This document shows positions 1 through 64,000 of a stretch of DNA of 64,000 nucleotides, one piece after another. Made by a program: the position numbers and the translations under genes. The stretch covers positions 992,001 to 1,056,000 of the forward strand of contig JAYWIR010000003.1 in assembly GCA_036172245.1 (NCBI GenBank), read 5' to 3'. The notes under the pieces are model-generated. The model searched no databases and was not told the origin of the DNA. It saw only the letters and a program-made list of their open reading frames with translations. Each line of letters opens with the position of its first letter. Positions within the stretch are counted from its first letter, which is position 1. This DNA comes from Raillietiella orientalis. Its lineage: Eukaryota.

Positions 1-600
1 GCCTTGAAAGACGCACGAAAATGGGCAACCCGTTTCCCGCCTCGACCTCCGACCGCGGATGCGGGAGAATCGACCCCAAGAACCTCCCCGGAAACGTGGA
101 TTTCCGGGCACGGGCAGGAGGACGCCTCACATCAGTGCTGCAAGGCTTCTTTACTCTTCGCGACGCGCGCACACCTCCTCCTATCGGCGGTCTTCGTCGG
201 ACGAAGCGCATCACGAAGCAGATACTGCGTCCGCAGTTTCCCTCGAGGAGAGGCAAACCATCAAGATGGACTACGTGCACGCCTCCCAGTGACGTGGTGC
301 CCCACGTGGAACGAAGGCATGCCCAGAGTGCACGCCACGGTCACTGCAACCGACGAACCACAAGCGAGACGGAGCACACCTACGAACAGTTTGGGGTTTG
401 CGAGTCCAGACGAGAGGTTCCGCTGGGAAGACGGCATCTACGGAAGCGCCTGGGCAAAGTGAAGCAGCAGCGCTCCATGGGTCAGCTGCGGGCTAAAGGG
501 CGCCGCTCTCGGGGAGCACAAGATCGCCAAGTCGGGAAGTCGACCCGACTTTGTTCGACCTATGGGGGGCACAGTGGGGAAACAATGGGTCCAAGTGGTA
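1..600 (+). mobile_element. Degenerate non-LTR retrotransposon relic (C-terminal part of reverse transcriptase ORF)
   Basis: Frameshifted fragments in expected order: GRIDPKNL (cf. GVxIDxKL), KQILRP..MDY (cf. IRxxLDYG), ARRSTPTNSL (cf. AFRSTPxxSL). Weak similarity, judged by eye. Confidence 0.35.
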
Positions 601-1296
601 AGGAAAGAAGTTGCGCACCACCACCACGGCTGTTCGAAGCGCGATCTCGTTAGGGAGAAGGAAAGGAGGCGCCGGCAAGAGTCTCTGCATCCTGTCGCCG
701 GGACGAGGACCTCTTCCCTATCGATTTGCATGCGCCACGCGGACGTTTTTTTTTTTCCTCCTTTTTTTTCCTTTTTTTGTTGTTTCCTTTTTTGCGTGCC
801 ATAGTCCATTCCACTTACACTGTACGCTGCTTACCTCTTGCGACGGCTTTGGCAGGACGGGCACCGAACTGCCAAGTGCGCTGGTTGATTGGCAGCTCTT
901 TTTACGTGATTTGTAGCACTCCACGGAAAGGCTACAAAGCAAAACAGAGTGAGAAGTCGCCCGGCAAAGCACTGGAAGACGTTCATTTCACACCAACGCA
1001 TTCTTCATCACGCAACTGTCAGAGAACGATGAATTAATATGCATTTGACACACAGCAAACAAATGGTATATATTAGTGAAAAATAGAATAAAAGCAAAAA
1101 ATATCTATAAAAGAAACTAAATCGTGATAAGAACGATTCTGTACCTTTTCTCAGCTACCTTTTGTTGCCTGATGACCTGTAAATGCATGTAACACAACCA
1201 ATATATTAACACATTACGAAAAATTCGAGAGATTTTTGTAAACAAGTACTCAATGATTTTATTTCTTTACTGAAACAGCGGCAATGAACTCTTGTT

Positions 1297-1560
1297 TATA
1301 CATATATATACATATATATATATATATACATACACACACATATATATACGTATACACATATACATACATACATAGGAACCAGCCATAAATGATTCTGAAG
1401 AAAGCTTTATACTCACCTGAGAGACATTAGAAAGCATAGGGCATAGCCCAAAATATGGCATCAAAGAAAATGTTTAATGTTCAACAACTAATTAGAATTT
1501 TTTTTTTATTTTTTTTTATTTTATTTTTTTTTTTTTTAAAAAAATTTTTTTTTTTTCTTT
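1297..1560. repeat. Compound TA/CA microsatellite and poly-T/A tract
   Basis: Visible directly at about 1297-1374 and 1498-1560. Confidence 0.9.
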
Positions 1561-1771
1561 CCTTCATGTAATCCCCATCCAACATTAACAAAAGAAATCA
1601 TTCCCTTAACAAACAGAATGGATTCAATGAACACAATTGAATTGCACAAAAAAACATTTTATTATTTCAGAGGGCTCGTACTTCAAGAAATGGCAAGAAC
1701 ATAGCCACGGGCATGAATCGTCAACGCATGCGCGGCGTGAGCCTACAGTCCAAGCACGATCGCAGCAGTAT

Positions 1772-4700
1772 TTACCTGGAATCGGAATTGCTAGACGAGG
1801 TCGAGTTATCGGAAGAACTATAGCTGCGTTTGCGCTTCTTGGTCTTCTTCTTGGCTTTCTGTCCAGCGTCTTTGACACTCTTCCGCTGCTTTTTACTGCG
1901 GAACCCGCGAGTCAGCAAACGCGGAGGCATTGCTCTTTTTGCATTTACCTGTTTTTGTGGTGGTGCTTCTTCTTCTTCTTCTTGTCTTTCGCGACGGACG
2001 AGTCACTGGAAGCCGTTTAAGGACGTTGCTGTTAGCGCGGCGGGTCAACTCACGGTTTGTCTTTCTTCTTCTTCTTCTCATGACTAGAGGTCGAAGAACG
2101 CGAGGACTTGGTTCGCTCCCGGGATTTCTTCCTCTTTCTGGTGTTTTTGTCGACTTCGGCTTCTTCCGGGCAACGCGAGACGGCAGACGCTTCTTTCGTT
2201 TTTCTGCTTATATCGAAACTACTTCCATCAACGAACGACGCCGGGATACCTAGTGCTTCTCTTAAGCGGTTGTTCTTTTCCTGTTGGGCTTCCGCCGCCT
2301 GGTGGCTTTCTTTGATACTACAAGTACACACGACCGAGACGGAAGTTAGCTGCATATGCTCGTGAAAAGGCCGATGGCAGCAAACCAACTCACGGGGGCG
2401 GGAGGGAAACCGCAACTTCGGCGTCTCCTTTGTCTTTTCTTTTTCTTTCTTTTCAAAGCAGACAAAGAGGTGGCCGAAGACGAATGAGACCAGCGCGGTG
2501 TACAAGTACCGACGGAAAGAGGTTCCCCTCGACCGCGAGCATATTGGATCTCGAGAGCACCACCCAGCCTTAAAGACATGTGCAGTTGAGGTCCCCCCCC
2601 TCCCCCCACAAATCCCGTTCCTTCATCACGAACGATTCCGCATCGCTTTTTTTTTGAAAAAAAAAGAAAAGAAACGAAAAGAAAAGACAAGAGAGAGAGA
2701 GAATGTACCAACACCATCCTCAGCGATAGCCCCCCCATCAATTCATGCACGTTGCATGTCCGCGTGGCGGGGATGAAATCCCAAAGCTTCCCGAAGGCGC
2801 GGTGGATCGATACCAGCTCAAAAGAGGACGCGATCAATACAGGCGCCCAGATCTCGCAATTATGATATAATGTACAATACCTTATTACTGAACGCAGTGT
2901 CTGCCTAGGAACTCGTAAAGGACCGACACGAGATCGAGAGCGTGAATGCTGATCTGAAAAAACTGCCTTTAAGCTTTCACGCCAGAGGCGTTCGAAAACA
3001 CTCATTTGGATGGCATTGAAGCGCGGTTTCTGTCTGCTTTTCAGATATGCAGGCACCATGAATTAATGGAAGACAGCATTGCAATAAGGCATGGGTAATT
3101 CACAATCATTTCCGGTACACAACAAAATATGGAAGACTCGGTTGAAAACACCTTCCCACACGAGGGGGATCGGACCGTGGACCAATTTTTATCTCATCGT
3201 GATCTCGACTGCTGCATGGGTCCGCGAGCCGGGACGACCGGGACGCGTGCGCCTTGGAGCCCCGATTTATTTGGATGCATTTTCACTGCATCCACTTCCC
3301 GTCTCGGGGACAGCTGTCCAGGACTCCTCCAAAAATCAATTGAAATTCTGGAAGTGCATTCCGCTGGCCCGGCAAACGCGACGTGCTCCAAGCACTTCCC
3401 GACTCGCAGCAAACGCGCGCGGGGGCAGCTGCCCACTTCGCGGACCCCACAATCAACGAAAGGGAGTGGGTGGGTGGAAGACAAAACGTGGGATCGATCG
3501 GAATCACGCACGACCCCTTCCCACACACACACACACACACACACTCGACAAACTGTGAAGCGACTCGGATTTTTCACTTCGCCGGAAGAAGGAAGGCACA
3601 CCGTCCACGGGATTTTCTGGAAGCGTCTGCCGAGCACCACCAGTCGAAGCACAGCTTCCGCGATGGCAACGCAGAAACGGTTGCAACTCTCAATCTTACC
3701 GGAAAGAAAAAATTCCAATATGCACGTATGCTCACACTTATGTATGTATGCGTGCACATACGCATCGAAATGAAAAGAATCACTGAAAGGATCGTTAAGC
3801 GAAAAGATGGAAGGATGAAAGCAAAATGAAGCAGCAAAATCGAAAGAGGTTTACAAGAAGAAGAAGAAGAAAGCACATCAAACGTGTTCCCCCGATGCTG
3901 GGGGCCAAGAAAAAAGGCCAGACGAACAACTGGCGGCTTACGGACGGTAAATCCTAATCGCAGAAGCACACGTCAGCCAATCTCTCCTTTTCATGGGCCG
4001 AAGGAAAACTCCTGCACGTGGGAGTGGTGAAACGGAAGATGGACTTTCACACGACTTCGCGTGATTTCGTAATCTTTCTACCCGCCGAAAAGTTATGGTT
4101 CGGGAAAGGCGCCACGCTGTGCAAAATCGGGAAACACGGGAACAACAGTCGCTTCCGGACTCTTTACAACGAGCGAAGATCCGACGCGGAGGAAGTCCCT
4201 GCCTGCGAAGAAACGACCTATGCGGATTAACTGGACCTCGGATCCACTCGGGCGGCCTAAATTACGGGAAGTACTGGCAAAAGATATGCTTGATTTATTG
4301 CGCATGTAACCTCCACTGCTCTCCAGCCACCGGCACATGATTAAACGGTGGACGGATGCTGATGAAGAAAACAAGGATGAGAAAACCGAAGCCCCACGAA
4401 TACCGAGCAGCAACACGACCCGACCCCAAACGACGGAACGGATGCTTATTTCGCATGGACGCGATTCGCCCGTGCACTGACGAAGCAAAATCCAAGTGCC
4501 CACGTTAACCGGTTGGGTGCATCGAAAACGAGAACACTTTCCAGCTCGACCTGGAAACGAAGAAACGATCCTTCTTCGTTTCCACCTCTGAACACCGGAA
4601 GTCATCAACAGTCTTCGGAGGTGACTTCCAGTCGCGAAGACGAATCACATCGGGTAGTACATTCGAGATGAATTCCATATCTGTGCGCACGGATCGAATT

Positions 4701-7700
4701 GCACTGAGAAAGAAGATCCCTCCCAGACGATCGTCCCAGGTTCCAGCCGGCTTGCATCCATCCCTCTCCTCACCCCCGATCTGCATCCGGATTCGAAGCT
4801 GGACCCGCGGAGAAAAGATTCCGCCCACCTATTCGTTTTTCTGTGCATTCCGCCGCTCCGCGAGCCAACTACAAGGCGGAAGAATCTTTCTGCATTTCGA
4901 TTCGCAAATCCACACCGACTCCGATGGTGCGACAAAGCACGGGTGCTAGGAGTGGTGGCTGCACGCTTGCGATTGCATGGACCGTAAAAATCATTGGGAA
5001 TCATTCTGACTGAATGTTTTTATCAGGAGAACACGCTGTGAAACCGCCGAGGAAAGGAACACGCCGTCGGCTCACCCCGCCCAAGAAACGTAAAAGAGGG
5101 CAAACCATGCATTACAGGCCAAACAGATGCGTTATGGATTTTACCACAGACAAACCAACTGCAGTGGCACAACGGAAACTGTGAATGCTTAAGGGATAGA
5201 GATCCCGAGTGGACGCTGCGTTCCAAAGATTCGCTTCAGAAGAAAGTTCCAAATGAACAAATTCTTCCCTACACACCAGCATGTAACAGACATTACAGCA
5301 ATGACGGCACTCCCTCGGTTTCTTCCAACTTAAATGCTCCAAGCACATTATCCTTTAATTCATTTCACTGATTCCTTTCCTGGACCGGAAGAAAAGGAAA
5401 AAAGAAAAAATCCTCGCTGATGTCCGGGGGGTTCTTTTCGCTAATTTGTAGAAGGTTGTACAAACAGAATTCTGTACCTCTCCCGTAATTGATGATTCAC
5501 CTTTTGTTTCTGCAGCAACAAAAGATGATTTTTTCTCCGGAAAACAGTTCCTACGGGAGAAACAGCAACTTCAAGGATAAAAGTGCTTCTGTAACGCCTA
5601 AAGACAATTACAGCCCTCGTAATGCATTCTAAGCAGGCGAATTTTGCGGCAATTCCCTCTGCAAAACACAATGGCAAGAACATCTGCAAGACACGATTTT
5701 CAGTGCAAGGAATGTTTCGAAATTTATTTATTTATTTATTTATTTATTTATTTTTGGGGGGGGCGATGCAATCTGAAACTTCCCTGAACTGTGATCGGAG
5801 GCTCGCCAAACCTTCTTCGAAGATCAGGGCGCTATTACAGTATCCGCAGAGAATCCGCATCGCCATTTTCCGTCGGGCAGACTCCAAGTGCACAGAACAC
5901 GGTTGCATCATTCGCCAATTCAAACACTTAAAAAGCTGCCATGAAGGATGCGGAACGGAAACACTGCACAAGAAGAAGCTAAAGCTACGGCGAACACATT
6001 TCATCCTGGCGCAAGTCACAGAATAGATGCGCGCACCAGGACGACCTTCGAAGGGTCTGCCGGGAATTCTACACCGACGCAGTAAGATAGAATGAATGGA
6101 CTGTAATCTCTGTGCCGGCCGCGAAACGATCCCTTCCATAACAAAATACATCACGGTGAGCAACCGCATCAGCAAATGGCACGGCAAAGCTAAAAGCAGA
6201 GACGGCAAGGCCACACCACATAAGAAAGCAGTGGGAAACAATAATCGGGAAAGAGAGATACCAAAACGGGAAGCTGTTTGTCAAAGGTGTGAACAAATCG
6301 TGTCGATGGAGTCACACAACGGTTCGTGCGCGCAAAACGAACTTTGAAGTTTCCTGTTGATCATCATCAGCAGACGTGAAGAAGCGACAAAAGTTCCACT
6401 GCCGGATCCCTTGCTTCGGCGAGCATTTGTTTTGTTTGGGGAGGGGGGAGACACCGCAAGGGACGCTATTACGTGCGAGTGCCATCGTCGGAGGACAAGA
6501 CATAATGGCCAGCAGAAGGAAAAAATCAAAATCTTACGACTACACACACTATAGCCGCACTGACCCGAACGGAACACGGAGTTCAAACGTTCAAACAAGG
6601 CACTCTGGCCCTACCGCAGTGCACGGCTATATACAAAGAAGTTGGTCCTTTGTACTGAAACGCAAGAACGATGCTCGCTGAGGACAAGTTGGAGACATGA
6701 CGACCACGGCCACCACCAACGAAAATTCGAGACAAAGACGGGGGCGGACACCGAACGTGCATGCTGATCCGTGATACCACGGGTATGGGTCAATGGAAAC
6801 GGCAAACGCAACGGAAACTGGATGCTGACACGCGCGAATCCGATGCGAAGAAGAAGGGAGATCCACGCATCCACCATGGGAGCTTACTGCGAAGGAAAAG
6901 GAGACGCAAAACGGTAATCCCTCGCCGAAAACGGGGGAGAGGTGGGAGAGGGGAAGGGGGGAGGCGACATACAGACGGTCCCTCACCACAGGGTAATGAA
7001 AAAGCACCACCGAGGCGATCCGGGCTCGAATGATAATGAAACCACGTCACAAAGCCATCGCGTGGCAGGAAAAAAGTCTAAAAATCGGCACACCGAGCTA
7101 CAAAACCCATTTGCTGCTAACGAAGGAGGGCAATCGGGAACAGAGCAGTTAACACGACAACCTTTAATGAAGGGGTTGAAGCGCCTGATTGAATACTCAC
7201 ATTGGACGCCCGAATTCATCTCTCACAATGGTGGTCCTTTCATCTTCCTTTTCTATTAACATCTCACGGAATGCAATTATTTTCCTCTCGATTTCTTCTT
7301 GTGAGAAACTAAAAGCAAACACAAGAACTCACACACACGTGTATGTACACATATTTACTCACATGGTATAAGATTCGCACAATTAATAAACACGCAACTT
7401 CAAATATAAATGAAATGGTGCACATTCGTGTTACATTCCATAGTGCTTTGGATTCGTGTTACAACAAACGAATAACTTTGTAAGTATATAAAACACGTAA
7501 ACAAATAGAAGAGGTTTTGTCCTGCAATTTCAAAAGTGAAAAAGTGCTCTCAAAAAGTGCTTCCACTTTTGAGCAACTGAATCGTCTTTAAACATCGGAG
7601 AGTATTGAAATTACATTCAGTACGAATTACTGAACTTTCTTTGGTGCTCTTTTCATTCCATAGTGCCACCTATCGCACACCGAGATCGGACCACCGTTAG

Positions 7701-9302
7701 TAAACACGCACTGATTCACGTATAAGCAAGTGGACCACAAAGAAATCGGAAAAGCTGTATTGTACAGATAGAAAGGCAGTTATGGAAGAATTTCAACAAG
7801 TCACACATACAACACGCAGGTAAGGGTAGCGCTCTCATACTGCCCGGAACTTTCGAGCCCCTGACCCTCATCCTAGCGATTTCGAAGCGCTGACGGTCGA
7901 GATTCGGGAAGGATGGGGAGGAGGGGGGAGGGGAACCAACCATCACTGTTTACAAGGCGTGAGCCACTCTTGGAACCAACTCTGTGAGATGCCTTTCATG
8001 TTTCTTCGAGTGCACAATACTCTCTATCGAACTACATAGACTCCCCCGTGCCTGCACGCCAGACGCAGAGGAGCAGACCGACGCAGGCGCAACCCACGGC
8101 AAAACCAATTCGGAATGCAAACACAATCAATAGGGAACGAAAGGAAAACCGACAGGAGCGTGGCTCCTACCGCGGCGTCAGCCCGAACTGGTTTGCCAAA
8201 AAAAAAAAAAGAGGAAAGAAAAAAAAAAAGGGGGGGGGGGAATAAACGGGGAATGAAAAATTCCGGACAATCAATCACGATCGGATTCCGGGAAAGAGAA
8301 TGGGCAGTTTTCGCCAGAAAAATAGGGGGGAAATGCTACTATGGTGCACCTCGTGAGGACCGTCGAAAATGAACCCAGCTCTCCAAACCTCAAAGTTCAT
8401 CACCATCGCGAAATCGAACTGATGCGCCCACAGATACAATTGAGACACACACACACACACACACATACGCATCCTACACTGCTAAAAAATCATTACGGAA
8501 AGGTAGTAAATACTTTTTATCTTTCATTAAAAAATACTTTAAATTCTTGCAAATGACTAAATACACGGATTTTCAAAACGCTTTTATGTACCACGAGCAG
8601 TAACCTCGCAAAGTACGTGGCTGATGTGAATCTGCAATCAAAAACTGAATTTTTGATGATAAATATGAGGCAACACAACAGATAAATCATCAAATTTACG
8701 TCCTTAAGATAAAAGGCGTGCGTTCATACCAACGGTGATCTTGTTTTGAGTTTCTCACGAACTGCACCTTCAATTGAATCTCCGTATAAACAGAACACAC
8801 ACACACACACATCCCATATATTACTTTCATATCCGACATGAACCAAACCATTCAACATGATTCTATTACTGAAAATGCATAAATTAAATCAGTTTTGAGG
8901 ATTCAGCTGAAACATGCTCATTCTACCAGTAAGTGTACAACAAAAAGAAATGTACGAAAAACGAAGACATTCAAAAATTTAACAAGAAAACATTTCTTTT
9001 AAAAGCAAAAAAGGCTGTAATGATGATGTATACACTTGAAACCTACAGTGCTCACATACATACCCCTGTTCCTCCATGACTTCTTCTAATTCCACACATC
9101 TAACTTCAATTTTCCGCTTTCTTTCATGATCCAAAATTTCTGGGTTTGGGGGTCTATATGTAACAGCATCTAGCTTTTTGATTTCTTCTTCTGTCTTATA
9201 ATTTACTTTTTCTTTATGCTTTCTAATAAATGACAGATTACGCTGCACATATCCATTTGTGCCTGAGCCCCTAGCAGTAGGCAATCCAATTCCATTATAC
9301 AT
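1772..9302 (-). CDS. SRRM2: SRRM2/SRm300 (cwf21-domain) splicing factor; exons 9064-9302, 7201-7308, 2054-2317, 1949-2005, 1776-1895; 3' end uncertain
   Basis: MYNGIGLPTARGSGTNGYVQRNLS, PNPEILDHERKRKIEVRC, FSQEEIERKIIAFREML..DEFGRPI, ESHQAAEAQQEKNNRLREALGI..FVDGSSFD, then Lys/Ser-rich tail. All junctions GT-AG and phase 2. Read-through of the last donor gives TAA at 1772-1774. Confidence 0.92.
4220..7100 (+). mobile_element. Degenerate LINE ORF2 relic (APE endonuclease + RT), antisense in SRRM2 intron 2
   Basis: Collinear eroded motifs: INWT..KLREVLAKDMLDLL (endonuclease N-terminus), VFGGDFQ at 4611 (GDFN), DSAHL (SDH), PEW, RIAI..FKHL, GETPQGTLL near 6445 (GVPQGS), YDYT (YADD). Many stops and frameshifts. 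Confidence 0.5.
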
Positions 9303-9739
9303 TTTTGAATGTTACTAGCAAATAAAACTGAAACACAAGAAGCACTACCAAATTAAACCATCAAAGCTATAAAATAAACTGATACCCTCCCAGACCAATT
9401 CTTTACTAATTTCTATGACAGCATCAAAAAGTCTAAATTAAAAATCCATGTATTATGTAATCCATTATATATTTTATATTCACATTTAACCTATGATTAC
9501 TTTATCAAAAATAAATCAGTAAATACAAATTTCAGCATTCACCAATTTTGGATTACAATACTTGGATTCTGATGAACAAAAAGTTGGCTAGATACCATTA
9601 CTATACGAATGTTTGTGAACAGGATTAATCATCGCAGGAATGCTTAAAACAACTTAGCAATAAAATGGAACAATTTCATAGGAAGGTAAAACTAATGTTT
9701 AAGAAACAGTAAAATGACAATTACATCAAAGAGAGCATT

Positions 9740-10935
9740 TAAATCAATACCATCACGATTTCTCCAATGGAAATAGGCATTAGCCTGCTCCTTCTTTATA
9801 ATAAAAAAAGTCATTGAAACATCAAGCACCTGGAAATCATGTATTTACCTCATAAAATCTTCAATCACTTGGTGTGTTTGAACTGTGTTCAAATTATTAA
9901 TTCACATTTCTGTAATTCAGAAACAGCAAACCATTTTGGGATACGAAACAAGCAGCTTATATTCAGTTATCACTTCACAGAAGTACAGAAAATAATCAGT
10001 TTCCAGCATTACTTATGCTTCCATACATGGATATCAGTTTCAGATGCTGGACCTCATTGTGGATAAAGTCATTCAATTATCAGCTTCCGAAACATATACA
10101 AGAACACAGGTAAGAACATAGACATTCTTTGCTAGATGCATATATGAGTTTAATCTGAACACATAGTTGGCAGTTTACAGGCAAGGCATTGAAAAGATAT
10201 GGAAAGCACTTTCAAGTGCAATGTTTACAGTTTATGAAACAAATTTTTTTGGCATGTTGATTATGCTTCAGTAATGATAATCGCTATAGAACTTTCAATA
10301 GACATTCCTTTTTTCTGATGAACTGTAGCATCATGAACTGCTTTTCTCAACTCTTTTCATTAGTACTTCATTTTGTCACATGATCTGTGACAAAATGAAC
10401 TACTGTTCACTTGCAAAAGCTATTGTAATTTTTAAATACAGGCTGCAAATATTCAACAGACATTTGACAACAAACAATTTCATAAGATCATTTACATTAT
10501 TTACATCTATTAAACTCATCCTAGATATTGCACTCATATTGCATACAAGGACATACACTTTCGTGGATATTCTAATATTTTGCATAATTTCAATGAAATC
10601 CCATAACAGTTTCGGAAGCTGACAAATTGAATGACTTTATCCACAATGAGGTCCAGCATCTGAAGCTGATATCCATGTATGGAAGCGTAAGTAATGCTGG
10701 AAACTGATTATTTTCTGTACATCAGTGAATTGATAACTGAACATAAACTGTTCATTTCGTACCATAAAATGTTTTGCTGTTCCTGAGTTACAGAAACGCG
10801 GATTAATAATTTAAAGACAATTCAATACACCTAGTGATCGATTTTTATTAGGAAAATACATAATTCCCAGTGTGCTTAGACGCTGTAAATTTAGCAGGTC
10901 TGTATTCATGAAAATCGATTTTGATGGCGATAAAA
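9740..10935. repeat. Long inverted repeat; clear arms about 9824-10093 and 10609-10879, spacer about 515 bp
   Basis: 9983-10093 is the reverse complement of 10609-10720 with about 4 differences; similarity decays outward. Confidence 0.95.
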
Positions 10936-13900
10936 TTTGACTTTCACGATTCATTTACACACTTTCTTTGGACGATACATATTCAATTTTTCAATTCCTT
11001 TCTCTGTAAATTCCAACATCAGCATAAACACTGATAGAAAATACGAACATTACAACAATGCTTCCAGTTGGAAAAACATTACAGAGACCAAAATCAAAAA
11101 CAATTCAAGTATTTCTCATGAGTGGTAGTAAAACACACCGCGCATCAAAAGATAAAATCAGATCCAAATCAATATTTACTTATACCGTTAGCTATTAAGC
11201 AGATTTGATACAGTGTTTCGTAGCTCCGTAAACACTATATCAAATGACACTGATTTTCCTCGATGAATAACAGCTTTTAGCTCCTCTTTAAATATATAAT
11301 GGATAGACAATATTATAGAAATACACAATACACGACAAATCAATCTACAGGGACAACACTGCGCACCAAACCAGCACTGCAGAAATACCAAGACCATGAG
11401 AGTTTATGACATTAGAACTGTTGTGCCTGCTAATCAAAATCAAACAATACTTACCTTTCACTATTCATAATAATACATGTTTTGTGTTTTAAGAATGCAC
11501 GGTAATCTTTATTCATTTAATGTGATGTCTTCCTTTTCAGAGAAAAAACTACCTTGCTATTGTCGCTCTGATTAATGAGATCAAGGGCTCACTGAATTAT
11601 GAAAAACATAGTTCAAGATTAGCTTTGGACGGTATTGTCTTCTGAATTATTTAAAATTGGAATAAAATTCAATATATTCACACTTATGGGCATATTTTCT
11701 AGAATTTTGTTCTTTAATGTGTAAGTTAGCGATAAGGTACTCAGTTTTTAATACAAGCATCGTATTATTATACTTGTCACTACCAGTAAAAAATAACTTC
11801 AGTCACACTCAATCTACGCATCACAGGCATCGCTTACATTAATAAACTAAGAGCTAGAATTCAATAAAATGAAACACAGAAACAACTATATCAAAATATG
11901 AATTCTATAGTACATAACATACACTTTCTTTAGTGGCAAAGTTTCTGCTGAAATTTGCTGAAAGGAAGGCACTCCTTGCACAAGTTACTTAATGATCAAC
12001 TTTTTTGAATCAATTTCATGTTTACAATTTAATGTTCAACATGTTCCACAGATAAATTCATCTTCTAAGCGAAATAGTCTCGAACACCGTTTCCTTTCAG
12101 CTTCGTTTTCTTTTCATTTGTTTTTGGAAATCATTCTTTCCTGCTTTGACTACATAAGTTGTATAAAAGATGGAAAACCAATAATACTTTAAAAGAAATG
12201 GCGGATTAAATAAAATATTCGGACCGATGGAAACCAACTCTTGAATAAAGGACCCTTAAGGACTGAATACATTTTCCAGAAAACTTTCGAAAACTTATTC
12301 CAATAGAATATCAGCCCAAAAATACTACGATCTGTGTTCGTCCTAGAAATTTGAATCCTTCGGAATTCCTAAGTGACTCATTATTGAAGATCCACTTTTT
12401 GTTTGTTACTTTCTTTTGATACTTTTTATCTCCAAACTTTTAAATTCATTTGTATGTTTTTCACTGACTTTCTTGCAAAAGAATTCACAACTGGTATGAA
12501 AAACTTCCCCGAAGAATTCTTATCCATGCATTTAATTTTCCTGTCATTTTGATAAAATTGTATTTACTGAAACAGTTTGTTTCCACACCATTAAACGAAG
12601 AAGGTTTCATCAGAGCTTGTTATATTGCTATCAGACAAAGTCTAGTGTTAATATGCCCACATACTCTAAAAGCAAGCAAGGAGAAAAAGAAGACACCTGA
12701 AGAAGGACATTCCTCGAAAGGAATATTTGAGGATAAAACTCGCTGATAGAGCTTACTATAGTAATGGTCTTCAAAAAGTGAGGCCGTATTCCTATGATTG
12801 CTAAGAGAGCATTTATTTCCTTACCACAGCGATGTCTAAAGATCGTGCTTCTTCAACCCATGCCTTCTCGTGATCAAGTGAAACCGAATTGCTTCAGATT
12901 TATGTTCGAATTCAAATTTCAGTCAACCACAATAATGCCATCATTGAAAAATAGTCACTGTTTCATACTTTTTTTCTTTAAATATGTTTGCATACTTAAT
13001 ATCTTCATGGTCTATCTACAAGTACGTGTCTCCAGGCTGAATACTAAAACGGAAAATCAATTCTTTTGTTCCACATTTACCCCACATCCAAGACGAGAAA
13101 AGGAAGAAGGAATTCTATTTTAGAAAGCTGAATCGATATGTTTTCTTGGGATTTTGTCTATGCATCTACTTTCCTAACTTACAGTTTTCGATCCTCTTTA
13201 TCTCGGAAAGTCTTAGTAATGTACACATGTACGCTGCTGAAGCTGAATGCAAGTTCAAAACGACTCAACGCATCTTTAGAAGAAAAGATGGAATGTAATT
13301 TGCGTCTAAGGATTTTCAAGAAATGCATGAGATTATTGGGATAATGATTCGTATTTTAGGGAATGAGAAAATGCATTTGCATAAAGCTACGATTGTCGAC
13401 CAACAGTATCTACTACAACCAAATGATCCTCTGCATCACGTATGACAGTGTGTTGCAAAGTTTACTGCAGACTTATCCTTTGAAATAGCATTCGTCGAAG
13501 CAAGAGATTGGATGGATGCCTGCACATTGTGGTAATACCGATCGAAAATAAATCAATTTCTCAACATATATTTGGTAGTATCTGCATTAATCCTTAGCTG
13601 AATATCACCTCGACATCGAGGTAGCTATGATTTTGGTTTTCGGTATCATTCATCATACAGCACATGAAATTTAAAATCTTTCAATCTATTCGAATCTTAA
13701 GCGAATATCAACCAAATCTGCTCGTGTCTATAAAACTTTGCTAACTTATAGTTGGAATAATCTCAAAAAAAAAGCACCAAATCAGTTAGAATGCTCATTA
13801 CAAAATGCTCATCTAATGATTCGCATGTCCAAGGAGGGATCGTTTTATTTATGCATTCTTACGTGGGTTGCAAAAAACTAAGAACTAGATGTATATATTT

Positions 13901-15137
13901 TATGCAACGCTCCATCAAATCAAAACAAGTCGAAATTTTATTTTTTCTCTCAATAGCAAAATCAAAATAACGAACTTTACACTTGAATTCATAATATGTT
14001 GGTCAATACCTCGTCTGATTTCTTTCATAATATGATTGAATTAAGACAAGAATTGATGAACTGAAGTACAAATCATTTATTGCCATTGAATTCTCTTGTC
14101 TCAAAGTTGAACTCAACTTTACATTGCTTTTGCGGACTTGTATTGTGGATTCCTCGGAAGATTTTGGCAGCAATTGGTTTTGGAGAGTGATAACTTTAAC
14201 CATGTTTGTTTTGGAAGTCACTGTATTTGTATTTTAAAGTAATTTCCAAAATGAATTGCATTATAGACTCGTTTTCATGATTTTCAAAGACACTAACGAA
14301 ACTAGTTGTATTTAAAAAAAGAAAAAGAAGCTTAAAACTGAAGTAGTGACTACGTAAATGAAAACGTAATCACATGACGTATATCACAGTAAAACAAAAG
14401 TGCTATGAACTCCTTGAAGCTTAACGACGATGCCTGAATTCGAGCCTACTTTAAACAGTCCCAAAGAGAAACTCTTATCTTGTCTTGCACTAACTGTGAC
14501 GTTCCTTAAAACTTTGCTTTTCTATGAAACAGCGATCAAAGTTCTTAGAAAGATGAATTTTTTAAATCGGGTTAATTTAATTTGCAAGATAATATAAAAC
14601 AAGATCCTGAGAGGGCAGTCAGTTTTACGCCTTCATTGTCTTTTTACTTCGAATTTGAGAAATCTCCAGTACACAGAACCAAGAGGTCAATAAAGAATAT
14701 GAGTACACTTATAAAGCATCCGGAATCAGAAACATTAAACTCGCTCTTCATAATTAGAAAAATTTGCTATTGTTTTATAAAGCACTCAATTCTTTCGTCA
14801 CAAAATAAAATGCAGGTGTATCTTTTAACTGGACTTTAACTTGGATTTGGTAATGACACCTTTCAAATAAAACATGAGGTCCAAAGCAACCAGTCAGAAG
14901 CTTGGTAAATATATCCGAGTCCTACGTGCGATGGTACTAGTGGGATGGATGGAGTTCGAATTTTCACAAACTTTTGACATTTTCGTGCTTGCTTTTCGCT
15001 TTTGAGTATACCACACCGTACCTCGTGGTTTTTTGAAAACTTAATTAATAAGGCAGAAATTGTGTGATACGTTTGCCACCTTCACAAGCTGCAGAACATT
15101 TGGTTTCTTTGTACTTTTTCATGCGGTGAACGGTAGC

Positions 15138-16128
15138 ATGTCTGTGGTGAGTATTGAATCTGAAGTTTGATAATTTGCAATATATTCATGCATGTGTAAT
15201 GTTGTCGAATAGTAATTTAGTTTTTGTATCGTAATTTTTTCCCCCCAATATAAAGCTTTTACTTCGATTCTACGTCATTCACTCTCGTGAGTTGAAACGA
15301 ATGCAGTTTCCATTTGAGTATTTTCAATTTGGAGCAATGCAGTTTGAATTTATTTGAACACCTGATGCCCCCAATGATGAACCGCAAAACTATTTGTGTG
15401 AAAATTAGCATGAAAGCATTTCAGTTTTCACAACCGTGTAACCACTGAATTAGATTAAAAAGCATACGGAGAAACCCTACAGATAATACTTTGGTAGTGT
15501 ACATACCAAATGGCGATCAAAATTCAAACCCATTTTTATTAAAAAACGCAATTTTCGTTTCTCCTCATCTGCTCCTTTAAGTGTATTCATGATTACCTTA
15601 ATTTTGAAACAATTCAAGGATGAATTTCAAATTAAATACAAATTAGTGTAACTGGTTTTTTGTATTTTGAAAGCTAATATGTATTCTTTGTAGTTCTTCA
15701 ATAAATCACTTGTCTATGTAAAAATCTAATTCATTTTAAGTTTCTTCACTTACATGAAATCTTGTAGGGACAAGGAGATCAAAAAGAGAAGAAACGAAAA
15801 GAAAGTATTCTTGATTTATCAAAGTATTTGGACAAAGCCATCCGTGTAAAGTTCTCTGGTGGCAGAGAAGCATCTGGTATTCTCAAAGGATTTGATCCTC
15901 TCTTGAATCTGGTTTTAGATGATACAGTGGAATACCTTCGAGGTAAGATCACTGCCAGCAAACAGATTATTCAGTAAATGGGTAGATCCTGATGATCCAT
16001 ACAAGTTAACAGAAGACTCCAGACAGTTAGGTTTAGTGGTATGTCGAAGTACAGCTGTTGTTCTGATTTGTCCTGTAGACGGGATGGAGAGCATTCCCAA
16101 CCCCTTCATTCAGCAAGAAAATCAATAA
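15138..16128 (+). CDS. LSM7: U6 snRNA-associated Sm-like protein LSm7; exons 15138-15146, 15768-15942, 15986-16128 (108 aa)
   Basis: KESILDLSKYLDKAIRVKFSGGREASGILKGFDPLLNLVLDDTVEYLRDPDDPYKLTEDSRQLGLVVCR..IPNPFIQQE. The 9-nt first exon (ATG TCT GTG|gtgagt) is less certain. Confidence 0.95.
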
Positions 16129-16157
16129 ACAGAACTGATATTTATGGAGATCTTATT

Positions 16158-17136
16158 TCAAATTCTGATGAGTATAAATGTAATTGGTAGCAACAAGAAA
16201 AATAATGTTGCTAAAGATATCCGATGACCTCTGTTGCAAGCATCTGTAGAACAAGTGTATACACAGGACCGCTGTTCTAAGGTGTCCCCTGGTCGTTTAT
16301 AGTATTCACAGTAATTTCCCCAACTGCGAGATGAGCAGAAACGTTTTGTTCCCAAATCTCCTAGGGCATACATAATTTAAAAACTGTAATCCCAGGTTAA
16401 AAGCAACAGAGGTAATTTAGAAACATACCTATCACACTCAAGTACAGTTAAAAGTAAATGTTATGTGACTAATATAGAAGTACATCAAGGAAATCCAAGA
16501 CCACAACCTTGAAAGCAGATGCCAAACGACCAGTTAAGTGCAGTAATATTTTTAAAATCATCACATTAAAAGATCAATGCATAAATTTTCAAAGAACGAA
16601 ATAGCATCAGAAACTAACCTCCTGATATTCCTGTCATTTTTATGCAGTATGCTGCATCATGCAAATGATTACAGTCCATGGGCATCAAATCTGTAGTTGC
16701 CACAAAAAATTCGGTGCACTCTAATGAGCTATTACATTGGTAACATTGTATTGCAGAACCTAAATTGTAGAACGAACAACATAAACAAACCATTTATCAG
16801 ATAATCTTACACCCTAACAATGGCTGTACTTGAGCGCTAGTTACACAATGAAAAATTCAAATCCATATAGTACTGAGTGAAAATTTACAGCTGTTTTGAG
16901 TATTACAATCGGTTTCACTGTTGATACTTATTCAAACTTGAGCGCAAATATTGATGCACCACAAATTTTTCATTTCACCATTAAAGTTATTCACATGATT
17001 AATTTGCGCGTTGGGATGTCTAATGAATTGATATCATGCTAATGTTTGAATAAAATGTAACAATAATTAGTTACTTACTCTGCTTGCAAAGAAGACTGTA
17101 AAACAAATAGATTAAACATACACATTTGTTACACAT
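16158..17136 (-). CDS. Ly6/uPAR three-finger (quiver/sleepless-like) protein, probably GPI-anchored; exons 17079-17136 (tentative), 16619-16759, 16158-16360
   Basis: IQCYQCNSSLEC..DC..YCIKMTG..GTKRFCSS..GNYC..RSCVYTCSTDACN followed by a hydrophobic tail; phase-1 introns; candidate signal-peptide exon MCNKCVCLIYLFYSLLCKQ. Confidence 0.85.
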
Positions 17137-19829
17137 TATTTACAAAATACACACACTATTGCCACATGCAAAATTATTTATAAGCAGGTTTTTTTTCTTT
17201 GACAGAAGTTAAAACTTCGAATTCCGAATTACGCCCCAACAATTCATTTGATCTACCATTTCCAAAAGTGGAGTACGACAGGGTGCTTAATCTGCATGTA
17301 ATTATGCAAAAGAATTTAGAGATCACAAGCATTACATGGGAAAACGGTTTTAACAATAGTTGCAAACTTCGACGTTGGCCAGGTAAAACTGTGAATTGTT
17401 CTGGCCATTATTTTCCAATAAATAATGCAAGTTTTACTACTACATTATCCATCGTCAAGCAATGCAATCACATTAATGAAAGTTCTAGCAAAAACTATGC
17501 TCCTGTGAAAACTTTAGATATGTTCTGATACATTACGTAACTTAAGAGGAATATATCTTCAGTAACGGATGAGTATCATTGGCAACTCTTATTAATATGG
17601 GAGTTGCCCCTAGGTTGTACACTGCTCCCGAAAATTAGAGTATTTATTTCAATAATATTTGTGCATAAACAAAACTGAATTTGAAATGAAAATTTTGCTA
17701 AACGCTTCTCATCCAAATATGAATTTTCTTAATCTTTTTGCATTACTGAAAGAATAAGTACCATTGAGGTCCAGTCACATAAAGATTACAAAATTCATTA
17801 TATTCGTTATTCTTTTAGGACCTACAAATGTAGTCTATAAAACTTTCTTAACCAATCCATCTTTAAAATAGAATCATTTCCCAATGATGCTTCATTTGAG
17901 AATCTGTTTTTTGAAGTACACGTATATCCAAGTTAGCATTTTTGTAGCATTTACAAAAAAATTGCATGCACTTACTGAATCAAAAAACTGTTCTCCAAAA
18001 AATATTAAAACAAATCGATATCTAAACTCTGTAGATGTGTAGGTAAAGCCTTTCGAAAGATTTATTGGAAAAATTGGAAAATGATCAAAACCAGATACGA
18101 GAAAAAACCTGAAGTGTCTGCATCCAAAGATGCTCGCCAAATGTTTAGGGAGACTTCAAGTGCTAAACAAAAAATGTTCAGTATAGTCCGCAATTCCAAA
18201 GCAACGAGGAGTTCTATAGCCTATATAGCCTAAAGTCCGAACATCTGAAACATCAAAAGCTTATCGACTAAACATCAAAATGGAAAAAGTGACTTTTCGC
18301 AACTCATAGAGAGCTGGGAAAACTGATACTTCAATGACATTTTGTTTTCTCTAAGGGTCGGCGAAAGCTACGGAAGTCGGCTTGCACTGATAAAAAATTA
18401 TCAACCCTATCTGGAAACAAAAACGGAGATTACGCTACCGCTTTCAATTAAAGGAAACTCCCAAACTAGGATGCATAAGGAGAACTCGAGAGAATCCCTT
18501 TGTATCTTTTTCGTAATGGTTCAGCCTTAGCGTCTGATATATAATCGAAGAATGTGAAAGACTTCCGCCTGGAGACGTGTACCTAGACGTCTATTTCAAT
18601 CCTCGCAAAGAGAAAAATGAAGAGTTTTTCTACAGGCAGTAACTCTAGGTAGCCTTAGACAACAACTAAGCAAGATCAATTAGAAGATTATTCACTTCAC
18701 TGAGGCTCTTTTTTAAGAAAAACATGATAAAAGGTATGGCAGCAGCCGGAGAGTCGCTGGAATCTCAGGAGGATTTTCGTCATAATATTTCTGAGGTCCT
18801 GTTGAAGAAGTAAATGATATTCAGAATATGTGTCAATTTACAGTAGGAGCCTACCGATAAATGATACTACTTTCAAGAGAAATGTATAAGAGAACAACAA
18901 TCCAACACCAAAAGCAGTAGAAGAGAGGTGCAAATCTATCGAGGAAAAAAAAAAATGTTCAGTCTCATTTGTCAAGAGCAGTAAGCAGTGCAAATACATT
19001 GTAAGATTATCTTAAGCATGTGAAGTGTAAAACCGATCTCGTGCATAACGTGCTGGTGCAAAGGGTTCTATAATTTAATGGAACAAAGCAAAAAGGACCC
19101 AATGAGATTTGACTTATATGCTTAATAGCCTGAACTTCAAGATACTCTGTAATCAGTGAGTACTTTGCAAACAACGATTATCTCTCATCAAATACATGAG
19201 ATGAGAAAACCACATAGACATTGAAAGGATTCCCAAATCATCTATATAAGCAAATAAAAACTATTAAAATCTTGTCTGAGTATTCAAAAGGTACTCGGAA
19301 ATTTCTAAATAAAAGGAAAAATATTGTTAACAAAATATCAATGTGATGGAAAAGCGCAATTATTTGAAAAGAAAAAAGTCATTAATCATGAATAAAATAG
19401 TGATGACAAGACGTTCTGCTTTCCAACGAAGACATCAATGAATGTAAATTTAAATAAACCATAATATAAATAATTTTATTCCGTCATTCGCATTTCTGAA
19501 GTCATTTGGTTCCATGCGTTCCATGCATTCTATTTTGTGATTAAAAAAGACAGAGAGACGCAAAGTAAATGAGAGAATCCTTCTGCAATTTAAGTTTCAT
19601 TTCTATGAGAAAAGGAAAACCATTATCTAATTAGGAGCGTCTAGACAGGAGCCCTTATAGCTCCAGATAGTGCATCTTTCGCATTATCTATAGCAAAGAA
19701 TCCACTAAGCGAACTCTTATCTAAAGGTATGATAAAAACGAACTCCCATCAAGAGGTACTAAAACAATCAATCACGCAAGAAAACTATTCATGCTATCTA
19801 GAACATATTTGATTTGCATAAGATTGTGC

Positions 19830-20337
19830 TAATGGAAACGAAATGTAACCTCCGATTGGAAGCGAATCTTAAGAATAAAGGAAGGAACTTTTCACAAATC
19901 TTATTTTTGTAAAAAGGTGGATTATTTACATCCACACTTTCAGTTAGCTGTCCCTTTCTCCGTGGTTACAAATTATTCCAATCAGTGCTCATCAGAAAAT
20001 GTGCTCATCAGTCACTATTTGTAGTTAAAAGGAGTCAGCATCTCGCTGGAAAGTTCCATCCGATGGAATTTCATTTTTCCCGAACAACTCCGATTCACGA
20101 AGCGTTTTATCTGCTCCCCTTGCAACGTTTGAGATGTTAGTTTGTAACTCCATAAAGCGCAATATTATTTCCTGCTTGCCCCTCATTTTCTTCTGGAGGT
20201 TGCCTCCTTGTGCAAGACACACTTGGCAGCACGATTTCTACCGCAACCCTGCGTAACCTCATTCTCCACATTGTTCTATGATATGTGTTCTCAGAATCCC
20301 ACAAAAAGTGAAGACGTAATTTGTTGGAAAAAACTTA
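19830..20337 (+). repeat. 508-bp direct repeat, copy 1 (candidate promoter plus non-coding leader exon)
   Basis: No difference seen versus 24873-25380 (offset 5043); the ORF track also gives identical 65-aa translations for both copies. Candidate donor GAC|GTAATT at 20316. Confidence 0.95.
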
Positions 20338-21407
20338 GAGATATTCACAATTAGTCCATACCTATTTTTTTTTATATCCCTAAAAAATGTAAAATATCAA
20401 AATGGGGGGGGGGAATCGTTGAACTTTTCAGTTACCATTTTGAAATGAGCCCCAGATAATATTGATCTGATGTTCATTTTTTCCATTTCGAACTCTATCG
20501 TTAGATTATCTCCGATGAACTTAGATATTTGTCATGGCATTTAAGTTTGTGTTCAACTTAGACATTAGGAATTGTGGACATTTAACTAGTAAGGTTTCTT
20601 TACCTTATGCCATTTCTTTCACTCGGTGAAAATTTTCTCATTTATGAACGTGCATATTGGTTAAGAATTCAGGGTATGTAGGTTCTCATTGAAGTGGAAA
20701 TAAAACTATTTTACATTAACATTTGGTTAACATACATATTTCTCTATACAGAGACTTGTTCTGCATTCACATATTCGAGTATGTGATTTGTTGTTAACAA
20801 CGAAATGGTAGCATATGTGGACATGAATTCTAAAGGCCTTAAACAATTCAAGGAGTCCTTGCTGTATATTTCTTTGTAAATGTAAAACAAGAAACATAGT
20901 CGAATTGATAGAATTTGCAACGAATGGCATTCTCTATGTATCAACGTCAGCTGCTCAAAATGGGTGAATATATTGCACTTTCATACTTAACGCAACTGCA
21001 ATGAATTTGAAGAGATTTCATAATTTTATTAATGAGGGCTTGCCATCAAGAGTATCTGAATGTTTACTTAGTTACTTAAAGCAATTTGTACAAATTTATT
21101 TACTTTGAACCCAAGGGACGAAAAATAGAGTTCTTCACTACCGCATGCGAAGAATCCCGCCAAGTATTTGCCAGTCTGCGAGTTAATTTGAGAGAGTTTT
21201 TCGCAAATTTTCAAGTAAACTTGGGTCGCATTCTCTTAGACGTGTGAATATCTGTTATCCAGAAGGAAGGCAATGCTTTGAATTCTTAGAGCAGAGGGAG
21301 TGGAAACTAAATGAATAGATGAATGAATACGAGTATTCGAATCGTTGCAGACGGCTGTTGAACTTATAGTGGCATCTGCCTCCTGACTTTCTATCGGTCC
21401 AATGCAA

Positions 21408-21985
21408 GTTTCAGATCCTACGTATACTTAAGATGTATTTTCCTCTGCATGTCTCTACCGCTGGTTGCAGCCATTGGCTAACTCCTACTTCGTATTCGAT
21501 TGGATTTCTATTTCATCACTTGTAAATTGATCTTCCATATGCAGAATCCTTTCTTGGACAGCTTCTAGGCATGTTTCTGATTGCTTCCTACTACATACTT
21601 TCTGTGTCCCCTCCCATTCCTGAACCAAGTCCTATTCGAATCCCAATCATCCCATGTCGATACCATAAGTCTTGTTTTGAGTAAACATTGCACACCTAGA
21701 GAATGTTTCTCCATACCAAAGTGATGGAATGAAAATGCTAAGTATTTTTTATTTTTTCCCATATCCATAGCTTTCCTCAGGCAATCACCCTCTGAGAACA
21801 GCTAACCTTAGGGAATGTGCAGTTCTCACATCCTTCAGTAAAGTAGGGAGTAAAATCAACGATCCCAATGGTTGAATGCACCCGAAATGCTGCCAATATG
21901 CATTTCTCGATCAAGGGTGAATCCCTCCCCCCCCCAACCAAATTGGAACGAGCCTGGCTTTTCCATAGTATTTTATAGCCAGAGT
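21408..21985 (+). pseudogene. Decayed duplicate of ERGIC1 exons 2-4
   Basis: Collinear nucleotide similarity at about 5 kb offset: ctaccgctggttgcagccattg..gtattc..ctatt..ttgta vs ctaccgttactggagcaatag..gtattc..ctatt..ttgta; aaacattgcac..aatgtt..atggaatgaaaatgctaagt vs aaagattgcag..aatgtt..atggaatgcacatgtaatt; gagcctggcttttccat vs gaagccaggttttacat. No intact frame. Confidence 0.7.
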
Positions 21986-22232
21986 GTGTTTGGATCCATA
22001 TTGGTACTTATTGCCGAACACCACGTAAGCGCGCTGCCCCGTGTATTTGACTGTTCTTCTAGCAGCTTCAGTGGGATGCTGTGATAAACTATGCAGTGGT
22101 TCTCAGCACAGACAAAGCTGCTGATGTTGTGTTAATGAAATGTTGCACAGTAGTTGTTTTTGCCGTCTTTACGAAGAGGTGTTCAGATTTATGTGACAGG
22201 TGCTTATTGGAATTCCCGCTCTTGTAACTAAC

Positions 22233-23102
22233 ATGTTGCAACAGTTCTGCAACACCAGCATGAACCGCATGTTTTCGGTATACACGCAGAATATCATCAA
22301 CAAAAGTGTTTTCAAAACAGAGCTTCTAGCCGGTGAGCATAAAGGTATCTTTTCTCTGGGAATAAACAGAGCAGAAAGGAAGAATGCTATAAGCAAAGCA
22401 TTTGTGCAGGAAATGGACGATATTTTAGATGAAATTGAGTCGAACACTCAAGTGCACGTAGTTGTGTTGCATAGTGTGGTCCCCCAAATATTTTGTGCTG
22501 GTGCAGATTTGAAAGAACGTGAAGAAATGAAGATTAGTGATGTTGTCCCATTTGTTAGAAAACTGAGAAAACTCACTCTTAAACTCCAGCAACTGACACC
22601 TGTTACCATTGCTGCTATGGATGGCCATGCACTAGGAGGAGGACTGGAGCTTGCTATGTCTTGTGATTTGTTAATCTGTGCCTCAGATATCAGACTGGGG
22701 TTAGTCGAAACCAGTCTAGGTATATTTCCTGGTGCAGGGGGCTGTGCAAGAATGTCCCGCCTCATTGGATCACTGAAAGCTAAGGAATTGGTTTTGACTG
22801 CAGAAGTGTTTAATGGCGAGAAAGCAGAAAAGTTGGGTTTAGTGAACCGTGCAGTTTCTCAGAATAGTGAAGGAAATGCTGCTTTCCAAGCAGCTCTCTC
22901 TTTGGCAAAAAAGATTACAGCGAATGCTTTAATGGCTACTAAATTAGCCAAGTTTGTTCTCAATCATGGTTATGATATAGATTTGAAAACAGCATTGGCA
23001 TTAGAAGAGGCAGCCTATTCTTCTACTGTTTTTTCGAAGGATCGTTCTGAAGCTTTGAAAGCCTTCAAAGAAAAACGCCCTCCAATCTTTACAGGAGAAT
23101 AA
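22233..23102 (+). CDS. AUH: Crotonase-family enoyl-CoA hydratase, AUH (methylglutaconyl-CoA hydratase)/ECHDC2-like; intronless CDS
   Basis: GINRAERKNAISK, FCAGADLKER, AAMDGHALGGGLELAMSCD, GLVETSLGIFPGAGG, AFKEKRPPIFTGE; both catalytic Glu present; first ATG at 22233. Confidence 0.88.
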   Translation: MLQQFCNTSMNRMFSVYTQNIINKSVFKTELLAGEHKGIFSLGINRAERKNAISKAFVQEMDDILDEIESNTQVHVVVLHSVVPQIFCAGADLKEREEMKISDVVPFVRKLRKLTLKLQQLTPVTIAAMDGHALGGGLELAMSCDLLICASDIRLGLVETSLGIFPGAGGCARMSRLIGSLKAKELVLTAEVFNGEKAEKLGLVNRAVSQNSEGNAAFQAALSLAKKITANALMATKLAKFVLNHGYDIDLKTALALEEAAYSSTVFSKDRSEALKAFKEKRPPIFTGE

Positions 23103-24872
23103 TTGAATTTTTATTAGATGGAATCTTAAATTAGGCCATAAAATTTTTTATGGCAAGTTATTAAAATATTAGTTCAGCATGTTCTAGCAAAATTTAATGC
23201 CAAGAATTGGAGTTATAGATGTGCAGAGAACAAAGAAACTCTGTTATCCTCTGTTTTGCAATATAGTATGATTTTTAGATGAAAATGTAGCTGCAAATAT
23301 TATTATGTTGGCAGGTTTTTGTATAACACTATGCCTGTTTAGTCACTGATAATTTGTGCTATTTTTTACATTCTGAAAGTTTGTCATGTTACTTGATATT
23401 GGGGATACATATGGCACTATGTCAAAACTGAATGCATGAAATAACTTGTTTTGATTAATGGAGTAATATTTTAACTTGAGTTCTTCAATCCATGGATCCC
23501 AAAGTTCCAATTTGGAATTTCACATTAAACAGAGGACCACATATACTTGAAAAATAATAAATGGAGATTATTATTGGTAGACACACCATTTCCTGGTGAT
23601 TGAGTGCTGAATTATTATTTAAAAACTTTTGTTTCATTGTGTCTAGCACAATCTTTTCAACACGAATTGATAAATAGGTTGCTGAACTATGCAAATTGTC
23701 AACTAGTTACCTAGTTTGAGTCACATGGAACAAACTATTGATGTATGTGCGTGCACCATGGTCAATTCTTGATACAAACAATGTTGCATGCCACATTCAT
23801 CAATTAAATAGTCGTGTGTTTCTTTAATGAAAAGAGGAGATTGAAGATGATCTCCACATAATATTTGTAAATGATTACGATATGATTAGAAGGGGAGGGT
23901 TGTAGATTTTGATGCTTATGGATGCTGGCATCAGGAGTGAAAACACTAAGGAAGCATATGGATATGGATGGATAAGATAAAGTGAAAATTGTTTTTCTTT
24001 AAAAATTTGTTGTACCAGTTAGCACAAAGTGGGATGAGGGTTGAAAGTGGACACTGCTGTTGCAACTGGAGCAGTACTATTGAAAATGGAGTGATTATTT
24101 TGGTTATGGTTTCTAACCAAAAAACTGGTGTGGGCTGTTGAGAATGTTTGGTTTGTGTTGCTACGTGTGCTGTTAATGCTGTGAGACTTTAAACATTAAA
24201 GGGAAGGGGAAAGTTGTCAGGAAATTTTGGCAAGAGGATGTTTGGATAATACATGGAATGAACATGGTGAATGGAATTGGAATCCTGGTAGTGATATGAA
24301 CTTCCAAACTTTGCATGTTTAACTTATGGAGGATGTGCAATTTAACCTTGCTCTCCATCCCGTATTTGAAGATTATTATACAATTGTGTGCATATGAAGA
24401 CTGCTGATACGAGAAACAAAGACTTGCCTTATATTTGCATCTATGTGAAATGCAGCATCTTACATCTTAAGCACCCTTTGGAACAGCATAAAGTGTGTAG
24501 AGTTGTCTACAATGGTCATCGCAAATGGAAAACGCTCAATTCACTCTCACTTTCAGTCAGTTTCCAAGTCGGTCTTGATTTTAAGCTGATGAAAGAAATC
24601 TACATATTGGAAGCCATTCCATGGTTTTCCCGGTGATCACATAGAATCATGCGTGCATCAACTTGGAAGTAGCCCCAAGCAAATGAAGTTAGCTAATTTC
24701 GTCACGAAGTCGTCTCATGACCTGGGACCCCATGGTCATGTACTCTTGCAGAGACAGGAATGTGCTTAGCAGCTCACAAGAGATGTTCTCCATGAAGTCG
24801 TTACCAGAATGACAAACGTCCCTAAACACTAACTTTTCCTCAACAGCCTCGAATCAAAATATTTGATTTGCA

Positions 24873-25380
24873 TAATGGAAACGAAATGTAACCTCCGATT
24901 GGAAGCGAATCTTAAGAATAAAGGAAGGAACTTTTCACAAATCTTATTTTTGTAAAAAGGTGGATTATTTACATCCACACTTTCAGTTAGCTGTCCCTTT
25001 CTCCGTGGTTACAAATTATTCCAATCAGTGCTCATCAGAAAATGTGCTCATCAGTCACTATTTGTAGTTAAAAGGAGTCAGCATCTCGCTGGAAAGTTCC
25101 ATCCGATGGAATTTCATTTTTCCCGAACAACTCCGATTCACGAAGCGTTTTATCTGCTCCCCTTGCAACGTTTGAGATGTTAGTTTGTAACTCCATAAAG
25201 CGCAATATTATTTCCTGCTTGCCCCTCATTTTCTTCTGGAGGTTGCCTCCTTGTGCAAGACACACTTGGCAGCACGATTTCTACCGCAACCCTGCGTAAC
25301 CTCATTCTCCACATTGTTCTATGATATGTGTTCTCAGAATCCCACAAAAAGTGAAGACGTAATTTGTTGGAAAAAACTTA
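24873..25380 (+). repeat. 508-bp direct repeat, copy 2 (upstream of ERGIC1)
   Basis: Matches 19830-20337; candidate donor GAC|GTAATT at 25359. Confidence 0.95.
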
Positions 25381-26418
25381 TTCACAATATGCACAATTCT
25401 GTTTTCCCTTTAAATCCCTAAAAAGTGCGTTACGATTCATTTCTTTTCCTTAAGGTTTAGAATGCCATCATGCAAGAACTTAGAGTTCGATGCTGAAGGT
25501 GTTCGTCAATGTTTTAGTGATGTCTCAAATAATGGAAAAAAAAAAAAACTTCTAAAATAATTGATGCACACATTGCAGCACGTTCAAATCGTGCCGGAAA
25601 TGCTAAAACCGTTTCAAATCAAATAAAAAAGTCGAATCTCGTAATAAGCAAAATTGCAACGAAATATTAAATCACGGGAAAATTTTTCTTACAAATAAAG
25701 ATGCAGACATAAAAACTTGGGGTGCAGATCTAAATGTGTTTATAGTTTTAGAATTTTAAAACGGACTGGAAGTTTTATTTTATAGAGGTTTTGCTGTGGA
25801 ACTTCGATCCAGTGTTTTGAATTTGACAAAGAAACAAACAGGAACAAATGCTTACAAATGTTAAATAATGCCATTTCTGTCGAGACATCTTAATTTTTCA
25901 TTCATGATTTATTTGAATTTTTTTCTTCTGCCATGAAATTCTGAGCTCGGAGTCGGAGCAATCGGTGCAGATGCATCAGATGTATCTGTGCCGCCTTCGC
26001 CATGAGGTGTGAATTGCTCACGAACACATATGTCATTTCAATGATTTTTCTTGGATCTGACGATGACGTTTTCGGTGGGAACCATCCGTTCAGCCATATA
26101 CATTTCAAGTTAAATTATTTTTATTTAGTAATTTTTGCGTTAAAACAGAACTGGTTTGGTTTCGAGGCTAGTTTCCTCGAACCATTTACGTTTTAGTAAA
26201 ACGTAAACGGTAATGAACCAAAACGCTCAAAATTGTATTTCTTTTCAAAAATTGTGATGTTCTTAGTTGAATATTGAATATTATGCATTGAATTCTCATG
26301 TATTCATTATAGAAATGATGTTACAATTTTGAAAGCGGGTAACCAAGAAGTGTAGTGGTGTTGTCTAGTCATGTTATTATTGCACTGAATTTCATATATA
26401 GAGAAAGAACTGTAGATT

Positions 26419-27602
26419 ATGAGAATCGATATTAAAAGGTAAGAGGTCCCTTTTTCGTTTTTTGATATGTTTTAGTAATTATTGTTTCAGATTCGATATT
26501 TATAGGAAAATACCCAAAGATCTAACACAGCCTACCGTTACTGGAGCAATAGTTTCTCTATTCTGTATTCTTTTTATGACTATTCTTTTTTTGTATGAAT
26601 TCAGGCAGTTTATAACCAGAGAAATGTAACTTATTTTATATTTGAAAAAAAATTCAATTTAACAAATTTCAGTGTATCAGAAATTTATGTAAGCACATCA
26701 AATAGTGATGAAAAGATTGCAGTACGTCTAAATGTTAGCATCCTAAATATGGAATGCACATGTAATTATATTTTTAGCATTATTAAAAGTTGGTAATTTG
26801 TGATTAGACCTTGGATTAGATATTCAAGATGATCGGGGCAGACATGAAGTAGGATTTGTGGAAAATACTAATTTAATTCCCCTGGGTGAAACAGGTTGCC
26901 TATTTGAAGCCAGGTTTTACATCAATAAGTTACCAGGTGAAATGATCTTCATTTCTACTGCAAAATTTGCAACAAGATAATTTAGGAAACTTTCATCTGT
27001 CAACCCATTCAACCAAAGAGCAACCAAAAAAGTATGACTTTGCTCATCAAATTCATGAATTAACATTTGGAGATATAATAACATCTTCTCAAGTGCCAGG
27101 TAGTTTTAATGCTCTTAAAGGATGCAGCCATCTGGATAAGAATGGTGAGTTACTTCAAAGCCTAGTGTGGTGATGTTTTGCAGACTTGGTGACACATGAT
27201 TATGTCATCAAGTTAGTACCTACCATAGTAGATCATAGCAACATGCCAACACAAGTGACTTACCAGTACACATATGCTTATAAAGTGAGTATGATTACTT
27301 TGTACTGTTGGAATGTCCATTTATAGTCATATATTACTTTGAATTTAATGGGGCCCAGCATGCCAGCTCTGTGGTTTCGTTATGATCTAAATCCACTCAC
27401 AGTCCATTACAAGGAAAAGATCCAGCCACTGTATAATTTTATTACCTTGGTAATTGGGAAAGTTTGAACATAAAGGTTGTCATACTTGTTTTAGATCTGC
27501 GCTATCATTGGTGGAACATTCACGGTAGCTGGCATTGTGGATTCTTTCATCTTCACAGCATCTGGGTTGTTTCAAAAATGGGACATAGGCAAGCTGAGCT
27601 GA
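26419..27602 (+). CDS. ERGIC1: ER-Golgi intermediate compartment protein 1; exons 26419-26438, 26491-26625, 26673-26761, 26808-26936, 26986-27144, 27184-27284, 27327-27449, 27495-27602 (287 aa)
   Basis: RFDIYRKIPKDLTQPTVTGA, LGLDIQDDRGRHEVG, INKLPGNFHLSTH, THDYVIKLVPT, WFRYDLNPLTV, ICAIIGGTFTVAGIVDS, C-terminal GKLS; 7 GT-AG introns in phase. Confidence 0.96.
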
Positions 27603-30600
27603 TACCAAGATTTTTTGTTCAATTATCTGGTTTGTATTTTAAAACAAAAAAAGCCCAGCCAACAGTTTATCACTTTGAAAATTACCTTGACCCACTGAGT
27701 TTAAAACCTGATTATTGTGCATGATGTGAAAACTGATCTTTTCTTGGGTCAATAGTCAGAAAGATATAAGTTTTGTTAGCTACTTCCTGATAATATAAAT
27801 CTGTTGATGGGTATATTAGTTGTATACATACATTGATATGTATTTGTTTTTTACCAAATTGTGTGGATGAAGAGGACTGATGTATAAAACTGAATGCCTA
27901 TGTAGGGAAAAAAAAATTTGCATTTCTATAGTTGAACAAATGAGGTAGTTTGCTAAATAAATGTTACCAGCGGAATTTCTTAATCAGAAGGACGTTTTCT
28001 GAGTTTGTAACAAGTAATCGTTTTAAATATGAAATTTAAACTACTTAAATTGAATTCTTCTGAGAAATTTCGGCCAAGTTTGTGTATGAATATCGAACAA
28101 GAATGTTGTAAGCAGAAAACTAAACTGCTAATTTCAGGTACAAAGTAATAAGCATATTATAAATGTAACTATTCTAATGGTTGTAGTTCCTAAAATGTTC
28201 TCAGAGATCAATGACATCTCAGTAGACTAGCAATAATCACTGGTTACATCAAATTACTGCATGGAATTTTGTAATGTTTGACATGTCTCTGTTTATGAAT
28301 CATCCAGTTTGTTTCAATTATTATCATTTGGATTCTTTTTCTCCCCCTTCTGTGCCACGTTGCATGCAGAACTGACAAGACTGAAGTTTTTAAACAAGCA
28401 AGTTGTTTCATACATTACATGCAGTGCTGAGGAAGATTTTATTCAATTTCAAAAATTATTACCAGATAAAAACCTACATTGTTCTTGGCTTCATCATTTT
28501 TGTGTCAGTTTTGTCATAAATTTGCCGCATATGCTGGTTGAAAAGATCATTTACTGAACTCTAAATGGTGTTGGAAACATTCTATAAAAATATATGTTTT
28601 GTATTCTTTTTACAAACGTGCACCACGCATTCATGTGTGTGGGATTTTTATCATTCAACAAAAATGGTTGCTCCATAAGAAAATCAGTAATTGTTTTTTT
28701 GTGCTTTCACATGTTAGCTGGATGCGTAAATATGAGAATCTTAATAGTCTTATGTGCCATCTATGTGATAAAATCCTCTAATTGGATAAAGATTTATCTT
28801 TGGCATTGTTTTGTTCGAACAAGTACTTCCAAAGATTCTGGCTGGAATTCAGGTGTGTGGTAATAATTCTGATTAACTAGCCGAATGAAAACCTATTTAC
28901 TTGGAAATTTAAACCGAAATTAAGAAACTGAAAACTGAAACTGCAATTATGTTACATAGGGTTGCATCACAAGTGTAAATGAACAAGAAAGAGCAATCAT
29001 TTTCGATCACAAGCAAGATAAATCACTAAATAATTCTTTGATTTAATTAATAGATTGAATAGTTAAGTGAAACTACGGCAGTTGACGGAAGTGGATGTGT
29101 TGCGGAAGTCCCCCAAACTCTTAGCTTACCGTATAAGCTACGTAAAAAAGGACAATTTATCTTAGCTATTCATCCCGTAAACATTTCAAGCATTCTTATT
29201 CACCTTTGCATTTGTTGCTTATTTTTCCAATCGATTATTTTTAAATTTTGCACGTTCCTTGAATTCAATTATAGGTTGGCAAGCCTTTCTTGCATGCCAA
29301 ATATACCAGTCTCATACGTGCGCTGTTATAGCAGTTGTCGGACTTCCGCATCTTTTTAGAAACTGTGCAATCCTTAATCAGTTCAGATTCCTACAGAATT
29401 ATAATTTATTTCTTCTACTTCTCGCATGATGGGAGTTTGCATTCGTTTTCAAGATATGTTACTCTTTGTAACGTGGTGTAGTCTTTTCGTGTAAAAGAGA
29501 CAAGCATTTTCTAAACAAAATTCGACCTGTTTCATGTTTTCTTCTTTGCTGAAGGTGTTCCAATGTCACCGGTTCATTTGCACACTTCAAAACAAATGTT
29601 GAATCAATGTACGTTACCACTCGCATCTTATAGGAAAAAGCATGTCTTTTAATGAGTCTCTAATACAAAGTCTGAACGAGTATCCTGCTTCTTAAACATG
29701 CATCAGAATTCGGAGATAGTATTGAAAAAAAATTTTTTTTTTTTTTTTCTTTCATTGATGGCACTGGATGATTACCGTTCATGTGTAATTCAGTATTTCA
29801 GATTTTCGCATGGATATGTTCCTATATTAAACAATTATGATTGTTTTGACACATTCTTTATGAAGCTGTTCTCTTAAATAGATCTTTATGAACTCTTGGC
29901 GTTCATTATTTCGATTTCAATTAATTTTACTTAACTGAATTTAGTGAATCTTTGGTAATTACTTTGAAAATTATCTGAAATTCATCCTATACATATTTAC
30001 GCAAATCACTTCATTAGATTGCATGGAAATGTAAAGGAATCTTGAATTTTTGTTGAAACTCAAGAGCATCGAGTCCAGGCATACAGATTAGAAGTGTCCT
30101 TAAGACATCGAAGTTATTTGAAACCTATGGTTCTATTCTTTGAAGTTACTCTTTTTTTTTTTTGATCCTTCTATCTATCATTTTTAAGTCTTTAAATAAG
30201 GATGATGGTTTGTTACAGTCGAGTGTCAGATTCAAAATTATTTTGTATATGCTTCTCGCAAACAGTATGTAACATGTAATGCCTTTTCTCTGGCTTATGA
30301 AATTATTGTCGTGGAAATTATATTATAAAGAAATAAAAATAAAGATAAATTAATTGTAATCTGTAGTTGGAAATAGATAAATTGAAAAGTGATATGAGGA
30401 CTCGGTATTCAAAAAGTGCTGCAAATAATAGATCACTCCTCTTTGATTTTTTTTTATCCAAAGGAACCAAAGTTATCTTGCCATATCGTCAGAAATTGTT
30501 CCTTAACAGAAATTCATATGTTGTTCTGTACTTCTCATGGAACTGTTAACCTTGTTCCAACTTCATTTACTTTTTTAAGTAAATATATGACTGTGCACTA

Positions 30601-31159
30601 TCATGAATTACTGCTAAAAGTGTACAACCCTGAAGGTACGTTCAGAGATATTTTCATCTTCCGCACATTCGTTAATGGGCACACTGAAGTTTTGGCTGCT
30701 GCGGAGGCGCGCGGTGTTGAGCTGTAGTGAGGGACGCGAGAGTCGCATATCGGGGTGAACAAGGTGGAAACGTACTCGTTTCGATTCGCAAGTAAACACC
30801 TAGCGCGGATTGCTTTCAAAATGCATTTTAAGCCCACAGATCCTTTAAAATCACGGTATTTCTGATTATTTGACTTCGCGCTTCTCCCGTAGTGGTATAA
30901 AATTTCTTTGACCAAAATCATCACGTACCCGTACATGATTGTTCATGTTTAATCGTTTGAAAGTCTTAGCCCGTAGCCTTGCAAAATTACATGTAATCTA
31001 AATTTGTAGTAATGCTTTTGTATTTGCAAGTTATGATCGAGCTGTAAGGGGTTAACAGTGTATTTAAAGCATTTTGTAAACAGGCAGCATACAAATGTAA
31101 AGTGAATGCCTAACAACAGAAAAAAAATACAAGTTTCATTTGGATGATATCAGCTTGAA

Positions 31160-32040
31160 ATGGCCCTGTATAGCGTGATGCATAAATTGCATAGACTGGC
31201 TGTTTCAGGTGGACATTCTCATCTAAATGCATTGGAACTTCCACAGAGTCTGTTGTAAGGCATATGATTCTCTTATTGCAAATGTTTGTGTTTGTTTAGT
31301 ATTCAGCCTGCAGCAGCTTTTGTACCATCTTTAGTTTTATGGGGTTCAAGAGTTAAAGAGACAAATGTGCCACCTCCTCCAAGTTTTCCTCGTAATGCAT
31401 ATTTGTGGTATTTTGTGCGTGAAAGCCAAAAACTGCGACTGCTTCCTGAGTATGCTAACTTACCATATAAGGGTGAGGCATATTGAACAGATTAGCTCAT
31501 ATTTGCTCAGAGTTTGTAAGCAAGTTAGCTGAGTCTTGGCAAAGATTAGATGAAACTACTAAAACTGAATATATAAGAAAGTTTCAGGAAGCACTCCAAG
31601 AATTTCAAAGACAAAAATGTGCTTATGAGGCAACATTAACCCCAGAAATGAAAGAGAAGCTTTCCATGGAAAAGAAAGAGAAGAAGAGGTTGGCTAAACT
31701 CCGGCAAGAGAAGAAAGTATTGTATAGCTTATAAGTTTTCGATAACTATTTTGTTTAGGAATTAAGAGCTTTAGGGAAACCCAAAAGGCCTGTAAATGCT
31801 TTTGGATTATATGTTAAAGATCATATGGGTGAAAGAGGAGATGTTTCAGTGTGTGATTTCATTCAACACTTAGCTTCCCAGTGGAATCAGCTTCATGATT
31901 CTGAACGAGAACATTATGTTGCAAAAAGTCACGAGGCTAAACTTTCATATCAGCAGGAAATGCATGAATGGATTTTGGCTCTTGAAGCACAGGGTAAAGA
32001 CCACTTAGCAGCACCCTTTGTTAAGGAAAAAAAGCAATAA
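31160..32040 (+). CDS. TFAM: Mitochondrial transcription factor A-like (two HMG boxes); exons 31160-31254, 31300-31472, 31511-31716, 31759-32040 (251 aa)
   Basis: PPPSFPRNAYLWY..KLAESWQRLD..KTEY; linker YEATLTPE; ELRALGKPKRPVNAFGLYV..WNQL..YQQEMHEW..GKDHL; N-terminal extension consistent with a presequence. Confidence 0.88.
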
Positions 32041-32049
32041 ACGATCTAT

Positions 32050-33324
<1,275 letters not shown>

Positions 33325-35099
33325 TGTGACCTGGTGAGTAATTCCTTAACAGAAAAAATATTCCGAGAAAACTGAGTGCACTGATCTTGATTAAAGCATT
33401 CTAACATAAATGAAAATGAACTAGGTTATACAGAAAAAACTGTTATACAGAGATTGAGAACATAGTTAAAAATACACTAACACGTAGTTGATTACTTAAT
33501 AATAATAATAAAAAAAAAATCCGTTCGTTCAGACACACCATAAATGCACACACCTCAAAGAAACATTCCAAGTGCATATTCCTTTAAAATATTTAAACCC
33601 GCCAATCACATTTAAAAATCCAGGATTACCACACTCTTAAGCAGCAGCTTGGGAAAATTCAAACCTGTGCATCAAAACTCTATATTTTCACCCTATTTCT
33701 CTGAATGTTCTTCAAATAGAGTTTTCTCTAAGAGGAATCTACGATTTCGAACGAAGGTCTTGAATTTTCCCATAAAATAGGATAAATTATTCTATGTGGA
33801 GATTCGTGAAGCTGACTGCATTTCGTAAGAAATGCACCTTGAAAGAAGTTCTTGATAAAACACAAATTTCACCAATCCTTTGAATAAGGTAGTAGACTAT
33901 GCAAAAAGAAAATTCATATCTACGACACATATAATTGCATATATAACTATACAAATTACTTTTATCTATTTTGTAGAGTTTTTTGGATACATAAAACATT
34001 AGATTTAAGTTGCTGTTTTGTTCTCATTTGCGTCAATGCATGGCTTATTTTCATCCTAATTACTTTTCTCAAATCATCAAACAAAAAGTTCAGGAGAAAG
34101 AAGGATAATTAGTAGGTATGCCATTATGTTATTGGAATGTACCTAATAATTTATAGCGTAAAAGGAAAGGAAATGGATTTTGCAAACAGTTTAAAACTTT
34201 TTATCCAAACTTCAAAACACTTAAAATCTCTTTATTGAGGCTCATCTCAGAAACTAAATGAGAACTAAGATTGCTTCTGTTATGTTGTGTTCTTCTTTAA
34301 AAGCTTTAACAGTTTCGAATGGCGAGTCTTGTTGCCTAGGAAGTACGCTCTGATGTTACAGTCAAATCCATCTTTGCCCAAAAAGTTTCTTGTTTGCCAA
34401 ATACATGAGCTTGTCATTATGATGAAAAGTTTATTTTCAAAATTATGTGCATTTTATCACTCTAGTGTTTAAAATTCAAAGTGACCAAATTAGCGTATGA
34501 CAAAGTTGAAATGAAATCGTACTATTCTGTACTTTGGTCTCGTGAGATTTCATTCTGCTCCTCGATCCAGCCATCAATCAATGCCAAGATTACATTTTCC
34601 TTTGAAATTTCGCCTTCCAATAGCATTAATGGATCGATGATTCTGCATTGCCTTAAATCTATTCTGAAATTCAGATGAGTGAATTAGAATACTACCAGAC
34701 AGATCTGCCATGTATCCACTCCTGTATGAGCTCGAATCCTCGGGAGTTTCGCTTAAGCAAAGCTTGATTTGCCTTGATACTATAGAACTTGTTGCTAAGA
34801 TTGAATCAGAAATAAAGTTTGCTCACAAATCATAGGCATTTCCAAAGAGGGTGGGTATATAAATCTTCCTTTGCATGTGGGTAGGAAGAAGAAAACCTTG
34901 TCCTTATTGGAAAAGTCTATGCTGAGTCCTTTTTTCAAAAAAAATTAAGATACAATAAAATACAAAATAGAGAGTTAGGTTGCGACGACTAAGGTATTCC
35001 TTGGTTAACTTTGACATGCAGATATTTTCTTCTCTCCTCTATCGAACACTTCGTTTGTCACTTTCCCGATCTCTTCTCTTTCCGTCTTTTTTTTTTTAC

Positions 35100-36600
35100 G
35101 AACTGAAGAGGCAACTGCAAAGAGACTGAAGCCAGGACACGCCGAGCCTTTCATTGACCCGTTCGGTCTTGACTTTAGGTGATGGATCTGCCTTTGCTTG
35201 CCTTCTTTCCTGTACTCTCAAGGCTGAACTAGAAAGAATTGTGGCAGTGGTGGCGGTTGCCTGGCACCTCCAGTTCTCCAGACCGTTACAGTTTCTTCCT
35301 CTGTCGACGCTTGTATGAAAACTCAGTGAATCCCTGGAAAGTGGTGGCTGTGGAAGAATGGATCCGATCCCTCGCGACGACTTTTCGCTTTTTCAAGAGA
35401 TCCGTTACGTTTGCGCCTGTCCTCCTTTCGCATGCATGCATCCCACATGCTGCAAGGAAATCCCGTTCGCAAACCACCGTCCACCATCAGCTGTATGGAC
35501 GAAGAAACTGTTGTTTTTTTCTTGAATTCCCCGTCTGGCATCTTCCAGTTTCCGAAAAGTCCCCTTCGGACACCGACAGCCAGAGATCTTCCTCTTCTCT
35601 TCTTCCTCACCCAGTGCTGCCTCCCAGTCCAATATGCATATGAGAAAATACCTTCTTCCCACTAACAGATGCTTCCTGCAGGGAAAAGTTTGCAGTTTCC
35701 ACAAAAAGGATTGTGCAGAAGATTGTAAGTGGACCAGGAAGCGCTTAGCCGTTTAGCCGGTCCTCTCAAGCCTGAGGAAGGTGCACCAGGAGCGATGTAG
35801 CTCGAAACTCCTTCCCGTCGCCTTTCCTCATCCCCATCCTTCCCTTTTCCTCTAAGTTCCCATCCCCTTCTTACTCCCTGCAGTGCAAGCCGAGCACTCT
35901 TCCAGCCTTTTCTGGAAGTCCGGATATCCTTCCCCCGATGAGAATTCAAGGTACTAAAGAGGGAGGGAGTACCGTAGAAGCTCGCAAATCACGATCCTCT
36001 CCCGCCTCCGACTTACTGCTCGGGAGGAGACTCGGGAGGAGCGGGTGAGACTTGTTCGAGGGTTTTTCCTTTACCGCAGGCTTCCTCCTCTGCCGTTTCC
36101 GGCTCTTTCGCGTACCCCTACCTTCCCCGACACGCTTCCTGGAGTGCTCGGGTTCCCGTAAGCCTCGTCCGGGATCTCCTGGAAGACAGGGAGACATCTG
36201 CCTCTTCCATCCATGGGGGAGAGGAGGAAGAGAGAAGCGGGATTCACAGCCAGCGCCTTCTGGGATGAGTATTCCCGAGGGGCCCCTCCTCTACCCCAAG
36301 GGATCTTGCGCGGAACGCAGAGCAGGTAAGAATGGTAACGTCCGCAGCCTGAAGACCCGTGAAAGAGCGACCTGATCTCCATCCGAGAGACAGAGGGTAC
36401 CCACCCTCAGCTCCCATGACGTCCAGACACGGCGAGTTTCCAACCTCTCTCTCCCCCTCCCTCTCATCCCGTTCTCCGCCGGCTCTCCTTGTGGGAAGAG
36501 GACGCGACGAGGGCGGCAGGCCTGCGCACCGTCTCCCCCTTCGCCAGCCGAAAGCAGCGCCAAGGGAGAGGGGCGTTCTGCCACCATCCTGCAATCTGAT
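35100..36600 (-). mobile_element. Degenerate LINE ORF2 relic; inverted homolog of 36800-38300
   Basis: Reverse complement aligns patchily to the + strand relic on the right (coordinate sums about 73340-73400, e.g. 36110-36165 vs 37177-37234 and 35945-36000 vs 37343-37398). Confidence 0.5.
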
Positions 36601-36799
36601 CGACTCTGGAGAAGGAGGAGAGGAGTCTCCATCCATCGTCTTCGATCCACGGCAGGATCTTGACCTGGGAACATGTGGGGCACGGCTTGGCGTATCTCTC
36701 CCTCCTCCTCCATCATCAGCCACTTTGCACTTCCTCTACTCATGCGGAGGTAAAAAATTCCCAAACCTGGGCATGTAACCCTCCGGAAATCACCCCTAG

Positions 36800-38600
36800 G
36801 GAGAGTCATGGAAACTGTTTCCACTGCAGAGAGTTGCGTTCTCTCGAGGAAGGAGGCAGAGACGGCGCAGTACTGTGTGTGGAAGGGACCCATGATGTGT
36901 GGAAGGCAGTCACCGGGAATAGCTCTCCGCCTAGCAGCCACCGGGCCAGGGAAGCGGGAAACAAGCGAAGGTTCTCTTCCCATGCCTCTCCTTCCATTGG
37001 GAAGTAGGTGAGGACCATTCCGTTTTTCCCACCGTTGTCCTTTTGCTCACCCTCATTCTGATCCTGCTGAATCCCAGCGCGCTTCGGTGGCACTGAGAGG
37101 CACCAAGGCACGCCCTCGAAGTCAGAGGTCAGCCCGAAGCCTGAGCAGGAAAAGTCGAGTCGAGGGACCTTCGCAGCAGAGTAGGGAAACCGGGCGATTG
37201 AGGAAGCTCGGGTGATCGGGGGTGGATGCACGCTGCTGGCCTCCTGTGGCGAGTTCCTCAAGGGAACGGCGCTCCCTTCTCCCCGTCGCCGTAGTTCATC
37301 CTCCTCAGCCAGCGACTTCGAAGAAAGGGAAGGAGGATAGAAGGGAATGGGTCGTCCGGCTCACTTCCGCCTTCCTTCCCTCCCTTTGGTCCTCATTCTT
37401 GCTTCCTTCCTCCCCTTCTCTCTAGGGGATCGCTCCATCCCGTGCTTTGGTTTGCCCAGGACCTGCGAGCGAATTCGCGGAGGGCGTCCCGTCGAGGGAG
37501 CAAACCGGATCTTCTGAAGGAAACGAGAGAAAAAAGGAGGAGGAGAGCGAGAGATCACCTTGGTCACGTCTCAGGGGAGGACCTACTGTCTCGAGCGACG
37601 GGAGCCGTTCGAGTTCGCGGCTCCGGAAGCAGAGCCTCCGACCTACCCGACGACGATAATATCAGGGAGTCCACCAGGTCTACCGACGCAGAGGTCTCCT
37701 CCCTATGGGTACTTTGCAGGATGCAAAACAGCCGTAAAGCGAGCAAGCTGCATCCGAGAGACGCACAGGGATGATTTACCACCTCAGTGCCTCCCGTCTT
37801 CAGGATGGAACTTTCCTTCTTGACGAGATAGGAAGGAGCGCGTGGAAACTGAGATGGTCCTAAGCGACTCTCACCCATTCAGCCTCCGTGCTCTTCGAGG
37901 ATCCATGGATGCGTTCTTGATGGTTATTGGGCGCCAGAGCCTCTTTTCAAAGAGGCCACAACTTGCCGCTTCCCGTTTCCTCCCACGGTAAGTCCATTAC
38001 TTTGACGGCCTATCATCTACCTCCACCTTTTTGCGAAGTGCGGATTCAAGAAACAGAGGCAACAACAAAACGGTGGTACCTCCACTCCAAGCTGTTGGAT
38101 CGCGGCGCCTCGAGCAGACGTGCTCCTGAACCTTAAACCGCCACCTGAAAAGTTTCTTCCGTCTCGTCCTGGTACAGGAAAGGCTTCTGGTCATTCCTGC
38201 TTCGATAGTTCGGCACCACCGACTGATGCGGGCGGGGTTGGGATGAGCGTCAACCACTCGGCACGCGCGCTCAGAGGAACGTTGTGGAACCGGAGAACAG
38301 AAGCAGCAAGAAAAGAACGTCCCTGGGTATCGGAAAAACGAGGGCAGGGGGGCGGGAGGCACGCCGATCCCTACGTATTGTTTGTGTCGCTTTCCCGTTT
38401 GTGGAAGACACCTGCCCCACGTTGCGAAGTCCGCCAAAGGGAAGAAAGAATGAAAAGCGCGAGCGACGCTTCTGTCGGAGACACGACTGATTGCGTGACA
38501 CATTCCCGAACGACCTCAAGGAGCTCCCAGGTCTGTGAACTCCTGAAGGGAGCAACTAGAAATCCTAGTAGGGACGCTGTCTGATCCAGGCATGATTTCA
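36800..38600 (+). mobile_element. Degenerate LINE ORF2 relic (endonuclease, linker, start of RT)
   Basis: ORF 38120-38584: SAPPTDAGGVGMSVNH..LWNR..PW..DPYVLFVSLSRLWKT..GDTTDC resembles SAPGPDGI..MLKH..LFN..WK..YRPISL..K..STTD; upstream GRPAHF..LVLILAS resembles PTxF..IDLTLxS. Confidence 0.5.
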
Positions 38601-38705
38601 ACCACGTGTTGTTGACAAGAATGGCGGAAGGAAGCGTTCGAATACGCCGCCTGTTAAGGACATCAATCAGAGTAGGGGAGACTAAGTAGGAAAACGCTTG
38701 ACAAT

Positions 38706-38776
38706 ACACACACACACACACACACACATGTATATGAAAATATATGTATGTATGTATGTGTGTGTGTGTATACACA
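38706..38776. repeat. (CA)n/(TATG)n/(TG)n microsatellite
   Basis: Visible directly. Confidence 0.9.
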
Positions 38777-39099
38777 TATAAACATGCATCCCCTCTGACA
38801 ATTTCTTTATTTGGCTCATGTAAAACTGGGTTTAAATAAGACTTCCACGCACTGGGATTCCTTGCGGGCTGCTGCAGTCTCGGCTCTCACAGTAAACCTG
38901 GAAACATACAGTGCATTTAGTTTTCGCAGGTGTTTTTCGAAAGAAAATAAAATGCATTGCTGTTTTTTTTTTTAAAAAAAGAACAAAGGTGCATTTCACA
39001 AACCGAGAGGAGTGTAAGAGTTAAGGTGAGTAAACAGACAGCACCGTATGGGAGCTAGAAGTTCGTATTCCTGTAACCTCGAACTGAGCCCATCAAACA

Positions 39100-39900
39100 T
39101 TTCCGGGAACCAGACGGCTAGAAATCGCCAAACGCTCGCAGGCTAAGCTGGAAGTCGCGAGCGCGCCCTCCGCACACGGTGGCAGTTGGTCTCTTTCGTA
39201 CCACTTCGGTGCTGAAGGTTTTCGTACTGGGGGCAAATGGTTTCTTGCGATCGTCTCCCGCCTCACATTCCGTAACCGGGAGAGCTGGGAAGCCCCCCCC
39301 CCCCCCCAAATCTCCCGCCGATCCGCGGAACACAGGAAAAGAAAAAACCAACAACTCAAACCGATGATGTCAACAAACCCTTCGCAGAGACGCCGGTCTC
39401 GCTGGGGGGAACTACCGCAGGGGGACGTTTCTGAAGAAACGAAAGCAAAAGTTTTTTTCCCTTCTTCAGAGGTGGAAACAGCGGGAAGCAGGATTGGTGG
39501 ATGAGAAAAACGCTAAAGAGGGAGGAGGAGAAGAGTGAGAGGATGACGCTGGGGAGGGTAAGGCGTCGAAAGATCTGCTAACGTATGTCCGCGCCTCATA
39601 CGAGTCAAGTACTCCGGCCAACGCTCGGGAAACATCCGAAGATGGGGTGCGAGGGGAGGGAGGGAACAAGTGTTCCCCTGCCCCTCCCTCCCCTTCCTCC
39701 CCCGGGTTTCACGAATTCGCCCAGGATGCGCTCGCCAAACTCGTGGATCACGTGATTCGAGAAGGCACGTTTTGCGTTCGTCCCTGCGGGCGTCGTTCCG
39801 ATTTCCCGAAGGAGGGAACGAGCCCTCGCACCAGCGAAGGGAAAGTGCGGATGACGGCGGCGCATTGGGGGGGGCGTTCGTTTCCGTTGGGAAGCAGATC
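39100..39900 (+). mobile_element. Degenerate LINE RT relic
   Basis: WQLVSFVPL (cf. WKxxxIVPL), YVRASYES (cf. DxxKAYDS), LVDHVIREGTFCVR..RS (cf. IxSFLxxRxFxVR). Confidence 0.3.
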
Positions 39901-39945
39901 TTGGAGGTTGCGGAGGCAGGGAAGGGTTGGACGCATTGATATCAT

Positions 39946-41442
39946 TCACTCCCACAAATGAATACCTAAGCAAACCAGAAGAAGATATTCCAACAGGAAG
40001 TACAGCAAGTACATCAAGACGAGCAGAACAAACTGCACCTGCAAAGGAAAAGGCAGTGGTCGTCTCTCCGGAATGTTCCTCCTCCTTCGAACTTACGTGA
40101 TTCAGGAGCGGACTGCTCGGAATCTGCGTGGAAACCGCGGTCGTGGATGAGGTCGACTGGGTCGAGAGGGTAACGTTGCACGAAGAGGAGTCTGTTTCCT
40201 CCTCGGGGATAGAGACCGTCACATCCACCACGGTTACGTCCGTCTCCAGGCTGGTGGGGCTTTCTGTGACCTCGGAGGAGGCTTCGGTGAGCTCCAGCGT
40301 AGAGTCCGCAGCCACGCCATCCGTGGAGGCGGCGGTCTGCTTGGTCGCGGCGGCTTCCTCCTCCAAGGAAGAAGCCACCGCCGTGCCCAGACCCGTCAGC
40401 GAGTCAGAGGAAGGGATTTTCGTAGCCGCCGGAACCCGGGACACCGTCGTGGGGGTCGCGGACCCGACGTCCTCGGTCTTGTAGTTGTGGGAAGGACCCC
40501 CCGTTTCATTTGTCTTCGAAGTGATCTTCTCCGTGCTGGGGACGCTCCTCTGGGAGTCCGGCGTCTCGAAGACCGTGAGGGGCAGGTTCTCCGAACTCGT
40601 GCCGAGACCCTTCCTATCGATTTCTTGGTCGGTGGAGGATTCCGTCGTTTCTTCCGCTCGCTCTGGTGTGAGAGGATCCTGTTGTCTGGGGTAGAACGGA
40701 TGCTGCGGATCGCTTCTCCACTTCCCCATCAGTGGTGAGGGCTTGGGCTCAGTCTGCAGCTGCCGCTGCTCCGGAGAGGGCTGTTGGATGGTCGGCAAGA
40801 AATCGGAGAGGGTTTCCGAGTAAAACTTGCGCTCCTTGGTCACCCCGTGCCCCTCGAGCGTGTCGTTGGCACGGCTGGCATCCTCGACGGAGTGCGCTTC
40901 CAGCTTCCGGAGGGTAGTGGAGTTGGAACCAGCCTCCACGGGAGATCCGCCCGCCCTTCTCGGCAGGATGCTACTTTCCTTCCTCCTTGAGGATCGACCC
41001 GGAGATTTCGCGGACTCTCTGGGCGTAACATCGCTTTGGTTCGCGTTCTTCCTGGAATCGGAGGTTCCGGTTCCCTCCAGCGTCCCAGGGAGATATCCCT
41101 CCTTGGAGGTGGAAGGAACCTTTCTTTCTGGGTCCGCCAAAGACCTGAGAAGTTTGTTCCACGCCAGCTGAACCTGAGGGACGGGAGTCGGCGAGTTCTT
41201 GTCCTCCGTCGAGGCTGAGGAGGCGCTCTTCTCTCTCGTTCCGGGAGGCGGAGGTCGCCTCGGGGGCCTCCCCCTCGCCGACGCACCCTCCCAGTTCGCG
41301 TCCGAATGGAACAGTTCCGTGGATTCTGGGTCTCCTCCAATGCCTGCCGGCGTGAAACTTCGAGTCATCTTCATCTTGCTTGCCTTCTTCGTGGCGTGCG
41401 TGATCCCCGCAGCATCTCCTCTGAATCCCGTGTGAAGGTGTG
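39946..41442 (-). CDS. Mucin-like Ser/Thr/Glu/Pro-rich protein with hydrophobic C-terminus; last two exons 40097-41442 and 39946-40038; 5' exons not resolved
   Basis: About 1.35 kb stop-free low-complexity frame; strong donor CAC|GTAAGT at 40096 and acceptor ccttttcctttgcag at 40039 give in-frame VQFVLLVLMYLLYFLLEYLLLVCLGIHLWE-stop. Confidence 0.65.
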
Positions 41443-41544
41443 CTGATGTGAGAAAACAACGTGATTACTTATTTGTTTATTTTTTTTTTTCGTTTTTTCC
41501 GCCCGTGGGATCGTGGTTTCGCCCTCAGGCAACCCTCTCCGAAC

Positions 41545-42882
41545 AGCGGCATCCCCCGTGGAGGGAACGTTTCACATGGTTCCCGTGACAACGCGAGTTT
41601 TCGCGGGGGGACTTTGCTCTTCGAATCCAGGTTGGGAGAGAGAAGCCTGGGGCGCAAGCTTCTCTCGTAGGGACTCGTGTTGTCGGTGTTCTCGGTGTTG
41701 GCACACCTCGAACGCCCCAGCCCGCTCGTCACGGAGACCCATCACTCCCTCTCGTGCTGCCCCGCCGCCGCCGCCGCGCCCTCCCGGCATCATCCGTGGC
41801 TGTGGTCGCCTCTATGAGGATGACAGTGGTGGCGAGAGCGAGTTTCTGTGGAAGATGATCCTCGTCGGCGGGATCTCGAACGACCCGAGGAACTCGAGGG
41901 GAGAAGGAAAAAGGAGCAAAAAAAAAACAAAGAGAAGAAGAAAAAAAACACCTACTCGATTGCTCATCGCTCAGAGCTGGTCCTTGGAACAGGAAGAGGT
42001 ACCATAGGAACAACTGAAGATTCATTTTCCCGGAGCCTTCGCGCGCAGTGGTGATTGGTTCGCAATAGAGAATCACAGAACAGCTTTCCGCGTGAAGATA
42101 ACGATGCTCATGGTGCTCTGGGTGCCTTTCTCATTATATGCATAATGAGCGTTTATGCCAGGAATCATTTTCTATTGGTCCGACGATTCACGTCATAAGT
42201 GCACATGCCAGATCTGCATCCTAACAGGGCAACAAAAAAAAATAAAAAGAAAAGAAAAGAAAAAGGAAAAAAATAAAAAGGAAAATGAAACACCAAACAA
42301 ACAATCCATTCCGAAAGCATAAATTACGAATGCGGAAACAGAATGGCGAGTGTTTAACAATGGTACAGAGTATCGCACATGTGGAAGAGTCTGCGTGGAA
42401 AGGAGGATGTCAGCACAGCCTCTCACTGGGATCCTTACTTCAAGTGAAGCGGACAGCAGCTAAGGTGTGCGGCCCGCGGCCATCACTTGCTTGGGCACTG
42501 GGCGCTCCTTTTTCCTTTTCTTCCGTTCGCTCCTTTTTGCGGCCCAAGAAAAGGCTAAAATCGGCTCCAGGCGGGATGGGTGGTCACACAGGAAAGGCAG
42601 CAGTATCTTCGAAAGTCATGTACGGCGGAGCCGATCAAAATCCTGAACAATCATTAAAAAAGGCAACAAACATGTAGACTTATTCTACATAGATTGATAC
42701 ACATATTTACTTTAACATGCATAGTTATTCATATTAACAAGCCGAGTCGTCTGCGGTCCATGCGAGAAAGGCTTGCGCCCGCAGGTCTTCTCTTCCAGCC
42801 CGGATTCGAGCCGCAAAACTCTCCTGCGAAACTCCCGTTGCCGCGGAAATCACCAGAAAGATCCTCCATGGGGAATGTCGCA
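41545..42882. repeat. Two diverged ~130-bp copies in inverted orientation (41545-41675 and 42755-42882); possibly SINE-like
   Basis: Minus strand gagaagcttgcgccccaggcttctctctcccaacctggattcga..cgcgaaaactcgcgttgtcacgg matches plus strand gaaaggcttgcgcccgcaggtcttctcttccagcccggattcga..tgcgaaactcccgttgccgcgg; B-box-like TCGAATCC in both. Confidence 0.75.
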
Positions 42883-43007
42883 TAGAGATTTACTCACCTG
42901 CATATTTTGAACAGCAATATTACCGGAACGGATACATTTATTTAGATTCAGAGACGCACATTCTATTAATATAATTAAGAAGCTATCGATTATATTCTTG
43001 ATATGTA

Positions 43008-43933
43008 CGAGGGACATATCGAAAGTAAGAGCCTATCGGATACAAAGAAAGAACAAATGAAACAAAACTGTGCTGGTGGCTCTGAAAACACGCATCCTGG
43101 TGTCATTTTTCTACGTGGTCACCATTCTTTTCCAAACAGTTTTGATTCCGTGGAGGAAGCTTTTTGAGACCCTCTGCATCAAATTCCTCCTCCTGTGGGT
43201 TCAGCCGGTTCAGCAGCACTGCAGTTTTCAATTCCTCCCCTTCCCCCTCGCATCCTCGAGCCACTTCTTGAGGTGCAGGAAGACGTGGTGGTCACTGGGT
43301 GCGAGGTCGGAAAGGTAAGATCCAAAAGTTCCCATTCCCATTTCCGAATTGTCTGGGATGTGTGGACAGCATGTGTTGCCAAGGCGCGTGTTGTCGTGGA
43401 GGAGAACAAGTCTTTCCTGATCTCAGCATCCCACATCGTCGGTTCTGAGCGGCACGCCGCAGTGTTGAAAGTGTTTCTGCACAGTAGACTTGCACACAGT
43501 AGATGCTTGTTCCAGGATCCGTAAAGTCCACCAAAAGCACACACACCCTTTCGGTCCCACACACATGCCGTCCTCACATTCCAGACAATTCGAATATTCG
43601 AATGGGAACTTTTTGATCTTACCGTTCCGACCTCGCACCCAGTGACCACCACGTCTTCCTGCACCTCAAGAAGTGGCTCGAGGATGCGAGGGGGAAGGGG
43701 AGGAATTGAAAACTGCAGTGCTGCTGAACCGGCTGAACCCACAGGAGGAGGAATTTGATGCAGAGGGTTCCAAAAAGCTTCATCCACGGGATCAAAACTG
43801 TTTGGAAAAGAATGGTGACCACGTAGAAAAATGACATGTCGACGCATGTTTTTAAAACCGCCAACACAGTTTTGTTTCTCTCATTTGTTCTTTCCTTGTA
43901 TCCGATCGGCTCTTACTTTCGAGATGCTACTCG
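43008..43933. mobile_element. Non-autonomous mariner fold-back element (926 bp) built from two 3' ends; TA target duplication
   Basis: TA|CGAGGG left end, CTCG|TA right end; arms 43008-43376 and 43561-43933; each arm encodes the decayed transposase C-terminus (right arm YRSDLAPSDHHVFLHLKKWL..CLEKNGDHVEK-stop, cf. YSPDLAPSD); spacer encodes WDRKGV..LLVDF..TLRRAAQNRRCGML on the minus strand. Confidence 0.93.
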
Positions 43934-43949
43934 TAAGACACGAAAAGTG

Positions 43950-44770
43950 ATGCCTGCATTGTGGATGCAAATGCTGCAACAAGCTGTTACTATCCTCTGT
44001 TTCCACGAGGAGGCTGAGAAGCACTTCCCTGTGTGTGGTGGTGTGCAGTGTGGAAGGCAGCTGAAATCTTGAGCCTAGCAACTGCTCTGTGACTCAGCGA
44101 CTGCTTACAACGCGCCTCCAGCTCATATCCTCGGTTCAGCTCACAGACGCTAAGCGACTCCGCAAGTTTACTACGAAAAGGAATTTTGCCCCTGGGGTGA
44201 GTTGCTGACAATTCTTCGGGATCATGTGGCCCCCAACGTTCTTGGACAGTCGCACCCTTCCTTTCGAGCGGCGGGAGTCGGCGCTTTTACCGTTGCACTG
44301 GGACCTCCTGTGTAACCCCCGTCGACATCGTTGCACCCAGGCGGGGTGGGGGTGCGCACCCGAATGGCAGCAGGTGCGAGCAACAAGAATCTCTCCCTCA
44401 CCTGCTCGTGGGCTGCTTAGCGTCGCCCGCACCGTTGCGGGAATATCTTGCTTGGTCGACCCCCTTCCGGACCGCATGTGGCAACCTCAGGGACGCACGG
44501 GAACCTCTCCTCGCGCGCGCGCAAAGCACTGCCGCCGGCTGCATCCCCAGCAGCTCTTTGCTGCCTACGCGGCATCATGGCAGCCTGGAGCGGCTCCGAG
44601 AGACCGCGCTAGGGACATCATCCTCTTTGCCCTGTTTTTTTTTGTGGAGGGCAACGAGATGGTTCCACCTGGAGAAAACTGTTGGAGAACTTGCCGGTAT
44701 CCTCGAGGAGATGCAGAGGATGCCCCCCGCCCTCCCTTCCATCAGGCTGTGATCCATTACTGTGCCCCCC
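43950..44770 (+). mobile_element. LINE 3' end relic, copy A (CCHC knuckle)
   Basis: HPNGSRCEQQESLPHLLVGC; nucleotide direct repeat of about 45700-46060 (catccccagcagc.ctttgctgc..agatggt.ccacctgga..aacttgccgg.atcct). Confidence 0.6.
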
Positions 44771-44999
44771 AGAGTTATGGATATTTATATTTACATTTTT
44801 TTTATTTCGTTTTCTCCCATCCTCTCTGCTGTGTAGGACACCCTTCCCCTGGTCTGGGCGCCGAACACTCGGCAAGCCATGTTTATGCCAGGACTTGATG
44901 AGATCAGTGGCCCTACCATTTTTTAATGCTGTTTTTTTTTTGCAACAAACGTCCCCGGAGATCCCGGACGCAAATTCAACCTCACCTTCGACGCCCTAT

Positions 45000-46070
45000 C
45001 CGCCATCTTCACGCCGGACCTCGTACCCAACTGCCCCTGCAACATCCTCTCTTCACAGCTCCTCCAACTCTTCCTCGTCGGATCCGAACTCTCCCGTGGC
45101 CTCCTGAACAGCGTTCCGCTTCTCAAAAGGGTGTCCACGATGTCCCCGAGGGATCTTTGATCCCCAAAGACTCGCCGCCGGCATGTCCCCGATACGGGCT
45201 ACTGATGGCTCCATGAACTCGCCGAGAGCCGAAGGACCAAGTCTCTTGAGAATAGGTCGGCTCATTTCGGGGCATCCGGTTGACCTTGCGGTCCTCGGAA
45301 GGCGAGTGCCGCAAGCGGCTTGGGTCGCCTGTCTCCCGAGACGGGCGACCAGCGCCGCGTTCGTCCTCGGAACCTCCGCGAAAGGGCCATCCGCGCCACG
45401 GCTGACAGGATGAGAAGCGCTTTTTTCTTCCACGGGAGTGCGCGTGAGACGAATCGGAACTGGACCACCTCTGCCTCGCTCGTGGAGATAGGTAAATGGT
45501 CCTGGGTCACACACAACTTCTGAAGGCGTTTCAAGGTGCCATGTAGACGCCCGTGGGGTCCTCTATTGAAACCCCGCTCTCTCGCAAAAGGGGAGCAACC
45601 TATATACTGTTTTCGCCGCCGGGAGGGTTTGGAACCGCGTCCGTGCAGTCACCAGATACCGTGAGACACGCACCTCGACCACGATAGGAGAACCCGCTGG
45701 TCTCACTGGATCCGGAGGCTGTGGACCCCAACTGTTGCAAGTACGGGGAATGGGAATCCCTCCCACATCTGCTCATAGACTGTCGCCCACCTACTCCTGT
45801 GGTTGTCCTTGGCGCACCCACGGACAATCCCAAAGGCACCTCTTCGTGAGGGACGCCCTTTCGCCTGGCTCATCCCCAGCAGCCCTTTGCTGCTGACTAA
45901 GCGAGATCGTGGCGGCCTGGAGCTACGCGGGAGGAGGACGGCGCAATAGGGACTCCATCGACTTCGCCCTGCGCTTCCTGCGGACGGCAGCAAGATGGTC
46001 CCACCTGGAACTTGCCGGCATCCTAGGAAGGATGCAGAAGACGCCCTCCAGAGGACAGCAGTACCCTCCC
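45000..46070 (+). mobile_element. LINE 3' end relic, copy B (RNase H-like start plus CCHC knuckle)
   Basis: IRATDGS (cf. IYTDGS), DPNCCKYGEWESLPHLLIDC, terminal ALRFLRTA; homologous to copy A. Confidence 0.6.
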
Positions 46071-46649
46071 GTGACTCCCAGATTTTTTTTTCATTATTGA
46101 TTTTTATTTAATTTTTGTTTGTTTGTTTGTTTCTCCGCTTCCGAGGCGAACCTCGCCAGTCTGCGTGCCGGTCACTCAACAGGTTCCCAACATTTTCGGA
46201 CGATGTAGGGTCGATGGCCCTACACATATACGTTTATTTTTTTTTTATAATAAAAGTCCCGATGTTACCGGGTGTTAAGCCGAGAGGAGAACCCCACGGT
46301 GAGGATGCGGCCGGACCTCCCTTCGGCGTCGCGATGCCAATCAGTTCCCCTCTCCCAGTGAGGGATGGATCCTTCTCCGCTAGGCGGAAGGGAGTCCGAC
46401 GCTGGCTGTGATTCCAGCTGGACCAGGCTGGCTCGAGGCGAAGATGAACTTAGTATAAAGTTTAAGTGCCGGCGGCGTCTCCCCCCCTCTGACGCAGCAT
46501 CCCAGCACGCCTGCAAGCCGCCATCAAATCCACGCACCTCGCTTTCTGACCCCATCCGGCTTTTCGGGATCCGCCATGAAAGCTCAGGTGTGAACCGGGA
46601 TCACGCTGTTAGCTCGCGCCATCAACGCCCGAGATGGCGCCCGGCTCTC

Positions 46650-49600
46650 CGCATCTGCGTCTAAGTGCGTACTTACTCGGAGATGGTCGGCAGCTGTCTT
46701 TTTCATTGCCCGCGTCAACGAACCCCAGAGCCATTCGGATTTTTATCGCTCGCGGAGGAAACCCGTCTGGAGGAACCCATCCCGGAAGCGGGAATGGACC
46801 ATAACAAACGCCGTGGGCATAAAACGGAAGAAATTTCCTTCTCTGCAAGCTGCGCGATGGCGCATCGTGGCTCGGTCTCCTGGAAGCGGGTGCGGAGCCG
46901 CTGCCGCCCGCCTACAGAGGCTGCAAGGACCACCTGCTTCTTTCCTCAGCTTTTTCCGAGCTGCTCCTCAAGAGAGGCTCCAGGAGATTTCTCTCCCTAC
47001 CTCTGCTGCTCTCAAAGGTCAGCCGCGAAGCGGCTGTCTAATCGCGCACGCACGCGCACGTTGCGCGCCTTCGTCCTTGGTAACGGGAATCCCGCGCGTC
47101 TGTCATTTTATTTTTATTTTATTTTTCCTCCTTCCAGTCCTCATCAACCGAAGCTGCAGCTCCAGGGTCCCGCGTCCGCAATGACCACTCCTTCTCGTAT
47201 CCATCGGTCCCTCCCTTCTTCCTCCTCCCCCTCCTCCTACGCACCACCCTCGTCACCGTCCCCTTTCTCGGAATCGGTGCTCTTCAGCCACAGCAGCAGG
47301 TCAGGTAGCGTGTGCCTCCAGAGCTTCCCCTGCTCAGGAACTCCAGGATTCGCAGCCTTCTCGCACTGGCTGAACAGGCTCACGGCCGCACTGAAGCCTC
47401 TCCGCCGAGTCAGATGGGTGGCAACGACCCCGGAATCGTCCCTCGCTTCTGTCGGCACCTCTTCACCGCAACTTCCCGATTCTTCCGAGGCGTCCACTCT
47501 CTGAGGCCGGTGTCCCCCCAGGTTGCCCCACCGAAGAGTGGCGCTGACTTCGGCGCCTCCTTCCTGGACGCCGAGCCAGACGCGGCCGCCTCGTCTAGGG
47601 CTCCAGCCGTATCGCTACGCACCGACCCTTTCCCAGCCGGTTCTGTCGCGACCACCGAGACACGAAATCTGCCGGACGACGATGGGTGCTGCACCGCGTC
47701 TACTCCGCGCATACAGTCCGGGCCTCTCGGGAGAAATGGCCACGCACTAGTTGGGATGCCTTAAAGAAGAGGCAATCTAGAGGGTGAGAGGGGGAGGTGA
47801 GCACGCGGCTGCGATGTCGGACCGATCTGGTTTACGGGGGACCGCCTGCTCCTTCCAGGACGGAGGAGCGCGCGAGTCCCCTCCATACGAGCAGCTCCGC
47901 GGGGAAGTGAGTGGCGAAGATCCAATCTGCTCATCCTCCTTCCTCACACCCCGATGCGACGGAAAAAGGTCTGGTGCCGGACTTCTGTGCGCTGGAACCT
48001 TTCGGGTCTCATCCGCAAGTGGGGTGTGGGAAGAGGGACCACCCCAACAGCCGCACAATCAAACTACCCCCTCCGACCTCATCCTCTTGAGAAGGCCGCA
48101 ACGAAGAAGATGCCTCCGGCGTGTGTCCCGGGAGCGCTGCATGCTGAAGCACGTCATCTCTTCGCCAATCCTAAGGGCATTCGGTCTTCTCAACAGCATC
48201 TCTTCGCCGTTCGTGACGAAAGCTCCTGCTGCTGCGAGCACTCCTTTGGAAGCAGAGACAAGCAACACGGTGTCTGCCGAGGATACCAAAGAGCAACAGC
48301 GAACTGACCCGGGGGGGCTAGGTCAAGGAAGGGGGACTTTAGGCAGCCTGCTCGACCAGGAGCCTTCGAGGAAGGCGACCCGTGGGCTTGGTCCCGTGTC
48401 CACGGTCTCTTAGCACCCGTGACTCACCGGAGAGGAAAGCAACAGCAGCAACGGCTTTGGAGCTTCGGAGAAGCCGACGGATGACGGGTAGCAGTCCGCT
48501 TCCTGGTTTGCTCTTATAGTCGACGCAGCCTCGTGGACGACCTTCGCACTCGATCTCCCTGAATCCTTTCCTTCCCCCTTTTGCATAACAGATCTCACCT
48601 GCTTCCTTACGGAGAGCAGCTGGACTCTCCTATCGGTGTCCAGAGTTCAGAATTTCTGGGATCTCACTCTTAAGAATCACCACCAGCATGAGCAGTAGTA
48701 TGAAGCTCCCTTTGCCTGGGGAACATTCGTGGAAAGCGTTTGACCTATGCCCTGTCCCACCGCACAAGCACACGGATGACCCATCGCTCCTCCCCCCTTT
48801 CCCTGGGATCCTCTGCCTGAAAGAGGGGCAAATCCGAGAGAGGATGTCGTCTTCAAGAGACGGACAAGTCGCCGCAGCCTCCAGCTGAGGGCCTACCTCC
48901 TTTTCTCGGCCCAATTCAAGTTTCTCCCACCCCCGACCAAGGATCCGACTCCCCGATGCGGGATCTTTCCTGCGCCCCACCCTGTGGTTCCTGACGGCAG
49001 TCCACGGGCAGTCGACGCTCCCGAAAAAGGAAGTGCTGCCCGCGTCGGAGGCCTTGTGGTTTAGGCTTCCGCGTGTGGTACCACGCGTCGCGGGTTCGAA
49101 TACTTCGGCAGATAACTGACGCCACTGTGTCGTTTAGGTTCCGAGTTTCTCCTGCAAGATGGCGCTGGTTGGCCGAGACATTCGGGCGTGGCCCCCCGGC
49201 GGTGGATAAAGCCGGAGGCCTCCCGATGAAGGCCGGAACAATGGGAGTCGACCTTCGGGTCCTCCCAGGAATCAAGGAGTGGGGAGTTCCCCCTCCTGTC
49301 GTGCAACGGAGAGCGGACCCCCGTCACCGGGGGACCACCTCCGGTTTCAAGATGGAGCAGGAGCCCTCAGGGGCACCTCTCCAGTTGTTCAAAGGAGCGG
49401 ACCCCCCCTGTTGCGGGGGGGACCCTCCGAGTCGTCGCCTCTTCACAGAGTGCAAGGAAGCAAGCGAGAGCGATTCCCCTGCGGGAAGCTGCAGCGCCCC
49501 TTCTGAGTTTCGGAAGCGTCCCTTCGGGTTCTCTTCAGAGGAGTGAATAAAGGAGCGGTCCCTTGCGGGTTCCCTCCGGAGAAGAAATTCCTAGAAGCGG

Positions 49601-49850
49601 ATCCTTTCCGGGTTCCCTTCGGAGAAGCTGAAATGGAGAGGACCACTCCCCTCCCAGGGGGTGTCCCTCCGGAGAGAATGAGGAAGGAGATTCCCTTCGG
49701 GGTTCCCCTTCGGAGACAACCAGGGTGGGAGGTGCGATCCCCCCGTCCGGGGGGATCCCTCCCCAAGCGTGAGAGGAACGGACTCCGAGCCCTTCCTGGA
49801 TTCATAGGGCGGACCCCCATCCCGGGGTGCCCCCTATCCTGAAGAATTAC
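46650..49850 (+). mobile_element. Degenerate LINE ORF2 relic (APE endonuclease + RT), I/Jockey-like
   Basis: Collinear: LSLAEETRL (LQET), VLGNGN (LGDFN), MLKHVISSPILRAFGLLNSI, WKAFDL (KAFD), PDAGSFLRPTLWFL (PQGSxLxPxLW), SADN (YADD), LRALPGFIGRTPI (LRxxTGAxRxTP). Confidence 0.65.
49518..49725. repeat. Imperfect minisatellite, 5 units of about 40-48 bp
   Basis: Recurring core tcccttcgggttcccttcggagaag at about 49518, 49557, 49598, 49645 and 49690. Confidence 0.8.
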
Positions 49851-52800
49851 ACGCCCCCCTGCGGGTTGCCGCGGGCGGAGAGGCGTGGAAACAAAACAGT
49901 GTGTTAATGTTTAAAAAGAGCCACGTGCGCCGCGAGGCACGCGACCGGCTCTGAGGTACTTAGCGAACCAAAAACAAAGAAAACCCTTAAAAAAAAAAAA
50001 AGCTGAAAGAAAAACAGCGAAAAAAGAACCCAAGGATCTCTCCATCGTCCTAGGCCAATAGTAACGATCTCCTCGTGGGGGTCGCTACTGGCCTTATATA
50101 TATATATAAAAAAAAAAAAAAAAAAAAAAAGGAAGTGCTCCTGCTTCGATCCATTGCCGACGTTCAGCTGCCTCACCAGAGCTGTCCGCCGCTTAGCCAA
50201 TTCAGAGTATCAAGGCAGCTGGGTCAGCAGAGCTCCTGAGGCTTCAAATGTAGGAATCACCCGTCATTCATCCATTCTTTCCCTGGTCTACCCAGAGCAA
50301 CAGCCAGCAGTGGGAATCTGGGCTACCAGCTGCTCATGGGGTCTTTCTCGAAAAACAAACGCAAGACTCTGAAAGGGAAAAACTTTTCGGAGGTCTTTGG
50401 GTTTCCATGGGTAATGACGCTTTTCTCTCACGAGGGGTGTGCGGAAACGCATCACTTTAGAAGATACACAGAAATTTGGATGTAGAAATCGTCGAAACCT
50501 TTGATCTTGATGATCATGTGGTGCATGCATGATAAATGTTTGCGACTTTCGTGTAGTGCCGGACTGTGATATAAAGGGAAAAGTCGAGGGTTCGCATGCT
50601 GTGTGCTCACGAAGAAATGATTTTCCGACGTTTTCCTTGGGATTAACGTGTTCTTTCAAAAACCAAGTTCATGCAGGTTTTGCTGATATTGTCGCACTCT
50701 TTAAGTGTTTGTTTGCAAATGGACTTACATCTGCTGCCAGTCATCTCACGATTCCTTGCTAGTTGTACACGTGTCCCGGCCGATTAACCGATTTCTTTCT
50801 CATGAACACATATAACTGCATTTCCTTACGAGCATAACTTTCAACGTACTCAGTCGTTAGTGCAGGATTAGTATTTTTCTTTGTAGTTAGGTTAGGATTC
50901 ACACTTGTAATAATTCTTTTCGAAAAAAACATATGCACCTCTTTCATATGAATCATCTCATTGCACACCGACTTACTGACTTGACTGGTGGAAAAATTGT
51001 CAACAGAATGGCTTTTGTTCAAAATGGTTATTTGTTCAGTTTCTGAGCACTAATTATGAAACTCGATGGAATGATTTCATAACAGAAATATGGAATATAA
51101 CGCAGGATATTTTTCAAAAGTCCGAAAACTGTTTCTGGATCCCTCGACCTGCAAGTCGCACAGTTCCTTTCCTTCAAAGGGTGTGTACGCTCCCATCATT
51201 CCCATCTTCGTGGTATTATGCCATTGACCTTCTTCCGTACGTGTCAGTCTAACATCAAACTGCCCAAAGATGAGTTTCTCAATCTATAAGTTCCTACGTA
51301 AACACTGCGGCGTGGGTTTCAACATATGTTACAATCAGCATCCATACTTTCGTAAGGAGGTATTTTCTTTTTTCCTTTTACCTTTTGAGAGATTTAGACT
51401 TGTCTAAGGCAATTGCCTTTTTTATCATCATAGGCGATTACTCTGAATCCATCATTTTTTCCAGCTCTTTCAGATATCTTCAAAAGTGACTTAGAGGCAG
51501 AACTGTCCGTTTCAAAAATCTCTTTCGAAACGGACTTCATGATTATTTAGTTTACAGTCCTCCTTGTTGATGATTTCTAACCTTCTTCTGCAGGCACACG
51601 CGCATCTCTTGCGCACGGATAATGAAAATGTGGTTCAGAGTTGCCCACTTAGAACTTATTCTTTTCAAATAAATAATAGATTATGAACTGGAGTTTCAAA
51701 CTTCAAATTTTTATTTTCCCCATCCATTCTCTACGTGCACTTATGATCCTAACGGTTTAAAAATACATTTTCGAAATCCTCTATTGTAGTTTCATTGTTT
51801 CGACAATTTCAATTGGAATTAAAAGATGCCGAATTTTGGAAAACAAGTCGATCTTGATTCTGCATTTCTAGTAAGTTGTGCTGATAGGATTATATATTTT
51901 GTTTTGAAATAAAGGTATTCGAACCGGATTTGCTAGCCGGATTTATACGTTTAGACTTAAATTATTATGAGTTTTAACACTGACTGATTTTTGGAGAATG
52001 TAAGTTATGAAATGATGACACTAAAAGCATAAATCTAATATCTGTATGCCTTATGAATAACACGATCTTGGTAGTTACAACAGCACAAGACCTAGTTTTA
52101 TTCCAGCGATTCCCACTTAAAAAAAATTTCCGACCAAACAGTTTATCTGAAGACAAATCGTGAACATTTATAAGAGTTATTACTCAGGTTGTAGACGTTG
52201 TGTAGAACGGATACTTGCATAAAAGTCCTTCTGGTATAAAACGTACATCATTACTGAAAAGTTTCGAATGAAATGGGAATGCGAAAAGCAAAATCCATAT
52301 TGAAACATGATTCTATCACTTAATGGCTCTTAGCAAGCTCTACCGATACTTTCCCACGGAGAAATTATTGCTGGAAAAATAGTTCTGAGAATTCTCCTGA
52401 AAACTTCAGTTTTTGCGAAGGCTGATGATTACATGAATCCCACTTTTGCTGAGATTGAGTATATTTTATTTATAACATTCCAAAATAAGAACTGCTCGAT
52501 TTGATTATTTATTTTTCTACCCACCTCTGTGTTAATTTATTTACCTTTTATTTATTTGTACTTATCTTTCGTAATGGCCAATGGGAAATCTTCATGCGCT
52601 AGCTGTGAACTTTCTTCCAGCACTGGATTAAGATATTGATCATGAGAAGCTGCTCGTGCCTATTTTCCCACTTTTTACGCCTTTTTTTTTTGTATTAGTA
52701 AGCATACATCACTTGAGTGAATTGACTTTGTTTAATCTGTCACCTGTTCGAAAATTACAGCTTTTCCACTTTGGTAACAGTGACAACGAAGGATAGTAGT

Positions 52801-53150
52801 GGAACTTGTGCAAGGGGTGTGTTTTTTCTCCCTAGCATTGCAGTCACGTGAAGATCCTGGCTACTGAAAATACGAGGACGACTGCCAGTTGGCTTGCCAA
52901 TGTAATATAATAGCAGTAACTCCTGTAATGTAATGACAATTTGATGCCACAGAGTCCTATTGTCCAAGGAGCGATTGTGAGGGATGCTTTTCCATTGTTT
53001 GGTTTTCTACGTCTTTGATAAGTAGCTCGGGGAGCATATTTTCAAAATATAGAAACTCTAGACATCATAACAGGAGGGAAAGCCCTAAACTTTTGGGTGA
53101 ATTTCACAAAATCGCGGCTTGTGTGTTAACATTGTAGAACGTATTTAAGG

Positions 53151-53663
53151 ATGATCAAATTTGCACACGTATTCGAACTTCAACACAGAAATTTTTATGC
53201 ATCTGCTGTAAACTTAAAAAAGACCTCCGGAAAGTATCGAAGAACAAATAAGCAGAATAAACCACTTACTTATGAACAGTTTAATCCTCCTTGTCAGCTA
53301 GCACATCGCAAATCTTGGAATTCTTGGAATACAAGTTAGGTGAAGGATTTATTGTTTTCTCATTATCTTTTAGGCAATTTATTGGATGGAATATGGAAAA
53401 GCGAGTGCATCACGGAAGACATATTCATTAGAAAATTCATGTTTGGCACATGGCACAACATGTTGCTGTCGGAAGTGATTATCAAGCGACAGTGGAATTT
53501 GATTCGCATCGGTGCCTTGGTGCACCGGTTAGTAAAACCTATGAAGATGTACTTTCTTATTGGATACACCGAGGATCTCCTTAGTTACTGGCTGCAGTGT
53601 CCCATTAAACTGGAACTACAAACAGTTGCTGATAAGAGTGATGCAGTGTTCAAATATGTATAA
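53151..53663 (+). CDS. MRPS24: Mitochondrial ribosomal protein S24 (uS3m); exons 53151-53334, 53374-53663 (157 aa)
   Basis: KPLTYEQFNPP..AHRKSWNSWNTSNL, EDIFIRKFMFGTW, SEVIIKRQ, YFLIGYTEDLLSYWLQCPIKLELQTV..VFKYV; 39-nt phase-1 intron. Confidence 0.94.
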
Positions 53664-53818
53664 AAACTAAGTGAAGTATCTATTCATCTCATGGTATTAC
53701 ATGGAAAGACATTTGGCTGGGTGAAAGAGGAAATCCTTATTCATTAGCATCTGCTCACTAAAAGTATCAATACTGTTATTCCTTACAGCAGCAATAAAAT
53801 GATTTAATGCTATATGCA

Positions 53819-55161
53819 CTAATCCATATATTGGGCAAGCCAACGAAATCCTTCTCCATATCCTTGTCTTTTAAGCACACTACACATGAATAATTCCAAG
53901 GGGCGGCCAGGTAATTCAGCTCGGCTTAACTTATTCTACAAACATAAGTGTGCCCTGAATACTGTAAAGTTGTACCTTCCCAGTTGTGACACTGTACAAT
54001 CCAAACACATGGCGCAGCTCATCCTCAGATGCAGCCCCTGACCGATCAATTTTGTTGCCCAAGATGAGAACAGGGCAATTTGACAGCTGTTCATCAGTTA
54101 AAAGGCTGTTAAGTTCTGCTTTGCTCTCTGCAAACCGGGCACGATCACACACATCTATCAGGAACACAATGGCGTCTACTGCTGGGAAGTAGTCCTTCCA
54201 CACTCTTCGTGCTGAACATCGTCCATCAATTTAGAAAATGAAGCACATTGTGTTACCTTGATGATGACCTCCTAAGTCAAATGTAGTGAATCGCATGTTG
54301 CCAATGGACAATTCCTCTGAAGCTATACAACAAACATGGAAAACTAAGTTTTGACTAATTAATTAATACAAACTTGGATGCAGTGTGGGTACATGCTGTG
54401 CCATTCTGTCATCCTTGAGCATATGAAGCAGTGTTGTCTTTCCTGCATTATCCAAGCCAAGGAATAACAATTTGCCAGATTTTTTATATAAGCCTAAAAA
54501 ACATTTTCTGACTTAAAGCATGATCATATCAGAACATTATTTGGAATTCAAACTGTAGCTTCTTTTAAGGTGCTACTTTGCTGCAGTACTTCTAAAATTG
54601 CTTAATAACTTGAATAAACCGACTAAATAGGTATTGAAACTTACATAAACATCATAATGAGAGCACTACGATTGCAATCCGAAATATTTTTCTTGGTTAT
54701 TCGCTAAAATTTTACGATCAGTTGAAGTGTCAGTCAAAATGGTAAATAACTCGAAAGCTGATGGTAAATTTGTAGTTCTTTTTTATGCTTTTGTCTAACA
54801 TTAGGCATCAGCATTTACGATTTCGCTCTGTTTGTAAGATGATTTGCAATACTTTTTTGTCAAGATTTATACACGAGGGTTCCTAATGATGCAAATTTTT
54901 AGCAGGTCTGCATTATGAAAACATTTTAGCAATACATATGCAAATACAAATTTCTTAAAAGATCTTGTAACATCTTACGGTTTCCCTGTCACTTAGCTTT
55001 TCAGTAACTCGCCTCCGCAACATCAAGCTTTTATAAAATTTCAGTGAAACAAACACACTTTAATTCTCAGTTTATCCAAGCAGAATGTCTAATGAAATAT
55101 ATAATAAACACTGATTACCTAAATAATTTAATACACTGGTAAACCAATCCCACACGAACAT
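53819..55161 (-). CDS. SAR1: Sar1 small GTPase (COPII); exons 55119-55161, 54374-54493, 54257-54322, 53976-54211, 53819-53935 (193 aa)
   Basis: [77 protein letters not shown]. Confidence 0.97.
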
Positions 55162-58100
55162 GGTATTACGTATATCAACATCAGTACATCATAATTACCA
55201 GCAAAACCATACGAAGTCACCAGCAGCAGTGACTGCATAACAAGCCGTTGTGAATTTTGTGAATATGATTAAGAATTCGATGAACTAGGAAAAAAAAAAA
55301 GAAGCAATTACTCCAATGAACAGTCATTTATTATTCAACGGTGACCTGATATAATGGAGTCAAAGCTACAGAATATTACTTGTGAATTTCGTTAATTTGG
55401 ATTCTATAAAGTATAAATTATGCAAAATGTGTTTTCATATACATTTCAGAGTTATACACTCGAATTATTCTTTTAGCAAATGGTTTTTTTATTAATAGAT
55501 TATCTGAATGGTTTTTTCTTTTATTTTCAATTACTGTCTAAAGATTATGGACTGATTTTCAATGGTATTACCGAGATTGTTATATCTGTTTCAAAGAGAA
55601 CCCAAGGCATTCAACTTGTTTAGTCAAAATGCATCACTGTTTCTTTTAAATCAGTGTCAGTGTTGATTTCAAAAACTGAACAGTCTTTGTTATGTGTTTG
55701 AATACAGTGGCCTTTGAAATCAGCAAAATTCATAATCAATTTTACATAAATAAGGCTGCTTCTGTACACTCTGGTTCACTCTTCTAGAAAAATGGAGGAC
55801 AAATGAAACTCTGCTTCCAAAAAATGTTCCGCTAAATGTCATGCTAATTATCAAGATGTACTATCGCTTCACGGTGCAAATTTGGATGATTCCAAAAACT
55901 TGTATGGTTCCAGATTTGCACTCTAACTACGTAAATGGATACTGTGCTCAAAATACAGCTAACAAAATTGAAATAATATTCTCTATTTCTTGGAATACTC
56001 TGTGACCCGGATTTTATTTTTATGATGAAAGATATCATTACAAAATACATCTGAAAGCTTGTGTAAAAGTGTTCTATAGAGAATAAACCAATTATTTTAA
56101 CATCTGAAACGATTTTTAATAGGAATAGATAGCCTAGTTACAATGCACCTACCAGAGAACTGGATTAAGCAATCAGTAAACACAGATTTTGGTTCTTCAG
56201 GAGAAGCTTTTGTGATAAAGTCTCAGATATGCATACAGAGGACAATATTTGTGAAGTATCACAGTTAAAAAGAAAAGGGTTATTCGACTGATGAAGCCAC
56301 CTAAGAATATCATTACATTTCCCCAGATTATGATTTATGAGGAGTTATTGGTTTAAATTAAATAAACGAAGTTCCTAACTTTAAAAGAACCTCTTGGGAA
56401 TTTTGGGAGAATTATCGTAATGTGCAGGATTTTATTATCTTTTAGATCGAAGAGAGGAGCAACGTTTTGACCACTGCACTATGGCAAGAATTTCCTCGGA
56501 TCTTCGAGATATATCTGCTAATATTTTCTAGCTTGACTAAAATGCACATACATCATTATCAGAATGAACACTGCATTCGGTTCCTTCATTATGAATATCT
56601 TAAGGCAGTTTATTTTACTATGATTCACATATACTGAATATGACCCTGATTTGTATTGAAATCACAGAGTCCTGAATGTGTTTTTCAACTGTCAAGTTAA
56701 TCAAGAACGAAACGCTCCAAATCAGCATGGCTCAGAGAATTTCCAGGGGGAATGAATGACACACAAATTAATAAAAAATTTTCAATTATTTCTCATGCAG
56801 CAAGGTGCCACAAAAAGTGCACACTGTTATAAGGCGCGCCTGATGCCCTTCGGCAATCCCCTTACTTAACCATGGACTCATCCTAAAAAGACACTGCTTC
56901 GTTTTTGTAAGAGACCGGAAGAATGCTGCTTAGCACGCATTCACTGAATTTTGATCCTGAAGGAGAAATTAAAACCAAGCACTTTGCTGTTGTACATTTC
57001 AAATGCAGTATTTAATTTGAAGGAAATTTCTGGAAACCTAGGAACATACTTATCACTTGAAAATCTTTATTCATTAGATCTTTATTTGTAAACTGTTTTC
57101 ACCAACTTGGAACTGATGTATTTGATTCGAGTGTTCTCAAGAAAACGAGTGCAGAATATAGAAGTCGGTGAGCGACCACATTCGGCCATTTTGGTGGCGT
57201 TGAACGAGTTGGCCACTGGTTCTCTGCCACCTCCCTGGCTTTCCACTCCAAAAAATGGAGCGAATGAATTTGGAGACGACACTTTCCAGGACAAAGTGAA
57301 ATCTCCAGGAAAACTACCAACGTGACAAATAAGGAATCGGGGCTCTCGCAGGGGAAAGCACTGGAATTGTGGTGAGCATGGGGAATGCTGAAGACAGAGA
57401 AAATGGTGACAACCAAATTCTCCGACATTCGATGTAGCGTAGCTTCGGAGATTTCACTTGGGTGAAACTGTAGTTTGCATTCCATCAGCTTATTGCTTTC
57501 AGCGTGACAAAATCCATATATATGTTTAAGCACTGGGAAAAATATTTTCTTTTCTTTTCTTTTTTAGTATGGAAGTACTTTTTAATGAAATCACGTGGTA
57601 CTGAATTACGTAGATGCTTGAACACCACTCTAGAAAGCACAGCAGCAAAGGAACGTCAAGTCGACATGTCTTAGTTCAATTGCACAGAACAGAAGGAAAA
57701 CACACTTAAAACATTGCAACGATCACGAATTCCCCGGTGAAAACATTTATTTCGTAAAACCTTTGGGTAAAATCGAAACGATGGAATTCTGTTTTGGAGA
57801 AAAAGTGGCTGGAAAGTATGGCTGAAAAACAACAAAGGATGTCCTCCCCCCCTTTTTTTCAACTTCTTGCGATATGTTCAAAAGCCGATTTCACTAATTC
57901 GAAATAATGCCACGGATGTGATGGCGAGGGTTGAAAGCAGCTCGCCCCAAAATGGACGACCATGGCTTTGAAGGATTTGCACTCGGAATGTGCAGACGCA
58001 GGCGCGATCCACTTCAAATGCAATTCTGGAAAAACAAATCGTTGCACACGGGGAGAGGGGGGGTGGGGAACCACAAAACTCCTAAGGATCGAAATATTAA

Positions 58101-58249
58101 GAAGAATGGTTAAGCTTTCATTCATACAGCGAAAACGGAAAAAAAAAGGAAAAAGAAGAAGAAGAAGAAGAAGAAAAAAAAACGCTCGAATCATAGAGAA
58201 GTTTATTCTCCAACTAAAAAGCACGAAACGAATTAACAACCCTTTTCTT

Positions 58250-59280
58250 TTAAAAAAGAAAAAAGCACCACGAGTACCAAATGACGGAATGCGGTCCACG
58301 GGATTTCGAGCATCGCAGCGGGCTCCCGTTCAATCCCCACATCCTCGTACACAGGAACATGGTCACCATGGAACGAGATCCGAAAACTGATGACACCACA
58401 TCCAACTCCAGTTCCAAATAGCGGTGGGGGGGGGGAAGGTATACTGAAAGTTTTGCCTTTCCGTGTGCACTCGCCAAAACCCCGGTGCAAACGGAGTGCG
58501 AGATGATGAGGTGGAAAAGTGCTCCCAGAAATTGTATGGGGACGCGCTGGGCGTTCTGACCGTTTCCGTGTGGTTTCGGCCAATGCAGCCTTCCTTCCTC
58601 AGACTTTTGGGAGGATCACGAAGAGAAATTCAGCACGTTCCGGAGCGTTTCGTGGTGGACACCCACAGATGAAAAAACCACACCCAAAGGCGAGACACCG
58701 TCAGACCACACTTTCCGGATGATTGGTTGAATCCCGCACTCGTGTACAGAATTCTGTACCGCACCCCTCTCTAAACTGCCCCCTATCGTGGGAGGTGGAG
58801 ATCGTGGGGAAACCTACCAACCACTGGACGCCTTTCTTATTCCTTTGGCTATCCATCGCAGTTTTTGCCAGCAAAGTCGAGTTTCCACACAACTCCCTGA
58901 CCCAAGACGTGTTGCTGAAGAGCACATTTTGTCGTGAACTCTCCGCTCCACTCACTCCAATAAGCAGCTTCACACGAATCCTGTGTATCAATCCTTTTGT
59001 ATACCGAAACCACTGGACCCTCACTCGCGCTCTGCATGCCGCCCGCCGGCACCTGCAGTGCATCCCTCGAACACTTAACACGAACACAGATGTAATGTCG
59101 AAAACACCGATGCTTTTGCAGGCAGCGAAAACTGCTGATTCCCTGGAAGCTTGGATTCTGGATTTTCCCAGAGTCCTCGCTGTACAGTTCTGGGGGAGCG
59201 AGAGCAGCGCGGTGGATCAAATCTTGTACACAACGAAAGAGATCCCCCACATGACCTCGTGCACTCGCCCTTTATGTAAA
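58250..59280 (-). mobile_element. Degenerate LINE 3' end relic (RNase H plus knuckle region)
   Basis: RYTKG (cf. IYTDG), LALRLHRGF..PPPPL..GCG..HVPVY (cf. RLRxGH..PPxC..CG..CPxY); GC-rich block resembling the other relics. Confidence 0.3.
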
Positions 59281-60351
59281 TAAGTTGTGGAATCACTGTT
59301 CGCGCTTACACATAATTCCAATAAAATTGAACCATATTCCTTATTCATTAAATCATCAGTTTATTCACGTTCTGCTTCGATACTTACCTACGAATTTAAG
59401 TTTTCTCTCTCTCTCTCTCTTTTTTTTGCATTGAAAGCACTTCGTTTTATACAATCAATTGATTTCAATAAAATAAAATAAAAAAAAAAGTCACATCTGA
59501 GATTGTTTAACATAACTTGCATGCACTAATGAGGTTTTAACTATGCAAGCAAAATTATAATCAGAAGACCTTTTCTGTTCATGATATTCACTGTTTTAAA
59601 ATGTACACTGGCATAAAGCTTGCAAATGTCAACAGTTCTCTTTGGATTTTGTTTCAACATAACAGTATCAACAAAATCCAAACTTGCATGCTATGCAAAT
59701 TTCTTGTGAAACGCTACAACAAAATTCCAAATAGACCACATAACTTTTATTTCCAAGAGCTCACTTATGCTATGGCTGCACAATTTCCTGGGCTGTTTTT
59801 ACGAAGCAAATTCGCTTGGTTACTAATATGGATCGATATACAAGAGAATTATAAACAAGATTGGAACAATCAAGATACACTTTGGCTTATCTAGCGTTTT
59901 GTACCACTTAAAAGTACTACATCTATCTAAATGCAGGAAAATAGCTTTAGCAGATGATACTGACGATGATTAACATCAATTTTATAAGAAACATGATATC
60001 AGATTAGTTGAGTATAGACAGTTTTCTTATTTTAAAGGTCATTCACATAATATGTAACAAGATAAGTGCAGAATTATACTAATATATAATAAATTCATTT
60101 TTATCAAATGATGGAAAAAATTTACTCAAAAATACATATTCTCCACAGGTTTTCAATGTGTTGTATAACTAGCATCTGTAAGTCACCCTTCAGAATTAAA
60201 AAACATCAAAAAGGTAACATTTAATTGAATCTTCAAGAAAGCTCAATTTCATCTCAGCCTCTATATTCAATGGAGGTAAATTGTGTACAAATAACTTATC
60301 ACAATGGTAATCCAGAGGAAGGAGTTGCAGTTGAAATTCTTGTCTAAAGTT

Positions 60352-63300
60352 TTAATTCAATGATCCCCTGCAACAAGGAGCTCCACACAAACATGAAATT
60401 TTCTCCTCTTCTAAAGGAAACTTATAATCATAAGTAATTTCTTCATTAATACCAATTGGCTGCTTGGAATAAATGACAATTTTTTTCTGACCTTCAACAG
60501 TTACAACTTTAGCATAGCAGTTTGGCTAAAAAAGAAAAAAAAAAAAGGCAAAACATTGAATTCATGCAAAAAAAAAAGAGAGAGAGAGGAAAAAAAGGCT
60601 CACATTGCAGCTATGGTTAATGAACCTGGCCAAATTTCCACAACGTGTGGCATCTATGATGGCATCTGTGTCGACACGAAACAAGTAAGAGCTACCAATG
60701 CCTAATTTTTCATATTGTTTTTCTCGAAGATCTGCTACCACTGGGCGAACCATCTGACCCACATACTCAATGACCATCTCATCAGCAGCAATTGGCTCCA
60801 AAGCAAACAAGCCCCAGTCATGGATACCAGAACGTGAAAATTTCAAGTGCTTTTTCCTGAACTGTATAAAAAAAAAACTATGCTGCTGAACTTAGCTGCA
60901 AATACCAACAAACCTTAAGCTGGTTGAATTTCAAAAGATCACTATCAGTTTCATTGCCAAATGCAGCTAGCAAACGACGCTGGTTACTTCGTGCCTCTCG
61001 AAACATTGCTTGCACTGTTTTGGAAACATCCAGGGTATTGGATGGCGGTTGCATGGCAGCTTCCATAGCTGAATGTGCATAGCGATGCTGAAAAGGTTGG
61101 TTGACGCATTAATCCCAGACATAAAAAGAGAAATACCCGGAAACGCGCTTTTTCCAAGGAGCTCAACTGGTAGAAGCCTTCTGTTCGAGCACAGCCAGAT
61201 TCATGGATTCGGATGCCTTCATGTTTCCTTTTTTTTTGTGGAGTGCGCACATCAGTGAATGGCACAATTAAGGAAGCAATTAGCATTTCTAAAAACAAGC
61301 AAAAACGCAAAGGATATTTGGATGATCCACCCAATGAGTGTCATTAAGCCAATAACTGTTCTCATCATCGGCCAGCAAAGTTTCGTAACTTCTCTGCAAA
61401 AATGCCACATCTTCAGCATCAATACCACGTGCCAGGAATTCAAATAAAATGGCCATTTCCTGAACCAGTGTTCTTTTGAGAAACAAAGTCTTAGCACCAG
61501 AAGAGCTAGAAGCTGGCCGCCGTCCATATTTGTGATCATGGCTGGAAATAGCTTTTTCAGGAAGGAATGGCTTTTCTGCATCTTCCACGACCACTGCATT
61601 TTCTTGCTTATTAGAAGGTATACAATAGCCATGGTCCAGTAGAGCTGGAGCCGATTTCTTGCGGCCCTTGATCTCATTTGCTGAAGCAAAGTAAAGACAC
61701 AAAGGACTTATCAAATGCTAACCGGACAAATGATTGCCTAACTCCTCGACAGCCGCAGTTGCAGTACCAGGAGTTGGCCATGATGACATTGCTGCCTCCT
61801 CTGTGTCACAAATAGGACTGGGTTGTCTAGCATTGTAACTATTGCTTGCTGAACTGTCAGATATCTCATCATCGGATTCTGGAGATGATGTAGCAGCTGT
61901 AGGATCTAATGAGAATAAACTTATGACTAAACATCAGTATCACCTTCCTCTTCTTCAATATCACTCTCCACAACTGGTTTGCTAGCTTCTGTGTCTTCAA
62001 CTGCCTCGGGCAATGCCACAGATGTATCTTGCTCATTATCACTCTCTTCCATATCAGGCCAGGAATCCTCATCTATGTGAAGTGGGGAAGGAGATCGACG
62101 TTTGATCTTCTTCTGTTAATACATAGCAAATCGTGAACAGCGCATACATATTCCAGTTTACCCTAAAGGACGGCAGTTTAGGTAAAGAGGCACGAAAACC
62201 AAGACGAAAATTTTCGAAGTTATAGCATTCTACTCCCAGCTGGTCACGTGCTTCTAAGAGCAAAGACAATGAATTGAATTCCTGCTTAGCTGGTTTTTCC
62301 AACGTGGCTCCCGGATCCGTCTCCTGCAAATGGGTCTAAAAAGCCCATTAAATATGCGAGAATTGAACCTTGAATTGCCTCAAGTTGTCATCCCACCAAT
62401 TCTCAAAGCATTTGAAAGCTGTGTTCTCGATCATCTTCTTGCTGAAGTCCTTCTTGAGAATCTGCTTAAGCTCTGCTATGATTTGCGTTATCACCAAGCT
62501 GGCAGCATACAATCAACCCAGTGCCAGTGCACCATCCCACTTACTTTACAGTATCACATTTGGATTCATCATCAACACTGTCAGGATAGGAGTGAGGAGG
62601 TGGATAACGTGGCACTGCAACAGGGAAAGGAGGATAAGCATGCTGGGAATACACGGGAAACTGATTTGAGATGTTGGAATAGAAAGGGTACATTGGTCTT
62701 CCGGAGAGCACAGGAGAATAATACCACCCATAAACTCCAGAAGGGGGAGGGAGCATGTATGGAGGGGGGCGGAAATAATTGACAGGATGAAAAGGTGATG
62801 GAAGACCTGAAGGAACTGGCAGATGTGCATACCCTGCATAACCAGTACAACCATTGGAGGTCTGATCTAAGGGCATGCCAGTTTGAGGAGGGCTGGAAGT
62901 TAGAATCTTTTCCTCTCCTGAGCTCAGACTAGACAAAGACATGCAGTCGTCTTCCGAGACGCAGCTAGCTTTCTCAGAATTTGTTTGCTCAGAAGAGCTG
63001 CTCTCAGCATATGCTTCATGCTTGAGATCTTCAAAATGCCATCGGCGACGTTTTTGCTTTTGGATCTTCCTGCCAATCTCACGTCGCATGGAATCTTCAA
63101 TAGATTTGCAGGTCTGGATGTTTTTCAGCGCACTCTCCACATTGGCCAGAATCATCTCTGTTTCATGTTGATCCTGTTCTTTTAATTGCAAAATTCTGTC
63201 CTTGGTGAATTGATGCCATTTCAAATATAACTCGTGATTTAAAAAAGGAGATGGAGGATGACTAAGAGGTTCAGAATCCTGCTCAGCAGGCACACTATCC

Positions 63301-64000
63301 AACACTTCCGAACAAAAACTACTGGAAGGTGGTCCATGATGACTGGATGAAGAGGAAATGTCTTCCTCTGATAATTCACTTACAGGATGTTCAGCAGGCA
63401 ATTCTTCACTGCCTGAGTCACTCAGACCTAGATTGACAAGGGAACTTAGCCCACCTTCACTTTTTCCCTTCAGAAGTAACTCAATTCTCTTGTCCAGGCT
63501 CATTTTATTCTGACTATCAGAGTCACTGTCCTCACTGCTACTACCTTCTCTGCTGTGACTTGCAGAAGGATAAACGGAAATCTGCTTTTCATAATTCACA
63601 CAAGAATCTGGGAACACTTTGCAAGTAGCCATTGGTGGAGGACAATTTGCATCCCACAAAACAGGGGTGCCAGCTAAACTTGGTGGTTGCGGAGGAGGTA
63701 CCCTATCCCATCCTGGAGGGGGCCATGGAGCATGTGGTGGAGGGGGAGGGGGGAAGCTATGGTATTGGTTTATTGTATATGAATAACCATCAGCTATCCG
63801 AAGAGGATGTGGGGGTGGCAAATGACTGAGCGAAGGGGGAGGAACATGAATTGGTGGAGGAAACTGTTGAGGAAAATCCAATACAGGGGTTACTCTTGAA
63901 GAAGCTGAGTGATAACCAAAATCAGATGCAAAACTGCTTCGATCTACACTTAAATAACTTTTTTCACTATAAGTATAGCTTTTGTCACTTAGTACTGAGA
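60352..64000 (-). CDS. SETD1: Histone H3K4 methyltransferase SETD1/Set1, 5'-partial; exons 62545->63994, 62369-62498, 62162-62323, 61944-62112, 61723-61905, 61318-61680, 61137-61258, 60914-61087, 60604-60861, 60352-60525
   Basis: [51 protein letters not shown] motif [27 protein letters not shown] domain ([33 protein letters not shown]), post-[16 protein letters not shown]. Confidence 0.97.
61259..61317 (-). other. U12-type (minor spliceosome) intron in SETD1
   Basis: 5' end ATATCCTTT, branch site TTCCTTAAT; conserved protein sequence resumes in another frame and I found no suitable GT-AG solution. Confidence 0.9.

Follow-up and report, generated by a model that had tools for sequence, protein, structure and literature searches.

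Two consecutive genes on the same strand, AUH and ERGIC1, are each preceded by one copy of a non-coding block in the 64-kb stretch of DNA analysed here (the window). The arrangement is a genuine direct duplication in two copies, and the copies bracket the AUH open reading frame (ORF). The explanation that accounts best for it, at a probability of about 0.4, is that the block is an upstream regulatory module that has been duplicated, its core being either very recent or held identical by gene conversion. A neutral low-copy repeat comes close to this in probability. The coordinates of the features discussed are collected in Table 1.

Table 1. Features of the duplicated block and the adjoining genes, in window coordinates
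Feature	Position	Strand	Remarks
Copy 1, exact 508-bp core	19830..20337	+	base-for-base match to 24873-25380
Copy 2, exact 508-bp core	24873..25380	+	base-for-base match to 19830-20337
Left rim, copy 1	19802..19829	+	16/17 matches to 24856-24872; 11 nt extra in copy 1; from alignment and blastn
Right rim, copy 1	20338..20389	+	pairs with 25381-25427; 6-nt indel, 9 identical nt, patchy similarity including an in-register 11-mer
Inverted TTCCAATC pair	19854..19983		reverse at 19854, forward at 19976; copy 2: 24897, 25019
Doubled 11-mer GTGCTCATCAG, 16-nt spacing	19985..20011	+	directly 3' of the forward CCAAT box; copy 2: 25028-25054
Palindrome, 10-bp arms, 1-nt spacer	20051..20071		from repeat search; copy 2: 25094-25114
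Upstream ATG and 10 codons	20283..20315	+	phase 0 at candidate donor; copy 2: 25326-25358
Candidate 5'-UTR intron, AUH	20316..22199	+	1884 nt, GAC/GTAATT...GACAG/GT; inferred, moderate scores
AUH-type (methylglutaconyl-CoA hydratase) ORF, intron-less	22233..23102	+	289 codons and stop
Candidate 5'-UTR intron, ERGIC1	25359..26415	+	1057 nt, or 6100 nt with the donor of copy 1; inferred
ERGIC1 coding region	26419..27602	+	8 exons, 287 codons and stop, 7 introns of 39-52 nt

Extent of the repeat

Pairwise comparison of the two cores gave 508 identities in 508 positions (100% over the first 300 nt of the block), and the exact match ended on both sides at the coordinates given in the preliminary description, which had reported this identity correctly. 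The copies are spaced 5043 bp apart, start to start. The total homology, taken from the extent of the blastn match and from alignment, was approximately 590 bp (19802-20389 against 24856-25427), and every indel and mismatch lay within the 28-nt left rim or the right rim of about 52 nt. Differences restricted to the rims around a perfect core resemble a gene-conversion tract, or else a copy made very recently whose junctions are ragged. The locus resembles known conversion tracts in its identical core, its sharp limits, the slightly larger diverged homology around them, and the closeness and direct orientation of the copies; the right rim retains its 11-mer in register. By comparison with the concerted evolution of other low-copy repeats, conversion would here be deduced from a single genome.

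The preliminary description had also regarded the outer flanks as homologous but strongly diverged, and this part of it did not stand. Beyond the rims, local alignments of flanks of 1-1.8 kb scored like shuffled sequence (z 0.2 and 0.7), and when the 200-410 nt next to them were aligned globally with free ends, the scores were indistinguishable from those of random controls drawn from within the window (z -0.42 to 0.22). One of the two flank pairs that had been named gave a z of 0.4; the other gave 3.6, a value produced by a single 26-nt AT-rich stretch and not significant in a wider search. No third copy of the block, even a degenerate one, was found in the 64 kb at E=10 (the best other match had an E of 0.11 over 30 nt), and an exact 38-mer from the block had no match among JGI metagenome contigs.

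The two genes

Both genes proved to be what they had been called. The AUH ORF matched Pfam ECH_1 at 1.1e-54, and its best protein matches were methylglutaconyl-CoA hydratases at approximately 50% identity, with orthologues about 44-52% identical. It was covered by one colinear tblastn HSP over 22215-23099. The ERGIC1 product contains ERGIC_N/COPIIcoated_ERV domains and matched full-length ERGIC1 orthologues; when its exon model was compared with four arthropod ERGIC1 proteins, 164-170 identities were obtained over 288-291 columns, with the N-terminal methionine aligned. The protein collection held no proteins from the organism itself or from close relatives, the best identity being 52% for AUH and, for an ERGIC1 exon, 76% over 44 aa. 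Pseudo-exons of AUH or ERGIC1 were not found elsewhere in the window, where the remaining tblastn matches had E values of at least 0.05. The kinase, HMG-box and LSM genes of the window also appear divided over ORF fragments.

AUH has no introns in 289 codons and ERGIC1 has seven in 287. An intron-less coding region beside intron-bearing genes is one mark of a retrogene, and the contrast suggests a retrocopy in need of a promoter. Against this, neither a poly(A) relic nor a target-site duplication or other short flanking repeat is visible in the sequence on either side of the AUH ORF. AUH is probably a retrocopy or some other secondary insertion beside ERGIC1.

Motifs and a candidate leader exon

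Copy 1 precedes the AUH start codon by 1.9 kb, and copy 2 precedes that of ERGIC1 by 1.06 kb. The CCAAT-box type motif TTCCAATC occurs six times in the 64 kb, counting both strands, and four of these occurrences are in the two copies of the block, where the inverted pair lies 22 nt inside the left edge. Together with the doubled 11-mer and the palindrome, these are plausible transcription-factor motifs of a promoter-like kind.

The preliminary description had proposed that the block includes a leader exon, with a splice donor at 20316 and 25359, loss of identity 22 nt further on, and acceptors at 22199 and 26415. All of these elements are present: the donor candidate reads GAC/GTAATT in both copies, and the acceptor AGs end 33 nt before the first AUH ATG and 3 nt before the ERGIC1 ATG. 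The GTAATT hexamer is the donor in two of the seven verified ERGIC1 introns, and in 30 nt of sequence one would expect just 0.07 donor hexamers of the ERGIC1 type. The candidate signals thus exist, but their scores are moderate. Under a splice matrix that is crude, being built on seven very short ERGIC1 introns, and that may not describe long UTR introns, the donor scored 3.9 (6.6-10.1 for the seven verified ERGIC1 donors) and the acceptors 3.6 for AUH and 2.6 for ERGIC1 (5.2-11.3 for the training sites), so that donor and acceptors alike fell below all seven. The donor ranked fifth among the 28 GTs of the block and in the top 14% of 1276 GTs; the acceptors ranked 15th of 100 and 14th of 46 among the AGs of their own candidate introns (AUH and ERGIC1, respectively), and that of ERGIC1 is preceded by a purine-rich stretch. 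The proposed UTR introns, at 1.06-1.9 kb, would be 20-40 times as long as the 39-52-nt coding introns.

The block contains seven ATGs on the plus strand, and the number that would fall within a leader depends on where transcription starts. The last of them, at 20283, reaches the donor in phase 0 and would be in frame with the start codons of both AUH and ERGIC1 after the proposed splices, a coincidence with a chance of approximately 1/9.

The block as a regulatory module

On the favoured account, the block would be a promoter of the CCAAT-box type that may also include a short first exon without coding sequence, and the same promoter would stand ahead of the intron-less AUH and of its downstream neighbour ERGIC1. 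Transcription would start inside the block, and splicing would join 20315 to 22200 for AUH and 25358 to 26416 for ERGIC1. Gene conversion between copies 5 kb apart would homogenise the 508-bp core, unless the copy is very young, and the short rims beyond the identical tract would have drifted.

Several observations point in this direction. Both copies are upstream of, and on the same strand as, consecutive genes, and searches of the spacers yielded no protein domain. The concentration of TTCCAATC in the copies, the doubled 11-mer and the palindrome are consistent with a promoter, and the upstream ATG in phase 0 and in frame with both ORFs is consistent with a leader, although the motif and frame arguments are both post hoc. 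The use of GTAATT by two ERGIC1 introns, given the rarity of such hexamers by chance, is also in favour, as is a window without terminal inverted repeats, transposable-element (TE) ORFs, Rfam or tRNA matches in the block, or further copies. The moderate splice scores, the length of the proposed UTR introns, the seven ATGs of the block and the lack of visible retroposition marks around AUH argue against it.

A more specific history is unlikely as a whole. It would have the AUH copy arriving in or beside a 5'-UTR intron of ERGIC1 and being expressed at first from the ERGIC1 leader exon, in the way that VAChT is from ChAT; the 590-bp module would then have been copied downstream of AUH and maintained by conversion. 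Copying the promoter-plus-leader module downstream of AUH would have resolved a termination conflict, and an identical promoter would now drive both an enzyme of mitochondria and a cargo protein of the ER-Golgi route. Since the last ATG of the leader is in frame with both ORFs, the two proteins might also have a common 11-residue N-terminal extension.

Alternative explanations

The strongest competitor of the regulatory module is a neutral low-copy repeat. It could be an interspersed repeat outside the known classes or a segmental duplication, small and dispersed, and would be present in two neighbouring intergenic spacers by chance; it would be converted or young and without a role in either gene, and each gene would start near its own ATG. 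This is a serious possibility, if a tentative one. The merely moderate splice signals would be expected of it; where introns are 39-52 nt long, one would not by default expect a distance of 1-1.9 kb between promoter and ATG; and homology alone suffices for gene conversion, function not being needed. Such a repeat would, however, have to lack TE-type ends, terminal repeats and any third copy within 64 kb, and its diverged rims around a perfect core are unlike young transposon copies. Nor would it account for the agreement of both copies with their own gene in strand and upstream placement, or for the enrichment of CCAAT-type motifs.

The repeat could alternatively be the footprint of an insertion, in which a 4.5-kb segment carrying AUH (20390-24855) entered at the block through staggered breaks or a single crossover and the target was duplicated. 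Direct repeats do flank exactly a segment with one intron-less gene, and the sequences outside the repeats are unrelated. The segment has no terminal poly(A) tract and no mobile-element genes, and rims bearing indels would not be expected of a clean target duplication, which makes this origin rather doubtful. A footprint of this kind would record the origin of the repeat and not its function, and is compatible with either a regulatory module or a neutral repeat.

An artefact of assembly or polishing, which would have erased the differences between two similar stretches or entered a single stretch two times, is improbable. Perfection over 508 bp beside diverged rims could come from mis-mapped polishing reads. 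The window, however, contains no N, and each copy is flanked by unique sequence that carries genes. When one low-depth DNA run was compared with positions 15000-32000, 34 records aligned; the 8 pieces listed, of 52, all matched with 0 differences, although the run, in which 0.10 of the sampled words were present, may come from the very sample that was assembled, and none of these 8 bridges a block edge. Depth in the bins of the block was 0.67-2.24, inside the range of 0-3.55 in neighbouring bins, contig depth not being equivalent to copy number. One piece of the run ends at 19830, which at such coverage is treated as a coincidence.

The blocks could also be the long terminal repeats (LTRs) of a degenerate or non-autonomous retroelement with a captured AUH retrocopy. 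Identical direct repeats of approximately 0.5 kb, 5 kb apart, with promoter-like motifs and an intron-less gene between them, do recall an LTR retrotransposon. LTRs begin with TG, end with CA and have a target-site duplication of 4-6 bp outside them, and differences between the two LTRs of a pair are expected along their whole length. Neither the core nor the core with its rims both starts with TG and ends with CA, the bases outside the pair are unmatched, and what differs between the copies is concentrated at their ends. Neither a tRNA-primer-like site after copy 1 nor a purine tract ahead of copy 2 is present. Pfam found no TE domain, gag and pol included, in 126 stop-to-stop ORFs covering 9.2-26.2 kb, and neither the six ORFs of the block nor those of the two spacers gave a protein domain match; AUH is the sole interior gene. 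Terminal inverted repeats were likewise not found, all inverted repeats of at least 10 nt (seed 7) in the two copies and the 20-30 nt on each side of them being internal. The absence of transposon and LTR hallmarks noted in the preliminary description was thus upheld, and an LTR pair is very improbable.

A reading of the blocks as genes for spliced-leader RNA, with trans-splice acceptors in the AGs ahead of the start codons, is scarcely credible: a U-rich AAUUUGUUGG stretch does come after a donor-like GT, and an AG lies just 5' of each start codon, but Rfam gave 0 matches on the block at E up to 1, folds around the donor were similar to those of shuffled sequences (z 0.19 and 0.55) and differed between the copies, and the copies diverge 22 nt past the donor, where a spliced-leader RNA should be conserved. 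No tRNA or tRNA-derived SINE head was found in the block either.

Comparison with known systems

A close parallel is the cholinergic locus, for example that of Ixodes ticks, where ChAT and VAChT share an 82-bp exon 1 and the exon carrying the VAChT ORF lies inside ChAT intron 1 (PMC7524744). There, as here, a single-exon ORF is placed between a non-coding exon (in our case a candidate leader exon) and a multi-exon gene on the same strand, and the geometry would be the same if the leader of copy 1 were also spliced to ERGIC1. The systems differ in that the cholinergic genes share one physical exon, as proven by RT-PCR, whereas here there are two copies of the candidate module and the two genes have unrelated functions.

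Retrocopies often use the promoters of their neighbours and gain 5' exons (PMC4772013). The present locus is similar in having an intron-less coding copy beside a host gene, with a possible non-coding exon upstream. In those cases, however, the host promoter is shared in place, whereas at this locus a copy of the promoter-like block would have been made, and their hallmarks of poly(A) and a short target duplication are not visible around AUH.

Implications

If the block is a neutral low-copy repeat only, the finding is an ordinary one. If instead it has promoter activity and supplies a leader exon, the locus would illustrate clearly, in nature, how a new and probably retroposed gene can come under regulation by copying the promoter and first exon of its neighbour, and concerted evolution would hold two unrelated genes under an identical control sequence. 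Function aside, identical direct repeats of 508 bp at a distance of 5 kb are a substrate for unequal recombination, which predicts polymorphism for deletion or duplication of AUH in populations.

Extent of the duplicated block

The window (42.5% G+C, no N) was compared with itself over its whole 64 kb. Three repeat pairs were found, by far the strongest of which consists of two copies of a block in direct orientation, spaced 5043 bp apart. The preliminary description had claimed an identical 508-bp stretch, and this holds to the base: all positions of this core are shared (508/508), the match stops exactly at both ends, and a repeat search returned 100% identity between the copies over the first 300 nt. 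The full alignment covers 589 columns at 94.7% identity, and all differences between copy 1 (ahead of AUH) and copy 2 (ahead of ERGIC1) fall outside the core, in short rims. The left rim comprises 17 nt with one mismatch, beyond which copy 1 has 11 extra bases; on the right, six additional bases in copy 1 are followed by nine identical positions and approximately 40 nt of patchy similarity, in which an 11-mer is still in register between the copies.

Diverged homology had also been claimed for several hundred bases past the block, but this was not reproduced. Local alignments of 20390-22199 with 25428-26415 and of 18300-19801 with 23350-24855 gave z scores of 0.7 and 0.2 against shuffles, and when the adjoining 200-410 nt were aligned globally with free ends, the scores (z -0.42 to 0.22) resembled those of random pieces of the window. 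As the flanks align at background level, a decayed 5-kb tandem was ruled out and the duplicated unit is put at approximately 590 bp. With relaxed search settings (E up to 10, word 7), no third copy was found within the window, degenerate copies included, and a 38-mer of the block had no exact match in metagenome contigs. The safest statement is that a segment of ~590 bp was duplicated directly and that its copies now bracket a 4.5-kb segment with an intron-less AUH gene. The core is either very young or held identical by gene conversion, the short rims having drifted.

Coordinates of the block copies, genes and candidate splice sites in the window
Feature	Position	Strand	Details
Block copy 1	19802-20389		core 19830-20337
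Block copy 2	24856-25427		core 24873-25380
Candidate donor	20316		score 3.9 (training sites 6.6-10.1); 5th of 28 block GTs; top 14% of 1276 GTs
Candidate acceptor, AUH	22199		score 3.6 (training sites 5.2-11.3); 15th of 100 AGs of candidate intron
Candidate acceptor, ERGIC1	26415		score 2.6 (training sites 5.2-11.3); 14th of 46 AGs of candidate intron
AUH ORF	22197-23102	+	single ORF, first ATG 22233
ERGIC1 coding region	26419-27602	+	8-exon model guided by arthropod orthologues
cwf21/SRRM-type gene	8982-9311	-	cwf21 domain 2.3e-09
LSM gene	15768-15974	+	
Ly6/Quiver match	16617-16793	-	weak
HMG-box gene	31477-32040	+	
CDK-like kinase	32050-33239	-	
MRP-S24	53340-53660	+	
N-SET gene	61292-61717	-	

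The genes downstream of the block and their surroundings

The proposed gene identities were borne out. The AUH ORF encodes an enoyl-CoA hydratase (ECH_1, 1.1e-54) whose closest relatives, similar in length and 44-52% identical, are arthropod and vertebrate methylglutaconyl-CoA hydratases (AUH). When four AUH proteins were aligned to it, every one gave a single colinear HSP (e.g., residues 12-299 on 22215-23099), and the coding region is therefore without an intron. Neither a poly(A) relic nor short flanking repeats were visible in the adjoining sequence. The ERGIC1 model has 287 codons in eight coding exons, separated by seven introns of 39-52 nt, and shares 164-170 identical residues with four orthologues in 288-291 columns containing 1-4 gap columns. 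Its methionine aligns with that of the orthologues, which identifies ATG 26419 as the conserved start. Judging by these seven introns, minimal introns whose donors are weakly conserved seem to be preferred in this genome. Taken together, the best protein hits suggest an arthropod lacking close sequenced relatives. A palindrome with 11-bp arms (TTTACGTTTTA / TAAAACGTAAA) was seen by eye at 26175-26205, between copy 2 and the start of ERGIC1.

Elsewhere, the ~9 kb leftwards of the cwf21 domain (1-9311, minus strand) has 46-51% G+C and long open frames with no further Pfam match; it resembles a splicing factor of the SRRM2 type in which one low-complexity exon is very long. An inverted repeat of ~270 nt (9824-10093 / 10609-10877, 86.8% identity) is located a short way upstream of this gene's 5' end and might be a foldback element or a promoter region that is palindromic. 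The middle of the window is AT-rich (32-40% G+C). Between 36000 and 50000, most 2-kb bins have 52-59% G+C (42001-44000, 46.5%), and each strand has long open frames in more than one reading frame. The longest of these (39608-41464, minus strand, 619 codons) is Ser/Thr/Pro/Glu-rich, of low complexity and without a Pfam match; the region might encode a large disordered protein or be a GC-rich island without coding function. A direct repeat of ~200 nt within it (44533-44728 / 45862-46049, 70.5% identity) is probably an internal repeat of a low-complexity gene.

Promoter-like content and candidate splice sites

Both copies lie upstream of consecutive genes, on the same strand as each. A reverse TTCCAATC, a CCAAT-box type motif, is found 22 bases inside the left edge of the block and a forward one 122 nt further; 8-mers of this type occur six times in the 64 kb (both strands), and four of the six are within the two copies. 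Directly after the forward box, the 11-mer GTGCTCATCAG occurs twice, 16 nt apart, and 40 bases past this doublet is a palindrome with 10-bp arms. The favoured reading is a duplicated promoter module, possibly including a non-coding first exon, to which a probability of about 0.4 is given.

The GT and AG dinucleotides named as candidate splice sites are present. GAC|GTAATT lies 22 bases inside the right edge of the block, and GTAATT is the donor in two of the seven ERGIC1 introns; the five ERGIC1 donor hexamers are jointly expected 0.07 times per 30 nt. The block contains seven plus-strand ATGs, and how many fall within a leader depends on the transcription start site. The last one ahead of the candidate donor (20283) opens 11 codons ending in phase 0 and, given the proposed splices, is in frame with the ATGs of both AUH and ERGIC1 (chance ~1/9). 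Every proposed site scores below all training sites of a position matrix built from the seven ERGIC1 introns, which is crude and, these introns being very short, may misfit long ones. At 1057 and 1884 nt, the candidate UTR introns contrast with the 39-52 nt of coding introns in the neighbourhood. By sequence, the proposed splice signals are ordinary. The main rival reading, in which the block would be a low-copy repeat of neutral character and transcription of either gene would begin close to its own ATG, is only a little less likely than the promoter module.

Other origins of the block

The footprint of an insertion is an improbable source of the block. No Pfam domain was found in its six ORFs or in the spacer ORFs (126 ORFs, 9.2-26.2 kb), nor any transposon protein between the copies. 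An artefact of assembly or polishing has a slightly smaller chance; among the pieces listed from a single low-depth DNA run mapped to the region, none spans a block edge.

The copies are direct and flank a segment, as an LTR pair would, but this origin is highly improbable. As previously claimed, hallmarks of transposable elements are missing: neither copy has terminal inverted repeats, and a reading of the sequence found no TG...CA at the block ends, no short duplication flanking the pair, and no primer-binding-like site or purine tract at the positions an LTR element needs. In true LTR pairs, moreover, differences are scattered along the whole length, whereas those between the block copies are confined to the ends. 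Spliced-leader genes, which the donor might recall, have a negligible chance: the 120 nt around it show no folding advantage over shuffled sequence (z 0.19 and 0.55), the predicted folds differ between the copies, and 19000-27000 has no Rfam match (E up to 1). No tRNA was found in 15000-30000.

Significance

The preliminary interpretation, a duplicated promoter and leader exon co-regulating AUH and ERGIC1, is plausible but unproven. A known analogue is the cholinergic locus of ticks, for which PMC7524744 describes a shared 82-bp exon 1 and a single-exon VAChT ORF inside the first ChAT intron; a second is provided by retrocopies, whose use of neighbours' promoters and gain of new 5' exons are documented in PMC4772013. 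The locus is not a new kind of system; it adds one more case of phenomena already known, namely small dispersed duplication, gene conversion and promoter or first-exon reuse. A duplicated promoter module, with or without a non-coding first exon, would place both AUH and ERGIC1 under one kind of upstream control.

Follow-up and report, generated by a model that had tools for sequence, protein, structure and literature searches.

Within the 64-kb window (the whole stretch of DNA analysed), we found in the C-terminal half of a SETD1 gene a 59-nt segment (61317-61259, minus strand) that is very probably a genuine U12-type intron with AT–AT ends, carried by an arthropod-like animal whose introns are tiny. 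Its motifs, its junction in RNA from a close relative, its reading frame and its orthology to arthropod loci were all observed. We propose that the U11/U12 di-snRNP would recognise the perfect donor ATATCCTTT together with the branch motif TTCCTTAAT, and that in the second step 61318 would be joined to 61258, right after an AT lying 9–10 nt from the branch adenosine. The product would then read ...DHP-I-TD... and keep the frame of the WIN motif and SET domain. This would be an old minor intron of the SETD1 family, in phase 1 and with AT–AC ends in other arthropod-like loci, whose last base would have changed from C to T in this lineage, with the branch-to-acceptor spacing becoming 2 nt shorter.

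On this proposal, an ancient SETD1 minor intron has survived the shrinkage of introns in this genome to about 40–80 nt, and its final base can change from C to U with the junction unmoved. AT–AT ends are of a kind already known, and the SETD1 family is already catalogued with minor introns. The main practical value of the finding lies in correct annotation: gene callers restricted to GT–AG or AT–AC would truncate this SETD1 before the WIN motif and SET domain, and such read-through truncation at the orthologous intron affects at least 11 of the 81 homologues from databases.

The SETD1 gene and its putative U12-type intron

Mapping of six orthologues onto the window with tblastn placed the C-terminal half of SETD1 at about 63500 to 60355 on the minus strand. 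The upstream exon translates as the N-SET region, ending in ...HWVDHP and then an A that opens a split codon, and the downstream exon as TD...KKRK...GCARTEGFY. The upstream exon, used as a protein query, matched 81 SETD1 homologues, many with Pfam N-SET, RRM and SET domains, and those with a source name were mostly arthropod. Top identity among the SETD1 proteins was 46–47%, with 88% of the 120-aa query from the N-SET exon covered, the best metagenome locus spanning most of the SETD1 query reached 44%, and for an AUH-like enoyl-CoA hydratase ORF the best identity was about 50%. The gene appears to be the SETD1 orthologue of an arthropod-like animal in which the introns are all tiny. Its features relevant here are:

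62544-62499, minus strand: intron, 46 nt, GT–AG (predicted)
62368-62324, minus strand: intron, 45 nt, GT–AG (predicted)
62161-62113, minus strand: intron, 49 nt, GT–AG (RNA joint in contig record 3)
61943-61906, minus strand: intron, 38 nt, GT–AG (RNA joint in contig record 3)
61722-61681, minus strand: intron, 42 nt, GT–AG (predicted)
61318..61680, minus strand: upstream coding exon, N-SET region, ending in phase 1 (translation; N-SET PF11764 in homologues; tblastn; RNA contig over 61318-61478)
61259..61317, minus strand: putative U12-type intron, 59 nt, AT...AT (sequence; 13-letter RNA contig end; orthologous introns)
61309..61317, minus strand: 5′ splice site ATATCCTTT (consensus match)
61267..61275, minus strand: branch-point sequence TTCCTTAAT (consensus match), with candidate branch adenosines at 61269 and 61268
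61259..61260, minus strand: 3′ terminal dinucleotide AT, the productive acceptor (sequence; RNA contig; frame)
61137..61258, minus strand: downstream coding exon, completing the Ile codon (translation; orthologue alignment)
61255..61256, minus strand: AC, 4 nt downstream of the acceptor, opening the conserved Thr codon ACT (sequence; orthologues)
61229..61237, minus strand: A9 homopolymer in a Lys-rich stretch (assembly reading)
61196-61170, minus strand: WIN motif GCARTEGFY (translation)
61163..61165, minus strand: TGA met on use of the AC acceptor (computed join; frame checked by hand)
61136-61088, minus strand: intron, 49 nt, GT–AG, the next downstream of the AT–AT intron (predicted from sequence and orthologue alignment)
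60913-60862, minus strand: intron, 52 nt, GT–AG (predicted)
60603-60526, minus strand: intron, 78 nt, GT–AG (predicted)

The C-terminal part of SETD1 thus has nine introns, of which eight are GT–AG (two confirmed by RNA and six predicted) and one is AT–AT. Because its neighbours measure 38–78 nt, a length of 59 nt is normal for SETD1 here. Lengths of minor and major introns are reported to be correlated across species (PMC10639083), and the SETD1 introns described here fit that relationship.

On the minus strand the intron reads CCA A/ATATCCTTT...TTCCTTAAT TGTGCCAT/TC ACT GAT (slashes mark splice boundaries), or in longer context ...GAT CAT CCA A/ATATCCTTTGCG...GCTTCCTTAATTGTGCCAT/TC ACT GAT GTG..., with 61318 as the last exon base and phase 1; the genomic ends are AT and AT, with the T at 61259 as read from the assembly. 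The donor ATATCCTTT matched the consensus RTATCCTTT, and the branch motif TTCCTTAAT the consensus TTCCTTRAY, at nine of nine positions each (both consensi as given by Alioto, 2007; PMC1635337). The combination TATCCTT-N20-50-TCCTTRAY was found once in the 64-kb window, both strands included, against 0.04 occurrences expected, and was matched in four of 100 shuffles; ATATCCTT alone was not significant in the window (three matches against 2.36 expected). Only TGTGCCAT, 8 nt long, separates the branch motif from the acceptor, so that no polypyrimidine tract is possible. The last intron base lies 9 nt from 61268 and 10 nt from 61269, a spacing at the short edge of, or below, the 10–20 nt reviewed as functional and below the 11–13 nt that reviews give as optimal, while the criteria of Sheth et al. 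(2006; PMC1557818) admitted 8–30 nt. These signals point to removal by the minor spliceosome, with one of the two adenosines as the probable branch site. Re-reading of the sequence gave the same coordinates for the intron, the branch motif, the AT, the AC and the A9 run (61237-61229) as an earlier sequence-only reading, which had described a very short U12-type intron at this place; the two nine-of-nine motifs and the U12-type character of the orthologous introns bear that description out.

Splice junction and reading frame

RNA data came from one metatranscriptome run (X1; 0.07 of sampled words), which yielded three contigs. Since record 3 spans two GT–AG joints, the contigs of this run represent spliced RNA. 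Record 2 matches 61318-61478 with five differences in 161 letters (~97% identity), four of them at third codon positions by codon count, and continues past 61318 with 13 letters (CGCACATCAGTGA, plus strand). Because this end equals window 61246-61258 at 13 of 13 positions, the junction in record 2 is 61318/61258; it is seen in a single contig of depth 2.8, from a relative ~3% diverged, with only 13 letters past the junction. Use of the AC acceptor would drop the first four of those letters (TCAC), and the junction cannot slide, because the bases flanking the two boundaries differ. The three contigs reach neither the intron interior nor the A9 run nor 61137-61245.

Joining at the AT site gave an open frame through the WIN motif, and local alignment of the resulting product to eight orthologues yielded scores of 151–191, versus 58–66 for the AC-site product. 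Moreover, x-Thr follows DHP directly in 67 of the 81 homologues (x being P in 34, A in 20, V in 11, I in one and L in one), the others comprising 11 read-through ORFs, two proteins without the motif and one that is different. Thus, the RNA contig, the orthologous x-Thr and the frame support AT, not AC, as the productive 3′ end, in agreement with the sequence-only reading, which had put the splice at the AT and predicted an in-frame product. That reading had also held that AC use would shift the frame and meet a stop before the WIN motif. The frameshift stands, and with it the loss of the motif, but the stop does not precede the motif: the TGA (61165-61163) lies just 3′ of the WIN-coding nucleotides.

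Of the 855 joins around the site that keep the frame and contain no stop, none was GT–AG, GC–AG or AT–AC. We rejected a 29-nt AT–AG intron (61318/61288) and several AT–AA joins, all of them in frame, which were too short or without a branch motif and which contradict the RNA contig.

Orthologous introns in arthropod-like loci and probable counterparts in mammals

Eleven of the 81 homologues are ORFs running from DHP into D-I-L or H-I-L, the translation of G/ATATCCTT or C/ATATCCTT, and the same read-through occurred in 5 of 16 shorter matches. Read-through ORFs of cockroach/termite-type contigs (P0022, source name Blattella germanica) have the intron position in common with the window. A scan of metagenome contigs gave 44 SETD1 loci, seven of which (L001, L002, L003, L006, L014, L015 and L019) carry xATATCCTT at the codon position of the window intron; the remaining 37 lack an intron there. 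The 3′ ends were readable in L002, L014, L015 and L019 (L014 and L015 being near-identical), whereas in L001, L003 and L006 the downstream exon lies beyond the fetched flank. All four readable introns are AT–AC and split a Val codon (G/TG). The branch motif in each contains CCTTAAC or CCTTGAC, and counts from the branch A to the final base of the intron gave 11, 11, 11 and 14 nt.

These four share with the window intron its phase 1, its codon position, the ATATCCTT donor, a branch motif near the 3′ end and a Thr codon (ACN) beginning 2 nt past the acceptor. They differ from it in ending with AC rather than AT, in splitting a Val rather than an Ile codon (A/TC in the window), in the distance of the branch A from the end (11–14 nt versus 9 nt) and in length, which is about 250–830 nt where measurable versus 59 nt. 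Sequence comparison thus shows the window intron to be inherited and orthologous to the U12-type introns of arthropod-like loci.

Among mammals, both the human and the mouse catalogue of minor-intron genes include SETD1A and SETD1B (Olthof et al., 2019, PMC6717393, supplementary file 1; Minor Intron Database), and an AT-type U12 donor is common to the entries for these genes and the window intron. The same source gives the human SETD1A donor as CAA/ATATCCTGA and the mouse Setd1a branch sequence as TTTTCCTTAATG, which includes the 9-mer TTCCTTAAT of the window. According to its file 8, the minor introns are 290 nt (SETD1A) and 1450 nt (SETD1B) long in human and 375 nt (Setd1a) and 621 nt (Setd1b) long in mouse, that is, 290–1450 nt versus the 59 nt of the window intron. 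In the human SETD1A donor context, CAA/ATATCCT, the three exon bases are identical to those in the window. We take the human SETD1A protein to have Ile-Thr at the corresponding place, which, with the identical exon context, suggests that the mammalian intron may lie at the same residue as that in the window.

Alternative readings of the 3′ end

An AC (61256-61255) lies 4 nt beyond the AT acceptor and 13–14 nt from the branch A, and its use at a low level is mechanistically plausible. In human-cell assays, Dietrich et al. 2001 reportedly found U to be the least active 3′-terminal base, and spacings under 10 nt are said to have activated alternative sites. Nonetheless, we consider it unlikely either that SETD1 undergoes sizeable unproductive splicing here or that the spacing rule of this lineage's minor spliceosome is shorter than in human; were sizeable unproductive splicing to occur, H3K4-methyltransferase dosage would depend on the 3′-site fidelity of the minor spliceosome. 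The intron may offer a natural test case of acceptor choice by the minor spliceosome, between a weak site close to the branch point and a canonical, better-placed one 4 nt off.

A stronger form of this idea, put forward by the sequence-only reading, is a regulated switch in which AT use is productive while AC use leads, by frameshift and the stop at 61165-61163, to NMD, and the choice sets SETD1 output. In its favour, the AC is a canonical terminal dinucleotide whose position is within the published 11–13 nt optimum, compared with 9–10 nt for the AT, and the computed join confirmed both the frameshift and the premature stop. A review describes 3′ splice site choice in U12-type introns as error-prone, with alternative 3′ sites observed that could be either regulated or errors (PMC3584512). 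We found no support for the switch, however, and hold it to be very unlikely. The one junction seen is that of the AT site, in a single contig, a type of record that drops rare variants. Because the AC opens ACT, the codon for the conserved Thr, it needs no regulatory explanation, and conservation of x-Thr likewise puts an AC 4 nt past the acceptor position in every orthologue. L002, L014, L015 and L019 all read ...CAC/TG ACN, so that the AC is not special to this gene copy even in comparison with AT–AC introns. Conservation of the AC beyond that expected from coding was not found, the Thr codon being kept in 67 of 81 orthologues, intron-less ones included.

The USSE system of U11-48K and U11/U12-65K is an example of AS-NMD feedback at U12-type signals (Turunen et al., 2013; PMC3584512), and the proposed switch would resemble it in tying unproductive splicing to recognition by the minor spliceosome. 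In the USSE system as described in that review, however, a conserved tandem U12 donor-like enhancer activates a U2-type acceptor, whereas at the window intron we found no conserved extra element, and the alternative AC belongs to a Thr codon.

If, on the other hand, the T at 61259 were an assembly error, the intron would be an ordinary AT–AC one with the same junction. This base is known from the assembly alone, and all four readable orthologous introns are AT–AC. The assembly letter is nonetheless T, and AT–AT introns occur naturally as a documented subtype, often exchanged for AT–AC between species (PMC1557818); by our estimate, an error at exactly 61259 is a priori far less likely than a natural AT–AT intron, and we judge this reading highly improbable. 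Tables 2 and 3 of Sheth et al. (2006; PMC1557818) list six AT–AT U12-type introns in human, six in mouse and none in D. melanogaster, the sole arthropod in that study, and switches between AT–AC and AT–AT in human and mouse are given there for ERCC5, Gpaa1, Zc3hdc6 and Slc9a8. The last base of U12 acceptors is described as tolerant of substitution, especially in AT-type introns (Alioto, 2007; PMC1635337), and AT–AT is ranked second among the non-canonical endings of minor introns in animals (Larue and Roy, 2023; PMC10639083). In a preprint on Physarum, AT–AT makes up 8% of non-canonical introns, the majority of these being U12-type. The window intron resembles the known AT–AT introns in its U12 donor and branch motifs, its A-U 3′ end and its single-base difference from AT–AC; none of the examples listed in these sources, however, is SETD1, and the window intron is very short, with an acceptor close to the branch site. 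Its assignment to the AT–AT subtype, a rare kind but one already described, is well supported and depends on one letter of the assembly, the T at 61259.

To the possibility that the major (U2-type) spliceosome removes this segment, or that it is not spliced at all and the U12 match is fortuitous, we attach very little credence. Dependence on the minor spliceosome is deduced from motifs, and an Rfam scan of the 64-kb window at the gathering score returned no snRNA matches. Against this stand the lack of any frame-keeping GT or GC...AG pair around the intron, a gap between branch motif and acceptor (8 nt) into which no polypyrimidine tract fits, and the nine-of-nine match of both motifs at a place where the orthologues also bear U12-type signals. 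Moreover, translation into the unspliced intron would run into a stop nine codons beyond those for DHP, and intron-less RNA exists.

Assemblies often misstate the length of homopolymers, and the AC stands at a suitable distance from the branch motif, but the combination of an AC acceptor with a true A10 run in an ordinary AT–AC intron, which the sequence-only reading had named as the case against its own view, is practically excluded by the RNA junction at the AT site and by the orthologue alignment: the RNA contig end begins with TCAC, the bases that an AC acceptor removes, the peptide so produced is without the conserved x-Thr-Asp...Pro stretch, and A9 keeps the frame that agrees with the orthologues.

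Annotation and probable loss of the SETD1 minor intron

Many of the database SETD1 'proteins', from contigs of cockroach or termite type and from others, are truncated read-throughs of the intron orthologous to the 59-nt AT-AT minor (U12) intron, reading ...DHP-DIL/HIL/YIL...:
P0003-P0022, P0062, P0207, P0208, P0211, P0217 and P0218, read-through SETD1 homologues

In P0022, assigned to Blattella germanica by its source, the sequence runs into the intron, and the entry is missing the segment, running from Thr-Asp as far as the WIN motif, that is present in other SETD1 orthologues. SETD1 annotations of this kind commonly fail at the orthologous U12 intron.

The minor intron is absent from a large group of metagenome loci, which read ...DHP-x-TFF...PPPRKRRK... 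and then have ...H-[LV]-TG followed by a GT-type donor:
L010-L012, L016-L018, L020-L022, L024-L027, L029, L030 and L033-L039, loci without the U12 intron

These loci suggest that one lineage has lost the minor intron and has a different intron shortly before the WIN motif.

Intron sizes in SETD1

In the 3' half of SETD1 (window 60526-62544, minus strand), nine introns were read, every one of them tiny (38-78 nt); two of the nine are confirmed by splice junctions in a contig of one metatranscriptome run. The source genome is apparently from an animal lineage with small introns.

Other features of the window

Two segments stand out in composition, and one uninterrupted frame has a Pfam match:
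36000-48000, high-G+C block (53-59% versus 34-42% in the rest of the window)
39605-41464, minus strand, 619-codon Ser/Thr/Pro-rich frame within that block
1-8000, another stretch of elevated G+C (48%)
22197-23102, plus strand, 301-codon ORF matching Pfam ECH_1 (E 1e-54)

Numerous long ORFs occupy both strands of the 36000-48000 block, where a search for tandem repeats found none and a Pfam scan of four ORFs gave no match. Three ORFs scanned in the 1-8000 stretch likewise had no Pfam match; this stretch holds several overlapping ORFs of 130-240 codons, and its AT skew is strongly positive (0.18 at 4001-8000). For the ORF at 22197-23102, no close relative was found in the database searched, and the top homologues were animal mitochondrial methylglutaconyl-CoA hydratases (AUH), at ~50% identity.
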